Below, piece by piece: positions 1 through 64,000 of a stretch of 64,000 nucleotides of DNA. Source of the stretch: Owenia fusiformis (lineage: Eukaryota). Both the position numbers and the translations under genes were made by a program. Position 1 is the stretch's first letter. Each line of letters opens with the position of its first letter. Location: NCBI GenBank assembly GCA_903813345.2, contig CAIIXF020000001.1, positions 18,972,001 to 19,036,000 of the forward strand. The letters are read 5' to 3'. The notes under the pieces were generated by a model. The model worked only from the letters and a program-made list of their open reading frames with translations, ran no database searches and was not told where the DNA came from.

Positions 1-40
1 ATTGAAGAAATGGAGGGTTGCATTTTTTTGGGTCACCCTG
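1..40. mobile_element. Right end of a Tc1/mariner-like element, cut by the window edge
   Basis: TTTTTTTGGGTCACCCTG|TA terminus; similar orphan ends occur at about 31825-31843 and about 39785-39804. Confidence 0.45.
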
Positions 41-1039
41 TATAAAGTCATAATACTCAAGCCACCTAAATATAACTCTCATTAGGGATCGGATCAACAC
101 GTCAAGTTCCATCAAAATATGTTATTCTGTATAATATTAGAAAGGTAGGGGTAAAATCTTGTTTTATTTTGTGAAACGAGCAATTTCTTTTGTTTCTGAG
201 GCTTATTGATAAATTGATTCATTTTGAAGGAGGAGAGGGGGGGGGGGGGGGGGTCAGATTCATATTTTGATAGCTGTTGATTTATTGGACTCCCCCCTCC
301 CCCAATACAGATATAAAACAACAGAAGTAATGTTATGCAGTTTAGTACATGTATTAAACATAAAGACTTTTTCTCATATAACAGGTGGATAATTAGAAAT
401 CAGGGGAACCATAGAAACTGTAACCATGGAAACCATGTCCATCGGGAAACCTAACCTTTTCCCATAACAACTGAACCCAATTTCTTTCTCAATCAAAACA
501 AAAACACTTTTTTCAACTACTAACATTTAAATAGGAATATAATACCGGATTGGTCATTGGTCTAAACAAACCAAATATTCTTTCCTTCAGTATTTGGCAC
601 AAGACATTTTTCTGAAAAAATGGTCCCCTGAGTTCTAATTGTAATTTAATGAATCACAAAAAGGCTATATGCCTACCCTGTTTGGACTATTTGTATGTGT
701 TTTTTCCTCAATAAGATATAACAAGAAGTACTGATTTGCACTGAATTCTACACATAATCACCTTTATTTGGTAAGTGGTTGCTAAGAAGTAATTTGATGA
801 GCAAAGAACAGTGTAGTTCTAAATTTCATAATTAAAAAATTCTCACTAACAAAAAGTCTCTTTTTGGCGGGTATCATTTAAGTGTGGATTATAACTAAAA
901 TTTAGAGCAATTTTTTAGATGGACCCAAATCAGCAATCTACAATTATAAAATTTCGTTTCATTTTTCTTGGGTGCAGAATGATCCTAAATTTACTCTACT
1001 AAAATGGTGTACAAAGTGGCTACATTAACCCCATAATCA

Positions 1040-1284
1040 AGGATTGGCTCTCGGAGTGCTTCATCGATATATGGGCATGTCGTGATTACAAAATTTCGCT
1101 TCAGCATATTTGAATTGTCTTATTTCCAAACAAAAAATTCCAAAACTGACAAGAAATGATTGAGATATTGGTTCAAATCTTGGACTGTTTATTTTAAAAT
1201 AGTCGGTTATAATATAGAAAATAACAACATTTTTACATTTTCATTGTTAGAAAATATTGAGTTTCGATCCTGGGAGCCAATCCT
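1040..1284. mobile_element. Possible small MITE
   Basis: AGGATTGGCTC(T/C)C inverted repeats 245 bp apart; no clear TSD. Confidence 0.4.
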
Positions 1285-3716
1285 CCTTGTCTCATAATAA
1301 TACAAACAATGTACTTAAAGATAAATAAGAGAAAGTTCAAATGTGAAAAAAACATCAAAAACAATCTTCTCATCAAAACTCATCTCATTAAGTCTTGTGC
1401 GTGTAATTGCATTCATTTTTAACAACCAATTCATGTAATTTTATAGATCTATACAGTCAAAGTAAATAATTTATTGAAAAATATATTAATAAATATATAT
1501 GTAATAGACAGCATGCACAATGGTTTGCAAATATTTCTTTAACAAGAAGATAACATTTAACATGGGGATGAACAATCCTACTTCTCAATAAGATAAATAT
1601 CTATATAGTATTTAATCATGGCAATAATACAATCAGCATACATGTACATTTATATACATAAGTACATTACATTTTAAATTTACAATATAAGAAAGTACAT
1701 AATAAATTATTTTCTGTACAACATAAGTATAAATACAATAAATGAGTCTTTTAACCAAAAAGTGCTTGTTTTGCATCATGTCTCTGGATCCCTCCCCTGT
1801 AGTGAAGTGGGGGGGGGGTCTCAGAGGCTTGATGCAAAACTATCTAGAACTGATCAACACTGTTTTGTGTTGTGCTGTTGTGTTTTCACAACACTATGAA
1901 TCAATACGCACTCACTTCTATTATTAAACCAAGTCATGTAAATTCAAAGAACTCGAACGGATTACTATTTCCCCTCAAATGTTTTTTAAATGTACCCAAT
2001 TACCAATAGGTCTAAAGTACCATAGTCGGTCCCTTGGAAATTGACAATTGCAAACTTTAATCGGAGCTTTATGGCCTATCCAGTGATAAATACAGTGATC
2101 AGTAGAAATTACACTAAAGGGATTAATTTCGCTGATAAAATGTTCATCTCTCCCATACAAAATTGGTATTATCAAAGATTAATGGCCAAATGAAATCATT
2201 ACACCATCATTACTATAAAGCATCATATGGAATCTATCTGTTAAATCACCATACATTTCACCTAGAACATTGTTAAAGTGCATACAGTAACTAGTACATA
2301 GCTCAACATGGAGATTTGGTGGAAATGAAAATATCTCTGAAGTAAATATCTCCCCTGAAATATCTGCCATAATTGAGTCACCATTGCAGACTTTCAAATG
2401 ATATATGAACACTTAGGTATCTACATGTACATGACATATTTGAAAATTAAAAAAAATTACATTACATTTTAATATTTACAAATTTCTTCATTCAAATAAA
2501 TGTACATAAGGTAAGAAATGTACATATTAAGCCTTACTAGCCTCCAAAATGTATATATCAAAATGTACCCCATATACATAACATCATAAGCAAAAATGAA
2601 GAAAATGTATTATATTAATATAGAGATCAATGTTTATATCTTTATGCCCCAATCTGCTATTTGAATCATCAACATACTTTGATAATAAGCTTCTTTCTGA
2701 AAGAATCTCAGCTCGAAAAAATTGTTCACCCCGTACGAGGTATGACAAGTGCAAATTATAAGGGTTGAATGCATGTATCTCTTATCATATCTAAACGGCA
2801 AATAATTAATCCACTGGCCAAAAAAGAAGATTGTAACATTGTAAAATTGTTTCAATTTCATTTAAATCATAAATAGGGCACTGGGCCACTTTAATAATTG
2901 GAGAAAAGCATATTTATCTGTACTATGTAGTACATCAGGTGAGTTTCTCTAAGGTTTAAACCTCAACATTTTCCACATTATGCTACTACTAAAAACGATA
3001 GTGCATAATGCCAAAACATGTGCTATTACAAGAAATATTATACAATTAAGAAATTTATAATTCAATAATAATATTTTCAATGTTTCATTATATACAAAAC
3101 ATAAACAATTGTCTTTTTTGATTTATTCATGACACAAAGGTGTCTCTCACTTTGTAATACACTTATGTGAATCTTATAGATGTTTATTACATGGAGGATG
3201 TATCCTCTCAATTGAAATACACTTCAACACTGAATTCACACTTAATATCTTCTACAATGAGATACTTCTCAACATTGACATAATCTTCAACAATGTTTTC
3301 CTCAAGTGAAAACATTCTACAAGTGAAAACCTTCTACAAGTGAAAATATTCTACAATATCTTCAACTACAAGTACAACAAGCCCGAAGCCCCCCTGGCCC
3401 AAAATCTTTCAAAATCATGCATATATCACCATTCTGAGCACTTTCCAGGTGATTTTGGGCCACCTTTTGGGAGTGAACCCCCTTGACAAAAGCTGGATAT
3501 GGGCTTGGGTATAAGGTATCCTAAATTGCAATATCTTCTACATTGAGTATCTTCTATTGAGATGTTAACAATTTACATATTCTACCTCAAAAATGCGGTA
3601 ATGTCAACTGCTATCACATATTTCACCATTCCAAATTGAGACAGCAAAATTAAGTGAGATCATGATTCCTCAGTTCATGTCCCCCATTCGATTTCACTTG
3701 GACTGACTCTATCAAG

Positions 3717-6700
3717 TTACTGTGGCTGCTCAGACGTAGAAGTTGTTTCGCCTAAAGCTGAATCTTTTTCGTTCCCCGATGTGCTAAAAAATGAAAATTA
3801 TGTTATGAAATATATATATCAGTTAAGTAGTCAGACATCATACATCGTTAATTGAAATATGTTACGCATACTCAACCTTTTAGTTCTTGTTACCACCTTT
3901 CATTTTTGCAATTTATTCAGAATCCGTCTTTGAGGGAATTCAAATACAAAAGGGTTTATCCCTATAATCTGACCCCTTTCCAAGGAAGAAGCAGACTTTA
4001 TGGAGAGCTACTTTGAATATCTATGATTCTTGAAAAGCATTTAAAAAATCCATGAGTGAATAAATATATATGTCTATTCAACCAAATAATTCAATGATTT
4101 TGATCAGTGACTTCTGATAAAGTACAATATATGAACTTATGAAGGCATCAGTAAAATCCATTTTATGCATTTTTAAAAAGAATCAACTTTTAAGAAAATC
4201 AGTTCTATCCGATTATAATGAGAGGGGGGTCAATCTGAAATGTTATTGATAATCGAAATATTGATCAGTTCACTAAGATCAAATACATAGCTCCTCTCCA
4301 TAGAGTTGGCCTCTTTGACTTACAGAAAGTTAAGATGACATGTACTGTATATGTCACTATAACTGTCATGCCATATATGTCACAATAATTGTAATGCCAT
4401 ACATGTCACAATAATTGTAGTTTAAGACTCCATATTATGACATTTCTTATTAGACAAAGAATCATGCTGAATAAACATCATCACCCATACATGCCTGAGG
4501 AATAACAATCCTATTACAATATCAAATCTTTAATTAATTGCAGAAAGGCTAGAAAAGATCTCCTGGTAATGAAAATGAAAAAAATAGAAAACACAAAGGG
4601 CAATATAAATAGTTCATGGTCTTGAATCATGATATTGAAGTTATATATTAACAAATTACAACATTGTTTAACTGTTTAATAACTAAATTTTCAGCAAATA
4701 CATGTTCTTCAAAATGTAATAATATAACATCAAATAACTATTATAGGAAGGTTTTAATAATTATCCTGATGTATAAAGTGATTGGTTTGAGACTATTCCC
4801 GAAGGTGAACCATTTCATGCCATTGAGGAAAGGCTTGATAATTGTCTAAATCTCCTGGTAAGACATTCAAATTACCAAGAAATGAATTTTCTAATTTTGT
4901 AATGATTTTCCTAAATAAGACCTATCAATCTGACAGAATACAAATATATTAGAGCGTTGAAAAATTCAGTTCTTTGTCGAGATCACGCCTATCAACCCAA
5001 GGGTATTCATTTAAAACAAAAACCCTATGACAAGAAAATCGAAACTAGTTTTCATGACAAGATTTAATGACCCTAAGTGACACTGAATGACAAGTAAAAA
5101 TTGTAATATTCTAATAACTAAAATAAGAATAAATGTGGTAAAAGTATTAAATCAACAGAATAATTATTTAAAAATAAAATGTGCACAATATCAAAAGAAA
5201 ATGTTGACATTACAAAAATGTGGATAGTTCATGATTTACGTCTACGTAAAAAGTGAAATCAAGATACAAGTGCAAAAACAACAGAAAGTGTAAAACCATG
5301 ACACACAGAAGTATACAAAATATAATTTCAATTTACAAATCACATTAGAGCCAAGAATACTTTGAAAATGTAGAAGAATGAACAAAGTTTTGACGACGCA
5401 CAATAGATTGACACAAAATAAATGAAGGGGACATGAAACATCAATTTTGTTCCGATAAACCACTCACCCTCCTTGCATGCAACATATCCCAGAAATCACT
5501 GTTTGCGTTAAGTTAACGGGATATTATTAACATGTCTTACTTATTTATATTCAGATTAGGTTTACTGCTTTTAATCCAGCGTGATTTATGCCTACAATGA
5601 GTGTTAGTAGTACATATAGTATTAGGATATAGTCACAGGTTGTTAGAAAACTATTAACAGATTGCATCAAGTCTCTGTGACAACCCCCTCCCCCTCTGCC
5701 ACACATATCCCAAATATTGTTCGATAAAATGCAGAGAGAGTGGGGGTGGTGGCCAGTGATTTGATGCAATGCTGAACTATCAGTATGTCAATCAATACCA
5801 CTTTCTGAATCAATCAATACCACTTTCTGAATAAATCAATGCCACTCTCTGAATATGGTCAGGATTTACAAGTGGTAGATGGTGATTATAAAAACATCAA
5901 ACTGCTTTCAAATTGTAGTTTAATACATTATTTTATCACATTTCTTTCAATATTAACTTAAACAATGGGAAGAAAATATTTCTGGTTGACTTAATACGAA
6001 GACTAGGTATTCAGAGAATGATATTATAATACACCATGAAAGACTTGATGAAATTAAATATACAGGGTACTATAAATTTTATATAATAGGCCAAGGAAAT
6101 TAATATAAAGCATTCATCAACAAATTAAGTATTTGGACTGCTATTCTACAATACTCGACCCATTTAATAAAGAAGACAATAGAAAACATGATTTGGAGAA
6201 TTGAGTTTAATTTCATCAAGTGATTTATGCTTAATACCCATGGACATTCATGAATATCACTACCTACAAGAAAAATTGTAAAAAGATTAGTGGTGACTAG
6301 CGACATCTATTTTTCTTTCACTGCAATAATTCAAACAATGGCTATCAGAAAAACTCTTCACTCTACTATCAAAAGCATTTATTTTAATGTTAATAAAGTG
6401 AAAATGATGAAATAAACTACAAAAGAAAAGAAAAGTGAGAACATCTCAGTGGCCGACAATAATGAGAAATTATTGTTGAACCCAAGCAAAGACTTTTCAG
6501 AATCTTTTGATTATTTGATCAATACTTTGATGAGCATTATATTTTCAAGTGTAACATGCATTTTCTCACATTGATTTTCATGTTCAAGCAAAACTTTTTC
6601 ATGAGTGAAAAGATTCAACCGTAACTTAAAACGTTATGTGTAAAAACAACAACTGATAGACAGCACTGAAATCAAACGTGAGACATACATATGGAACTTC

Positions 6701-9700
6701 GTCAATGGCTAAAGCAAAATTATGATCCCTTCTCGTATGGATTTCACCACCACGAGAGGATCAAACATGTGATGTTTATAAATAGTTAAGTTTATTTAGT
6801 GTGAGGATAGTTACACAATACACATGTATTCAGGGATTGCATCAAAACTTGACTGAACACTGAGACATTTTATTTGGAGAGGAGGGTGCAGGTAAAATGT
6901 AACTTTTCATCATATTCAATTATGGTACCAGGGCTTTTTGAGGGAAATGGAGGGATTGGATTTACATCCATGCATTTCTCCTGGTAGAGGTGTCAAAAGA
7001 TTTGATATATCCAGTTACCAAAATATGGCAGAGATCTGTGAGTTAAACTGAAATTAAGTTTGGGTTGACTTGCTTTGATGTTTTCATGTGGTCCCTGAAC
7101 ACTGTGTCTAAGAGAGTCACTTTTTTGTCAAGTTCACATTTTCACTCCATCTACCTGTCATTTGTTTATTCAGTATTTCACTCAGGTCTTGTATTGCCTT
7201 AATAAATCTACAAATCAACATTAACATCTACGATTCAATTAGTATATACATGTACATGCACAAGCATTTCTTTCAGAGTACAGGAACCAAACTAGAAAAT
7301 GATACACTTCACCAAATATTTTCTCTCAGAAAGGTAAGGCACCGATGATCTAATGATAACCACATTAGAAAAGGCTATGTTAGTTTTACATCAAGTGTTT
7401 CGTGCCCCCCCCCCCCTCCCCCCAGCCCTTGTGTTAATGCAAGAGAATAAGAGGTACCAACAATGGTACATGGTCTAAAACCAATGAATACCATAGTATC
7501 ACATTTCATTTGAATGATTAATTTGAAGCGTGATAAGCAAAACATTGCTATAGCTTGTATGTTACACATTTTACTGTACATGCACAATTGAAGGGCATCT
7601 CAGGTGGAAGTCTTCTCTGGGGAAGAAGCAGTCTTTGTCAATCCAATCCACTGGCCCCAGCTACAATTATTAGCGAGGTTAACAACATCCACGAGTCAAG
7701 ATAATACATGATTGTTAATACTGAACATTATAGCATGCTTATATTATGAATATATCACATTTGTACTCAATTGAAAACTTTGTTAAACATGCAGTTAGTA
7801 TAAAGATTTTTCAGATGATTTATGTCTTGAATTGTTTGTATTATATGCACTTTTCAACTACTGCCATGCCAACTTTGTAAGTCCAGTGAGGGCAGATGTA
7901 CCATGCATCACTTCAAGACTAAACTTAATTATTTCAGTTATTTAAAAAAAAAAAGAAGTTAATTTGGTTCCTAATCTCAAGATATTGATTTTTACCAATG
8001 ATAAAATCAATATCAACACCCATATGTATTTCAATTCCATCCTTGCGCCAAACAAAATGAATTTCATAATGAATATCAATTTTCATCTGCCCATCCATTT
8101 CATATGAATAATGTTAAAATGGTCACCTGTGTGTGCCTTGTCTCGCCATCTGATGAGCTTTTCTCTTACGCTGATAGTGACTCCTGGAAAAATATGTTTT
8201 AATTAAGAACATTCACAGTTACATTTATGTAATATCAATTGTACACTGTGAAGAGATGGGGAAATTGTCCAGCCTCTGAGAATTATTTTCCTTAGTCTGA
8301 AAAGGTACCAGTAAAATAAATAGCATATTTCCAATTCTTGTGACTGACTTAATTTCTTATTGAGAATGTAACCAGTCGAAAATGTATACACTCCTTGGGG
8401 TGTCAGTTCAATGTATAAAATATTCAAATGAAATAAATTATACTGAGACAAAGGTAATAAAGACCCCATTTACAGTACCTGAATCTTTGTTGAATAAGTA
8501 CAGCTGCACTTCGACTTTTCTTGAATCGTTCATGTTCCTTATATGTCCTGTATTGGTTCTGTATGACCATTGCTGCATCCCTGCTGCGCTTAAACCTCTT
8601 CTGGGCATAGTAGCTCCTGAACTGACTCTGAATCAACACTGCAGCCTGGGTCATCTTCTTATAGTAGCAGTACTGAAAATCAATCAAATCAATTAAACAA
8701 TTAATCAGTCAATCAATTAATCAGTCAATCAATTAATCAGGTATAAGTTATAGGGGGTGAGAAGAATGAGTAAAATTCATCAAAGTAATAAATGTGGATA
8801 AATACAAAAATGGTAAAATCTATGTATTTCAATGGATAAAGTATATACATTTTGCCCAAAAAATCTGATATAGAGATAATTATTTTCTTTCATTATACAT
8901 TTTCAGCTTACATTAACTGTGCATTTCTATGGTTGTCATATATCAAAGGGATTATACTATAGCTGTACATGTCTTGATTAAAAGTATAATATTTAGTACT
9001 GCATAGAGCCAATGGCAGATAGTACTGTTAAACAATTATGAAGCATATTGTGAAAATTCGTTTTAAGTACCAACTGCTGACAAATGGATGCTGTCACAAA
9101 AATGTTGATACAATATATTATCACATGCACTACTTTTTTGATGTGACATAACATCACAAAATAATGCACAGTCTACAGAATTTACAAAGTTTACCTGTTT
9201 ATATCTCCTGTAATAGCTCTGTATAAGGATAGCAGCATCGATCTCTTTCCTCTGCTGTTCTCTACGTTTCTCCACTCGAAATTGACGAAAAAAGTTTTGG
9301 ATTATCTTAGCTGCTTCATATAGCTTTCTTTGTTCCTGGTCTGTAAAAAGAATGAACTATTTTATGGACATCAATTTTCAGGGGAGAGAAAGCTCTTCCA
9401 AATTATTAAATAATTATTTCAAGGAGCTTTAATACTTGTCGATACTAAACATCCCCGGTCAAACCTTTTTTCCTGACTTTACTCGGGATTTCAACCTGTG
9501 CTCTGCTATTTTCTAAAATCATTTCTTCTTGATTAAGTGATTATACACAGCAGCAAACATAAGGTAAAGACGAAGTTTGCTAATTAACTTGACCATAAAG
9601 TGACAAAAGATAAGTGATTAATTATAGATTTAAGACACAAAACTTGATTTGTACAGAAGTGAAAATAGTTTGAAATTATTCTAGATTCAATTCCATATCA

Positions 9701-12700
9701 TTTATTTAAATTCAGTTTCCCTACCTGACAGAGTGAGCTGTGAAAAGTCCTTCTCCATGTAAAATGTGGGGGCATTGAAATATTCAAGAAACTCCTGGGC
9801 AGTGGGAGGGGGTGAATCAATGGACCAATGATATGGACTCTGCATGCTGGAGGACTCTGGGCTCAGACTGGAGGCAGGTGTGTCCAGATTAGGATACCTA
9901 AAGGTAATCGATTATCAAATATTAAATCAATTTGGAAAATGCATGTATCATATGGCAAGGGTTGAAATCTCTGAATATATAGCAATATATTCATACATTT
10001 AACTTTTTTATCTCCTGAAAGATGTTTCCTTATGCCTATTGTGACAAACACTGCCAAAAGACAACATACAATTAGTCATAAGAGATCAATAGTTCTCTAC
10101 AACAATTCATGCTTTAAAATATAACATTTATTTTAAAGCACTCAACAGGGTCATTCTGTGGTAGCTAAAACCCATTTCTACAATTTCTACATTACCTGTA
10201 ATTGTCCTCGAAACTGTACTGGGTGCATTCCCCCAAAGGAGTACAGATCCCAGAATCCTCTGCATATGGATTTGTCATCTCAGAGCTTATTGACCCAAAG
10301 GAACTATGGGAGCTGCTTCTTTCTCTGTATTCATTGCGAATGGTTGGTTGGTCAACCTGCATTTCTTCCTCAGCTGTATCAGAAGCATTTGGTGAAAGTT
10401 TGATGCGCTCGGGCATAGCTGCGATAATCTGTTTCGCTAAAGTTTCGATCTGGTTGGTACTTGCATCACCTGAAACGTAGAAATACCACAAGTTGAACAA
10501 AGATTTAATATGATAACTTCATTTATAACCTAGATAACATTTATGAGCTGATCATGAACAAGTTGGGGTCTGGCTCAAGAAAACATAACCAACAAAATTT
10601 GAAAAAATACTGGAATTTACTTAAGATTTCTGGTGCGTGTCTCATTAATGTTCGAATACAACCAAAATGAGGTCATTGAAGTTGCTGAAATGCACAGCCT
10701 GCCCCCCCCCCCCCACAGGTTATGGGCCTGAGTACATGTAATCACTGAAAAACCCTTAACATCCAATATGTGTTATCACCTTGTGATGCTGATGACTGGA
10801 GATTTTCCTCTTCATCGGAAGATAACCTTTCAACATCAATCAGGGGACTGGTCATCTCTTTATTACCTGTGGAAAATGCACAAACACATTAATACTTGTA
10901 TTTTTAGGTTTTAAGTTACTCGTTAGTACAATCTCTTCTGATCTTGTATTTAAATGTTTATTTTTAGTTTCATAAATAATACAAACATACTGTCCGATAC
11001 AAGGATTTGCAAATCTGCCATTTTGAGGCAAAGAGAAAATCAAAAAATTAAAAAAAACTTCAGATCAACTCACCAGTATCCATATATTGTGGGGAACTGT
11101 GGTTATGTTTACCACTATGTTGAGGTAGGTACATCAGAAATGTATTCAGATCTTGTTGACTGGCGGTGGCCATATTCGAGATCATAGGGTTTCCCTGTTT
11201 ATACATATGCTCCTTAAATGCATCGAGATTAACATCAGGGGCCGAGTTAACTGAACGTAGGGAGTGAGCAGGATTTGTGGATTTATGAGATGGCTTTGTG
11301 TTGTGAGAAACTGCCCCCTGGAGAAACTCAACCGAGGTCCTTTTACAGAGCTTCCTTGAGCTTTCTGGTGTAGATGTCCGAGGTATTCGTGGGGTTTTGG
11401 AAATTGACTGACTGGAATTGGATAACATGTGATTGTTTTTATCTGATTTGGGAATAATAATCCTTAGGTCCGAGGACCAATTTGCTCGTGGGGTATCTTT
11501 TTTCAAGTCCATATTAAATGTATCTGGATTCACAGCAGCACTCATCGGTGTGAATGTGGCTGACGGTTTACTCTGTTCAGGTGGTGTACTTAGTTGGTTC
11601 AAATTCAAAGATTTCACATTAGATTCCATTTTGGCACTGTCTTCAGTATTCCTACACCACATTTCAAGGCGGTCTATCTGGTCCGCCAAGTTGAAATGAT
11701 GGTGGTCTCTAGCGGCTGTAAGGGGAACTATACCATCCTTGTTACACACACTCAGGGCACTTCTGTCCCAATTATACAGCACCAATGCAGACTCTGATTT
11801 CCCTAAAGCACAGGCCCACATCTGCAAAACATGAACAAATGTAGTTCACATTTACATGAATTACTTGTATAAACAACATGTACAATATATGGGTCATTCT
11901 CCAATACTGACGTAAAATGACCCCCTGTACTTAAAATCCCATTTATGTAATTACATGAAGCTGTATGATATATTTATTGTTTCCAACATGTTGCACATAT
12001 ATTAAATATATAAATAAAATAAAATAAATATCATTGTAAATGTTTTTACTTGTTGTTGATTTCTTATAGTCCATTTGTCCAACATTTTTTTTCATTAAAA
12101 AACTGACATTTTGTGAAGTGATTTTTTGCAAGTCCATGAAATTTATAACCTGTGTCAGAGAACGTCCCAAAATGGATTATAAACAAATATACACATGTAT
12201 CTGTAATAAAAATCGTGCTAAATGAGTGAAATCGTTGGTTATTGGCATCATTATAAAAAAAAATTGACCAGCACTTTTCCAAATGTGTGGTGTCCTTCCA
12301 TATCACGACCAGACGAATTGTGCAAATATACTGCTAAAATGCGATTTTGCCCCCTATGTTGCACGATCGTTTGCCGAACGTCAATTTCCATTAGGCAGTT
12401 CTGAAATTTCTAGTATTCGTACTGCATACTTCGTCCTAGCCATGAAATTAGATTGCAAAAAAAATTCGTGTCCACATATCACGACCGTGACTGACGAAAA
12501 CTATTTTAAGCTTAAAATGCTTTCGTGCTCAATTTCAGTGTACACATACCTCGTTTTAAATGTATAATCTTCACGTGATATGGAATTACGTAATCATTTA
12601 TTGTTGAAGACAATATGGCGGCAAATAAAGGCGGGCTGTCCTCGTCGTGTCCCGGTAAGTAAGATCACGAACGATAAATCACGAAAGTGACGCACTTTCT

Positions 12701-15700
12701 AAATCATTCCACAATATGCTCCTAATGTTTTGGAACACTATAACACCAGTGTAAACAATTACAATGACCATAATACCGTAAAAATAAGATGATGTTTTTC
12801 CAATTTTGGTTCTATATTTTTATTTATCTAATTTAGCGTTCGTTCGTGATTTTTTGGACACGAAATCGTTAGTTTCGTGATTTTTTGGACACAAACACGT
12901 TAGTTTCGTGATGCTGTAGGACACAATCAGTTTAAGTTTATTTGGGTGTTCCATGGTTTGCAAAATAACCGAGGCTTATATTTTTTCTCTCTTATGCCAT
13001 GTTTTCAGTAAGACTAACGTGTTTTTCGAGTCCCGTTTGAAGATGTTTTACATGTATTCAGCTATTGGTTAATTCCAAATTTCAAGGGAAATAACGCCAA
13101 AACGTTAATTTTCAAGTGAAAATTGGCCAGAGTTCTATTAAAAATACACTTGTGTTTGCAGAAATGTTACAGAAAAAGAAATCACATTTAGCCCTAACAA
13201 GCGCCCAGCGTAACAAAAATTATCGTGAAAGAATGAAGTCGTCAGTATTATATGCAGAAGAATTCCGAAATATTAATGTTACAAAGTGCAAGCTATGGAG
13301 GATGAAAGTAAAAGAAGACAAAGAAAAGTTGGACTATCAAAGACAACTGAGTCGTGAGAGATCAAGAAAGTACAGGTAGGATCACCAAAACTTATTTAAT
13401 ATTTAATTTTACATGTTTTAGATAGCAACGTTTTTATTGAATTATGTGACATGGTAATACATAGATAATTTATCAATTACGGCAGTTCGAACGCACAGGA
13501 TGCTATTTAGAGGAATTTCTGATCTGATTACGTAAAATTTTGTTTCAGAGAACGGAAAAAGGCGTCAATGGCAACGGATTCGTCAATCTCAACGTCGACA
13601 TCTAAGACAAGAATGAAACCAAAACTTAAAGTGAAACTCAGAAGTGAAGCAGGAGAAAGGAGGAAGAGATGGAGATTGTCTAAAAGAAAATATAGAGAAA
13701 ACATGTCCTCACAGAAGAAGAGACGTGTAAATGAAAAAAGAAGGACTAAATATGTTAAGAATAAGGTAGGCAATGACAATTAAGCTTTTTACAATTTCTG
13801 CAAAAAATTGATTTAATTTTTCTTGTCAACTTGTCATTCTTGTCATTCAAAAAACATTTACTTTCATCGCAATTTCATTATATCTCTAGGAATATTCAAA
13901 TCAAATACGAAGCTTGAGTGAGGAGTCACCCCAAATAGCACCCAGTGATAGTGAGCAGGAGCATTCTGGCAGTTCCGTACAGACGCCATATAGTACCAGA
14001 CAAGCATACCACAAAGCAATGTCACGAGTTAAGTCAGCTCTTCCACACGACCCAAAGAAGTATGCCGTACTTGTAGAAAACCTGGCCTGTAAAGCTACCC
14101 CAAGGAAGAAGCGAGAATTACATGAGAGGGGTATTTTTCTAACTGCAGCTAAAGAAAAAGAGCTGGAGAGAGTCAACAGGATAAAACAGTATATTGAAAA
14201 TACAAAACAGATGAGAACAAAACAAATCCTGCAGAGAAGAAAAACACTGAAAGCAATGATGAAACCGACAACTAAGAATGAGTCCGAGAGCAGCTGGAGC
14301 TTCATGTTTAAGAGTTCAGCCATAGAGGATGAAGAGAGGAAGAAAAGATCAGACGCACTTGATTCAGAAAAAGTAGTTGAGGTAGAAAATTTCTTCTCTA
14401 AAGAAGAAAACGCAAGGACACTTTCAGATGCTAAACAAGCTAGTGTGAAAGGAGAACGACCGAGAAAAATTCTAGAAAAAAGCCTTTCATCGCTGTACAA
14501 AGATTACAGCACATCTAGTGGACATCATATAAGTTACAGTAAATTTTGCAAACTGCGCCCAAATAATGTAAAAACTATGAGTAAAAACATTTTTAATCAA
14601 TGCCTATGTGAGTATTGCACCAACATTGAGCTGAAGATTTCAATTATCAACAAAATTGCTGACAGAGATAGAACTTCAAAAATCCAAGACAAATATTCTG
14701 CAAGCCGAATCACACTTTGCAAAAAGGTTAGTTTTTTAATGATAACAATAAGCGAATGTGAGCATATTGTTCATTGAAGAGACATATTCCTTATAGTTTC
14801 GCTATTTGATTTGCATTTTAGAAGACGTGGTCCAGGGGACGTGGTTTTTAAAAAGGGTTTATGAAAAAGACCGAGCCCACCGACCACCGACCGGTCGGTG
14901 TTTTCCACAGGTAGCCTCAAAACAGGGTTTGAAGAAAATGGGTAAAAGACTGACCATTTGTGAAAAGTACCGACCATTCGTGTAGCCTTAATTTATTTTC
15001 GATTTTGAATACACGTCAATCGTATTTAACGTTTTTTGTCAATTTTAAAATGGTTGATTAATCTACACGATGTAATGTTACGTGTGTTCTTTTGCCATGA
15101 TCAAAAGTGACTCATCATTTACGCACATCATTGAGAGCTATTTTTCATATTGAATGGAGTTTTTATTGACGTTTAATAACTGAGAAATCAAACATTACGT
15201 GTTATTCTTTAAAATAAAAAAAGATAACGACGCGATCGTAAATCGTAAGATCGTAAATGTTATTGGCGTGCATATTTTTGATATTTTCATACTGTACCTA
15301 ATGTAATGCAACATGCGTTTTATGATCCAAAGTGACCAACCATATAGCAAAAGCTAGGCTATTGAATTGTCGTTTTTTATAGTTTTGAATGTCTTACCAG
15401 ATTGAAATTGGTCGTTCAACAACTGAAAATTAAAACATTATGTTACGTTTTTTAGAGGACTACGCGATTAAATGACAGACCTACAATCTGACAATATAAA
15501 TTCTCTTTTTATCGTGACTTAAAATGGTGTGCAGTGCCGAACCAATGTCCTATTAAATCTATTATTGTAATAAGTAGTGTTGTTATCCCAGATTGAAATT
15601 TGGTCTTCAAACAGCTCAGAAATAATACGTTTTGCTTAAAAATATGATCAGACCGCGACGTGGTTACGTTTTTCACGTGCGTTTTCGATCGTGATTTAAA

Positions 15701-18700
15701 ATGGTTAAACACATTTTAATCACGACCTGGTAAATCATTGGATTCCTTGTTTTTAGTTTTATTGCTTCCTCGAATTTTGCATCTATTCTTTATTCAAAAG
15801 ACTGACAGCCTACCACCGACCAAGCAGACCCAACTGTGGAGATTGAATGGTCGGTGGTCGGCGGTCGGTCTTTTTCGTAAACCCTTTTAAAAATACGATC
15901 GAAAATTATGCTTTAAATCACTAGCCCAACAAATAAGACATGTAATAAATTGCTTGACCAAGTTTTTTGAGACATAAGCTTTAATGTGTGATTAACGTAT
16001 TAAGGACATTAATTTTCTAGGCTGACGGATCAGACTTTTATTCCAAACAGTGCCTTGAGAGAGCGTGTAACAACTGTGGGGTATGGCACCTAAAAAACCA
16101 CATCGCACCGCTGGAGGCTCATTCAAATAATCACGTCAAATGGCAGAGATGGCAATCCCAAGTTTTTCATCACAGGGGAAAGAAATGCTCCAGAAAGATG
16201 TTGGTTACCAAACAGGGTGACTGGGAGACTTTCCAAAAGGAATTTCTGAATGAGATGGAAACATTTTCTTTGCACTTACATACTGCCAAATGGCAATATA
16301 GACAATTTGACTTCATAACTAAAAATGTACCGGTCAAAAAATGTGTCATGTGCCTCGATTTTGCGGAAAACTACACCTGCTCATATCAAGATGAAGCACA
16401 GGGTGCCCACTGGTCACAAGATCAGGTCACCCTTTTCCCCTCAATCAATTTCTACAGGTGTCCTATATGCCAAGAGATAATAAAACACAGCATCGTTGTA
16501 TTGTGCGACGATAAAAAACACGATAGTCTAGCAGTGAACACATTTCTTGAAAAAATTCGCGGCGAAATCGGAAAAGTAACAAATGAAATTGAAGGGGATA
16601 TTCTATTTAGTGATGGCTGTGCCTCGCAATTCAAGTCCAAACACCCGTTTTTAACGGCAGCAAAATCTCATTTAGCTGGCCGTCCTATTGACAAACACTT
16701 TTTTGGGTCTAGGCATGGCAAGGGGCCATGCGATGGGGAGGGGGGTGTTGTCAAACGTATGGTAACATCGGCAGTAAAATCTCGGCGAGCAATAATTTGT
16801 AACTCTGAGGATATGTTTGAATATTGCCAAAAGAATCTGTCAAAAACAGCTGATAACGACGGAGCATGTTGCCACAACAGGAGATCATTTATACATATTA
16901 AAGATGCCCACGCGATTGCTCACCCCATTGTTGAGATAAAACCAATACCAAACACTCGAAAATTACATAACGTGGGTAATTGTGGAGATTCTAGCCTCGT
17001 TTCAGTGCGAAATTTATCTTGCTTTTGTAACGTTTGCCTGGGTATTGACTTGGGTCAGTGCACGCAGAAAAAATGGGTTGAAGACAAAAAGATTGTTGAA
17101 ATTCGCCAAAAAACTAATAGATCCAATTCTGTCTCGGGTGTAAGACCAAGAGCTGGGCGTGTTATTGCAAGAAGAGTGGCAACAAGAGGTGGTCATGTTG
17201 GTTCTAGACGGGGAGATGCAACAAGAGGTGGACGGAGCGGGAGAAGAACAGTTGTTACAAGAGGCGGTACAGGGGCGAGAAATGTGAACACTGTTAGACG
17301 ATCACTCTTTGACACCTTCTCCATGTTGGGAATTGATGTGTCGGCGACAACATCTACAGGTAAAATTCATTGGATTCTTCATTCCTACTTGGCAAAAAGT
17401 TCATCGAAACCATTGAATAGGTTACAAGATTTTCTTATCGTCAACGCTTTCATTAGTCTCAGTTTGCAATTCTTGCAGAAATTACGGTGGATTTCAGAAT
17501 TAAATTTGAATTGTAGAACGAGGGGGGTTCAGAATTTTGATTTAGATCTAACAGTCGTTCAATGACTTTATTTCTTTTAGAGGATTAAAGTACGAGACGG
17601 TAAGTAAAAAGTGAATACAGGAGGCAATTTACGTAAAATCATGACCTTTGAAATAGAAGAATCCTCGTTATTTTCTCGTTTATTTCTTTGTTATTTAACA
17701 ATATTCTTTATCAAGTTATAATTTTCGTTCGTCAAAACTATTTCAAAATTGATTACAATCCGGTAATATTGTTATTCTAACAAATAAATTTTAGTTCATT
17801 TGTAACAGCTACACATTTTTATTTACATAACTAATTCTTGAAATAGTTAAGGGAATAATAATCAACCATTGTCTAGGAAACGTAGTCGACACATTTCAGT
17901 TTAAAGCAAAAAGAATACAGACACTTAGCGTTGCTTTAAAGTTGACTGAATAACATCTCTGAACATTAAAGTTTTTTCGGTATTGTGTCTTAGAAATTCA
18001 CTTTTAGAGGATTCGCTGTTATACGAGTTACTGTACACGCTGAGTTAACTTCTGTTTTTATTTTCAGGATGTATGAATGGAATTCATACCAGTGAATCTT
18101 ACAATGGACATTCGATAGATTATTTGTGGTTGACGTTGATAAATTATACTGTTATATGTTTTCATGTTAAACAGGACATTTCACTTTTTCTGTGGACGTT
18201 CAAGTTGTTATGCAATAAATTTTAAAAACGAAAATCAATGATTTTATTTTTACATTTAATTGGGCTTTGCATATGACAGAACATTAATACAAAACAGCAA
18301 AATTGTATTTATTACAAACACTGACATAACAAACTTTACGCAACGTACAAACCTCATCCAAAAAGTTCATATTGGAGCTCCAATTTGGTTCCGTAATCTT
18401 CTCTGTCCTCTCCTGTCCTTGCTCACGACCGAGACGGCTTTTTCATTATTTCAATATATGATTCTTAAGGCTGTCACTTCATTCTTGTTTCATAAAATTT
18501 ATTTCCCATATCACATGTACATGCAATTACAGAGGAATGGACATTGGAATATCAATCAGAATAAAATAAGAGAAAAATACAGAAGTGTATTAACGTCCGG
18601 TCGTGATGCCATAAATTAAGGGCTGATGTTCAAATAAACATTCAATGCAGTCTGATACAAAGTTTTTCAATTGAACAAGATATCCGTTGACTATTTATTT

Positions 18701-21700
18701 TTGATTTTTGATTTGGGATAATTCTGGTAATAAATCATTATTACAAGTATACTTGACAGACTATCACGACCGGACGATTTCCACCTGCTGTAGGAAACAA
18801 TGCTGATCTGCAAAAATAGTTTAACGAACTATCTTGTACAATATATATTCTGAAACTTTAAAGTGTAAAGTATCAGAAAAGCTAAAAATTGATCAGTTAA
18901 ACAACATTTGAAAAATTGACCCCTGGTTGACATTTTCGGGAGCAGTACTGGAGAATGAGCCATATATAAAACATCTCACATTTCAACATCAAAATGATTC
19001 AAAACTAAACAAAACAAATATTTCCATTTCTTATCAGATATCCTCAAATCTTTTTTCTTCATAGAGACAAACAAATAGGACATGGGGACAAATTGGAACT
19101 TCAAGTTTGCAAGATTTAACACATGCTATTGTTTGCTGCAACTATAAAATGAAGGACCCATGGTCCTGTGCTCACACAGTTTGGAACCTTCAGAGGAATG
19201 TATATCCTGACTTTCAAACAAAAATATTGATTTGGATTTGTAGTCTCAAACTTTGAGAAACTTAGATAGCGTAGTTGTGTGACCTAGTTTGATGACCTTT
19301 GACCTTGAAAATTTTACTTAGTCAGAGCTCAGTAAGGTCTTTTGTGATTAAGCTGACCAAAATTTACATCCAAAAATCAACTTTTTTGACCTTTCGAAGG
19401 TCACTGAAGGTCTTTCGAAGGTCACTGAAGGTCAACTAAAGGTCAAATCCTAAAACTAAGGTCAGATTTGAACTCCTGACAACTTGTAGATGATTTTCAA
19501 AAAAAAATTTGGTCAAAAACAAGCTGTTTACCAGAGGTGTGCATGAATTGTTGTCTAGGCCTAATGTATCCATCTCATATTCCAGCACAAGGTTTGAGTT
19601 CTCTGTCCTGAAAAACATCAAATGCACAAACATTAATTACATTTCAAAGCATCAAGTACCAAAACATTGATCAATGCATTTCAATACAATAAATACACAA
19701 ACAGATTACTGATTTAAGAGTAACATTACCATGTGTGAACTTAACTTTGAGATCTTGACATACATGTACACTGTACATTTCAAAAGAGTACCATTTATTT
19801 CGACACAAAATAAATTATTTGCACTCATTCAAAGCATTTACTGTAAAAAGATAACGGGGGAATATTTAAATAACAATTAAAAACAACTGCTGCAATCTCT
19901 CTGTCTTCTATTAAAACAGTAGCATTTTTCAAGCGTTGAAATGTGTTGACACAAAATAAATTAGATGCAATCATTCAGAACATTTACTGTAAAAATATAA
20001 AGGGAGAATATTTAAATATATCAAAAACGATTCCTCCAATCTCTCTGTCAGATAAGTAACAACCATCCAAAAAACTTAACAAATTTTGTATGTCTATTCA
20101 TTTATTTATTTTTTATTCATAGAATCCATTTTACAAATACATATATTATCAGCCACTTGAAAATGTATGTTTATCAATATCATCCGAAGGCCATTTACAT
20201 TCAAATTCAAAAAAGTGTATATAATATATGTGCATATACAATCATACAATTATTTATTTTTACATGATTGGGACAATACTGTTTAAGACTTCCCAGCCCA
20301 TTCATATGTGATGGATGTTAAATATTTGTAAGAGATCATTGCATTTTTTGGGACTCAATATAAGTATGAGTATGTTACAAAAAGGTTATTGCACTATCAT
20401 GGTCTGTGCTCTCATTGGTTGGCAGAGTGATGCTCCTGAAGGCCAGCATCGTCTGATTTTTATGTTTTATCAAACCAAATACCCAATACATCTATATATT
20501 CATCTACATGTATTCTCTTAAAATTAATTTTCAAAAAGGTTTATATACTTTATTTGGAGGGGGATACATCAAGGTGGAGTAATTAATATCCTGGGACAAA
20601 ACATCCTAGGGTGACAATCTGAGGTGAAATGGCTTTGTGGTAAAATGTCTAAGAGTTTAAGTCTAAAGAGTATTTGGATAACATACATGTATCACCTAAT
20701 GTGGAGAGTAGTAAGAATATAGTACATGTACAACAAGATAACTCCAACCAATAAGTTGTGAAGTATATAATATGTGTTCGTCTGAACAGAGAACATCATG
20801 AGAATGGAGAAGAGGATGGAGGCAAGGTAGTTCTGATGAGATCTGATCTGCGTATATTGGACTTTTTTAAATAGGGGAGCTTGATCATCCAAAGCGTTAA
20901 TACACATAAAGGTCCAAAAGTTGTCAGACTTTGCCCATCTTAAGCAGTTAGGGGTCTAACTTCATCTTGAGCTAATGCAGCCTTGAGATTAGACCAGAAA
21001 TGAGTTCCTGGCCATTGAATATAACTTTTCCTCTGAATCAAATGTTTCAACACTTTGTTTATTGGCTGAGCTAGAATGACCTCAGCTGGGTCGAGTAGAA
21101 TAAGCACTAAAACATCAACCCCTTTGTCAAAAAGAACATTTCTTGCCATGTACATTTCATACAAACAATACTGACTCGTGGAAAACTCTTTTGTGACCAA
21201 GAGCAATGTCTTACGACTTTTATCTACTGACTGAACTATGTTTTCCTGGATGTAGGTCCCTGGCATCCAGTCTCTTAAATGAATACAGAATTGGAAGTCA
21301 TTGTCACGTTCAAATGAACAAAGATCATCAACAACCCATTGTGTGCTATCAGCATGAAATGACACAAATGCATCATATTCAATGATGACTTCATTATGCA
21401 TTTCCATGAGTCGTTTTTGTCTGTATGACTTCCGGAGGACATAGTACCAATATCGTAAGGTCCATCTATTGTAATGCACAAGCTTTCCAATTGCAAGAAC
21501 CATTATAATACAGAGCAATAAAGAACCACTGATAACATATGGTGTCATGTCAACCCTGTGGCAATCATTCCAAAGTTCCTCTACATTTATCTGATCAAAA
21601 GCCAAAACAGAACCATTGTCAAAAACGCATTTGTACTCAAAGAAACCTGGGAACATTTCCCGCCTTTCCAAAGCTGTCATCCATTTAAGTGATAACAAAG

Positions 21701-24700
21701 ATTCACCACAGCCACATGTTAATGCATTCCCAGTTAGATCAAGTGTGTAGTTTGTACGTTTTTTTAAATCATCCAGCATTTGTCTTTGTTTTGCCGCAAT
21801 CAAATGTATTTCATTATGAGACAAGTTAATGTTTTTAATGTTATTGTGTCTTGATAAATCGAGAGAGAAGTTATATATTTGATTAAAACTCATATTTAAA
21901 TTTGACAGATTTACCATGTTAAATATGGCATTCTCCGACATATATTCAATATTATTAGCTGCGATATCTAAGGTTTTCATTGTTGTCAGATTGGCAAATA
22001 AACGTCCTTCTGAATCATGGTTTATCACCAAATTCCCCATGTTGTTCTGGCTCAAATATAAGGCCTCTAAACGTGGAAGATAGTCAAAACCATCTAGAGC
22101 AAAATAATTGAAGAAATTTCCTTGCATGTAAAGATATTGCAGCTTGTTCAATCCAATAATTGGACCGTTCCATTTGAAAATGTTAGCAAATGAAATATCT
22201 GCAATCCTCAATGAATTGTCACCAAGACAAGTGTATCTGTGGACTGCGTCAATGCCACGGCTTAAATGATGAAGATAAAGCTCCTCCAAATGTGGTGGCG
22301 CTGGCCACATTTCTGAGCAATGTTCAAACAATGCTTGAGAATCTCTCTTTTGTAGTTTCTTTGGAAATATCAAAGGCATCTGAAGAACGTCTCTCTTCTT
22401 ACGAGAACGTATTTGAAGAGGCCCCATATTTCTATCTCTTGGGTAGGATTGGTAACTAGCATCAAATGTACGTATGGTCTTTGAAATTGTCAAAATGTCT
22501 ATATATGGTATATTAACAATATAGTTCATGGCTATTTTAATATGTTCTATAGAATTGAGATTAAAGCTAAATCCTGGCATTAATATTGCTAAATTATTTC
22601 CACTGATATCCAGTGTTTTAAGTTTTGTAGATTGCAAACCTTTGAAAAAGTGCCTTTGCAGAACAAATGTGTTCCTATCATTCCTTATGTTTACTCTTGC
22701 TATGTTTAGCGATTCTATCTTCCTTGATATTCCTTTAAAGGCTTTGACTAAAGGTGAAGTCATTCGCATTGTCAGATGGCGATTATAGCTTAAATCTAAT
22801 TCCCGTAGATTATCCAATTTACAAAATGTGCATTCAGCTATACGTTTCAGTTTGAGATCACTCAGGATAAGTCTTGTCAAATTTGGAATAGAACCAAAAG
22901 TTTCATTTGTAAGATATTGTATTTCATTACTTTGAATGTTGATAACAGACAGTTGTTCAAGCCCAGCAAATATTCCTGGTGTAATATCAGCAATTCTGTT
23001 GTGAGAAAGGTCCACAATGCGTGTGTTTCTGGGCAGCCGAGGAATTGCATTTAATGATCTTGCCCTACAATCTACATATAACCCTTGATTCTCACTGTTA
23101 GTGTTACATGTGCACTCCCCTGGGCACAAATTAGAATGTACTTTTTCAACATTGCCAGTCTGTTCTAAAAGTTGTTTTGAATTATCATCTTTATTTTGTT
23201 GGAGATGTTCATGAAGAGTGTTGTCTCCAGTAAAGTTGTTTCTAGTGCTATAGCTGGTCTGCCCAATGTCCCTTTCAGCTCTACCATGAAGAAGCATAGT
23301 TGATAGGCCATGACTATGCAGGAGTATGGTTAGGACTACTGAAACAACTACTGCTGTGCAATTGTGTCCTTGTGATGCCATGTTCTTTATCAGGCATGAA
23401 TGGAACCCTTTTATTAAGTAATCTGCAACAAAAAGACATTAATTAAATTCAAAATTAAAACTTATAGAAAAAGACCTCTTATTAATAGTATTTGTACATA
23501 TAATTCAATCATTCAATCTGTAACACCTTGTCTTTCTGCCAACACCAGAAGATGGATCATATGGTTATACTTAATCAGGGGATTATAAACCCATTAACCA
23601 AAATTCCAATTACCAGGGAATGGCATACACACAAAGACAAAGAAATGTCATACCCATTGTAAGAGTTAGAAATTACCAAGGAATGCCATACTCAGACTAG
23701 AAATTACCAAGGAGTGGTATATACAGGGTGTCCCGAAAGTATGGGGCCCCCCCTAGGCAGACATATACCAGTGTCCTCATAGTATGTGTCATATATCATT
23801 TTAAAGCTTATACAAAGTTACATTGATTCGTCAAGTATCATGGTTCAACTTTCAAATGTGAAAAAATTACAGGCATTTCAAAATTTAGTGTTTGGTCAAA
23901 ATTAAGTTCAATTTTACACCAAATCAACAGTCAATGTGTCCTCCCGGGCCATCTTAACAGCAGCAATTCTTTTCGGGTCGGAGGGATATTGAGTTGGAAA
24001 AAGAGAATGGTGAGGGTAGAAACTCTAAGGAAACTGTTCTAAAGTCCCTTAACAGGTTTTAAGAGGGTTATAAAATTCCACATCCCTATTTGAAGGGCTT
24101 TTAAGGTCATATCTGAAAATAATTGCTGCTGTTAATATGCCCGAGGGGGGACACATTGACTAGTAATGTGGTGTAAAATTGAACTTTATTTTGACAAAAC
24201 ACTAACTTTTAAAATGAGTGTAACTTTTTCCCATTTGGGAATTAAACCATGATACTTGGCAAATCAATGTAACTTTGGATAAGCTTTAAAATGATATATG
24301 ACACATACTATGAGGACACTGGAATATGTCTGCCCAGGGGGGGCCCCATACTTTCAGGACACCCTGTACATAGTAGTTATAACCAAGGAATGCCATACTC
24401 AGACTAGAAATTACCAAGGAATGGTATAATCCAATTAGAAATTACCAAGGAATGGCATACTCAGACTAGAAATATAGTAGCAATTACCAAGGAATGACAT
24501 ACTCACAGTAAGTATAGCCAAAATGGCAATATCCAAGTAGTAACATACATGTATATTCAGTTGTGATAATCAAAAAGGAATGGCAAGCCCATAGTGTAAT
24601 AAAAAATAATAGCAATCCCACATACAGTGATAATGGCCTACATAGAGAGAAGCAAATCCTAATGAACCATTTGGAACAAATATTCAGAAAATGGTTGGTT

Positions 24701-27700
24701 GTTTTGAATTTTGCTGTAATATTGAAAATTCCGTAAACTAAATCCATAAAAATATTTCAGTTCGAACCATTCTGAAAAGAACATATTTCGGATTACATTA
24801 CAGAGCTAAAAAGTAGAGTATTGGTAGTAACTGAAGTTTGGAACAAATGAACAGAAAGACAACTTTTCTATAGCCCTTAATATAACAGACAAACCTTGTA
24901 TATTGTGGTAATGTCAGAGATATAGTCTTTAAATGAACATAACGTGACATGAGAAGTTTCATTATCTTAAGGTACCCCCCCCCCCCAACAACAACACTTT
25001 AAACTACTCGTAGATTCACATGTCTATATGTTAGAAATGATAAAAGATTTATATTCATCAATAATAGTGTATGAAGAAGATAAATGTACAATCTAAAACA
25101 TATACTCACTTTCTGCTTTTGCGGCTGTGTTTCACAATGTTCTGATGTTTAAAATATGGTCTCTTGTCAGCTTGTAGTCATTGTGTTTATTTGAAAGTGG
25201 TATCAATTTACAAACTGAACAAACATTAGTGCATGTCACAGTGATCTATTTCTAGAATGAGAAAAGTGGAAGTTAAAGTTTATATTACACCCACTTATAT
25301 ATCACAGACACTTAATCTATTGTTCATTGTATGATTCAATATCATGATTATGTCTTAAAGGAAATGGAACTAAATTTTAATTGAAATCATTGGCCTCATT
25401 TTGATATAAGTATGACACATGGTATATTTGAGATTTGTTTTTTTTTACAGTTGTGCTAATATAAAAGTGTACAACTTTTTATATGGTTTGTTTACATTAA
25501 TAAATGGAATGAAACTTAAATCAATTTAGTTAGTTCATATTAATTTGAAATACATTTTCAAAATATTGAGTACTAGTCTGTAAAAATGGAAGGAAATACT
25601 CTCAAGGTCAATACTAAGTGACACTGGAACTCAATTGTTTTCAAAGTTAGAGAAACTTAAAAACAAAGATCATGTTTCAGTTACTCTGAGTTCCCAGGGG
25701 TTTTCTGCTGTTAACATCGCTTCAAATCACATGCTGTAAAATGAGCCTGGAGTAAAAATATGATTATGATTAGCCACATGTGACAAAGACAAATACTTCA
25801 GAAAAAATATCAATGGCTCTTGGTTTTATCTAAAATGTTGATTATATGTAACTCTATATACTCTAATAGTAGCCCTATTTGCAAGGGATGTGATCATATG
25901 ATGATAAAATAATAAAAAGATAATATCAAGGAAATACACGAGACAACAATTGTAGAACACAAACAAAAAAATCTGATTATGTTGACCTTTGGTTGTTAAG
26001 TACCAAAGCAATCAGATCATTACATCTCTAATTATAACGATAATTGAAAAACTTTACAGATGCAAAATGTCCCTTGCATGTCATTATCACCAAGATGCAT
26101 GCAAATAGATGGATTAAGAGAATGATCAATGATAAAAATAAAAGTAATAATGTTTTGTGTTAGCTTACTTCCTTAACTGATGATAAAGTGATCTAGTACT
26201 AACCTGCATCATAAAGTAGGAAATGTTGTATTATATTAGTGAGAGGTAGGTTTGTAGTGTGAACCATCACATGAAGTCATTTGATTACAACATGGGTGTA
26301 ACAGTATCATTTTTTATGTGATTCATGATATCAACACTATCTGAGTCCTATTCAACATTTTCAAGTAATTCCTTGAGGGGATTTTCTCTAGAGGTGTCAA
26401 GTATTAACCGGTTAACCGGTTAACCGCCGATAATGCCTTGACCGGTCTGAGTTTTTATGGGCGGTTAGTTGACCGTGTATAATTCTGTTATTTCCCGCGC
26501 TTATTTTGCATGCTAATCCGTTTGGTTTTATGGTGTCAGTTTCACGTAAGCTACTCATACATGTCATAAGTCCCATAAGTCCTTACAAACATCCAATCAG
26601 CAACTTTAATCCCTGCCACATTGCTTTCCCGCGCTTACTTTGCATTTTAATCTGTTTGTTTTTCAAGCGTCAGTTTCATGTGAGCTACTCATACATGTGA
26701 TAGGTCCGATAATTCCTTACAAACATCCAATCAGCAACTTTAATCCCTGCCACATTGCTTTCCCGCGCTTACTTACATAGAATAGCGTAAAGCTTGACGA
26801 ACGTAAAAATAAACGCCGATATATCATTTTTCCAATTTTTTCAACTTTCAAGATCGAAGATGAAGATTTCATTTGAAATTATAAGTTCAAATTTCCCGCC
26901 GGTTAACCGACTTTAACCGGTAAAACCCCCCGGTTAACCGGTTAATGCTCAAGCGGTTAATTGACACCACTAATTTTCTCATTCTGATAAATGAACACAT
27001 GTATCAACATGTATTATTTCGAAATGATCATTATTCATTTAACATACAAAAGCTGCACCTTCGAGCATTACAGATATTTTACATCTTGAAAATGGAGACT
27101 TCAGTAGATATTTTTCCTAAATACCAGTGATATGATACAAATTGTTTTGAGCTATTGCTACATCATAAAAGAAATGCCAATCTGCCATTTTTATGAGTTC
27201 CTTGAAATAGCTTTATTTGTGTCAATTTCTATGAAATTCTATTGCTATTTCTATGAAAAATAATTTTGGCAAATTTATTCTGATATTTTAGCATTATGAT
27301 CTTTGATTTGACTGTGAATACAGTCTAATCACGTCCCTGGATGTTTAAAACAATATATATGGCTTGTACCATATACTACAGATTAACTTTGGTAGGTTGA
27401 ACCAGGCATATTCCCATTCAAAACTACTTCATTTGTTTAACTTTTCTTTTAAATGATTAACATCTGTGTCACAGGTCCCATGATTTGCGGTAGGTCACTA
27501 GTTTTTTTATTATATTTTTGTAGCTGTTTACCTGAAAATATCATGTGACTCATCTCATTTTCATCATATAGAAATGTTTTATTGCAAAATAATAGTAATC
27601 TATAAAATAAATAATATTTGTCAGAACCTTTTTTAAAGTGGACAAAAAGAATAAACGCTTGAAAAGGTTTCAATAACATAAATGATGTATTTTTTTACTT

Positions 27701-30700
27701 CATGATCTATCATGATGGTACAATAACATTAAGATGATGATAACCTTTGTATGAACATCGGGTAAAACACCTAGAATTATAACCATCATTTATGAGCTCC
27801 AGACATGAGTATATGCATTGCATTTGCATGGAACATTTAAGCAACATATTCTTATAATACATTTACCGTATATAGACTTATCAATTAGACGACATCCAGG
27901 AAGGTCATCATATTAAAAAACATGGAATTAATATGTGGAACCCACTTCAAGCATTCAATTCATATTGATCAATATTGTATAAAACAATATCATTAATTCT
28001 TGGAAGGCCTTAATATCGACACAAAATTATATTCAACCATAAGCAACAAGCTGGTAAATAAATGTAAGTATAACATTTGTGAAATACATGTAAAGATCAA
28101 ATAATATAATATCTCACACTATTCCATCATTTGCGGCAATGTCAAATAATTTTTCTCTAACAAAACATGCAAGCAAAGCTTCATCCAGGCACCAACAGTC
28201 ATTGCAGTTTAAAGAGTTCAACTAAGTGGAGCACCCAGCCAAAAGTAGCTGGGGAGACCACAGGGTAATCTGTACAATTTGTTGGATCAGTGATTTTCCT
28301 TAATTGAATTTTTCTGTATTTTATGTGAATCTTTGAATAACAAAGAGTTATTAAGCATTCATGAACTGTATTTCGAATTATTTTCTTTCAGATTTAATTG
28401 AAAAAGAAAATGCGAAAAGAGTGGATATTTCTTATACTAATGGGATGTATTATCTCAATAGTAATACTCTTTCATTTAAGTAAATATAGCACAACAATTC
28501 AGCACCATTGGAGAGCACATATTCCAAGGAGAACTAATACCGCTATGGCAAGCAATATGTCAATTGCAAACAACCTACAACCACAAGCACCACACAACAT
28601 TGACTTCATTCAGAGAAACAAGGAACTTATTGACAAAATCAGCAAGAATTCGAGACACAACATTCCAAGAAACAACAAACTTATTGACAAAATCAGCAAG
28701 ACTTTAATAAGCAACATTACAAGAAACAAGGAACTTATTGACAAAATCAGCAAGACTTCGAGACACAACATTCCAAGAAACAACAAACTTATTGACAAAA
28801 TCAGCAACACTTTAATAAGCAACATTACAAGAAACAAGGAACTTATTGACAAAATCAGCAAGACTTTAATAAGCAACATTACAAGAAACAATGAATTTAT
28901 TTACAAAATCAGCAAGACCTCAATACGCAACATTACGAGAAACAACAAACTTATTGACAAAATCAGCAAGACTTTAATACACAACATTATGGGAAACAAT
29001 GAACTTATTGACAAACTCATCAAGACTTCAAGACGCAACATTCCGAGAAACGACGAAAGAGACATAACCAACAATCAACTCCCTATGACATATAATGATA
29101 GTAGAGTAAAGATATCACAGCAAAGGAACAGCCTACCCCCTGAGCTGGTAGAAGTCAAAGCAAGAGCACAGATGATCGCAAACAATAAAGTTGTCGTTGC
29201 AATCACTATGGTTAACATGGGATACCTATCACTAACCTATAGCTGGCTATGTAACACAGTCAATATGAACGTACATGATAATGTCCTTATTGTAGCTACA
29301 GATAGGAGAACTTATGAAAAACTCCAGCAAGACTGGCCAAATGTTGCCTCTGTCTTATACCCACTAAATGAAGACCAGGGGTCAAACTTAAATTACAATG
29401 CTCTTAACTATGTCAAGTACATGTTAAATAGGTCCAACTTATTGCTAGCTTTGTTGGGCTTCAACATACCATTGTTATTGTTTGAAGTTGATGCTGTGTG
29501 GTTTGCATCACCGTTTCCACTAATTCATAGTCTCTCTTACTATGATCTAGTAGGAGCAAAAATTGCAACCACAGAACAAATGGCTGGAGGTTTTCTTTTC
29601 ATGCAACCCACTAGAGACACATTAAATGTATTTACGACCGTCTCAAATGAATTACAGATATATCTGGATAGATATAAATTCTATAAGGGTGATAGACAAC
29701 TCCCCTATGAGATCAATGAACAAACACTTTTAAATGGAAATCTGAAATATGAAAATGGAAGGCCAAGACTTAATTATAAAATCTTAGACCTTAGCATTGT
29801 GGCTGATGGACAGTGGTATAAAAAAAGAGGTAAACAATCAATACCATTAGTTTTAAATAACAATTGGATTATAGGTAAAGAAGCAAAGATAAAGAGAGCG
29901 AAAAAATTTCACCATTGGTTTATTGATGATAACAACAACTGTGATTGGGAAGAGGTTCAAAATATAATGAAGTTAGGGAAAAATTTTCATTGAGAATGTC
30001 AAAGTTATTGAAAGTGAATGTAAAACCTTTATCCCATACTTAGTAGTGTTATAGGTAAATAACATGTGGGGATATAATCGATATCTGAAGTGAGCGGGTG
30101 ATATAATATATCTCCCGCTGAGGTCAGTGGGAGATATATTTTTGTGAATCCACACCCAGTTGAATTAAGTTGATTCACTGAGCCCACTGTGGCTTATGTA
30201 TGATGTTATGATACTTGTGAAATACTGCCATGAGTGTTGCTACTAGCTATAGGGCAGATAGGGCTTATTTTGATAGGCTCATTGTAGCTATAAATTCTTG
30301 ATTGGAATTTATGGATTCAATTTTGGAAGATGAGCCTAAAACCTAACGATAAGGCGAAATTGTATAACAGATTGAAAGGAATAAAGCAAAATAGATGAAA
30401 CATAACTCTATCAATTTTAATATACAAATGAAATCTTACCTCCATTTTCGAAGAGTATGCATGAGACCTGTGTAGCCTAGCGCAGATGCCATATGTAGAA
30501 TAGTTAGACCTTTCTCTGCAGTCATATGAACCGTGCTGTTTTTCTGCCATGTACATTGGATAAATGAGTCGATATAACACATCAACTTTTCCTCGAAATG
30601 ATCATGAGGTTGACTGATCAGTTTGTCATGCTGCAAAAAATTATAAAAATTTATTAGTTTGTTGCTTCAATTCATGGTTGATTGAATCCACGCCCAATTG

Positions 30701-33700
30701 AATAGTTGATTCACTAAGCCCACTGTGGCTTATGTATGATGTTATGACACTTGTGAAATACTGGCATAAGTGCTGCTACTAGCTATCGGGCAGATGCTCC
30801 ACCAAAATTTACACATCAAATATTTTGAATATTTTACTGACTAAAACTGGCAAAATCATATCCAACAGAAGTATAATAATATTCTCTTTTGATTTAGTTC
30901 TACCTCATCTATCTTATTTTGCTTTGCATAAATAAAACATATGTTCATAAGTTTAGGTCTACACAGAACATGTTTTACTTAATTACGATTCAAGCCATTG
31001 TGATCCCCCTATGTATTACACTCACATCCATGAGAGAATAGATAAAGGTTTAGAGGGTTCCAGTGACTTGATGCAAACTAGGTTCTGATGTATTAAAAGA
31101 TGGCAGTAGTAGCCAGATTTTGCCAAGGGGGTTCACTTTTAAAAGTTTCGAGGAGATTCTAATTTGACAACTTTTGGCCCAAAGTCACTTGAAAAGTGCT
31201 CAGAATGGTGAATTTTGTCTAAAGGGGAATTCGCTCGAAATTCCCCCCCCCCACTAAGGGGATGTCAGCTCTCTTAGTACAAATAGAACACTACTGACAC
31301 CTTTACTACAGTCCCTTTGGTTACACTGACCTGTAAAACATGTTCAGGGTTCCTGGGTGACAAGCGCTTCTCTAGTGCTTCAACCTTCTCCAGTAAGAGC
31401 ATTTTCAGTTTATTATCTAGAAATATAAACCAGTTAAAAACATCATACCATACTGTCTTCTCCAAAAGGTTTTTCTTTTCTCAAGGGGATCAGCTAGTCT
31501 CATTTTCAAAGTTCTGCCATATTTGGTCAAAACATACAAAGCATATTTCATGAGTTTTTCAGATTTGTATGTGGGTGCAACTGGGTTTTCACTATATAGA
31601 TTCAATTTACCAGTTCAGTATCTATGCCTTACTGACAACTGTCCTTTCTCTATAGATATACTTATAAAAACTACAGATATAATATACTACAGGTATAGTA
31701 AAGATATAATTATTATGCAACTTTGGGATTTTCAGTTAATTTAGTTGATTGTTCTATTCTCTGTGAAAAAATATTGAATTCCAAGCAGATTATAAAAAAA
31801 TTATAGCAAGATAAAAAAAGGATGTTTTTTGGTCCACCCTGTATATATGCAAAAGTACTTACCACCAATAGAGAACCAGTCCAGCTGGTTGGTAGATATT
31901 GAATCAGTAGCCTTGTACTCATATATACATGAGTTTGATATAACCATTCCCTCACACGCCACCTGCATTGTCACTAGACCTGCTTCATGAGCTGGAATTG
32001 AGAACATTGATCATGGTTATTATTATACATTGTAAGGCCAGGTAGAATCTAATAATGTGACCCAAGCCAGCCATATACCAGTAGAAGGATGGGAGTCGGT
32101 TGAGTTGAGGTTTTTAACACTTTGAACACTAAAATTTACAATGACCACCAGACATAATACAAAGACACAGTGATATATGTCGCACAATGAAGAGCAAAAT
32201 TGCCACTGTGCACATTCACCCAGCATGCCCCCAGAACCTAATGATAATAACTAGATCTTGGCACTAGTCTTTTTGCATCTGTAAAGATTTATGTGGCACC
32301 CATCTATCCAGACGCATGCATGCCGAGCAGCACAGGACAAAGATAATAGAGTACTTTTCCAAATTGCATTAAAAAGTTGGAATTGAAGGTGTACATGTAT
32401 TTATTCAAGTCTAACTTTGAGTAATTAAGGTAAAAGAATGTATGCTATGATTGTAATTTTTTCACTTAATATATCAATTGAATACAACATGAATTGGGTA
32501 TTACCACATCAGTTTTGACACACAGAAATTGTTTAACAGACATCGATGCTTTCTACATTAATGCTTTCTCCCAGATAAAATTATAATAATTAATCTGTAA
32601 TTCACAAAACTGCAACAACGTCTTTTTCTTATTTCTAATTAGGATTAAAAACTTTTGAAAGAATTGTTTTTTCTAAATGAAATAGCACTTGATATGCATT
32701 TTATAAATTAACATTAAAATTAAATGAACATTAAAATGCAACATTATTTTTAAATTAAGATTACCATCTTTTGCAATTAGCGTTAAATGTATTTCATCAA
32801 AAACATGGTGTTTATACATAATTCATTAAACTAAATCATTCCTTTCTGATATCAACAAAATTTACGATGTTCATCTTGCCAATAGTTGGATAACTTTTTA
32901 TTAGAATAAGCAGTTCAAACTCTTGAGGCACAGACAGCCAAAGAGTTATTGTTTGCTAAATAAAATGGAACTTCAAACATTCCTTCTGCTCCTATTGCTG
33001 ACTGTTCAGTACTCTTATTGCGCTAACAACAAATTGAAAAGTTGTCAGGCTAAGTTAAAAAGGCTACAAAATGATTACAATGTACTGAAAGTCGCCGGAC
33101 AATGTACATGCAATTGTGAAGGCATCAAAGGTCTTCCAGGGCCAACTGGACCCCAAGGACCACAAGGGCCTCCAGGACCAACAGGGCCTCAGTTGCCTAC
33201 GACGTGTCCTCATGATTTTGTCCAAAATTCTGAGTTTGGAAGTTGCTATAAGTTATTCACGGTGGAACCTTTCAGTTGGATTGATGCGCTCAGTCACTGC
33301 CAGTCAATGGGAGCGAATCTCGCTATGATCGAATCAAACGAGGAACAAAATTTCTTAAGGGAACAAATACAGCAGAAAAATAATCTCGAAAATTTCTGGA
33401 TTGGACTAAATGAGCTCCATGGTAACTGGAGTTGGTCTACCATGCCTGGTCAGGAAAATGAACCATTGGGGAAGGACAGCTACCACAGTTGGAATGTTGA
33501 TGAAGGACAGCCTGAAAACAATGATCAGAATTGCGCCAAGATGGCTGGAGGCACAAGTACAAGAAATTATAGATGGCATGATGATTTATGCACGAGCAAA
33601 GATAAGTACATCTGTGAAATAAAACTTAACATAAAACAGAAGTAGGTTAAAATCATCAAACTTGGTTAGCCATATGATTGAAACAATTAAGTGTTAACCG

Positions 33701-36700
33701 AAAAAGGTGATGGTGTATCTAACAAATTGGGACGTAAACAAGAAAATGAAGCAAACTCCTCATAGTGGAGATCTCCAAGTCAAGAAGTTGCCCAGCTTAG
33801 GCCCTGAAACATCAATTGATTATCCCAGTTGTTTTATGATAACTGATTCATTATTCATTGAAACCAAAGAGCAAGGCACTGAACAAAACTATATGCTTGT
33901 TTGCTTTGTCGTTGGTTAGGTAACATGCCTATGATGTCACAAAAGATACAAAGATACATTAAACCAGTCAGTGAGGTCTAGAGTATTTGTTTGTTTGGTT
34001 GTTAATATGGCTGATTTATGGCGCAATATATGACCAAAAACTTTATTGTGTTCATTGTTAAAAGACCGAAATTGCGTGGTCATTTATTTGCAATAAATCA
34101 TAAAATCGAGGTCTTTGTTACGATTCTAATATGATAATAAACAGAGAAGAAAAACAACTATTTCCATTTATGAATTTTAGAGGTCATACATACTCCAATA
34201 TAGATGAGTAAATCAATTGTTCTAGCTATTGTGGCAACACGTATCATGTTAGAATTGACGTTATATATAATGAATCAGTATTTTTTTAAAAGATTTATTA
34301 TATTTGAATTTAAACTCTAAAAATCGATCAGTTGATTTAAATCAGGGTAGAAGGAGGTGAAGAAGTGAATGAATACAGGAGCAAACACGAGCAATGGATC
34401 GAACGCTCTCGCAAAGTAGTCGCTGTCAGAGGAGATTTCTCCAAAAAAAGATTTAGTTACGAATTCGCATATCAATTGTTGTAATCATGGGTAAAATGAT
34501 GTCACAGTTAGAGAGCAATGGGATAAATAGAAATTGAACTAATATTTCACATAATATTTCAGTTGAATTCAACCGAAACATGACAACATCAGGTTGGACA
34601 TACAGAAACTGATCAATAGCACTTGTCATACATTTATTGCATTCCCCAGACAAAATTAATCTGTAATTCAATAAAACTGCAACAACATGTTTTTCTAATA
34701 TCTAATTAATATTAAAAACTTTTGCTAGAACTGTTGTTTTCTAAAAGAAATAGCATTTAATTTGTAATTTAAAAATTAATGATAAAATTAAATGAACATA
34801 AAAATGAAACATGTTTTGTTAAATTCTTCTGGAATTTGTGTTATTTCCTCAAAAAGCGCATTTATTCATAATTTATAACTCAGACTGCATCATGCCTTTC
34901 TGACAACAAAAAAATTTACGATGTTTATCTTGCCAACATTTAGAGAACTTTTCATTACAAGAAGCATTTCAAACTCTTGAGGAACAGACAGCAAAAGGGT
35001 TATATTTGCTGAATAAAATGGAACTTCAAACATTCCTTCTGCTCGTATTATTGCTGATTGTTCAGTACTCTTATTGCGCTAACAACAAATTGAAAAGTTG
35101 TCAGGCTAAGTTAAAAAGGCTACAAAATGATTACAATGTACTGAAAGTCGCCGGACAATGTACATGCAATTGTGAAGGCATCCAAGGTCTTCCAGGGCCA
35201 ACTGGACCCCAAGGACCACAAGGGCCTCCAGGACCAACAGGGCCTCAGTTGCCTACGACGTGTCCTCATGATTTTATCAATAGTACCGAGTTTGGAAGTT
35301 GCTATAAGTTATTCACGGTGGAACCTCTCAGTTGGATTGATGCGCTCAGTCACTGCCAGTCAATGGGAGCAAATCTCGCCACGATCGAATCAGATGAGGA
35401 GCAAAACTTCCTAAAGGAACAAATACAGCAGAAAAATAATCTAAAATATTTCTGGATTGGACTAAACAACCTCCATGGTTACTGGAGTTGGTCTACTATG
35501 CCTGGTCAGGAAAATGAACCATTGGGGAAGGACAACTACCACAGTTGGAATGTTGATGAAGGACAGCCTGAAAACAACAATCAGCACTGTGCCGAGATGG
35601 ATGCAGCCAAAAGTGGAAGGAATTATAGATGGCATGATGATCACTGTATGTACAAACATACTTACATCTGTGAAATGAAACTTAAGTAAAATGAAGGCTG
35701 ATAAGTAGTCAGGTGAATAATCTACAAAAGTAGGTTAAAAATCATGAAACTTGGTCAGCAACATGATTGAAACAATTTACTGTTAACTGACAAAGGTGAT
35801 GGGCTATCTGACAAATTGGACATTTATATACATTGTGTTACATATAAAATGGTGCAATATAACCTGGCAAATTGCCTTCTTTCATGACAAGCTTATCATT
35901 TATATGTCGATAAAATATCAGTTTGCAATATATCTTGATGATATGCTGTAGCAATCCTGTGTTTTTATAGTTTTCTCCAATTGGCAAACAAATAGATTTA
36001 TAGAGTCTAGATTGGAACACAAATGATTCCTAAGCTCGTATCATGTTTCATTCATATGATAACCATAACAAAGGGTCCATTTCTTTATTTTGAAAAAAAA
36101 ACAACTTTATATTTATTATATCCACAGTAAAATACCTCACTCAAGTGACAATCTGGTGTTTTAATGACAAACATGTAAAATGGCAATAACAATATGTCAT
36201 ATGTCCCCACTTCAGACTTCTTGGTGGTGACATAAAAATGTTATTTTTCTAATACGATAAGTGACATCACAATATAAATATAATAACAAACGAAGTCTTC
36301 AATATACATGTACCTACAATACATATCATATTCTCTGTAACTTTGAAATGAAACTATCTTTTAAAATACAATGTATTTGCTTTTAAGTTTGCTTATTGTA
36401 TTAGAAATATAACAAAGGATTAAATTAATCATGACAAATATTTTCTACCCATTGCCAAAAACCCCAATTGCTTCATGTTTTCGATCTCTTAAAGTGTGCG
36501 CCAAAGTTTGAAACTGTGCAGGCGCACCGCTCTCGCTAACCTATATAAAGAGATTACCAGGTACAGGCTTCAGAGGTAAGCCAGGAAGGTGAACAATCTT
36601 CGTTCTGTGTTGATTCCCCGTATAATCGTAACCAAGTAAGTTTCACCATTGAAATTAAAAAATACTATTAGATAAACTTTGTAGATGTTGTTTATGAAGC

Positions 36701-39700
36701 TATTTAGTGTATGCATCCAGTGGCGTAGTGTGGGTATTTTATGAGTGTACGCCACGAGTGAGCGAATCGAACTAGCTTTGAGGGGGGGGGGTTCTTTCCC
36801 CCAAGAAAATTTGAAAAGAGATTGTATTTGAGGCGTTCTGGGGCGTTTTAAAATACGAAATTTGGACTCCGAAAAAATGGATTAATAAAATGTTAAGCCA
36901 TTACTTCAGAATATCAAACGTGGGTCATTTCAATATTAAAAATTCACTTTTCTCAAAATTTTGAGAGTACGCTATGGCGTTTTATGCGTATATGACGCTA
37001 CGCCACTGGCATCAATCAAATGGCTCATTTTGAACATATAAAAAGTATTTGTGTTTTGTTTCCCAGGGAATTGTATTCCAATGTAGTACACACATAAATA
37101 GTGTACATTATGTAGGACTTGAATAGCCTGGTTTACATAATATTGAAGGGCATGCTGATTACATGCACACGAGTACATGAATGAAGGCCTAATATTGATA
37201 TAGCTTGCATACCTAAATAAAAATAAACTCTTCTAATCCCCTAATGTAAACACGGCAGTATACGTAGCCCGATTCATCGGGGACTTTAACAATGATCCGA
37301 AAAATTCAGCAGTTATATATTGCGCCACATCATAGAATTATTCCTAAGTAAAGGCAAGTATATGGACCAACCTGGGGAGAAACACCGCAGGACTCCACTT
37401 TGTATGAGTTCCGCCGGAACACTGACGTCATCAAACATGAGAGAGTAGCTAGAGTTAGTGGAATACCAGGGTCCTGTTACTAGAATCTTAGTAGAGCCCT
37501 ATAACACAGAACAATAAATATTTAGAAAAAATTCAAAAAATAACAACTTGATATGAAAGGAGTAGGTTGCATTGATTAGAATATATTTCAGCAGAAAAAA
37601 ATCCCTAAGTTGTACTGTATCCAAAGTCTGGTATAATACAAAGAGCTAGAGTACTACATGTTATATGTGACGGCAAAACTAAGCCATTGATTAAACAGCA
37701 ATATTGTATCAGACACAAGATTATATAACAATCTTTTGACAATTAACAAATGAAATCCAACAAGAATATGAAACAACCTCCATCCTTGAAAGCTGAATCC
37801 TTACTTCAATTTCTTCTTCATGCTTCCTATAGCAAATGTCAAAATATTATAGAAACTATAATAATAAGTCTGATGTTAAAAAAATCCCTCTCTAGTTGTC
37901 TGCAAGGTCTGGTATCTTAATAAAAGAATGACAAACACAACAATGAATATTAAAACAAATATTTTATCTTCTGAGAACATCTATGCAATTTCCACAAGGA
38001 ATATTCTCCAAAGCCTGAATACCTGACATACCATTCCCTTATATTTACCTGTTGAGACCCCCAATCTGGTGAAAAGTCTGTAATTGTAGCTACATTATGC
38101 ATCTTGCCTCCTTGTGACGATTGTGTCATCACAGGGTGAACTTTATGCTGATGTTGCTGTTCCAGCTGTTTCTGCTGCTGTAGCTGTTGCTGCTGTAACA
38201 GATGTTCCTGTGAGGGTTTTATAGAAGGCGAGGATGGGCTCAAGCAATTGGCACAACCCTGGGTTGACAACAGAGGGCGTTGTTGTAAACTTTGAGTATT
38301 CGCCACAGACGAGAGGCTGTGTGGAGTCAAGTCCGCACTGAGATTCTCAAACTCAGGGAGATCAAGGAGTTCAAATGCGTCAAAGTTCAGATCGGTGCTG
38401 TGTGGGGACACTAAATTGGCCCTATTCATATCAATATGTTCTGAGAGACTACACGTGGTAGGGGTACTGTTGATTGTTTTAGATTCACCAAGGTTAGCCA
38501 TTAACGTTTGCGTGACCTCCTCACTTGTTAAAGACTGAAGAGAGCCTGAATGACTAGGTTCGAGCCCTGCTCTTATTGGCTCATTGTTTCTTTGACATAG
38601 TTGTGATTCTTTTGGCAGCCCTATAGGAGAGGTGCTCACTGGGTTAGTAAATGTACTTGTAGGATTCAGAGTGTTGTTTTGATTGAGTGTGCCGCTGGGA
38701 TTGAGTGTGCCATTGGGATTGAGTGTGCCACTGGGATTGAGTGTGCCATTGGGATTGAGTGTGCCACTGGGATTGAGTGTGCCACTGGGATTGAGTGTGC
38801 CACTGGGATTGAGTGTGCCACTGGGATTGCCACTGGGATTGAGTGTGCCACTGGGATTGAGTGTACCATTGGGAGGATTGAAAGTGGAACGAGAAGGATT
38901 AAAACTAGAAGGGAGAATATTATTCAATGGGATTTCCCTAGGGAGACTTTGAGTATCTCTAGTTTTATCTATAGCTCCCAATCTCTCATGCATTTCCATG
39001 TCTGGAGTCCTTGCTGGGCCTATGGGCACTGGGGCCTGGGGTGGCCCCATGTTGCTATTTATAATAGACACAGGGGCCTGAGTCTGACTGCTCAGAATAA
39101 TCACACCATTGCCCCCTTGCAACTGAGATAAATTCAACACCAGAGGGGGCTGCTTTTGGGCACTATTATCTGCCACTTGAGTGTCCTGAGATTGCTTCTG
39201 TAACAGAGAGACTAGTTTCTTCTGTAGTACTATTGACGATACACCCTGAGATGGTTTCGACTTACAGAACTTGCAAAAGTTTGTGTGGTTACATGTACAT
39301 TGTGTGCCTGCTCTACACCTCATTACCTCATCGACTATGTTTTCAATTGTCGCCACAGTCTGGAATTAAACACATTACACATGCTAATTCATAATATTAT
39401 CAGTACAAAAACCATTAAGAAGTCAATCTTAACTCAATCCACATAAACATGGGAATTGCACGCTTTTTTATTCAGAAATACTAATTGAATAGATCAGATT
39501 GAAATTAAAGATCTGAAATCTAATAGTCACCCCAATATATCATGGTTCTGTTAGGGCTGTTTTTTATTATATACAATGACATCAAACATAATAATACAAT
39601 TTCAATATGTGAATTATGTGATGCTTAATATGTAAAGCAAAGGCTCATTGATCATGTTCTGACCTCTGACACCAATCAGAGCTTGTCATTCCTAAATACA

Positions 39701-42700
39701 GAACTCAATATTTTGACACAAAAATGCCATCTACATAATATTGCATAACTTTTATTTCTTTTTATGCAATATTATGTAGGTGACATTTTTTGTGTCACCC
39801 TGTAAGTGTGGCGATCTGATTGGTAGAAAGTGTAATTGTAAAATGACTTTACTGAATCAGAGGGCAGTGAACTAGTCAAGGAGGTCAGGGTAAACTTATC
39901 TCTTAAGTGTGTATGCTTAAGATAACTAGAAGAGGTGGTCAAATATTTGAACAAATCTGATATTGTTTCTTTTGAGTAAACCTACATACAATACCATTGA
40001 TCTTGTTATGAGATGTCCAATTTTCTTGAAATGTTACTTCTACAGTGTCTTGCCAACATTGAATAGTACATGTAGGTTATTCTTACATGTATGCACTGTT
40101 TGTTTATTATTTCATATTTAAGTGTTTATTTTTTCAATATATAGCACTTTTTATATATAATACAGAGTCGGTCATTTTACATACTAGTATACAATGTCAC
40201 TGGACTAGCATGACTATACATCTTATCAGCTTTTTTATAAAAAGCAATTTAATATTTCTTGACATAATTGTACATGTACATGTAATTTACTTACCATTTG
40301 GCCAAACTTATTATTAAGATCATCACCAACTGAAACAAGAGAGAAAAGCAGATGTATTAACATGACGTGAAGTCAAAGTGAGCATAGTAAAATCTGAATA
40401 TCCAAACACATCTCTAAACCAAACACTTTTCAATCCGAACATTTTATGATCGTATTTTTATGCTCCAATTGATTCACATGTTAAAACACCCAAATGTGCG
40501 AACAACTTCTAATTCTAACACATTTGATAGGTCCTGACGGATTTCAGTTAAAACAGGCATTGAAAGCTGTTTTGGCATATACTTTAATAGCATGCCAACT
40601 AGGATGAGACGCTGTTGGAAATTTCAAATTAACATGCCACTTTGTTCTATCAAAATCATGAAATAGATGAGATATTTTGACCTGAAACAGATAAAATAGG
40701 ACTTAGCACCCAGTTGTGAAAACCACCGTTGTAACAACTGTACAGTCTGAAATGGATGATCAATCGGAAGACAAAACTCAACATCTTCTTTATTTCCATT
40801 AGCCTTATCTCACTTACACATAGGGACAAGTTGATCAATCAATTCTTGCTTGGTCCACTCCTGGTCGATGTTTTGACTAAGTAGATTTGACAGGTTCATT
40901 TTGTTTTGGTTGTTGCACGGTACATTGAGATAATGAACAAGGATGGTGTCGGGATTCTGCAGGAGCCAATAGCATCTTCGATGAAATGTCGGCAGTAACG
41001 CAGAGTGAACGTAAGATCCATAGATGCACTGAAATAAAGTTAAACAGAATTTTATCTTTCTAGTTGGGGAATTCGCAATTAATGAGACTCGCAATTCAAG
41101 ATATCTCAATGCTTATTTCAACTGCTGTTGCATTTCATGATTATTAGAATAATTTTTCCGGCTGAATTTATGAGATTATAGACTAGAGTTATTTTTATCC
41201 AATAATTAAATTAGCGGGCAATTTCAAGCTTAATGAAGTAGGAATTAACAATCATGAACATCAATCATTCCATTTCAAATTGCGATTAACTGAAAATCTT
41301 TCCGTGAAAAATTCCTATTACTACATCAGAGTGTTGTTGTAATGGTTAAATGTTTGATGAACATTTCTGCAGACCAGTCTGTTTAAAAAGAGTATGGGAA
41401 ATGGGGTTAATGTCACATTTCAGTATGAGAGACAGGAGGCTATGGGGGGGGGACATAAAGAGTTCAGTGTTGATGAAACAAGGGGTTATAGTGCTGCATA
41501 TTAACTGGGAAGAATGTGAGCTAATTTATAAGGCAGCTCAGTAACAAACTTGACAAAATCCTAATGGTTTTTCTGGCTTGTACAAGTGAAAGACTATGGA
41601 GATGGACTACGGGAGCAGTAGATTGACAAATTGGGGAATATGCATAGGGAGTCTAGGTGGTTATCGGGAAAGCATGTGGGATTGTGGGGAACAAAGAATT
41701 ACAAAATTATCATACATTTTTTTCGATATCTCAATTACCTCAACTCCCTGAACTTTCAGTTTCATGTGATCCTCCCTGGTAGTCTTGCCATCACGACGTT
41801 TTATCCAATAATAGCCATCCTTCCTGTACCGCACTTTCTTGCGGCAGTACATGAACATTGAGCCACTTGTAGGTCTGAAAGATCAACATTATCATCTTTA
41901 TTGTAATGTTTCAACTTTATTATTCCAATGACATTTTCAAACTGTATAATGTAATTATGTCATGGTATGGATCAGAGACAGGGGCATAACATGTAGTATT
42001 TCATACTTGAGTGGGTTTGGGGTAGATATCACCCGGGAATATATATCATATCTGAGGAGCGGGCAGGATATATTGTATATGTCCCGCTCTAGGCCAAATG
42101 CGGGCAGATATAATATATCCATCCCGCTCCCGGGAATTTTTTCAAAAGTTTAAAAATTTTAAAAATTTAAATTTCAGAAGTTTAAAATTTTTCAAAAAGT
42201 TTAAATGTAACAATTCTATTGTATTGAGCTGAAGAAATATTATGAAAATGTTAAATATAAATTGTGCTTTTACAGTATAGGCCTATCTTGTCATTTGAAA
42301 TGGTGGAAAAGGTTATATCTACCCCAAACCCACTCAAGTATGAGATACACCAGTTATGTACGGTCGGTTTTGGATACAGTGTTTATCCCGCGGGAAATAT
42401 GTGTATCTCCCTCGGTCCCTCGTGAGATACACATATTTCCCTTGGGATAAACCCTGTATCCAAAACCTCCCAGTACATAACCCTTATATATCCCATACCT
42501 AGTGAGATTCTACATACATAACAGGCAGGGATATATGTGTATCTAGAAAGTGGGACAAATATAACTTTCCTACAAGGTCCAAAACATAAAGCTGTTTCTA
42601 TGTATCTATAAACTTTGAAAAATATTTTTTTTTAAATGTGTGTTAACAATAATTCATCACTTCATTGCTGTTGGCATATCAAAATGCAATAAGTTAGGCA

Positions 42701-45700
42701 TATTTTATGAAGACATGTCTACTAACCTAATAGAGACGGATGTCCTACACCAATCAGCATGTTTGTCAAAGGCAACCAATATTGCAGCTAGTTCCTTAAA
42801 CACAAGGCATTCAATGATACACAAGAACACAAATGTGTACAAAATGTCCCCACCAATGGGTGATCCCATCAAATGGTTATCCTGAAAATGAGTAGACAAG
42901 ACTTTACTGACACAATTTGAGGATGGAAAATCCAAGATGGCCGCCTTAAAATTTACCCAGAATCCCCCAAAATTAGCTAGTTCTAGATTTTCATACTAAG
43001 AACCACCCCTGAAAATTTGAAATTGATCTGTCAAACAGTTAAACAAGACTTTACAGACATGATTTTAGGATGGAAAATCCAAAATGGCTGCCTTGACATT
43101 TACCCAGAATGTCAAAAATCAGTTCTACATTTTCATACTAAGAATCATCCCTGAAAAGTTGAAATTGATCTACCAAACGATTCACCTGAAAACGCGTAAA
43201 CAAGACTTTACAGACAAGATTTTAGGACAGAAAATCCAAAATGGCTGCCTTGACATTTACCCAGAATGCCAAAAAACTAATCAGATCTAGGCTTTCATAC
43301 TAAGAATCATCCCTGAAAATTTGAAATTGATCTAACATACGGTTCACCTGGAAATGCGTAGACAAGACTTTACAGACAAGATTTTAGGACGGAAAATCCA
43401 AAATGGCTGCCTTGACATTTACCCAGAACGCCAAAAAAACTAATCAGATGTAGATTTTCATACTAAGAATCATCCCTGAAAATTTGAAATTGATCTACCA
43501 TACGGTTCACCTGGAAATGCGTAGACAAGAATTTACAAACAAGATTTTAGGACGGAAAATCCAAAATGGCTGCCTTGACATTTACCCAGAACGCCAAAAA
43601 ACTAATCAGATCTAGATTTTCATACTTAGAATCATCCCTGAAAATTTGAAATTGATCTACTAAACGGTTCACCTGAAAACGTGTAGACAAGACTTGACAG
43701 ACAAGATTTTAGGACGGAAAAAACCAAAATGGCCGACAATAAAAAAGTGATTATGAGTTTTTGCTGATTTCCTTTTACAAAATTATCACATATAACTACT
43801 GTTAACAATAACATAGGCTTTTTCAACAAAGTACACCTGAAATTATTTATAAAGCTACTAAATAGTTAAAGTATGAAAACTCAAAAACACCATTCAATAT
43901 GATACAAAGTATTATCGCGCGCTAACTTTTCTTCAGACATTCAAAATGGCTGACATGACTGAGCTAACAGGTCCAAAACCTAATCAGATGTAGAATGAAG
44001 TGAGCTGAACAAGATATTAAAGTTTTAAAAGCAACTGGGAAGCCGTTTTTCTTAAAGTTTGCAGACAAGGATTTTAGCATTTGACCTCAAAATGGCCGAC
44101 AGGAAGTAGCTATCAAGTTAATTTTTTATCATCCACATCTGTATGCACTCCCAAGTTATTCCTGAAAATTTGAAGGTGATACCTGTAGCGGTTTTGGAGA
44201 AAACTGCCGGACGTACGGACGGACAGACAGACAACCAGACAGACGGACGGACGGACGGACGGACGGACGGACGGACGGACGCGCCTAGGACGACAATATG
44301 GCCCCACACTATGTGGTGGGGACATAAAAATGATCTGAGTATTTTCTGTTTGGCACATTTAAGGGTTCAAATAATATTGTACATTGGCTAAATTAATACA
44401 TGGTACACATTATTACTGTTACAGAACAGTAATAAAATTTCTATAATTTCATGAGTAAAGAAAAAATATATCTCCTATTTGGGACAAATACACTATTAAC
44501 AATATTCATGACATTTTGAGAAAAACAGTCTGATTAATAAAAGCATTTGAACCATTAGCATTTGAATGAAAAATTACAAATGAGAGCATTAGGAATCAAA
44601 ATAACAGTTAACGATAGCATTTCTCAGAATCAATTTCTTTAAAGCCTTGAATTTGGTTAGAAATAACATAGTGTACCTCGTTACTGTTCCAGCTATGACG
44701 ATGTGAGGCTAGCGCCTCAGAAGGTGTCACATGCTCCAGCTGTTTTGGTAAGATAATAAATGGACGGTCTCCATCTGAAAATACATGTAAAAATTCATCT
44801 GAAAATATATGCAAAATTTTGTTTGAAAATACATGTAAAAATGAATCTGAAAATATATGCAAATTACTTTGTCTGAAAATACAACCAAGTAAAATTCATG
44901 AGGAGTTATATTTTGAAATTTCGCTAGATTCATTGTGTTCATTGTGTAATTGCATGTGTCATTTTGTTCCAATAACGGTTAGATAGATATTTCATTTCAT
45001 TCCAATGAATTGGAAGAAAAGAACAAAACATAATTATACTAAAAAACAATAGCTCACTGTGTGAGATAAAAATGATTGTCTCAAACGATTATACAATACA
45101 TATATAAAAAATTGTCATATCAAAATGTTGTCAATTGACAACCATTACATTGAGGATGTGAATCGTTTGAGAGAAAAACAATGTCAAATTTAGTTCAACA
45201 AATCACATCCCATCCTTTAATTTGAAATTCTCCTGAATGATGAATAAACATTTCTATCTAATCTAACTCCCTTTATAATTCCCTCCATTTGTAACTGCAT
45301 CAATAATGTTTATTTAGTCTCGGGTAAAATGACAGCTTTGCAGTTGTAATAGCATTTCAGAGAATCTGGGGACTAGCTTGTCTAATTGATTAAAAGCCTG
45401 GGATTGGCCTTGAAATGAACTACTGGTTGAATAGTGATGAAAGTATCTGAATTAAATCAAGTATTATCAACTAACTAGAGTGCTGTATTGACGAAGAAAT
45501 CATGTGTTTATTTCACCAGTTGTCGCGGTAACACACTATTGTGCAGATCACTAAAGGCAATGTAAGGAAAACAAAGAAAACATAAACAGCCAATAAATAT
45601 TAATCATTGTTGAATCAAAACCACAATAAATGTACAATTCTAGCACAACAAGCTGATATCCCATGCCAGTAGGACACCAGCCTACAACTCAATCTGTTAA

Positions 45701-48700
45701 CTAGTATTTGAGTTATCACCCAGACAGAAGAACGAACAATTTGAACAAATGAAAGAACGAACAAATAATAAAAACGAGCCAACAAAAGAATGGACTATAT
45801 ATACAATATATCTATAATGTTATTTAACTGACTAAGAGCATGAAAAATGGAAGTTAAAAAGATGGTTAACATAATTAGACACCTGATATGTGGGGTTGGA
45901 TACTGACATTATTCAATAGGGCCAAAATCTCAGTAGGCCTCCCTTAAAACTCATCCTTCTTGCCTCCCTTAAAACTCATCCTTCTAGGCCTACCTTAAAA
46001 CTCACTAAGGCCTACCTTATAATGACAAGTAGCTATTACAGTAGAAAGCATTTCATATCATCTTTTCTCCATTCATAAAGTTAAACGGAGTCCAAAATCA
46101 TGAACACGAAAGCTGAAACTGTCATCGTTCTAACACTTGCTTATATGTGATACATTTTTTTATTCTTGCTTTTATGTAAAAAAACCCATCTCAATCAATA
46201 AAACATAGCCAATAAATGTCAGTGGTATCAAATTATCACTCTGTTCAACCATTTTAGTTCATACCTATTACAAGAGCATCTAATTTCTGTGTAACCCTGC
46301 TCCAGGGTTTTGCAAATCAAGGTGAATGAACTGCACAGGGAAAACTTGTAGCACAAATGCATGACCACTAATTACCAATAGCAGCTTCATCGTACACTCG
46401 TTAAATTCTTTGATCAAATCTATATCAGACTTCATACTCAGAAAGAAAACATCTTCTAAACTGTTCTGCATTAAAGTCAAACTTCTATAAAATGCCATTA
46501 AAGATCCATTTGAGATTTTAAGATCTTGTCAGTATCAAAAGTGCAAAATCATCTGTCATACACAGATGGGTAATACGGTAATCTGATAGGGAAGTAAAGT
46601 AAAATTGATCACTATTTTCGTGATATCATGAATGGTTTTACAAAAATTTACTTCAATTAGAGTGAAATATTGATCAATAAATAAGTTTTATTATCAGAGA
46701 CAAGAGATTTCTTCCCGTCCTTTATTTTACATCATGTAGATTCACTAGACATGCAAGAATAAGGACTAACATTATAAAATATTGATAGGTGGGAATTAAT
46801 GGTAAAACTGTTTTGTTCACCAATGGAATGTATATCACATATTGTCAGTAGATATAATAAGGCCAATATAGGTTATGTCTCTGTTTAACAGGACTATTTC
46901 AAAAAATCACAAAAAGACAAACACACAGTGATACATGTAAATATCACTAATAATTTTATGGAAAAATTCAAAATTGCTGCCCCAGAATGCCCAAAACCTA
47001 ATCAGATCTTGGCACTAGTCTCTTCTTGCATCAGTAAAAATTTCAAGTTGAGGTTTTCCTAGAATTTTGATGATTTAATTCATATAGCTCTCCCGCATGC
47101 CCACCTCCCTGCCCAACAACACAAGATGATGACAATACAATAATGTGTGCTATGAAAAAGTGCAATCAAAACTGTTAAAATGAAGTAAAATCATAAGACA
47201 AAAAAACAATAAAAACAACCAGAACAACGGCAACGCCAAAGCGTAGCGAATCCCATCGAACATTTTTCAAAAGGGGCACCTTCTACCAAAAGTGTCATTA
47301 GACAGTGTGCCATGCTTATAATATTCACATACCAAATATGAACAAAATCGCTCAACTACTTTTCGAGTTATAGTAAAATACGTTAAAATGGTGGCCATTT
47401 TGAAAAATGGCCGACTTCTACCAAAAGTCTCATTAGACAGTGTGCCATGCTTATAGTATTCACATACCAAATATGAACAAAATCGCTCCACTACTTTTCG
47501 AGTTATAGTAAAATACGTTAAAATGGCGGCCATTTTGAAAAATGGCCGCCTTCTACCAAAAGTGTCATTTTACAGTGTGCCATGCTTATGCGTATTCACG
47601 TACCAAATATGAACAAAATCACTCAACTACTTTTCGAGTTATAGTAAAATAAGTTAAAATGGCAGCCATTTTTCAATATGTCCGCCATTTTTCAAAATGG
47701 CCGCCTTCTACCAAAAGTGTCATTAGACAGTGTGCCATGCTTACAGTATTCACATACCAAATTTGAACAAAATCGCTCCACTACTTTTCGAGTTATAGTA
47801 AAATACGTTAAAATGGCGGCCATTTTGAAAAATGACCGCCCTCTACCAAAAGTGTCATTAGACAGTGTGCCATTCTTATACGTATTCACGTACCAAATAT
47901 GAACAAAATCGCTCCACTACTTTTCGAGTTTTAGTAAAATAAGTTAAAATGGCGGCCATTTTTCAAAATGTCCACCATTTTTCAAAATGGCCGCCTTCTA
48001 CCAAAAGTGTCATTAGACAGTGTGCCATGGTTATAGTATTCACATACCAAATATGAACAAAATCGCTCCACTACTTTTCGAGTTACAGCAAAAATCGTAA
48101 AATAACGAGTAAAGGCCGCCATTTTTCAAGATGGCTGCCATGTGCTTTTTTAATATCTACATTTCTAGCTTTATTAATGTCCTATATAGTTTTTTTTACA
48201 TTTAAAACATATTGCTATTACAGTTTTACATATTGCACCTAAATTACTGTAAAATCGGCACTAAAATGGCCGCCATTTTTAAATGAGTGGCCATTTTGAA
48301 AATCGGCTTTCGAGCAGAACTTCTACCCCCATAGGGTATATGTGTACAAAATATGAATAAAATCGGGCCAACGGTATTTGAGTTATTGCCTGGACGGACG
48401 GACGGACGGACGTACGTACGTACGTACGGACGGACGGACGGACGGACGGACGGACGGACGGACGGACGGACGGACGGACGGACGGACGGACGGACGGACG
48501 GAGGCGTTCCCTATATCCCTCTGAACTTCGTTCGATGGGATAATAAAGAATTGATCATGTAGGTTTTTGATAACCAGAGACAGACATAACTAAACAAACA
48601 TTGAATCTGTAATAGCCTAAATAATATACACGGAGCCCATGTCAAGCTGCGCGCCTACTTAGGCGCGCAGTTTGTTTCGTCCACAAACTGCGTGCCTAAC

Positions 48701-51700
48701 AACATTGCATCATTCAAGTTGGAGTCTGAATTTTGAAACGTAATTTTAAGACATTTATCCTGCATTGTTTTCTTGTTTAATACGTTCATTCTGTGGCGAA
48801 CATACGAATCTTGCGAATACTAGCAAAAACTATGTACAAATGGATCGAAGTTTTAAAACATAAGCAGATTAATGGCATTTTCGTCACAGATTTAAAGGGA
48901 ATTTATACGTAAATTGATCTAGCACTTTAAATATAAATGATAGATACTTCAGACTCGTTTCATATTTAATTCCTTAAGCATTTATCATGTATAGTTCAAA
49001 ATATTTCGAGATAAAACAGATAATCAGGAGATTAAAAGGAAATAAAGCACAAACTGCGCGCCTATTTTAGCCAGGAAATTTCAAACTGCGCGTATACGTC
49101 ACTATCAAAACTACATATTATCATTGGAATTTCTACAGAGGCAGGTGTGTTGGTGTTTTTCATATAGATTTGGAAATTTTCCTTTATCGTCAGATTTTAT
49201 GAGATTTTCATATTGAAATTCAAAATGTATAATAGAAGTAACAATTAAACTTTTATTTCAAGATCATCATCTTGGTGGATGGACTCACATAATATTTCAA
49301 TTATGGGGTTCTACTATTAGATACATATGTGGCTTACAAATGGCGCTTACGTTTTCTAATAATACAAAACAAGCTTGGATAGGCAAGCATATTAGGCACG
49401 CGGTTTGGGAAATACATGTGAATATAGGCGCGCAGTTTGACAAGAAAAATGTTTAAATCACGTTTATGGCGTATTATCGTTTTGAACACAAACTATGCTG
49501 CTTTAATCAGATGGAGTGATCCTATATATTCTAGCATACACAGACTCAATGGCTGAATAAACGGCTAATGACGATAAAAAGACATAGATATAACTTTACA
49601 CTGTAAATTTTGAACACAGAAGTTACTTAAGACCCTTATATTGAGATAACCAGGTTTACATCGGGAACAACATTGAGTACTATGAGTAAATTAAGTTCAT
49701 CTTCACAGAATGGTACTATCTTTAGAACGAGACTAACCTTGTATTTTCCGTATTTTGGCTCTTTTTGGGAGTCGTGTCCTCCCTGTTTTCCATTTTGAAA
49801 TATGCGCGCAGTTTGTCAGAGTTTCAAACTGCGTGCCTAGTAGGCGCGCAGCTTGACATGGGCACCGTGATATATGCCAACTAGAAATAAAACATGAAAG
49901 ATACATGATCTATTTTAATAATCTTCTACTGATTCTTGATAAATGACGAAGTAGTTTTACTTCATCATTATTTATTTATTTATTACTTATAATTTGGCAT
50001 TGGTTATTCCAGAAATTCAACCACTGATGGATTTCTTAAAAATGAAATACTAGTCTATAAACTGAAATTCTACATGTATATACTGGTATTTCCCAAGTAC
50101 AATTAATACTTATTTTCAAACCCTGAGAATTTTTTTATTACAGATCGGGTATTTATCAAGAAAACTGCCGACATAAATGCTTGTGTTCTTTCTTATGAAT
50201 TCCTGGAAGACGTATTCTCCGAGGACAGCAAATCCACACACTCTATGTGTATACATCTTGTTCTATTTGAAAATGTCAACTCCAAAAACAGAACAACAAT
50301 ATAGATTCGATCATGAATGGCTGCCATTTTGAATTCAGTGACCATTAGGTTGAAAAACATTCTTGGGCAGAGGTCCTATTGGTATAAGGCAACACAACAG
50401 CATATAAAATTTGAAGTTAATCTGTATACTGGTATTTGAATTATCAAAGATTACATTTTTCATGAAATATGGCATCCATTATTTTGAATTAAGCAGCCAT
50501 ATTGAAAATTCCTTCTTGAGTAGAGACCCTTTGCCCATAAGGCATCAGCTTGAAAAAAATCAAATCAAATCCTTCGACTGCAGCCCGTCCAACTGTCCAG
50601 TAATTCGCATGTTTGTCGAGTATTTGCTGGAAAATTTGAAGTCACTCCAAATACCCATTTTACCTGATTATTGTCAAGCAAAAATATTTCTGTAGAAAAA
50701 CTTCAAAAAAGTGATCGCCAACACAGCAAAAAAAAACAAACGCATTTCGTTCGTACTTTTCACGCGGATACCATATATGTCGAAACATTTCGTACCTAAC
50801 CCCCCATGTTGACAGTATTTCTGAACTCAAGCGTAGCTAGAGTGAAAATTTTGAGGTGTCCAAAATTTGGTTATATGCAATAAAATCTGGACCAAGGTGT
50901 TCAGATTTGAACCAAGGTGTCCACTATTTGAAGAAAGGTATTCAACATTTGTAAAACACTCATGTTAGGTGTTCCCAAGTTGACAGGCCTACTATCAGTA
51001 TTTTTCACAATACAGATGGACAGACGCCTTCCCTAGATCTGTACTTTGGTGGGATAATGACAACTTATGCAGTCTCAGAGAGACACATAGGGCAGAGTAT
51101 TCATTATATTCTGAAGTCATTTCCAGACAAGAAAATTAGATGTATCATTAGACAAATAAGTAACCTTGTATTTGCAAATGCAACTTACGCCTGTCAGCTA
51201 CCAGATTAACCTACCATTTTATTGGCAACTCATCTAAATATGAATTGTACCTGCCACTATTCCATTCATATTTAAATGAGTTGGTCATAAAATAGTAGGC
51301 TAATCCGGTAGCCGCTATTTCCATTCACTAATACAAGCTTAGATTAAGAAAGAGATGATTGTAAATATCTTGCCCTCCTGACCAAAAAACTTTGACTCAT
51401 TTATTTCTTCACACAGAATTTGATCTACCACCAAAAATGGTAAAATTAGAATTTGGGTATCATTTAAGAAATCACTATGTATTGTACTTTCCTATAACAA
51501 ATCAGATATATGATTTTTGTATCAACACAAATATTTATACTTAGTACGCAATCATTCACTCAAGTGATTCTCTCTGTTATATTATATCTGGCTGGTATGC
51601 CGCTATGTAAGCTATATCCTGCCAGCTGTTCAAAATACAACTTTGTATAATAATATGGGATAAATATATGAACAATATACAAGAAAGAAATCACTTGATA

Positions 51701-54700
51701 CATGTATATCGTAATTGTCACAAAAATGAAAACAAATTCCAAATTGAACCACTTAGCTGAAAATAACAACGTGAATACTCTTTCTGTCTGATTCCGCTCA
51801 TCCTAATTGACATGCTATATGGGCACGGAGGATCAATACTAGTAATGTACAGCGTGTATTATGTTTTTACTTTATTTTGGATATCACCAAAACACAGTTT
51901 CACCTCATTAATACTGTCTGCTATTGCATTAAGCTGAACGTTTTGTATCAATCAATAAAATCTAGTCTAACATTAAGCCTCAGGACCCGTTTTGAGGGGG
52001 AGAGGGGGAGCAAAGGAGAAAATAAAATTATATATAAAGAACAAGATACTCTTTGCATTTATTTGAGTTTTTATTAGTTTCTTAAAAGCTTCATCTACAC
52101 TTTATAAGTTAAAGAGAAACTTCTGAACTAGCTGAGCCAACCAGAGCTTGTCATCACCACGTTCAGAATGATGATTTTTCTATATATGGTCATTTCCTCT
52201 GATGTCATCCTTGACCCAGAATTGACTAATATTAAAACATTATTGAAATAAGTCTACTGGCTGATAAGATGAAAAATTTGGGTTTGTTTGAACAACAAGG
52301 TACATTTATGTACAATACTTATATCTTATATATTATATTTTTCTATCATGTTCCTTTTTAAAACAATAGGTCAATCTCATTCTGCAATGTATCGGCAAAC
52401 GATACATACAGTATATACAAGACCACTGACGCAGAACCTTACAAAACCAGTATGCATGGATACCCAGTGAGGTAATCAGAAGCGACAAGATTCTACAAAT
52501 AGTCTCAAAAATCCCCCAGAAATCTAGGGAGAATACCCAAATATGGAAGCCTTTCAACATTCCGTTCACAGGGGAATATTAATTTAGAACACAACTCTAT
52601 ACCAATGTAGATAATTAATCCCAAGAATAAGCTACAATCGAATCAGTGATTGTCACAGTGATAATACAAATTGACAATTATCAGGTCACATCTTTAGAGA
52701 CAAGTGACTCTAGGAGTAATCAACCTGAGTTTTCATCTATCAAGAACATAGGCTTAACACAATCTGTTTTTCACTTTTGGGTGAATACCTTAAGCAAGTC
52801 CAAATTCAAGTCTTATGGGCCTTCAAACATGACTTGTAATTCACCAGTTTTAAACGAATAACATCCACAATTATGAATACCTAGGGATTTATTTGTGTTA
52901 CCAGACAATTCTGGTTGGGAGTTCAAAATTTGGACCATTCAAGATGGCTGACCATTTATTAAATTCGAGGTCTTGTTTTGAGACCTGTGATATCTATTCT
53001 CCCTGTTATGATGAAAAAGTATATTTTTGTTTTCTATGCGTTATCTGCCACAGTAAATGCATAAGTCATAGACATTAAGTTTGACATAAATGCACATAGA
53101 TACACAGTATAGAATATCAATAAGTCAGATTCATAAGAAATGCTACTTTGTGACATCACCTCCCTTAGGAAAAAAACAACCATTTTTTCCGAATTTCAAC
53201 CGTTAAAATCCATTGCGCAACCATTACAAATCATTGCATAACCACTGCTGCAACCAATTGAAATGGTTTCCAACCATTACATTTCAACCATTAAAATTTG
53301 GTTGAAAACTTTGGTTGCATATCATTGAAATTATGGAATCATTTGCAACCATTACAAACCATTGATTGTTTAAGTTGCATTTTACCAAATGGTTGCAACT
53401 ATTTTCAACCATATTGTAGAAATTATTTAGTTTAAGAATGAGACAATTTGAAACATGAAGAACATACAAGTAAATTGAATGCATTATTATGTTTCAAAAT
53501 ACAGTAGTTCATGTTTATGGGCATATTATTTCTAATTGAAGAGAATACGATTTATTCATTTTTGGCACTGGATATGACTTCAAGTTCATTCTCATAGGCA
53601 TATTATTTCTATAAAGAATAAGGTTTATTCATTTTTGGTACTGAAAATTACTTCAAGTTCATGTTCATAGAGATAGTATTTCTATTTTATTGAAGAGAAT
53701 CAAGTGTATTCATTTTTGGCCCTGGTCATTCTTGTAGTTTATTTGGAAATTCCTTCTTGATTCATTCAGTTTTACTGAACAATACAACAAAACGTTCTGT
53801 GGAAATTTTCTGTTATTCTCCTGTCTCAACAAAAAATGTTTCTGACTAAAAGTACATACATACATACATATTATGAAACATCAAAGATTGTATTTCCTGC
53901 CTCTTATTTATGATTTGGATTAAGCTAGTGCCAAAATAACTGCTTCTTCAATATCAAAGAAGTCTTATTACAACAATTAAGTAGATTAAACTGAAAATGT
54001 TTCCAAAACATGATTTTGAAACATCAACATCCTTGTATTTATACTTTGGATTAGGCAAGAGCCGGATTGATTGTCTTTTCTTCAATATCATTTACAAATC
54101 AAAAAATATTAATTACTATTGGATTAAACTTTAATCATAATGACTGAAAGGGAAATATCTTAAAGTGTGCGCCAAAGCTTAAAACTGCGCAGGCGCACCG
54201 CTCTCGCTAAACTATATAAAGAGATTGCCCGGTACACGATTCAGAGGTAAGCCAGGAAGGCGAACGATCTTCGTCTCGTGATGATTTCCCATATAATCTT
54301 AACCAGGGAAGTTTCAACATTGAAATTGAAAATTACTATTAGATATACTTTGTAGATGTTATTTATGAAGCTATTTAGTGTTTGCATCAATCAAATGGCT
54401 CATTTTGAACATATAAAACGTATTTGTGTTTTGTTTCCCAGGGAATTGTATTGTATGTAGTACACACATAAATAGTGTACATTATACACGGCGTATAACC
54501 CAAACGCTCCTACATGCACGACGGAGCGTTTCATTTACGCGGAAACGCTCCGGAGCGAAATAAAATGGCGGCTAATGAAGATTCCTCTATGACCGTAAGT
54601 ATTGTATCTCTCGTTTCTCTTACATATCATATGTTATGGTGAAATATTATGTACCATTCGATGAACAATACCGTGAGCAAAGATCTTATTTATTCAACTT

Positions 54701-57700
54701 CTGGTGGTAAACTGTTATTTGCTTGATCAAAGCTCCGTAGTGTAGATCGAACGAATCTGAAGATGACGATTTGACCACAAATTACGAATTAAACTAGTAT
54801 TTCTATGAAAACGTTAATATTTCTCTGAAAGTAGTAGATCACAAACTCGTATATTCTCATTTCTTAAAATCCCAGTCCAAATCCATTACTTGTTCTCAAG
54901 AAATCGCTTGTTTTCCTCGAAACGCTCCGTCGATTTAGAACACAATTTTAGAAACGCTCTTACCATTTTGTTTTGATATCATTTTCAGATTATTAGAGAA
55001 GAGTTCCGAATCGAATCTATCTCTCAAAAACGTGTTGTACTTGTTAGGCAAATTGAAACATCTGAACCTGGTGGTGCTAAACGTGCAACTAGCTGATTTA
55101 AGCCTACATTAGATGATGTCATGCCTACATGTGTGCTAGATCATAAAACTATAGAAAAAAACGAAAATTAATATGTGAATGAATCTTTCTTCTTTTGATG
55201 CCAAGGGGTATAATAGATCTTAATTTCTTTCTCTTCCTAAAAAGGAAAGTCAAGCTATATATTTCCTAAACAGATCTAGACTACCGGAGCGTTTCCAGTT
55301 CACTGTGTTAACCAGATCGGAGCGTTTCTTGAATATGAGAATGCCATCATTTTTAAGACTGGATTTTCGGTCATCAAATCACTATTACGATAATGTATGG
55401 TGCGTTGAAGCATTGGAATTTGACTAAAATATACGTTGGTGCTCTAATCTTGGCTCAACTAATCACATGTAACGACAAAATGGGATTTGACCGGTAGAAT
55501 GACAAATACGTTTTTAGATTTTGATAACTATACTGCTTCGTACAGCTCTTCCTAATTGCTTCAAACGTCAATAGCCAGCCAAGTACAACATGAATATCAC
55601 ACCCATCGAATGGTATACTCGAAATATGTAACTCATACCTCTTATTCCCATTATTGGGGAAATCGTCAGACGGCTCATCATTCCCGCCAGCAAGTTTTCC
55701 TACTCCGGAGCGTTTCTTTGTTTAATTTCAATAATGAAACGCTCCGTCGTGCATGTAGGAGCGTTTGGGTTATACACCGTGTTATACTTGAATAGCCTGG
55801 TTTACATAATATTGAAGGGCATGCTGATTACATACACACGAGTACATGAATGAAGGCCTAATATTGATATACGTAGCTTGCATACCTAAATAAAAAATAA
55901 ACTCTTCTAATCCCCTAATGTAAACACGGCGGTATACGTAGCCCGATTTATCGGGGACTTTAAACACTTGAATAGATGATATTTCCTTTTACTAGACATG
56001 GTTTTATGCCTATGAGCATGAACTTGAAGTTGTATTATGAACTTAAGTTAACTATCGCTAGAAAAAAGAGAATTCATCAAGACCATAGCTGGCTTCAAAA
56101 ATCTTAATGTGAATCTCATCTAATTTACTATGATTGTGTCATTATTATGGTAGGGGGAATTCAAAAATAAATTATTCAGACAAAAATAATTCTTAAAAAA
56201 AAGAATTAATTTGTAATGATTTTGTTTAACTATCAAAACAGAACTTTATCTAATTGGCTGTTCAAGGGTTATAATTAGCATTTCAATGGTTATAATTAGC
56301 TTTTCAATGGTTATAATTAGCATTTCAACTGTTGCCGCTCTGTCTGTGCAACTGTTGCTGCTCTGTCTTTGTACCTTATCTGAATTCAATAATGTGAAAT
56401 CTTAATTTGTATTTCTACAATTTTCTTAATGAAAATAAGCCAACAAAATTAAACAATATTGAATTGAAACAAAAAAGAATCCTTATTTTCTTACAAGATT
56501 TCTGCATTTTTCATTCTCCTTAAAAACGATACCTGATAAACGATTGCAATAGTCATAGAAATAAGTGTTTAAAATCCTAGGGATTAGATTAAATGATATA
56601 TACAAATAAGTGTATGTTTTTTGTTGTTCTGGAAGTGACGTCAGACTTGTCATTGAGAACAAGATCCGAGACACACAAAGTCCAAAAAAAATTCTTTAAT
56701 GAGAGAAGAGTGTGATAGACTGCAGACTACAGACATGCTTACTTAAAAAAAACATACTAATAATATCAACATAGCCATAGCCAAAAATTATTTCAAATTC
56801 ATGCAGTTTTTCACCATATTGAGGACTTTTCAAGTGATTTTGGCCATAGTTATAAAATATGAATCCCTTTGTAAATTTTTCAAAAGTGCAAAAGCTGGCT
56901 ACAGGTCTGCCCATGAGCATTCATTTTGAGGATAAATGGTTGCAATAGTTGCAGTTCTCCATCAATGGTTGCAATCGATTGTAACTGTTAATTTCAATGG
57001 GTAATGGTTGTAATGGTTTTGCAATGGTTTCTCAAAAATGGTTGCGTAACCATTGTAACTTTATGTAAAAAGGGTTGAAAAGATTGGGTGAAGTAATGGT
57101 TGCGCAATGGTTTTGAATGGTTGATATAATGATTTTTCCTTTGATCTTCAAGGTTGATATGATGGTTACATGATATGCAATGAAACCATTGAATTTCGGA
57201 AAAAATGGTTGTTTTTTTTATAAGGGCTAGCATCAATTGTGAGAAAACAACAACCTGGCTTTAAGACAGCATAGAAAAACAATGAAGATAAACAAAGTTT
57301 ATGGATTACTTTAGAAAAACATTCATTCATTCATCATGATTTTTTAGTTGTAATTTCGATAACATTTCTATTTGTATACAAAAGCTTCCTGTTCCCGATC
57401 TTCTTTCTTTATGCTGATGTCTATTTCAACATTTTCTCATGAAAAAATGAATAAACTAACTTTATATTACTTTACTTTATATTTATTTAAATAATTCAGT
57501 GATCAGAGTGATATTTTCATGCTTGTTTTTTTTATTCCTTGCTAGTTCTACTCATTTCATGTTTAGTTTGCATTTATCTTGAATTATGAAGCCATAAAGC
57601 AAGCAGCTTTAGTTGATTGTTAAGGGACTTACAGAAACGCTTCGAGAATAATAGTAAACTGTATCAAAAAATGCCAATAAATTAAGCCATAATCCGTATT

Positions 57701-60700
57701 AAGACTTGAAATGACTTAAGAGGTTACTGGCCCAGGAATCAATACCAGCAAATCAAATAAAAAATAATTATTATCAAAATGTGCTCTATCAACCCAGCTC
57801 TCATTTTAGACATAACTTTATTACAAAAGAATGATAATGGCGAATCAATAGTCTAGAAGTAACCAATTTATAATCAATATTCAGGCCTTGTTTGTCGTCG
57901 TTTAAGTTTAAGTCCAACTCGGGGACTTCAAATCACCAATGGTCAATAAACCTAAAATGCTTGCTACTGGCGAAAATTGAACAGAATTAATAGTCACAAA
58001 GTCAATTTGTGCTATAAAAATTCTGCTTTATTGCGAAGAATCATGAACCAAAGAAGCCAAATTGTTAGTAAATGCACATTGCACTCATGCTTTTAAATTT
58101 CTAATTAAGAAGTACAGGATTCTTTACTCCTTAATTGAAGCATATCAAGCAATTATTGATGAGTAAGACGATTATGAGTTTCATTAAATGCAGTTAAACA
58201 AAGTCTAGTATTCAAGGTAGCTTACAATGCCACAAACGCATTAATTATTTTTAATCAGTATTTTTTTTATTTTCCTCAGAAATAAGCATACTACCAATCA
58301 CCTATATTATATGGATTCTTGGAAATTATTATAAGTGGTCAATAGATCAAGAACTCACGCCAGGTGAAATTTTTGAGGAAGTAGAACATGAGAGGTTTTA
58401 TATTCTAGAGGAAAAATTACTAAAGATCGGAAATATAAATACCACATTATAATATGTATCTGTATCATAATTAATCTACAGATATTATAATACTATTATT
58501 AATAATAGGAGAATCGAGTTACAATTTTTTCGACTTGGCGTTCAATTCCCACGTTTGGGGTACTATATTAATCAAGCTACTAACACTTCAGCGGATCTGT
58601 TCTAGACACCTTGTCTGCAGATACAACCCAAGAAACCTATCTGTGGAATGGCCAGTGTCCAAAAACATGTTACCCTGGATGCCCAGCAGCTAGTCACATT
58701 GCCCTCTGGCTTTTATAGATGATTTTGATGCAAATAAAATCACAAATGTAGCTGTCCTAGCTTTTTGTAGTAGTTTCAATGTAAAATGAGTGGCAATGTA
58801 TATGTAATGTTGTGCATTTCAATGGGCTTTCTCTTTGACAGCTCACAGCTATTCTGATGACAGCCCTGATAAGATACAAGGAGCATTTGTGAATCATCTC
58901 TTAATAAAAGAGGGAAGATGAAGTTAAGCTCATAAGCAGGGTATACTAGCCACTGAGCTAATCTCATAAAGGGAGCTAGAATGCATTACCCTCTAGCTAA
59001 TTAATAAACTCCCATGAAACAGTTATGCAATGAATGTTGATCAAATCTCCAATTTCACCCAGGTATAGTTTATAGGTTCAACCTTGAACAGATCCATCTT
59101 CCAGCGAGAGGTAATTGATTTTTCAAAATGGATGGTGCTTTTATCTCAACCCCAATGGTAATCTAAAACATCAATGATCGATATGTATTATACCAAAACA
59201 AAACATTATACACTTAACATAAACAATACCTACAATAGCATTTTTTGCAGGAAGCCCGAGGCTCTATGTACTATAAATCAAAAAATAAAAATACACCGCT
59301 AAAATAGGGCTAGTCTTATTGGATTATGTCTAAAGCACAATGATATAAATCTATGTTAATGACCAAAATTATGTCTAATTTCTTATAAGCCTGTAATCTT
59401 GAATAATACATAGTTATAGCATAGATTCTCAGACACGGGCCATGGTTCTTTCACCCATGTATTTTAAATGATTAAGTAGGAGCATTTTCTGATGGTACAG
59501 GATAACTAAAACAGATACTGAGTGATAAATATCGCACTTTGAAGAGCAAAATGGCCACCATGTTATTTACCCAGCATGCCCAAAACCCGATCAGGCCTTG
59601 GCACAAGTCTGCTTTTGCATTTGTAAAAATTTCAAGATGAAGGGATAAGCAACATTTGCAAGATTCATGTGATATCTGCCCCCACACACCCAGCAGCACA
59701 AGATGATGACAATAACTCCAATTATTAGGTTCTAAAGAGAAACATCACTATGAATAACAATCTGTTGATGAATTCAAAGCCATCCAAAAGATAAAGTAGC
59801 TCAACCTACATAACAACAAAAAAGAAAATTTAAGAACTTGAACCTGACTAATATGTCATGCCATGACATCTAAAGTAGTTTTGAACTTTTAGAAACTTAG
59901 CTAACACCATTTATGACCTGCATTGAAGACCTTGACCCCAAAAAGGTTACTCTTTCAGACCCTGTATAATAAACAAGTTATTCAATGCCAAAAAAGGTGC
60001 AGTTTTTGTACTTGTTGATGATTGGAAGATGACCCACCTTCTCCCAGGGTTTCATTTCATTTCCCCATTTTTACGGAACAACCTGCACTCTTCAGTAGTG
60101 TAGCTAGCTGATGAGAATAGAGGGTAAACAACTTTTAATTATTTCTCTATGGAATTCAGATGATTACTTTATGTAATAACTGGTAAGATGTTCATTCTTT
60201 CAAGAACTTGGAAATTAGGAACAGACTAGAATCTAAGAAAGACAGGTGAATCTATTATATTTAGGCTAACATATCTATCGTTAGAACTGCAATTCATTAA
60301 AACTCTGTCTTTTAAAATCAACAAGATATTGCCATAACAGAATAGCTTTACATGGTTACAATTGTGAATGTGTAACAACTGGTACAGATACCCAATGCTG
60401 ATACAAGCACCAACACTGAATGCCATGGCAATATCTCAATATTTCATGGTGGTGAAATATAAAAAGAGACTGTTGAAAATGGAATTACACATATATTAGT
60501 ATTATGATATACATTGTATATTCATAAAACTTTTCATAGTTACAGCATTTATATTAGTAACAAAGCTATTTCCTATTCAAGACGTGTATATTCTTTATTG
60601 GTTTTCATGAGTTTTTTATTTTCCTTTTTAATAAAAGCCATGAAAGTTGCCTGATTACTATGCTTTTTGGAAAAATCAGATTTGTCATGTTTGATTGATA

Positions 60701-62073
60701 GGATGTCATTTGGGATCAAGATATTATAACTGGCAACATTTGATGCATCTTTATTTGTATTCATGTGAATAAATATCTAATGGACTAAATGAAAAGTCAC
60801 TTTTGGTACAAGACATCCCAAAAATACATATTTTTGTCGACCACAATAAATATTAGGGGAAGAATGGTTGCCAGAAACTGTCCTATTTCATGATTCTCAG
60901 AGCTTCTGTATTTTTGAAAGTCCAATTTCATAACATAAATATGAAAAACATGTATATCAACATTTCTAAAGATGACAACAACCATCAAGTGTAGTTGATA
61001 TTCCAGTGATAATCTATAACTACAGGGGATCATACAAAATCAATAAGAATTGTACATCAGCAGTTACAACTCTATTCTCTCATTTACATGATTTTTGATC
61101 ATTTTTGTATATTTTTCACCGAAAATGCCCTGGACCTTAATCTATTTGAAATATCCAACTAAAATGAACTTCTTATCCTTTTCCATCCCTAAACACACAT
61201 TTGCTTTTATAGATGTAAATTTATGGATGCAGAGGAAATTCTTCCTGGCAATGTAGGCAACCGATCCATCTTGTATGACACTAAAAGTATAGTGCAAAAT
61301 AATGACGGGACAGCTACGTCTGCAAATATGCCAATCAATATGGTAACTCAGGCCCAGTAATCCGTAATGTAAGACAGTGTTGAAAGAATTTAGCTAAATT
61401 ACCTCATTTCAACAATGAGTAGTAAGCAATTACACCAGAATGTAATAAAATCAGGAAATGAGTTGTAATAAAATCAACGAAATCTTGATTATTGAAAATA
61501 AACCCTTGAAAAATAATAAAATAAAACTGATTCGAAAATAAATCGCGACATTTAATTGTCTTTAACGACATGTAATTTCCACTTTTATAACATTGATATA
61601 ATTGAAGCTGTTAATGTCAAACAGTATATCATATAACTTTGACGTAGATCTCTTAAGGAAATTCTCCATCACGTAACATTTCAGAAGTAATACAATATAC
61701 GAAAGAGACTGGTAAAATTCTACCATTTCATGATCGATAAAATATTTATCTTATACTTCCCCACCTGTCTGCCCTCATACCAGCGGAACAAGCCAGCAGA
61801 ATAGATAAGTCAGGTAAAATATTATAGAAAGAAAAAGTCTGTTTAATCTCATTTACCCATGGCATACAATTAATTATACATGGAAGTTCAACAAATCCTC
61901 TACTTTTCTTAGGCCTTCTGTCAAATAGAGGCAGAAATCTCATTTTATTTGTATTCCATAGTCCACGTAGTTATTTACATTTGAGAAATGTTCTAAATAA
62001 ACAACAATGCAAGTTATAATTTAAAAAAGATCTTACCATTAGACCCCTTATCTGTCTGGCCCTTCTCCCCCAT
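3717..62073 (-). CDS. CAMTA: Calmodulin-binding transcription activator (CAMTA), about 1416 aa. Proposed coding exons: 62073-62037, 44774-44677, 42794-42727, 41874-41739, 41028-40818, 40329-40295, 39359-38049, 37498-37372, 31991-31863, 31416-31331, 30630-30440, 19607-19532, 11821-11074, 10866-10780, 10469-10196, 9897-9725, 9340-9195, 8672-8479, 8183-8127, 3783-3717
   Basis: CG-1 domain motifs (RHSWNSNEELAAIL; RKKVRYRKDGYYWIKRRDGKTTREDHMKLKVQGVECIYGSYVHSALLPTFHRRCYWLLQNPDTILVHYLNVP), TIG domain (ITDFSPDWG..STKILVTGPW..SGVLRCFSPAHEAGLVTMQV), ankyrin motifs (GLTILHMASALGY; CTPLMWACALG) and four IQ motifs. All junctions are GT-AG with matching phases; the summed CDS is 4251 nt. The first and last exons are less certain than the core. 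Confidence 0.95.
5468..5498 (-). CDS. Candidate 31-nt CAMTA cassette microexon ((S)DFWDMLHARR)
   Basis: CAG acceptor and a strong G|GTGAGT donor; open in phase 2 and shifts the downstream exon to phase 0. The polypyrimidine tract is weak. Confidence 0.4.
7600..7660 (-). CDS. Candidate alternative CAMTA terminal exon ((S)WGQWIGLTKTASSPEKTST*)
   Basis: TAG acceptor at 7661-7663, open in phase 2, locally GC-richer than the intron. Confidence 0.3.
8127..9340 (-). CDS. CAMTA: CAMTA IQ-motif exons (9340-9195, 8672-8479, 8183-8127)
   Basis: AAKIIQNFFR, AAILIQSYYRRYKQ, AAVLIQSQFRSY, AAMVIQNQYRTY and AAVLIQQRFRSH motifs with consistent splice phases. Confidence 0.93.
12615..17588 (+). CDS. Sola2-like DDD transposase, about 884 aa; exons 12615-12654, 13162-13375, 13549-13765, 13890-14726, 16021-17359, 17581-17588
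   Basis: Motifs DFAENY..QDEAQGAHW..QVTLFP, SDGCASQFKS and FFGSRHGKGPCDGEGG (Sola2 assignment from recalled family motifs); Cys clusters CLCEYC, CLERACNNCG, CFCNVC; basic N-terminus. All introns are GT-AG and phase-consistent, with no internal stop (2655 nt). Confidence 0.88.
14855..15884. mobile_element. Non-autonomous MULE-like MITE inside a transposase intron
   Basis: TIRs of about 35-40 bp (GGGTTTA(T/C)GAAAAAGACCGA...CCGACCACCGACC) flanked by an identical 9-bp duplication TTTTAAAAA (14846-14854, 15885-15893). Confidence 0.75.
19802..20050. repeat. Local tandem duplication of about 146 bp
   Basis: GACACAAAATAAATTA...CATTTACTGTAAAAA.ATAA.GG.G.GAATATTTAAATA occurs at 19802 and 19948. Confidence 0.7.
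20940..23381 (-). CDS. Toll-like receptor, 813 aa, intronless CDS, single-cysteine-cluster type, nested in a CAMTA intron
   Basis: Signal peptide, LRRNT (CPGECTC..VDC), many LxxLxLxxN LRRs, LRRCT (GNALTCGC..W..YKC), TM helix, and a TIR domain (YDAFVSF, CIHLRDWMPG, SRKTLLLVT..FSTSQYCLYE, YIQWP..FW). A likely 5' UTR intron spans 23423-25109. Confidence 0.95.
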   Translation of the reverse strand: MASQGHNCTAVVVSVVLTILLHSHGLSTMLLHGRAERDIGQTSYSTRNNFTGDNTLHEHLQQNKDDNSKQLLEQTGNVEKVHSNLCPGECTCNTNSENQGLYVDCRARSLNAIPRLPRNTRIVDLSHNRIADITPGIFAGLEQLSVINIQSNEIQYLTNETFGSIPNLTRLILSDLKLKRIAECTFCKLDNLRELDLSYNRHLTMRMTSPLVKAFKGISRKIESLNIARVNIRNDRNTFVLQRHFFKGLQSTKLKTLDISGNNLAILMPGFSFNLNSIEHIKIAMNYIVNIPYIDILTISKTIRTFDASYQSYPRDRNMGPLQIRSRKKRDVLQMPLIFPKKLQKRDSQALFEHCSEMWPAPPHLEELYLHHLSRGIDAVHRYTCLGDNSLRIADISFANIFKWNGPIIGLNKLQYLYMQGNFFNYFALDGFDYLPRLEALYLSQNNMGNLVINHDSEGRLFANLTTMKTLDIAANNIEYMSENAIFNMVNLSNLNMSFNQIYNFSLDLSRHNNIKNINLSHNEIHLIAAKQRQMLDDLKKRTNYTLDLTGNALTCGCGESLLSLKWMTALERREMFPGFFEYKCVFDNGSVLAFDQINVEELWNDCHRVDMTPYVISGSLLLCIIMVLAIGKLVHYNRWTLRYWYYVLRKSYRQKRLMEMHNEVIIEYDAFVSFHADSTQWVVDDLCSFERDNDFQFCIHLRDWMPGTYIQENIVQSVDKSRKTLLLVTKEFSTSQYCLYEMYMARNVLFDKGVDVLVLILLDPAEVILAQPINKVLKHLIQRKSYIQWPGTHFWSNLKAALAQDEVRPLTA
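23605..24510. repeat. Minisatellite of about 32 bp (TACTCAGACTAGAAATTACCAAGGAATGCCA-like), split by the Tc1/mariner MITE
   Basis: Units are visible on both sides of 23724-24366. Confidence 0.7.
23724..24366. mobile_element. Tc1/mariner-type palindromic MITE
   Basis: CAGGGTGTCC...GGACACCCTG ends, TA duplication, and inverted arms of about 270 bp. Confidence 0.9.
25295..25302 (-). promoter_or_regulatory. Possible TATA box of the TLR gene
   Basis: TATATAAG on the minus strand, about 185 bp upstream of a GTGAGT donor at 25109. kB-like GGGGTTTTCT (about 25697) and GGGGATTTTC (about 26377) lie further upstream. Confidence 0.3.
26389..26972. mobile_element. hAT-type MITE
   Basis: TIRs TAG(A/T)GGTGTCAA, 8-bp TSD ATTTTCTC (26381-26388, 26973-26980), subterminal TTAACCGG repeats and an internal direct repeat of about 135 bp. 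Confidence 0.9.
28410..29993 (+). CDS. Type II membrane glycosyltransferase, nucleotide-diphospho-sugar transferase (GT77-like) family, about 527 aa, nested antisense in a CAMTA intron
   Basis: N-terminal TM anchor, repeat stem, and catalytic region TMVNMGYLSLTYSWLCN..VLIVATD..LLFEVDAVWFASP..AGGFLFM..NEQTLL..NNNWIIGKEAKIKRAK..HWF. TTTCAG acceptor at 28391, first ATG at 28410. Confidence 0.85.
   Translation: MRKEWIFLILMGCIISIVILFHLSKYSTTIQHHWRAHIPRRTNTAMASNMSIANNLQPQAPHNIDFIQRNKELIDKISKNSRHNIPRNNKLIDKISKTLISNITRNKELIDKISKTSRHNIPRNNKLIDKISNTLISNITRNKELIDKISKTLISNITRNNEFIYKISKTSIRNITRNNKLIDKISKTLIHNIMGNNELIDKLIKTSRRNIPRNDERDITNNQLPMTYNDSRVKISQQRNSLPPELVEVKARAQMIANNKVVVAITMVNMGYLSLTYSWLCNTVNMNVHDNVLIVATDRRTYEKLQQDWPNVASVLYPLNEDQGSNLNYNALNYVKYMLNRSNLLLALLGFNIPLLLFEVDAVWFASPFPLIHSLSYYDLVGAKIATTEQMAGGFLFMQPTRDTLNVFTTVSNELQIYLDRYKFYKGDRQLPYEINEQTLLNGNLKYENGRPRLNYKILDLSIVADGQWYKKRGKQSIPLVLNNNWIIGKEAKIKRAKKFHHWFIDDNNNCDWEEVQNIMKLGKNFH
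28614..29045 (+). repeat. Coding minisatellite: 8 x 54 nt (18 aa, RN(K/N)(E/K)LIDKISKT..NI(T/P))
   Basis: Units can be counted directly in the DNA and the protein. Confidence 0.95.
30145..30795. repeat. Two direct repeats of about 113 bp (30145-30259, 30683-30795) flanking CAMTA exon 30440-30630
   Basis: TGAATCCAC.CCCA.TTGAAT...GCCCACTGTGGCTTATGTATGATGTTATGA...GCTACTAGCTAT.GGGCAGAT occurs twice. Confidence 0.85.
32965..33645 (+). CDS. Secreted collagen-domain C-type lectin (collectin-like), copy A, 226 aa
   Basis: Signal peptide, short coiled coil, CTCNC, 8 Gly-X-Y triplets and a CTLD (CPHDF..SCY..W..A..HC..GANLA, FWIGL, QPEN, WHD-C..YICE); intronless. Confidence 0.93.
   Translation: MELQTFLLLLLLTVQYSYCANNKLKSCQAKLKRLQNDYNVLKVAGQCTCNCEGIKGLPGPTGPQGPQGPPGPTGPQLPTTCPHDFVQNSEFGSCYKLFTVEPFSWIDALSHCQSMGANLAMIESNEEQNFLREQIQQKNNLENFWIGLNELHGNWSWSTMPGQENEPLGKDSYHSWNVDEGQPENNDQNCAKMAGGTSTRNYRWHDDLCTSKDKYICEIKLNIKQK
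35018..35689 (+). CDS. Secreted collagen-domain C-type lectin (collectin-like), copy B, 223 aa
   Basis: Tandem paralogue of copy A. Flanks are also duplicated (about 32575-33733 versus about 34648-35821). Confidence 0.93.
   Translation: MELQTFLLLVLLLIVQYSYCANNKLKSCQAKLKRLQNDYNVLKVAGQCTCNCEGIQGLPGPTGPQGPQGPPGPTGPQLPTTCPHDFINSTEFGSCYKLFTVEPLSWIDALSHCQSMGANLATIESDEEQNFLKEQIQQKNNLKYFWIGLNNLHGYWSWSTMPGQENEPLGKDNYHSWNVDEGQPENNNQHCAEMDAAKSGRNYRWHDDHCMYKHTYICEMKLK
36493..37285. mobile_element. Non-autonomous Kolobok-like element, copy 1 (core about 497 bp plus a nested insert)
   Basis: TTAA on both sides, AGT...ACT termini, and a near-identical second copy at 54164-55959. Confidence 0.75.
36718..37008. 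mobile_element. MITE with CAGTGGCGTAG TIRs nested in Kolobok-like copy 1
   Basis: TIR CAGTGGCGTAG/CTACGCCACTG with GCATC duplicated. The empty site is visible in copy 2 (TTTGCATCAATC, about 54381-54392). Confidence 0.85.
37372..37498 (-). CDS. CAMTA: CAMTA TIG/IPT exon GSTKILVTGPWYSTNSSYSLMFDDVSVPAELIQSGVLRCFSP (absent from the ORF track)
   Basis: Manual translation gives the TIG core; TAG|GGC acceptor and G|GTTGG donor; phase 1 joins the 31991 exon (A-HEAG). Confidence 0.93.
38049..39359 (-). CDS. CAMTA: CAMTA large central exon (437 codons; low complexity, GTLNPS repeats, Q-rich tract, start of the TIG domain)
   Basis: Lies in ORF 37950-39356 and ends ITDFSPDWGSQQ|GTAAAT. It is preceded by the 35-nt exon 40329-40295, which corrects the phase. 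Confidence 0.9.
38659..38873 (-). repeat. Coding 18-nt minisatellite in CAMTA (about 11 x GTLNP(S/N))
   Basis: Repeated GGGATTGAGTGTGCCA(C/T)T on the plus strand, in frame within the large exon. Confidence 0.95.
40818..44774 (-). CDS. CAMTA: CAMTA exons encoding the CG-1 DNA-binding domain (44774-44677, 42794-42727, 41874-41739, 41028-40818)
   Basis: Near-canonical CG-1 sequence, with consistent GT-AG junctions (phases 0, 2, 0, 1). Confidence 0.95.
41998..42347. mobile_element. Inverted-repeat (MITE-like) element
   Basis: TCATACTTGAGTGGGTTTGGGGTAGATAT at 42001 has its perfect reverse complement at 42315-42343. Confidence 0.7.
42353..42481. repeat. Palindrome of about 130 bp (foldback, possibly a Crypton-like non-autonomous element)
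   Basis: Arms GTTATGTAC..GGTTTTGGATACAG.GTTTATCCC..GGGAAATATGTGTATCTC with a short loop. Confidence 0.7.
42821..44326. mobile_element. Helentron/HINE-like non-autonomous element with an internal tandem array of about 160 bp and a (GGAC)n microsatellite
   Basis: Subterminal inverted ATGTCCCC...GGGGACAT, 3' hairpin CCCCACAC..GTGGTGGGG, about 5.5 units of 147-163 bp (42880-43740), and a GGAC/AGAC tract at about 44209-44281. Confidence 0.7.
44775..44883 (-). repeat. 24-nt tandem repeat built from the CAMTA exon-2 splice acceptor
   Basis: On the minus strand, (T/C)AT(A/G)TATTTTCA(G/A) recurs with its 3' end at 44775, 44799, 44823, 44847 and 44873. Confidence 0.85.
46965..47140. repeat. Dispersed short repeat family (related copies at about 32200-32350 and about 59545-59715)
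   Basis: Shared CCCAG(A/C)ATGCCC..AACC..AT...(A/G)TCTTGGCAC.AGTCT...TTGCAT..GTAAA core and CAGCACA.GA tail. Confidence 0.55.
47214..48544. mobile_element. Second Helentron/HINE-like element with a 135/155-bp tandem array and a (GGAC)n microsatellite
   Basis: Subterminal inverted repeat ATCCCATCGAAC (47250) / GTTCGATGGGAT (48530); units start at 47283, 47418, 47553, 47708, 47843 and 47998; GGAC tract at about 48392-48501. Confidence 0.75.
48629..49869. mobile_element. Non-autonomous CAC-ended DNA transposon (Transib/Chapaev-like), 1241 bp
   Basis: TIRs of about 45 bp, CACGG(A/T)GCCCATGTCAAGCTGCGCGCCTACT..., ATATA duplicated on both sides, and internal AACTGCGCG(C/T) motifs. Confidence 0.85.
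51197..51312 (-). other. Hairpin with a 49-bp stem and 18-nt loop in CAMTA intron 1
   Basis: Arms 51197-51245 and 51264-51312 are complementary at 42/49 positions; four of the seven mismatches become G-U pairs on the minus strand. Confidence 0.6.
54164..55959. mobile_element. Kolobok-like element, copy 2, nested in the EnSpm-like element
   Basis: TTAA flanks (54160-54163, 55960-55963); colinear with 36493-37285 once the inserts are removed. Confidence 0.78.
54487..55781. mobile_element. Non-autonomous CAC-ended DNA transposon (Transib/Chapaev-like), 1295 bp, nested in Kolobok-like copy 2
   Basis: 49-bp TIRs CACGG(C/T)GTATAACCCAAACGCTCCTACATGCACGACGGAGCGTTTCATT, TTATA duplicated, and internal GGAGCGTTT motifs. 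Confidence 0.88.
62037..62073 (-). CDS. CAMTA: CAMTA putative first coding exon (MGEKGQTDKGSN); the exon including 5' UTR spans 62037-62128
   Basis: AG acceptor at 62129-62130, in-frame upstream TGA, ATG at 62073 and a GTAAG donor. Phase 1 joins the 44774 exon in frame (G|AT GGA GAC). Confidence 0.6.
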
Positions 62074-62329
62074 GACAGCGGAGTAGCTCAATAGGTGGGG
62101 CTGTTTACTACATGCTCAATGGGTGAACCTGTAAGGAAGAAATATCAATTATAGATAGATATATAGTAATAATAGAATTCATTTCTCAAATTAAACTCCT
62201 AAAAACAGGACATTTATGATCTTAAGTAACTGTCACATTGGCCATAGGGGCTCACATTTAGGCATTAATTTTGAATTAATCAATTAATTTTTGCATTTAA
62301 TGTAGATATCCTGCTGGAGTATCTATGCT

Positions 62330-62483
62330 CAGTGTTGTCATTAACAGCCGGTCCACTGGTCATTATCTGGTTACTTTTGATACGGACCAGTTGATTTTTT
62401 CACTAGGTATAGGAAAATAACATTGCAACTGGTCCGTAATATCATTTTGACCAGCAGGTTTCAGCCCCTTAGTGTCTACACTG
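62330..62483. mobile_element. 154-bp hAT-type MITE
   Basis: Imperfect TIRs CAGTGT(T/A)G(T/A)CA(T/C)TAA with an 8-bp TSD TCTATGCT. Confidence 0.8.
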
Positions 62484-64000
62484 TCTATGCTGTGCCCCAC
62501 TCTCTGCCCCAATACAAAGTATTCACACCGTGGCAAACAGTAAGCCCACGCAGGCTCAGTGTGACAGCTCTATAAGATGAGTTTTTCAAATAAATCAATA
62601 ATATATAGAATAAGTAATGAATAAAAACAAGGAGCACACAGATCTCAAACTCACAACCTTGTGGTTACAGCACCCATATGCCAAGCTCAAACGTGCTGGT
62701 GCCCAAGCGCTCTCGGCCAACTCAACAGCCCCCCAAAAAGTTGTTTTGTTAGTTGATCTAACTAGAGACAGCGGATGTTAACGCTCAAACATACGGGAGG
62801 AAGCATAATGTACATTTTCTACATGCACAACTGTCCTTAGAGCATTATGTTTGGTTGTGTGTGTTTTTTCTCAGCATTCAATTCTACCCATATAAGGTGA
62901 AACTAAATAAAGTTGGTTGTATGTGTGTGAGATAACTATGAATCGCATTATGAAAACACCGACCTAATAATCCCATTAGTTTGTACTACTGAGTCTACCT
63001 TAAGCCTGAATTGACCACAAGACAGAATATTAATAGAAATTACATGAATTGCATAAATTGTATATCCCTAATACATTTTTATATTCTATCCCCATTTGGA
63101 ACCAATTACCTTTCATCATAAATATATATAAATAGAAGAAATTGCAACTAATATCAGACACTCCAAGTGCCACAATATCACTTTTATCACGTTTTTTCTA
63201 TAAATTTTTAATTTTGGTAATCGAGAATCAGGGTAAAAATTCAAAAAAACATGTATAAATGGCAAGAAACACTTTCAAATTCATTCTGAAAAAAAACAAA
63301 ATATTTTCGCTTACCTCATACCTAGATTACACTTCTTTGCAAATGAAAAGTATTCATAGCAGACCTGGGATTTCAAGTAGATAATTTAAACAGTTTTTTT
63401 AACAATTATTGCATGTGTGTTCCTGACTTTTTGGACAGTGACTCATGAAGACCTGCTTATGGAGTGTCAAGATTTCGATGGATTTTTAAGAGTCAAGATA
63501 CGTACTAGTGTTCACTTGGAGTGTCTGTAATATTCGGCAGGAGAATTCAACAATAGTTGATGTATATTACAAACAATAGGACTAAGGAGAGCTACATGTT
63601 AATAATTGCCTAGATTAAATTGCATTCATTTTTTATGGCCTAAGTCTGAGACATAAAAATAATTGATGTTCTTAACAATTTTGTTATGCAAGTACTCTCT
63701 CTCTAGTCTCGATTCTAACCAAGCCACAAACTTAGGCCGATTAAGTTCTGTGTATCAATATTTTAAACCCCTGTGAGTTATATCAAAATCAGTGAAGTTA
63801 TATAAATCTGCTGGGCCAAATTACAAATTTTTTTTTGGACTGCCTTGTTAATTTCCAAGTTTGCCCCTGTATACTCTATAGTGCTGCTATTGTCCAAATA
63901 TGCTTCAAGCCATTAACAGGCAAAATGCCACTACTTGCCATTTGTTACAGATGCTGAACTTCAAACACCAAACTCTGAATACCAACCACTGAACACCATC

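Follow-up and report, generated by a model that had tools for sequence, protein, structure and literature searches.

A frame-shifting microexon at the C-terminus of Owenia fusiformis CAMTA: a tail switch that apparently dates back to the origin of Bilateria

The window analyzed here, a stretch of 64,000 nucleotides from the annelid Owenia fusiformis (contig CAIIXF020000001.1, positions 18,972,001 to 19,036,000), carries a gene for the calcium-responsive transcription factor CAMTA on its minus strand. Pfam matches to CG-1, TIG, Ank and IQ are found along this strand, with CG-1 at 41664-41882 (E 1.4e-18) and 40813-41112 (E 6.5e-11), and with IQ matches in the exons at 9195-9338 and 8479-8672. 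A comparison with the Owenia fusiformis CAMTA record P0001 gives 100% identity, and a further Owenia record, P0179, contains TIG (E 1.7e-7) and IQ (E 6.3e-10) domains plus an Ank_2 match (E 8e-4) that falls under the Pfam cut-off. The features at the 3' end of the gene, in the order of transcription, are as follows.

8479..8672, minus strand: upstream IQ-motif exon of 194 nt (Pfam IQ, E 5e-9; 100% identical to P0001)
8127..8183, minus strand: 57-nt coding exon, the last constitutive one upstream of the switch, ending ..SHYQRKRKAHQMARQGTH (sequence and junctions)
7600..7660, minus strand: candidate alternative terminal exon, unsupported; open frame after ..aattgtag with the tail SWGQWIGLTKTASSPEKTST and a stop
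7155..7207, minus strand: 53-nt cassette exon, +2 frame shift (junctions with GT..AG ends; translation)
5541..5591, minus strand: 51-nt in-frame exon, RHKSRWIKSSKPNLNIN(N) (P0001 tail; donor junction in RNA)
5468..5498, minus strand: 31-nt microexon, (S)DFWDMLHARR, +1 frame shift (sequence; acceptor junction in RNA; peptide match)
3717..3783, minus strand: start of the coding part of the terminal exon, with all three frames open (translation; junctions into 3783)
1500..3716, minus strand: 3' UTR, reaching at least 1500, the edge of the stretch examined (RNA coverage)

Evidence on how these exons are joined comes from one contig set (X1), which is taken to be RNA-derived because it is spliced, and from three raw RNA runs (X15, X16 and X17). 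The junctions 9195>8672 and 8479>8183 are present in RNA, the latter in both an X1 contig and raw reads, and bring the transcript to the exon at 8183-8127, which reads xSHYQRKRKAHQMARQGTH, is flanked by ..ttttccag and gtgacc, and ends in AG and so in phase 2. Behind ..ttttttag the terminal exon begins at 3783, and junctions into this acceptor were observed from 8127, 7155 and 5541. Direct splicing, 8127>3783, is found in X1 at a contig depth of 343 and in the raw runs with 2 (X15), 0 (X16) and 2 (X17) reads; it gives an acidic, Ser/Thr-rich tail of 22 residues, STSGNEKDSALGETTSTSEQPQ, that ends at the TAA at 3717-3719. The same TAA ends the path through the 51-nt exon, while the stops of the other two paths are the TGA at 3730-3732 (31-nt microexon) and the TAG at 3752-3754 (53-nt exon). 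Because each of these stops falls within the last exon, none of the CAMTA isoforms is expected to be a target of nonsense-mediated decay. Downstream of the stops, positions 1500-3700 are covered by stranded raw reads and X1 contigs whose strand matches a minus-strand transcript.

Besides direct splicing, the RNA data chiefly show use of a 53-nt cassette exon (7207-7155) that the original prediction had overlooked, as it had the 51-nt exon at 5591-5541 used by the public annotation. Both junctions of the 53-nt exon are found in X1 (8127>7207, depth 331; 7155>3783, depth 369), making this path about as abundant there as direct splicing, and its inclusion causes the terminal exon to be read in the third frame, with the tail RFIKAIQDLSEILNKQMT followed by AHRGTKKIQL and a stop; the three raw runs, which hold 0-3 reads per constitutive junction, contain 0 reads for it. 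The public protein P0001 ends inside the 51-nt exon, as its tail RHKSRWIK maps to 5591-5541 behind tactaac..tag. The junction 5541>3783 is found in one X1 contig (depth 30.5) that also covers 5541-6558, and no 8127>5591 junction is listed in the RNA runs examined. Neither the 53-nt nor the 51-nt peptide has a match among 179 homologues. A terminal exon at 7660-7600, put forward originally as a third option, was rejected: no junction to it is listed in any of the four RNA data sets, none of the 179 homologues matches its peptide, and it is covered only by an intron-level contig (7477-7852, depth 31).

The 31-nt microexon is located in the intron bounded by 8127 and 3783, which separates the last exon of the IQ region from the terminal coding exon. 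The sequence features on which its prediction was built (the phase-2 IQ exon, the exon at 3783, the 31-nt exon with its GTGAGT donor, and the two tails) all hold on re-reading. It is entered in phase 2 and, with a length of 1 mod 3, its inclusion yields SDFWDMLHARR followed by HIGERKRFSFRRNNFYV, a basic tail of 17 residues that occupies the 17 open codons of the +1 frame of the terminal exon. The donor AGG/gtgagt is a consensus site, and the acceptor (..cgcaaacag) has a poor pyrimidine tract. A UGCAUG element is located within the microexon at 5476-5481. The window has 23 such sites on the sense strand, of which 7 fall in the last intron, which makes up 6.8% of the window; across the window as a whole UGCAUG is not enriched (41 matches, 45 expected).

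All stop-free 11-mers were scored (BLOSUM62) against the equivalent peptides from four other species, including nemertean and bivalve isoforms. SDFWDMLHARR reached 143; the next-best score was 56 for the last intron (4,025 peptides, both strands) and 78 for the whole window (63,990 peptides), so that the microexon is more than a chance reading. In RNA, the acceptor junction 8127>5498 is present in one X1 contig (depth 72.7), and a 5468>3783 junction is listed in none of the four data sets; with 0-3 reads per constitutive junction the raw runs have no power for a minor isoform and neither confirm nor exclude it. Of the junctions proposed as a check, 8127>3783 and 8127>5498 were seen, and 5468>3783 and 8127>7660 were absent from those listed. 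The contig that enters at 5498 and a contig covering 5346 carry the same depth label, 72.7, so the former appears to cross the 5468 donor into the intron, a read-through that would give ..HARRVSGLSEQN and a stop.

Comparison across phyla places the Owenia microexon in a family of exons. The suggestion that this switch might be ancient is well founded, as an equivalent exon is present in insects, chelicerates, molluscs, a nemertean, a brachiopod, a second annelid and mammalian CAMTA1. In other taxa the insert sits directly after ..RRCRH, ..QSKN or ..QSRI, and what is shared is the position, phase 2 and a length class of 28 or 31 nt, both of which are 1 mod 3. The counterpart peptides include GDLWDMMHTVR in Lineus, GDLWNFLHVHR in Potamilus, GDFWNVWNVHR in Mercenaria, SELWKFVHVRR in Ostrea, RDVWKIVHLRR in scallops and GHMMEMFEVVR in Dimorphilus; among arthropods, NVWDLWHGRA in the horseshoe crab and NIWDGNLATV in Drosophila; and, among deuterostomes, RVIWDMKE in Saccoglossus and SPLVDHRLYKR in mammals. 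When aligned, the protostome and hemichordate counterparts display the motif x[DE][FLV]W[DKN].., and the vertebrate 11-mer has only ~3 positions identical to Owenia. The case for vertebrate homology rests on position, phase and length. The two CAMTA1 isoforms given as human in the original prediction, ..RCRH+RVKELKKAKELEDIQQHPLAM and ..RCRH+SPLVDHRLYKR+SERIEKGQGT, were recovered from rodent and primate records, with no human record among those fetched.

A two-frame test of isoform pairs showed that the tail following the microexon could be read from the DNA of the direct tail, always with the same shift, in 16 of the 19 non-control pairs, from an annelid, molluscs, a brachiopod, insects and primates. 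The shared runs were 11 to 40 residues long (at most 6 to 11 in shuffled controls) and extended to codon 1 or 2 of the direct tail, or to codon 3 in Biomphalaria, where the window of the test started two residues upstream of the junction. The three negative pairs were Lineus, which is uninformative with a direct tail of only 4 residues, the Ostrea X1 isoform, which has a read-through-like tail, and Lepisosteus versus Danio X13, in which the Danio form goes back to the original frame. The clusters of Diadema, Tigriopus, Watersipora and Zeugodacus showed no microexon isoform in the members listed, a motif scan of 312 proteins yielded no new microexon forms, and blastp-short searches with the tails gave significant hits to Owenia records only. 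A search of the 64-residue IQ exon against 50%-identity representatives was topped by multi-IQ, ASPM-like proteins and added nothing. The alternative tails themselves are unlike between phyla, and their basic character may be a mere by-product of frame-shifting acidic codons.

The explanation that we consider well supported by these observations is that the Owenia microexon is an unannotated orthologue of the known mouse and fly microexon, that cassettes in the last intron set the frame of the terminal exon, and that the switch predates the protostome/deuterostome split, an age that would follow from orthology to the 31-nt mouse and 28-nt fly exons. Under this model, the last intron (3784-8126, minus strand) holds several cassette exons that choose the reading frame of the terminal exon: the acidic tail results when none of them is included, the 53-nt exon sets the +2 frame, and inclusion of the microexon, with its donor at 5468 predicted to join to 3783, would set the +1 frame and append a Trp-containing peptide ahead of the basic tail. 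By analogy with fly and mouse, inclusion of the microexon is predicted to be neuron-specific and driven by factors of the Srrm234/eMIC or Rbfox type. It is conceivable, though this is offered with low confidence, that the switch, located just behind the calmodulin-binding IQ motifs, affects the binding of calmodulin or other partners, or nuclear localization.

Other readings of the locus deserve consideration. The exon at 5498 could function in Owenia mainly as an alternative last exon or retained intron, with the 5468 donor ignored, a protein ending in ..SDFWDMLHARRVSGLSEQN, and the cassette form rare or absent. The sole contig with the 5498 acceptor does seem to run to about 5193, no 5468>3783 joint is listed, and V[SG].. 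directly after the microexon is annotated in Ostrea, Biomphalaria, Dimorphilus and Sminthopsis. However, a consensus donor and a +1 frame open over the whole tail speak against this proposal, the annelid Dimorphilus and many other phyla have annotated isoforms with the cassette spliced in, and neither AATAAA nor ATTAAA was seen in 5150-5230. In addition, intron-level depth continues downstream, as would be expected of slow splicing rather than of a defined 3' end, and contigs lose rare variants, so we regard a read-through exon of this kind as unlikely. The idea that these 31 nt are open by chance only, or are a relic without any role, is already close to refuted: its weak pyrimidine tract and the missing full cassette junction could be cited in favor, but the peptide score stands far above those of the other 11-mers in the window, phase, intron and donor are all as expected, and the acceptor is used in RNA.

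A different question is whether the exon is ancient within protostomes only, the vertebrate 31-nt exon having arisen independently in the same intron. SPLVDHRLYKR contains no Trp and matches Owenia at few positions, and in the available part of PMC8797185 most microexon positions shared by flies and mammals are argued to be convergent. Against such convergence stand the common intron, entry phase, frame shift and 31-nt length, and also the hemichordate isoform ..NRH+RVIWDMKE.., which carries a protostome-like IWDM motif at the same site and bridges both groups. An independent origin in vertebrates is thus judged improbable, and orthology across the two groups is the preferred reading.

If the exon is shared from annelids to mammals in position, phase and length class, it would be a rare ancestral member of the neural microexon program, at a time when such programs are thought to be nearly wholly rewired between flies and mammals. 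The stronger proposal, for which we see the odds as even, is that the CAMTA switch, as covered here in annelids, molluscs, nemerteans, brachiopods, arthropods, hemichordates and vertebrates, belongs to a very small number of neural microexons whose position, phase and length class are conserved throughout Bilateria, that its terminal exon has been under dual-coding constraint since the common ancestor, and that all three frames are translated in Owenia. The effect of the mouse Camta1 microexon is already measured, as its perturbation altered the timing of neuronal gene expression (accessible text of PMC12868881). The locus is also a tractable example of how a terminal exon can stay open in two frames, and three in Owenia, over very long times, and the Owenia gene model gains at least two unannotated isoforms.

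These predictions can be set beside what has been reported for the known exons. The supplement of PMC8797185, in the part available, lists mouse Camta1 MmuEX0009018 (31 nt, 'Neural') and fly Camta DmeEX0003698 (28 nt, 'eMICdep', 'pan-neuronal'), and the accessible text of that paper names only four exons at equivalent positions, Camta not being among them. Head enrichment of a 28-nt Camta microexon in flies was detected by RT-PCR (PMC8042270, main text in part), the supplements of the same paper containing no mention of Camta, and the accessible portions of two studies place Camta1 among the targets of Rbfox1 (PMC6715404, PMC12713644). The literature search found nothing on CAMTA splicing in Owenia and no paper on cross-phylum conservation of the CAMTA microexon; the supplements of a 2019 Nat Ecol Evol study on microexon origins, which lay outside the search, may bear on the latter.

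Like the Owenia exon, the mouse Camta1 exon has a length of 31 nt and phase 2 entry and follows directly after the last IQ exon, and in mammalian CAMTA1 it likewise shifts the terminal exon to the same relative frame, exchanging one C-terminal tail for another (..RCRH+RVKELKK.. versus ..RCRH+SPLVDHRLYKR+SERIEKGQGT and a stop). Unlike Owenia, the mammalian peptide lacks Trp and bears only a weak likeness, and the intron of Owenia additionally contains the 53-nt and 51-nt exons, for which the 179 homologues show no counterpart. The Drosophila Camta exon, for which the VastDB entry of D. melanogaster was tied to the isoforms of other flies by deduced length and site, occupies the same site in the same phase with a length of 1 mod 3, and differs in being 28 rather than 31 nt long. 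It shares an xWD motif with Owenia (NIWDGNLATV in D. simulans; N[LVT]WD.. in other arthropods), and the fly terminal exon is also read in two frames (KLQKERAEKEK.. versus TTERASRKREAG..). In these respects the Owenia gene resembles other dual-coding terminal exons, in which one DNA stretch encodes two conserved tails in overlapping frames that are chosen by upstream splicing, and it departs from the usual arrangement in that a third frame is also used, by way of the 53-nt exon.

Two upstream minus-strand ORFs matched CG-1 and exons 9195-9338 and 8479-8672 carry IQ motifs (both Pfam), a partial protein of the annelid Owenia fusiformis shows 100% identity to the IQ exon, and the RNA junctions give an upstream exon chain (10196, 9897-9725, 9340-9195, 8672-8479, 8183-8127) that translates as a single open frame. 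The sequence facts behind the original prediction of a frame-switching microexon in the last CAMTA intron (exon 8183-8127, the start at 3783, and the direct, microexon and 7660 products) were reproduced exactly, although its set of exons was incomplete, as 53-nt and 51-nt exons had been missed.

Features of the switch
8183-8127, minus: last exon before the switch; 57 nt; xSHYQRKRKAHQMARQGTH; final AG in phase 2
5498-5468, minus: microexon; 31 nt; acceptor ..cgcaaacag, donor AGG then gtgagt
from 3783, minus: terminal exon, by sequence reading

Direct joining of 8183-8127 to 3783 encodes STSGNEKDSALGETTSTSEQPQ and a stop, and inclusion of the microexon, which contributes +1 base modulo three, encodes SDFWDMLHARR plus HIGERKRFSFRRNNFYV and a stop; exon 7660-7600, if used, would encode SWGQWIGLTKTASSPEKTST and a stop. 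The stops of the three terminal frames (TAA 3717-3719, TGA 3730-3732, TAG 3752-3754) all lie within the last exon. The acidic direct tail has a net charge of -3 over 22 residues, versus +4 over 28 residues for the Trp-containing 11-mer and its basic tail. On the question of a chance frame, every 11-mer free of stops was given a BLOSUM62 score against the counterpart peptides from Lineus, Potamilus, Ostrea and Argopecten. The value for SDFWDMLHARR was 143, and the runner-up scored 56 among 4,025 intron 11-mers and 78 among 63,990 window 11-mers.

RNA coverage was examined over 1500-10600 in four of 17 listed runs, namely three raw, stranded RNA-seq runs found by species label (X15, X16, X17) and a set of assembled Logan contigs (X1), which has no RNA label on record and is RNA-derived because it is spliced; every junction reported has GT..AG ends on the minus strand. 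Since the raw runs hold 0 to 3 reads per constitutive junction, they are unable to reveal a minor isoform. The predicted direct junction, 8127>3783, was present in X1 (depth 343) and in X15 and X17 (2 reads each; X16, 0). Junctions 8127>7207 (X1 depth 331) and 7155>3783 (X1 depth 369) define the 53-nt cassette, which in X1 roughly equals direct splicing in abundance, has 0 reads in the shallow raw runs, and encodes RFIKAIQDLSEILNKQMT plus AHRGTKKIQL and a stop, the terminal exon's third frame. No junction to 7660 was listed in X1, X15, X16 or X17, so exon 7660-7600, proposed as a third C-terminal option, was rejected.

The predicted junction into the microexon, 8127>5498, was found in a single X1 contig (depth 72.7), and thus its acceptor is in use; no 5468>3783 junction was listed in X1 or in the raw runs, which are too shallow for a minor isoform, so use as a full cassette is unproven in Owenia. 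A second X1 contig label with depth 72.7 covers 5346, and the equal depths suggest one and the same contig, so a transcript entering at 5498 seems to read through the 5468 donor, and its protein would end ..HARRVSGLSEQN and a stop. The microexon is absent from both public Owenia CAMTA proteins, of which P0179 ends in the direct tail and P0001 in RHKSRWIK. An exon from 5591, behind a tactaac branch-point-like motif, accounts for the P0001 tail, and this start combined with a donor at 5541 makes the 51-nt in-frame exon; junction 5541>3783 occurs in a single X1 contig (depth 30.5) that also spans 5541-6558. Because only 42 nt (5499-5540, minus) separate this donor from the microexon acceptor at 5498, steric hindrance may keep the two exons from being used together.

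In the 3' UTR, a short repeat (~3400-3490) showed ~50-fold depth on both strands in X15, X16 and X17 and very high X1 contig depth, with loose ends on many reads and joints that go back to a G-run near 7427 (7422-7427); the probable source is an abundant dispersed repeat, separate from the splicing switch.

Of 1,685 candidates in a protein search with the IQ exon, 1,514 reached E<=0.001, and tails were compared across the 120 matches listed, 20 clusters, long CAMTAs and arthropods. The switch lies at the same point in other taxa, immediately after the last IQ-region exon, and the vertebrate CAMTA1 isoform pair given in the original prediction was recovered in mammals.

CAMTA C-terminal forms in other taxa
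Scallops: direct ..GD+SSNPEENST..; microexon ..GD+RDVWKIVHLRR+..LQPRGKQHSLRQHSAGGIRH, stop
Mytilus: direct ..PD+STQADQ..; microexon ..PD+REWKIVHVRR+HTSRPKQ.., stop
Dimorphilus (annelid): direct ..LD+STLNADG..; microexon ..+GHMMEMFEVVR+HTQCRRNIASHRSAPYF, stop
D. simulans: direct ..QSRI+KLQKERAEKEK..; microexon ..QSRI+NIWDGNLATV+TTERASRKREAG..
Mammals: direct ..RCRH+RVKELKK..; microexon ..RCRH+SPLVDHRLYKR+SERIEKGQGT, stop
Microexon peptides: Lineus, GDLWDMMHTVR; Potamilus, GDLWNFLHVHR; Mercenaria, GDFWNVWNVHR; Biomphalaria, RELYQLIQVVR; horseshoe crab, NVWDLWHGRA; spiders, NSVWDYFQGKA

Deduced exon length is 31 nt in Owenia (directly from DNA), Lineus, unionids, Ostrea, scallops and mammals, and 28 nt in Mytilus and insects; Saccoglossus has RVIWDMKE, in-frame. 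Among 36 arthropod sequences picked by taxon from 120 arthropod-rich matches, 24 have the insert after ..QSKN/..QSRI and 11 the direct KLQ.. form; Chironomus was unmatched by the anchor. Annotations for Ostrea, Biomphalaria, Dimorphilus and Sminthopsis include isoforms that look like read-through, in which V[SG].. follows the exon, a parallel to the Owenia X1 contig.

A two-frame test asked whether the post-microexon tail can be encoded by direct-tail DNA in a shifted frame. The DNA-derived Owenia controls gave 18/18 and 11/11, and 16 of 19 other pairs were compatible over runs of 11 to 40 residues, with an identical shift throughout (shuffled-tail maximum, 6 to 11 residues). The compatible pairs came from two scallops, two Mytilus, Lingula, a unionid pair, Dimorphilus, Mercenaria and Biomphalaria, and from Culex, Anopheles, Stomoxys/Teleopsis, Wyeomyia/Uranotaenia, Cryptotermes, Periplaneta and primates; runs extend to the direct tail's first or second codon (third in Biomphalaria, where the tested segment started two residues ahead of the junction). 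The failures were Lineus (direct tail of only 4 residues), the Ostrea X1 isoform (tail read-through-like) and Danio (returns to the original frame).

Inclusion of the 31 nt would shift the frame and swap the acidic tail for the Trp-containing 11-mer and basic tail, a change placed immediately after the calmodulin-binding IQ motifs. The alternative tails are dissimilar among phyla and their basic nature may be a mere consequence of frame-shifting acidic codons, so what is conserved for function is probably the peptide of the microexon, along with removal of the acidic tail. As a post-hoc observation, the last intron (3784-8126, minus; 6.8% of the window) holds 7 of the window's 23 sense-strand TGCATG (Rbfox-type UGCAUG) sites, one within the microexon (5476-5481) and one at 7255-7260, which precedes the 53-nt exon by 48 nt; there is no window-wide enrichment (41 sites versus 45 expected).

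Elsewhere in CAMTA introns, a single 832-residue ORF on CAMTA's strand (20943-23438, minus; LRR_8 E 1.4e-31, TIR E 2.4e-10) looks, from its domains, like a nested Toll-like-receptor gene. On the opposite strand are two collectin-like genes, tandem ORFs (32905-33642 and 34904-35686, plus) in which a C-type lectin domain (E 1.7e-20 and 6.6e-22) accompanies a Gly-Pro-rich collagen-like stretch, and a 531-residue ORF (28398-29990, plus) encoding a nucleotide-diphospho-sugar transferase domain (E 1.7e-22). Several long ORFs at 13095-17562 (plus; <=514 residues), with no Pfam match, may belong to a mobile element or to an unknown nested gene. Within the large CAMTA ORF 37953-39365 (minus), a short-period tandem repeat (38607-39128) leaves several frames open on both strands (..SQWHTQ.. 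on minus and ..ECATGI.. on plus, among others).

Published counterparts, in the excerpts consulted, include mouse Camta1 MmuEX0009018 (31 nt, 'Neural') and fly Camta DmeEX0003698 (28 nt, 'eMICdep' and 'pan-neuronal'), both VastDB exons in the PMC8797185 supplement; that paper's main text names only spg, EndoB, unc-13 and unc-104 as fly and mouse programme exons sharing position. A 28-nt Camta microexon is enriched in fly heads (PMC8042270), perturbing the mouse Camta1 microexon altered the timing of neuronal gene expression (PMC12868881), and Camta1 is treated as an Rbfox1 target (PMC6715404, PMC12713644); by our own reading of its sequence, the PMC12713644 reverse primer falls where the terminal exon begins, in its dual-coding part. 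By analogy with the neuron-specific fly and mouse exons, neuron-specific inclusion is expected in Owenia. Cross-phylum conservation of the CAMTA microexon was not found described in a literature search whose scope excluded the supplements of the 2019 microexon-origin paper. The proposal of an ancient CAMTA C-terminal switch is largely right as to the microexon and its age, with full cassette use in Owenia the part still unproven, and the unannotated Owenia microexon is a new instance of an already known exon type.

Follow-up and report, generated by a model that had tools for sequence, protein, structure and literature searches.

Four single-exon genes nested within two introns of a CAMTA gene in the annelid Owenia fusiformis

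Relation to known host and nested genes

In a survey of mouse and human, 12-17% of the genes are given as hosts of a nested gene; long introns are preferred, a strong orientation bias is absent and most of the pairs are uncorrelated in expression (PMC11694760). For Drosophila, intronic genes are put at about 6% of the genes (PMC3786989). In vertebrates, LRRTM genes are nested in the introns of alpha-catenin genes, and most of the nested genes examined in that study contain LRR domains (PMC3933685). No survey of nested genes in annelids was found in the literature searched.

The locus described here, which lies in a window of 64,000 nucleotides from Owenia fusiformis, is a further example of this known pairing (Table 1). 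Like other animal host and nested genes, it shows whole genes in long introns, in both orientations and with no evident tie to the function of the host. It differs from the catalogued pairs in that one host, a calmodulin-binding transcription activator (CAMTA), carries four genes of three families in two introns, along with transposon-like ORFs in a third. The pairing of a Toll-like receptor (TLR) with CAMTA resembles that of LRRTM with alpha-catenin, since in both cases the host is conserved and has within one of its large introns an LRR transmembrane gene to which it is unrelated. The LRRTM genes, however, lie on the opposite strand to their hosts and have kept the pairing across jawed vertebrates (PMC3933685), whereas the Owenia TLR lies on the host strand.

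Table 1. Features of the CAMTA locus, in window positions
Feature	Position	Strand	Description or basis
CAMTA host gene	8126..44754	-	minimum extent; spiralian CAMTA alignment, P0001
CAMTA exon, TIG first part	37372..37498	-	exon chain
CAMTA intron B	31992..37371	-	5,380 bp, inside TIG; two lectins and a dispersed repeat; GT-AG 37372/31991
CAMTA exon, TIG second part	31863..31991	-	exon chain
CAMTA exon, ankyrin region start	30440..30630	-	exon chain
CAMTA intron A	19608..30439	-	10,832 bp, inside ankyrin region; TLR and glycosyltransferase; GT-AG 30440/19607
CAMTA exon, ankyrin region	19532..19607	-	exon chain
CAMTA intron C	11822..19531	-	7,710 bp; transposon-like ORFs; exon chain
TLR	20940..23381	-	single-exon CDS, 813 aa, intron A, host strand; Pfam, deposited protein
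Glycosyltransferase (PF03407, GT77-like)	28410..29993	+	single-exon CDS, 527 aa, intron A, antisense to CAMTA; Pfam, deposited protein
Lectin 1	32965..33645	+	226 aa; a signal peptide and a short helical stretch, then 8 G-X-Y triplets and a C-type lectin domain
Lectin 2	35018..35689	+	223 aa, tandem duplicate of lectin 1; Lectin_C, deposited protein
Tandem duplication unit 1	32460..33730	+	blastn against unit 2
Tandem duplication unit 2	34545..35819	+	blastn against unit 1
134-nt tandem repeat	26491..26774	.	2.1 copies, between TLR and glycosyltransferase; TRF
MITE-like inverted repeat	23718..24372	.	228-nt arms, 89% complementary; repeat search
Dispersed repeat, intron B	36484..37289	.	self-blastn, 89-96% identity
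Transposon-like ORF, intron C	13890..14777	+	absent from public annotation
Transposon-like ORF, intron C	16021..17565	+	absent from public annotation

The host gene and the four nested genes

The host was identified as a CAMTA by the CG-1 domain (PF03859) found at 41664-41882 (1.4e-18) and 40813-41112 (6.5e-11), and by the succession of TIG, ankyrin and IQ regions, which is that of named CAMTA1/2-like proteins. Named spiralian CAMTAs (nemertean, mollusc) are collinear with the window from 44754 to 8451, from CG-1 through IQ (IQ matches at 9066-9356 and 8427-8708), and the exon translations agree with the CAMTA consensus. At least one further 5' coding exon lies upstream of 44754, and no in-frame ATG was found in the exon at 44754-44677. 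A deposited Owenia CAMTA fragment (P0001) is 100% identical to the window exons; the exon chain obtained for it reads 986 of its 993 residues, the C-terminus not being reproduced, and all 12 of its resolved junctions allow a single GT-AG solution. Pfam places TIG at residues 211-291 of this fragment (1.7e-7), Ank_2 at residues 372-442 (8.1e-4; 20.3 bits, under the cut-off of 27.3) and also finds IQ (5.7e-10). Introns B and A lie in the TIG and ankyrin regions, as was originally predicted, because they interrupt codons ~265 and 397-401; their predicted bounds were the same in the exon chain, each with a sole GT-AG solution. ORFs are borne only by the three long introns, while the remaining nine resolved introns measure 207-700 bp. 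Intron C with its transposon-like ORFs had not figured in the original prediction. These ORFs have no Pfam match, and in the Atlas search they fall only in unnamed multi-phylum eukaryote clusters, DUF7869 being present in 12% of the members of one of them.

The nest itself was confirmed, as all four translations are found letter-for-letter in NCBI/UniRef, where they belong to a contig of 62.2 Mb. The public annotation also gives a single-exon CDS for each gene, because the four exact translations are deposited. By its CDS bounds every one of the four lies wholly within one host intron, and judged by their sequences all four are intact and constrained.

The TLR combines in one protein an LRR ectodomain, a single transmembrane helix and, on the cytoplasmic side, a TIR domain, which is the architecture of a Toll-like receptor. 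Pfam identified LRR_8 (1.2e-31) and TIR (2.5e-10), and the AlphaFold2 model (mean pLDDT 80.3) has an LRR solenoid, a transmembrane helix at 613-637 and a TIR domain at 669-804. The best Foldseek matches are the ectodomains of TLR5, TLR8 and TLR9, and the sequence matches in the PDB include TLR7 and TLR3 as well as TIR domains from TLR1, 2 and 6. TLRs of the V-type (single-cysteine-cluster) have one LRRCT cysteine cluster adjoining the membrane (PMC8609888). In the nested receptor the nearly invariant cysteines C556, C558, C585 and C607 lie N-terminal to the transmembrane helix, no second cysteine cluster was seen in the sequence, and Pfam gives one LRRNT under the cut-off and no match to the LRRCT model; it looks like a putative member of the single-cysteine-cluster type.

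The second gene of intron A codes for a predicted enzyme of the PF03407 family (1.7e-22; 80.9 bits, the cut-off being 22), and its product (P0003) has the shared residue at 31/31 of the invariant family columns listed, including LLFEVD. A Golgi-type, GT77-like glycosyltransferase is the best explanation of this sequence. A 54-nt tandem array at 28614-29057 (8.2 copies, TRF) codes for a repetitive stem, an insertion which is without a counterpart in 9 of 10 relatives, P0129 being aligned to a small part of it. Six Owenia paralogues, 41-51% identical, are located on at least three chromosomes.

Both lectins are antisense to CAMTA and match Lectin_C (1.4e-20 for lectin 1, 4.7e-22 for lectin 2). 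They are the product of a local tandem duplication, 192 of their 222 aligned residues being identical and the two duplication units being 82.5% identical over 1,317 columns in blastn. An inner 300-nt tract (32993-33292 and 35049-35348) is 97% identical in the repeat search; dS is 0.017 in the first 85 codons of the pair and 0.27 in the lectin domain, and dN/dS is 0.4-0.5. Vertebrate collectins (MBL, SP-A and SP-D) consist of a G-X-Y stretch and a C-type lectin domain, and the motifs of this domain are EPN or QPD plus WND. The Owenia lectins are similar in being apparently secreted, with G-X-Y triplets followed by a C-terminal C-type lectin domain, but they differ in having 8 triplets, no neck and the motifs QPE and WHD in both copies. 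The Pfam Collagen score is 18.2 bits, under the cut-off of 27.2, and with 8 triplets a long collagen-like region is lacking. A helical neck between the triplets and the lectin domain is absent, there being just LPT before the TCPHDF start, and a heptad-like stretch lies N-terminal to the triplets. The designation collectin-like had therefore been too loose, and a collectin identity was rejected on the collagen region, the neck and the motifs alike. Of the proteins with solved structures, DEC-205, PLA2R, FcRY and DC-SIGN come nearest in sequence, with no collectin among the best 60 solved-sequence matches listed.

Origin of the nest

The nested genes are probably ordinary members of pairs formed by a host and a nested gene, which would have arisen by old, independent DNA-level insertions into pre-existing CAMTA introns and a later local duplication. 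In one metazoan CAMTA locus (L009) the exon boundaries fall at the same residues, ~265, 401 and 427, and the introns there measure ~0.4, 0.56 and 0.32 kb, too short for nested genes; in another (L003) the intron at 401 is absent. A tblastn search with the TLR, the transferase, both lectins and a 455-aa ORF against 37 CAMTA loci (143.6 kb) gave no match. The TIG intron is compared here with one locus and the ankyrin intron with two, all of them distant, and the polarity of the change is weakly indicated because these comparators are so few and distant; insertion into an ancestrally short intron would be the direction suggested.

In the sequence of events proposed, CAMTA is an ancient and complete multi-exon host, and three unrelated genes (the TLR, the PF03407 transferase and a secreted C-type lectin) may have entered two of its existing introns through DNA-level insertion or rearrangement that was not recent. 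After entry, the lectin gene would have been duplicated in tandem, its 5' half may later have been homogenised through gene conversion, and the transferase would have gained its repetitive stem. Each nested gene would be transcribed independently, presumably from its own promoter and to its own poly(A) site.

The original prediction had also considered the introns a permissive landing site for retro- or transposon-mobilised copies of fast-expanding families. The landing site fits better than a co-regulated module, in keeping with the restriction of ORFs to the three long introns and with the introns of L009, which occupy the same positions and are short and empty; the mobilised copies fared less well. 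That the genes are recent retroposed or transposon-captured copies is unlikely, even though 4/4 nested CDSs are intronless, at least seven members of the transferase family occur in Owenia, transposon-like ORFs occupy the neighbouring intron C and transposon-derived sequence is found in the same introns (23718-24372, about 340 nt 5' of the TLR start codon, and 36484-37289, with further copies at 54155-54485 and 55786-55963). In the 800 nt that follow each of the four stop codons no A-rich 25-mer was detected, and the sole A-run of 8 or more is a 9-mer located at +404 in the case of lectin 2, so that a poly(A) remnant as left by a retrogene is wanting. Moreover, no direct or inverted repeats flank the nested genes (12-nt seed, 25-nt minimum, at which short or decayed target-site duplications would escape), and accordingly no target-site duplication of a processed retrogene is seen at that minimum length. 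The closest transferase paralogue is only 51% identical. For the TLR the best non-self identity is 29% among the matches listed, and no Owenia-named protein is among the other 119 matches listed (186 at E<=1e-20); this word-based search scored 8,000 candidates, and weak Owenia paralogues may therefore be unlisted. The lectins, for their part, were duplicated locally in tandem, and the dS of 0.27 in their lectin domain also speaks against a recent entry. The nested CDSs show the same CpG depletion as their host (observed/expected 0.25-0.46 and 0.38, respectively), unlike intron C (0.75-1.45). The insertions are thus probably not recent, as far as can be read from the DNA. Old retrocopies would have lost such marks, and ancient retroposition is therefore a possible route of entry.

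Transcriptional relation of the nest to CAMTA

Transcriptional interference, in which the poly(A) signals of the same-strand TLR would compete with full-length CAMTA and the antisense genes would collide with it, giving mutually exclusive expression, is quite improbable. The AATAAA/ATTAAA signals lie 386 and 682 nt 3' of the TLR stop codon on the host strand, and host transcripts ended there would be without IQ motifs; such signals are, however, common in DNA of 34% G+C. Crosstalk is described for host and nested pairs in PMC11694760 and PMC3192792, but in the former a negative correlation is missing from most mammalian pairs.

A co-regulated recognition module, as raised in the original prediction, is unsupported by the sequence evidence and very unlikely. 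In such a module CAMTA, or the chromatin opened by its transcription, would drive the TLR, the transferase and the lectins together as an immune or glycan unit. Each of the three families in the nest has glycans or microbial patterns as its targets, and plant CAMTA3/SR1 controls immunity via CGCG boxes; an animal CAMTA is not known to have such a role. The Owenia CAMTA has the same CG-1/TIG/ANK/IQ architecture, but in contrast to the targets of the plant factor its nested promoters show no enrichment of these boxes, the four 1.5-kb upstream regions containing 0, 0, 0 and 1 CAMTA-type boxes, below the 0.59 per kb of the window as a whole. Three VCGCGB boxes do occur between the TLR and the transferase, at 26495, 26629 and 26763 (1.65-1.9 kb upstream of the transferase start), and they also match the E2F-type site consensus. 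They count as one event because all of them belong to the 134-nt tandem repeat, each copy of which bears TTTCCCGCGC and CCAATCAG and which is the sole CGCG cluster near the nested genes. A strict kappa-B motif is absent from the four upstream regions. The divergent starts of a bidirectional promoter lie within about 1 kb of each other, whereas the start codons of the TLR and the transferase, believed earlier to be separated by about 3 kb, are 5,029 bp apart; judged by the start codons, a compact bidirectional promoter is therefore not present. The nested genes are also unlike in apparent age and origin, and mammalian host and nested pairs are mostly without expression correlation (PMC11694760). 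No functional tie of the nested genes to CAMTA is indicated.

A very improbable proposal is that of an old nest conserved in annelids, in which the TLR, by being transcribed and polyadenylated on the host strand, and the transferase and lectins, by being transcribed antisense to it, would gate the output of full-length, IQ-bearing CAMTA through the shared DNA and not through a transcription factor site. If it were true, pattern-recognition activity and Ca2+/calmodulin-dependent transcription would either exclude or track each other. An artefact of assembly or annotation, with CAMTA exons of more than one gene or foreign pieces mis-joined, is scarcely credible. In its favour, the public CAMTA model is 'partial' and begins inside the large exon at 38717, beside an 18-nt tandem repeat, but the window contains zero N, the ORF of the large exon runs unbroken through 38717, every CAMTA domain is collinear with full-length orthologues and each junction has a single GT-AG solution.

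Taken as a whole, the original interpretation is partly supported. The locus is informative for annotators: CAMTA is truncated in its public model, and a transposon-like ORF is rightly omitted from the public annotation. The nest would carry greater weight if it were conserved or coupled in expression, because a receptor nested on the same strand in a calcium-responsive transcription factor would then be a testable case of regulation through transcriptional interference. If the reading of ordinary host and nested pairs is right, the nest would be without bearing on immunity, and it would provide a clean annelid case of ancient short introns growing by the uptake of whole genes, followed by duplication in place.

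The CAMTA host gene

The host gene was reconstructed on P0001, a deposited 993-aa protein ('unnamed protein product, partial [Owenia fusiformis]'), which lies on a 62.2-Mb contig and was the sole longer protein retrieved with the minus-strand ORF at 37953-39365. The large CAMTA exons are 100% identical to P0001 in the window, and when a script tried every GT/GC-AG combination up to 45 nt away from the block ends against this protein, exactly one splice solution reproduced it at each of the 12 junctions. The resulting exon chain yields 986 of the 993 residues, the P0001 C-terminus not being reproduced, and it agrees to the base with the two introns of the original prediction, 19608-30439 and 31992-37371. 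P0001 carries the Pfam domains TIG (211-291), Ank_2 (372-442; 20.3 bits, under the 27.3 cut-off) and IQ; from the intron coordinates and these domain positions, the first of the two introns is found to cut the ankyrin region and the second the TIG region, as had been predicted. TIG and ANK exons were missed by Pfam when the exons were scanned singly. CG-1 was detected in the ORFs at 41664-41882 and 40813-41112, in a Pfam scan which took 145 of the 169 minus-strand ORFs of at least 50 aa (the 24 left out lie opposite the nested genes and a 455-aa ORF).

With P0001 as the query, full HMMER found 1,819 proteins at E<=0.001, the top matches being named calmodulin-binding transcription activator 1/2-like proteins of a nemertean, bivalves and gastropods. 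Four of these CAMTA 1/2-like proteins are collinear with the window between 44754 and about 8451, the four N-terminal CAMTA exons translate to the CG-1 consensus, and the window holds no N bases. Taken together, the splice chain, the CG-1 exons and the collinear orthologues indicate that the host is a single CAMTA gene, complete and collinear, which spans at least 36.6 kb. P0001 starts inside the large exon at 38717, upstream of which the ORF runs on, and since the CG-1 exons at 44754-40819 fall outside the deposited model, CAMTA appears to have been truncated or split by the public annotation.

An 18-nt tandem repeat coding (GTLNPS)n at 38626-38877 adjoins the P0001 start, and tandem arrays are present at 42875-43733 and 47261-48141. 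The introns on either side of the CAMTA exon at 30440-30630 each contain a copy of a 115-nt repeat (91% identical; 30145-30259 and 30683-30795). CpG o/e is 0.3-0.5 in the gene body but reaches 0.82-0.94 at 48001-56000, upstream of the most 5' CAMTA exon seen, which could reflect either young repeats or the promoter region of CAMTA. Rfam at gathering thresholds and ARAGORN (tRNA genes) gave no matches in the window.

Coordinates of the CAMTA exons, nested genes and other features in the window
Feature	Position	Strand	Description
CAMTA exon	38717-38049	-	P0001 splice chain
CAMTA exon	37498-37372	-	P0001 splice chain
CAMTA exon	31991-31863	-	P0001 splice chain
CAMTA exon	31416-31331	-	P0001 splice chain
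CAMTA exon	30630-30440	-	P0001 splice chain
CAMTA exon	19607-19532	-	P0001 splice chain
CAMTA exon	11821-11074	-	P0001 splice chain
CAMTA exon	10866-10780	-	P0001 splice chain
CAMTA exon	10469-10196	-	P0001 splice chain
CAMTA exon	9897-9725	-	P0001 splice chain
CAMTA exon	9340-9195	-	P0001 splice chain
CAMTA exon	8672-8479	-	P0001 splice chain
CAMTA last exon	start 8183	-	P0001 splice chain
TLR	20940-23381	- (CAMTA strand)	813 aa; LRR_8 1.2e-31, TIR 2.5e-10 (Pfam)
Transferase	28410-29993	+	527 aa; PF03407 1.7e-22 (Pfam)
Lectin 1	32965-33645	+	Lectin_C 1.4e-20 (Pfam)
Lectin 2	35018-35689	+	Lectin_C 4.7e-22 (Pfam)
Transposon-like ORF	13890-14777		intron C; 295 aa
Transposon-like ORF	16021-17565		intron C; 514 aa
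134-nt tandem repeat	26491-26774		2.1 copies, midway between TLR and transferase; 3 of the window's 24 CGCG tetramers

The nested genes

The nested arrangement is accurate as observed and its genes are real. Six ATG-started ORFs of at least 120 aa lie within 17-40 kb, four of which are the intact intronless coding sequences predicted in the two CAMTA introns; their deposited protein models are identical, NCBI/UniRef containing all four translations without a single difference, on the 62.2-Mb contig of P0001. In the Owenia annotation, as outlined in PMC9977687, RNA-seq and ab initio models were merged and transposon-like models dropped. The 5' ends of the TLR and the transferase had been placed about 3 kb apart, which does not hold, as the start codons are separated by 5,029 bp.

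AlphaFold2 models the TLR (mean pLDDT 80.3) with a solenoid of LRRs, a TM helix at 613-637 and the TIR domain at 669-804, and Foldseek matches it best, with low TM-scores, to the ectodomains of TLR5, TLR8 and TLR9. When the TLR is aligned with 29 homologues, its LRRCT-type cysteines hardly vary. Homologues at E<=1e-20 number 186; among the best 120 of these none is close, the best non-self match being a Pecten TLR4 (29% identity), and none is named as from Owenia, and weaker paralogues may be missing because 8,000 candidates were scored. A metagenome scan run with the TLR likewise gave no relative. Repeated TLR radiations in Spiralia are described in PMC8609888, from which the scc/mcc definitions used here are taken.

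Residues 316-355 of the TLR form a 40-residue mid-ectodomain loop, modelled as disordered (pLDDT <50), and on average 12-15 of the 29 aligned homologues have residues at positions 321-340. The loop contains RSRKKRD, which we take to be a dibasic furin-type motif. The Z-loop of TLR7-9 is cleaved, and the modelled loop recalls it; TLR8 is one of the best structural matches. A MITE-like inverted repeat (23718-24372; 228-nt arms, 89% complementarity) lies some 340 nt before the TLR start codon and has 31-nt tandem repeats on either side (23595-23725 and 24365-24551).

In an alignment of 11 members, the transferase agrees with the shared residue in every one of the 31 invariant columns. A 54-nt array (8.2 copies) encodes its repetitive stem of about 170 aa, which is without a match in 9 of 10 relatives, a small part aligning with the remaining one (P0129). 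Six Owenia paralogues (41-51% identity) are located on contigs of 62.2, 34.9 and 40.8 Mb and 9 kb, and cephalopod relatives were found at 34-37% identity. A horizontal origin was rejected, as the relatives are Owenia and cephalopod proteins and the composition and CpG depletion are those of the host.

The lectins can be called collectin-like, as originally predicted, only loosely: a C-type lectin domain with G-X-Y triplets is present, but collagen length, heptad order and motifs fit poorly. There are eight triplets (Pfam Collagen 18.2 bits vs a 27.2 cut-off), and the heptad-like segment precedes them, whereas in collectins it follows. QPE and WHD stand at what we take to be the sugar and calcium motifs. 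Among the best 60 of 94 matches to solved sequences, the nearest are FcRY, DEC-205, PLA2R, mannose receptor and DC-SIGN, and none is a collectin. The two lectin units (32460-33730 and 34545-35819) share 82.5% identity over 1,317 columns and represent, on this sequence likeness, a local tandem duplication. A 300-nt tract covering the signal peptide and triplet region (32993-33292 and 35049-35348) is 97% identical, and dS goes from 0.017 over the first 85 codons to 0.27 in the lectin domain (dN/dS 0.4-0.6); this contrast, together with the tract identity, points to homogenisation of the 5' half by gene conversion. Where the two lectins differ, the changes cluster close to the C-terminal loops of their lectin domains.

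Intron history and marks of insertion

Metagenomes scanned with an alignment of nine CAMTA sequences yielded 37 metazoan CAMTA loci (143.6 kb), of which the TIG junction is spanned by L009 alone and the ankyrin junction by L009 and L003 only. L009 scores best with Owenia (578 bits), the nemertean (538) and gastropod (532) proteins being close behind, and is judged a distant relative. Its exon boundaries lie at the same residues as in Owenia (about 265, 401 and 427), which argues that the intron positions are ancient; its introns there are about 0.4, 0.56 and 0.32 kb with a largest ORF of at most 114 aa, so that in at least one distant lineage they are short and empty. The intron at residue 401 or 427 is absent from L003. 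No match to the TLR, the transferase, either lectin or the 455-aa ORF was obtained by tblastn in the 37 loci. Since the positions are ancient and the L009 introns short and empty, insertion into pre-existing introns is favoured by a comparison which covers distant loci, not close Owenia relatives. A gain of exons by the host CAMTA around older neighbours was rejected, as each intron separates conserved CAMTA domains and its position is found again in L009.

The resolved CAMTA introns measure 550, 5,380, 446, 700, 10,832, 7,710, 207, 310, 298, 384, 522 and 295 bp, and ORFs are confined to the three long ones among these 12. In the third of them (intron C, 11822-19531), the two transposon-like ORFs share one strand and are not in the NCBI/UniRef protein collection; no Pfam family was found in them or in the ORFs at 13904-14503 and 18260-18619. 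In the Atlas search the intron C ORFs matched only unnamed clusters that draw on several animal phyla, DUF7869 being present in 12% of the members of one, and the repeat search of intron C gave no convincing terminal repeats. These ORFs are probably a decayed or broken transposon gene, relatively young. A dispersed repeat in the lectin intron (36484-37289) recurs upstream of CAMTA (54155-55963), where it is split by a 1.3-kb element (54486-55782) whose 50-nt inverted ends, 98% identical, point to a young DNA transposon.

The best explanation of the arrangement is probably that genes became nested in ancient introns in the ordinary way and that local duplication came later. The original prediction had also allowed a landing site for retro- or transposon-mobilised copies, and recent mobilisation of this kind is unsupported and unlikely, ancient retroposition being allowed for. 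No A-rich tract occurs within 800 nt downstream of any of the four nested stop codons, no direct or inverted repeats were found to flank any nested gene in the repeat search, and CpG o/e of the nested coding sequences (0.25-0.46) is like that of the host (0.38), intron C having 0.75-1.45. The lack of insertion marks, the host-like CpG, the distant relatives and the lectin dS say that the four genes would be long-standing residents and not recent retro- or transposon-borne copies.

Regulation and the place of this nesting among known cases

Interference-based coupling between host and nested genes would be made possible by the same-strand TLR and is quite improbable. For a recognition module of CAMTA and the nested genes under common control, as first suggested, CAMTA-type boxes (VCGCGB or MCGTGT, both strands) were counted: 38 in the window (0.59 per kb), and in the 1.5 kb upstream none for the TLR, the transferase and lectin 1 and one for lectin 2. 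At 2 kb the transferase gains one MCGTGT (26473) and three VCGCGB (26495, 26629 and 26763), the latter being successive copies of the one 134-nt tandem repeat. With upstream regions so poor in these boxes, and the single strict kappa-B motif of the window upstream of no nested gene, such a module is unsupported and very improbable. Each 134-nt copy carries TTTCCCGCGC adjoining CCAATCAG, a pair which matches the E2F/CCAAT promoter pattern just as well. The repeat looks like a promoter-type module or a repeat-borne one, and it could be a marker of a transferase 5' exon.

By title and abstract, no paper was found in the literature that deals with genes nested in CAMTA or with nested invertebrate TLRs, and the arrangement was not found in that on intronless annelid TLRs or Owenia fusiformis TLRs. 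Host genes with a nested gene amount to 12% in mouse and 17% in human, and nested genes prefer a long intron, have no strong orientation bias and are mostly uncorrelated with host expression (PMC11694760); intronic genes of Drosophila are put at about 6% in PMC3786989. LRRTM genes are nested in alpha-catenin introns, and most nested genes examined in that work carry LRR domains (PMC3933685). The present locus adds a new nested-gene case, in CAMTA, of a kind already known.
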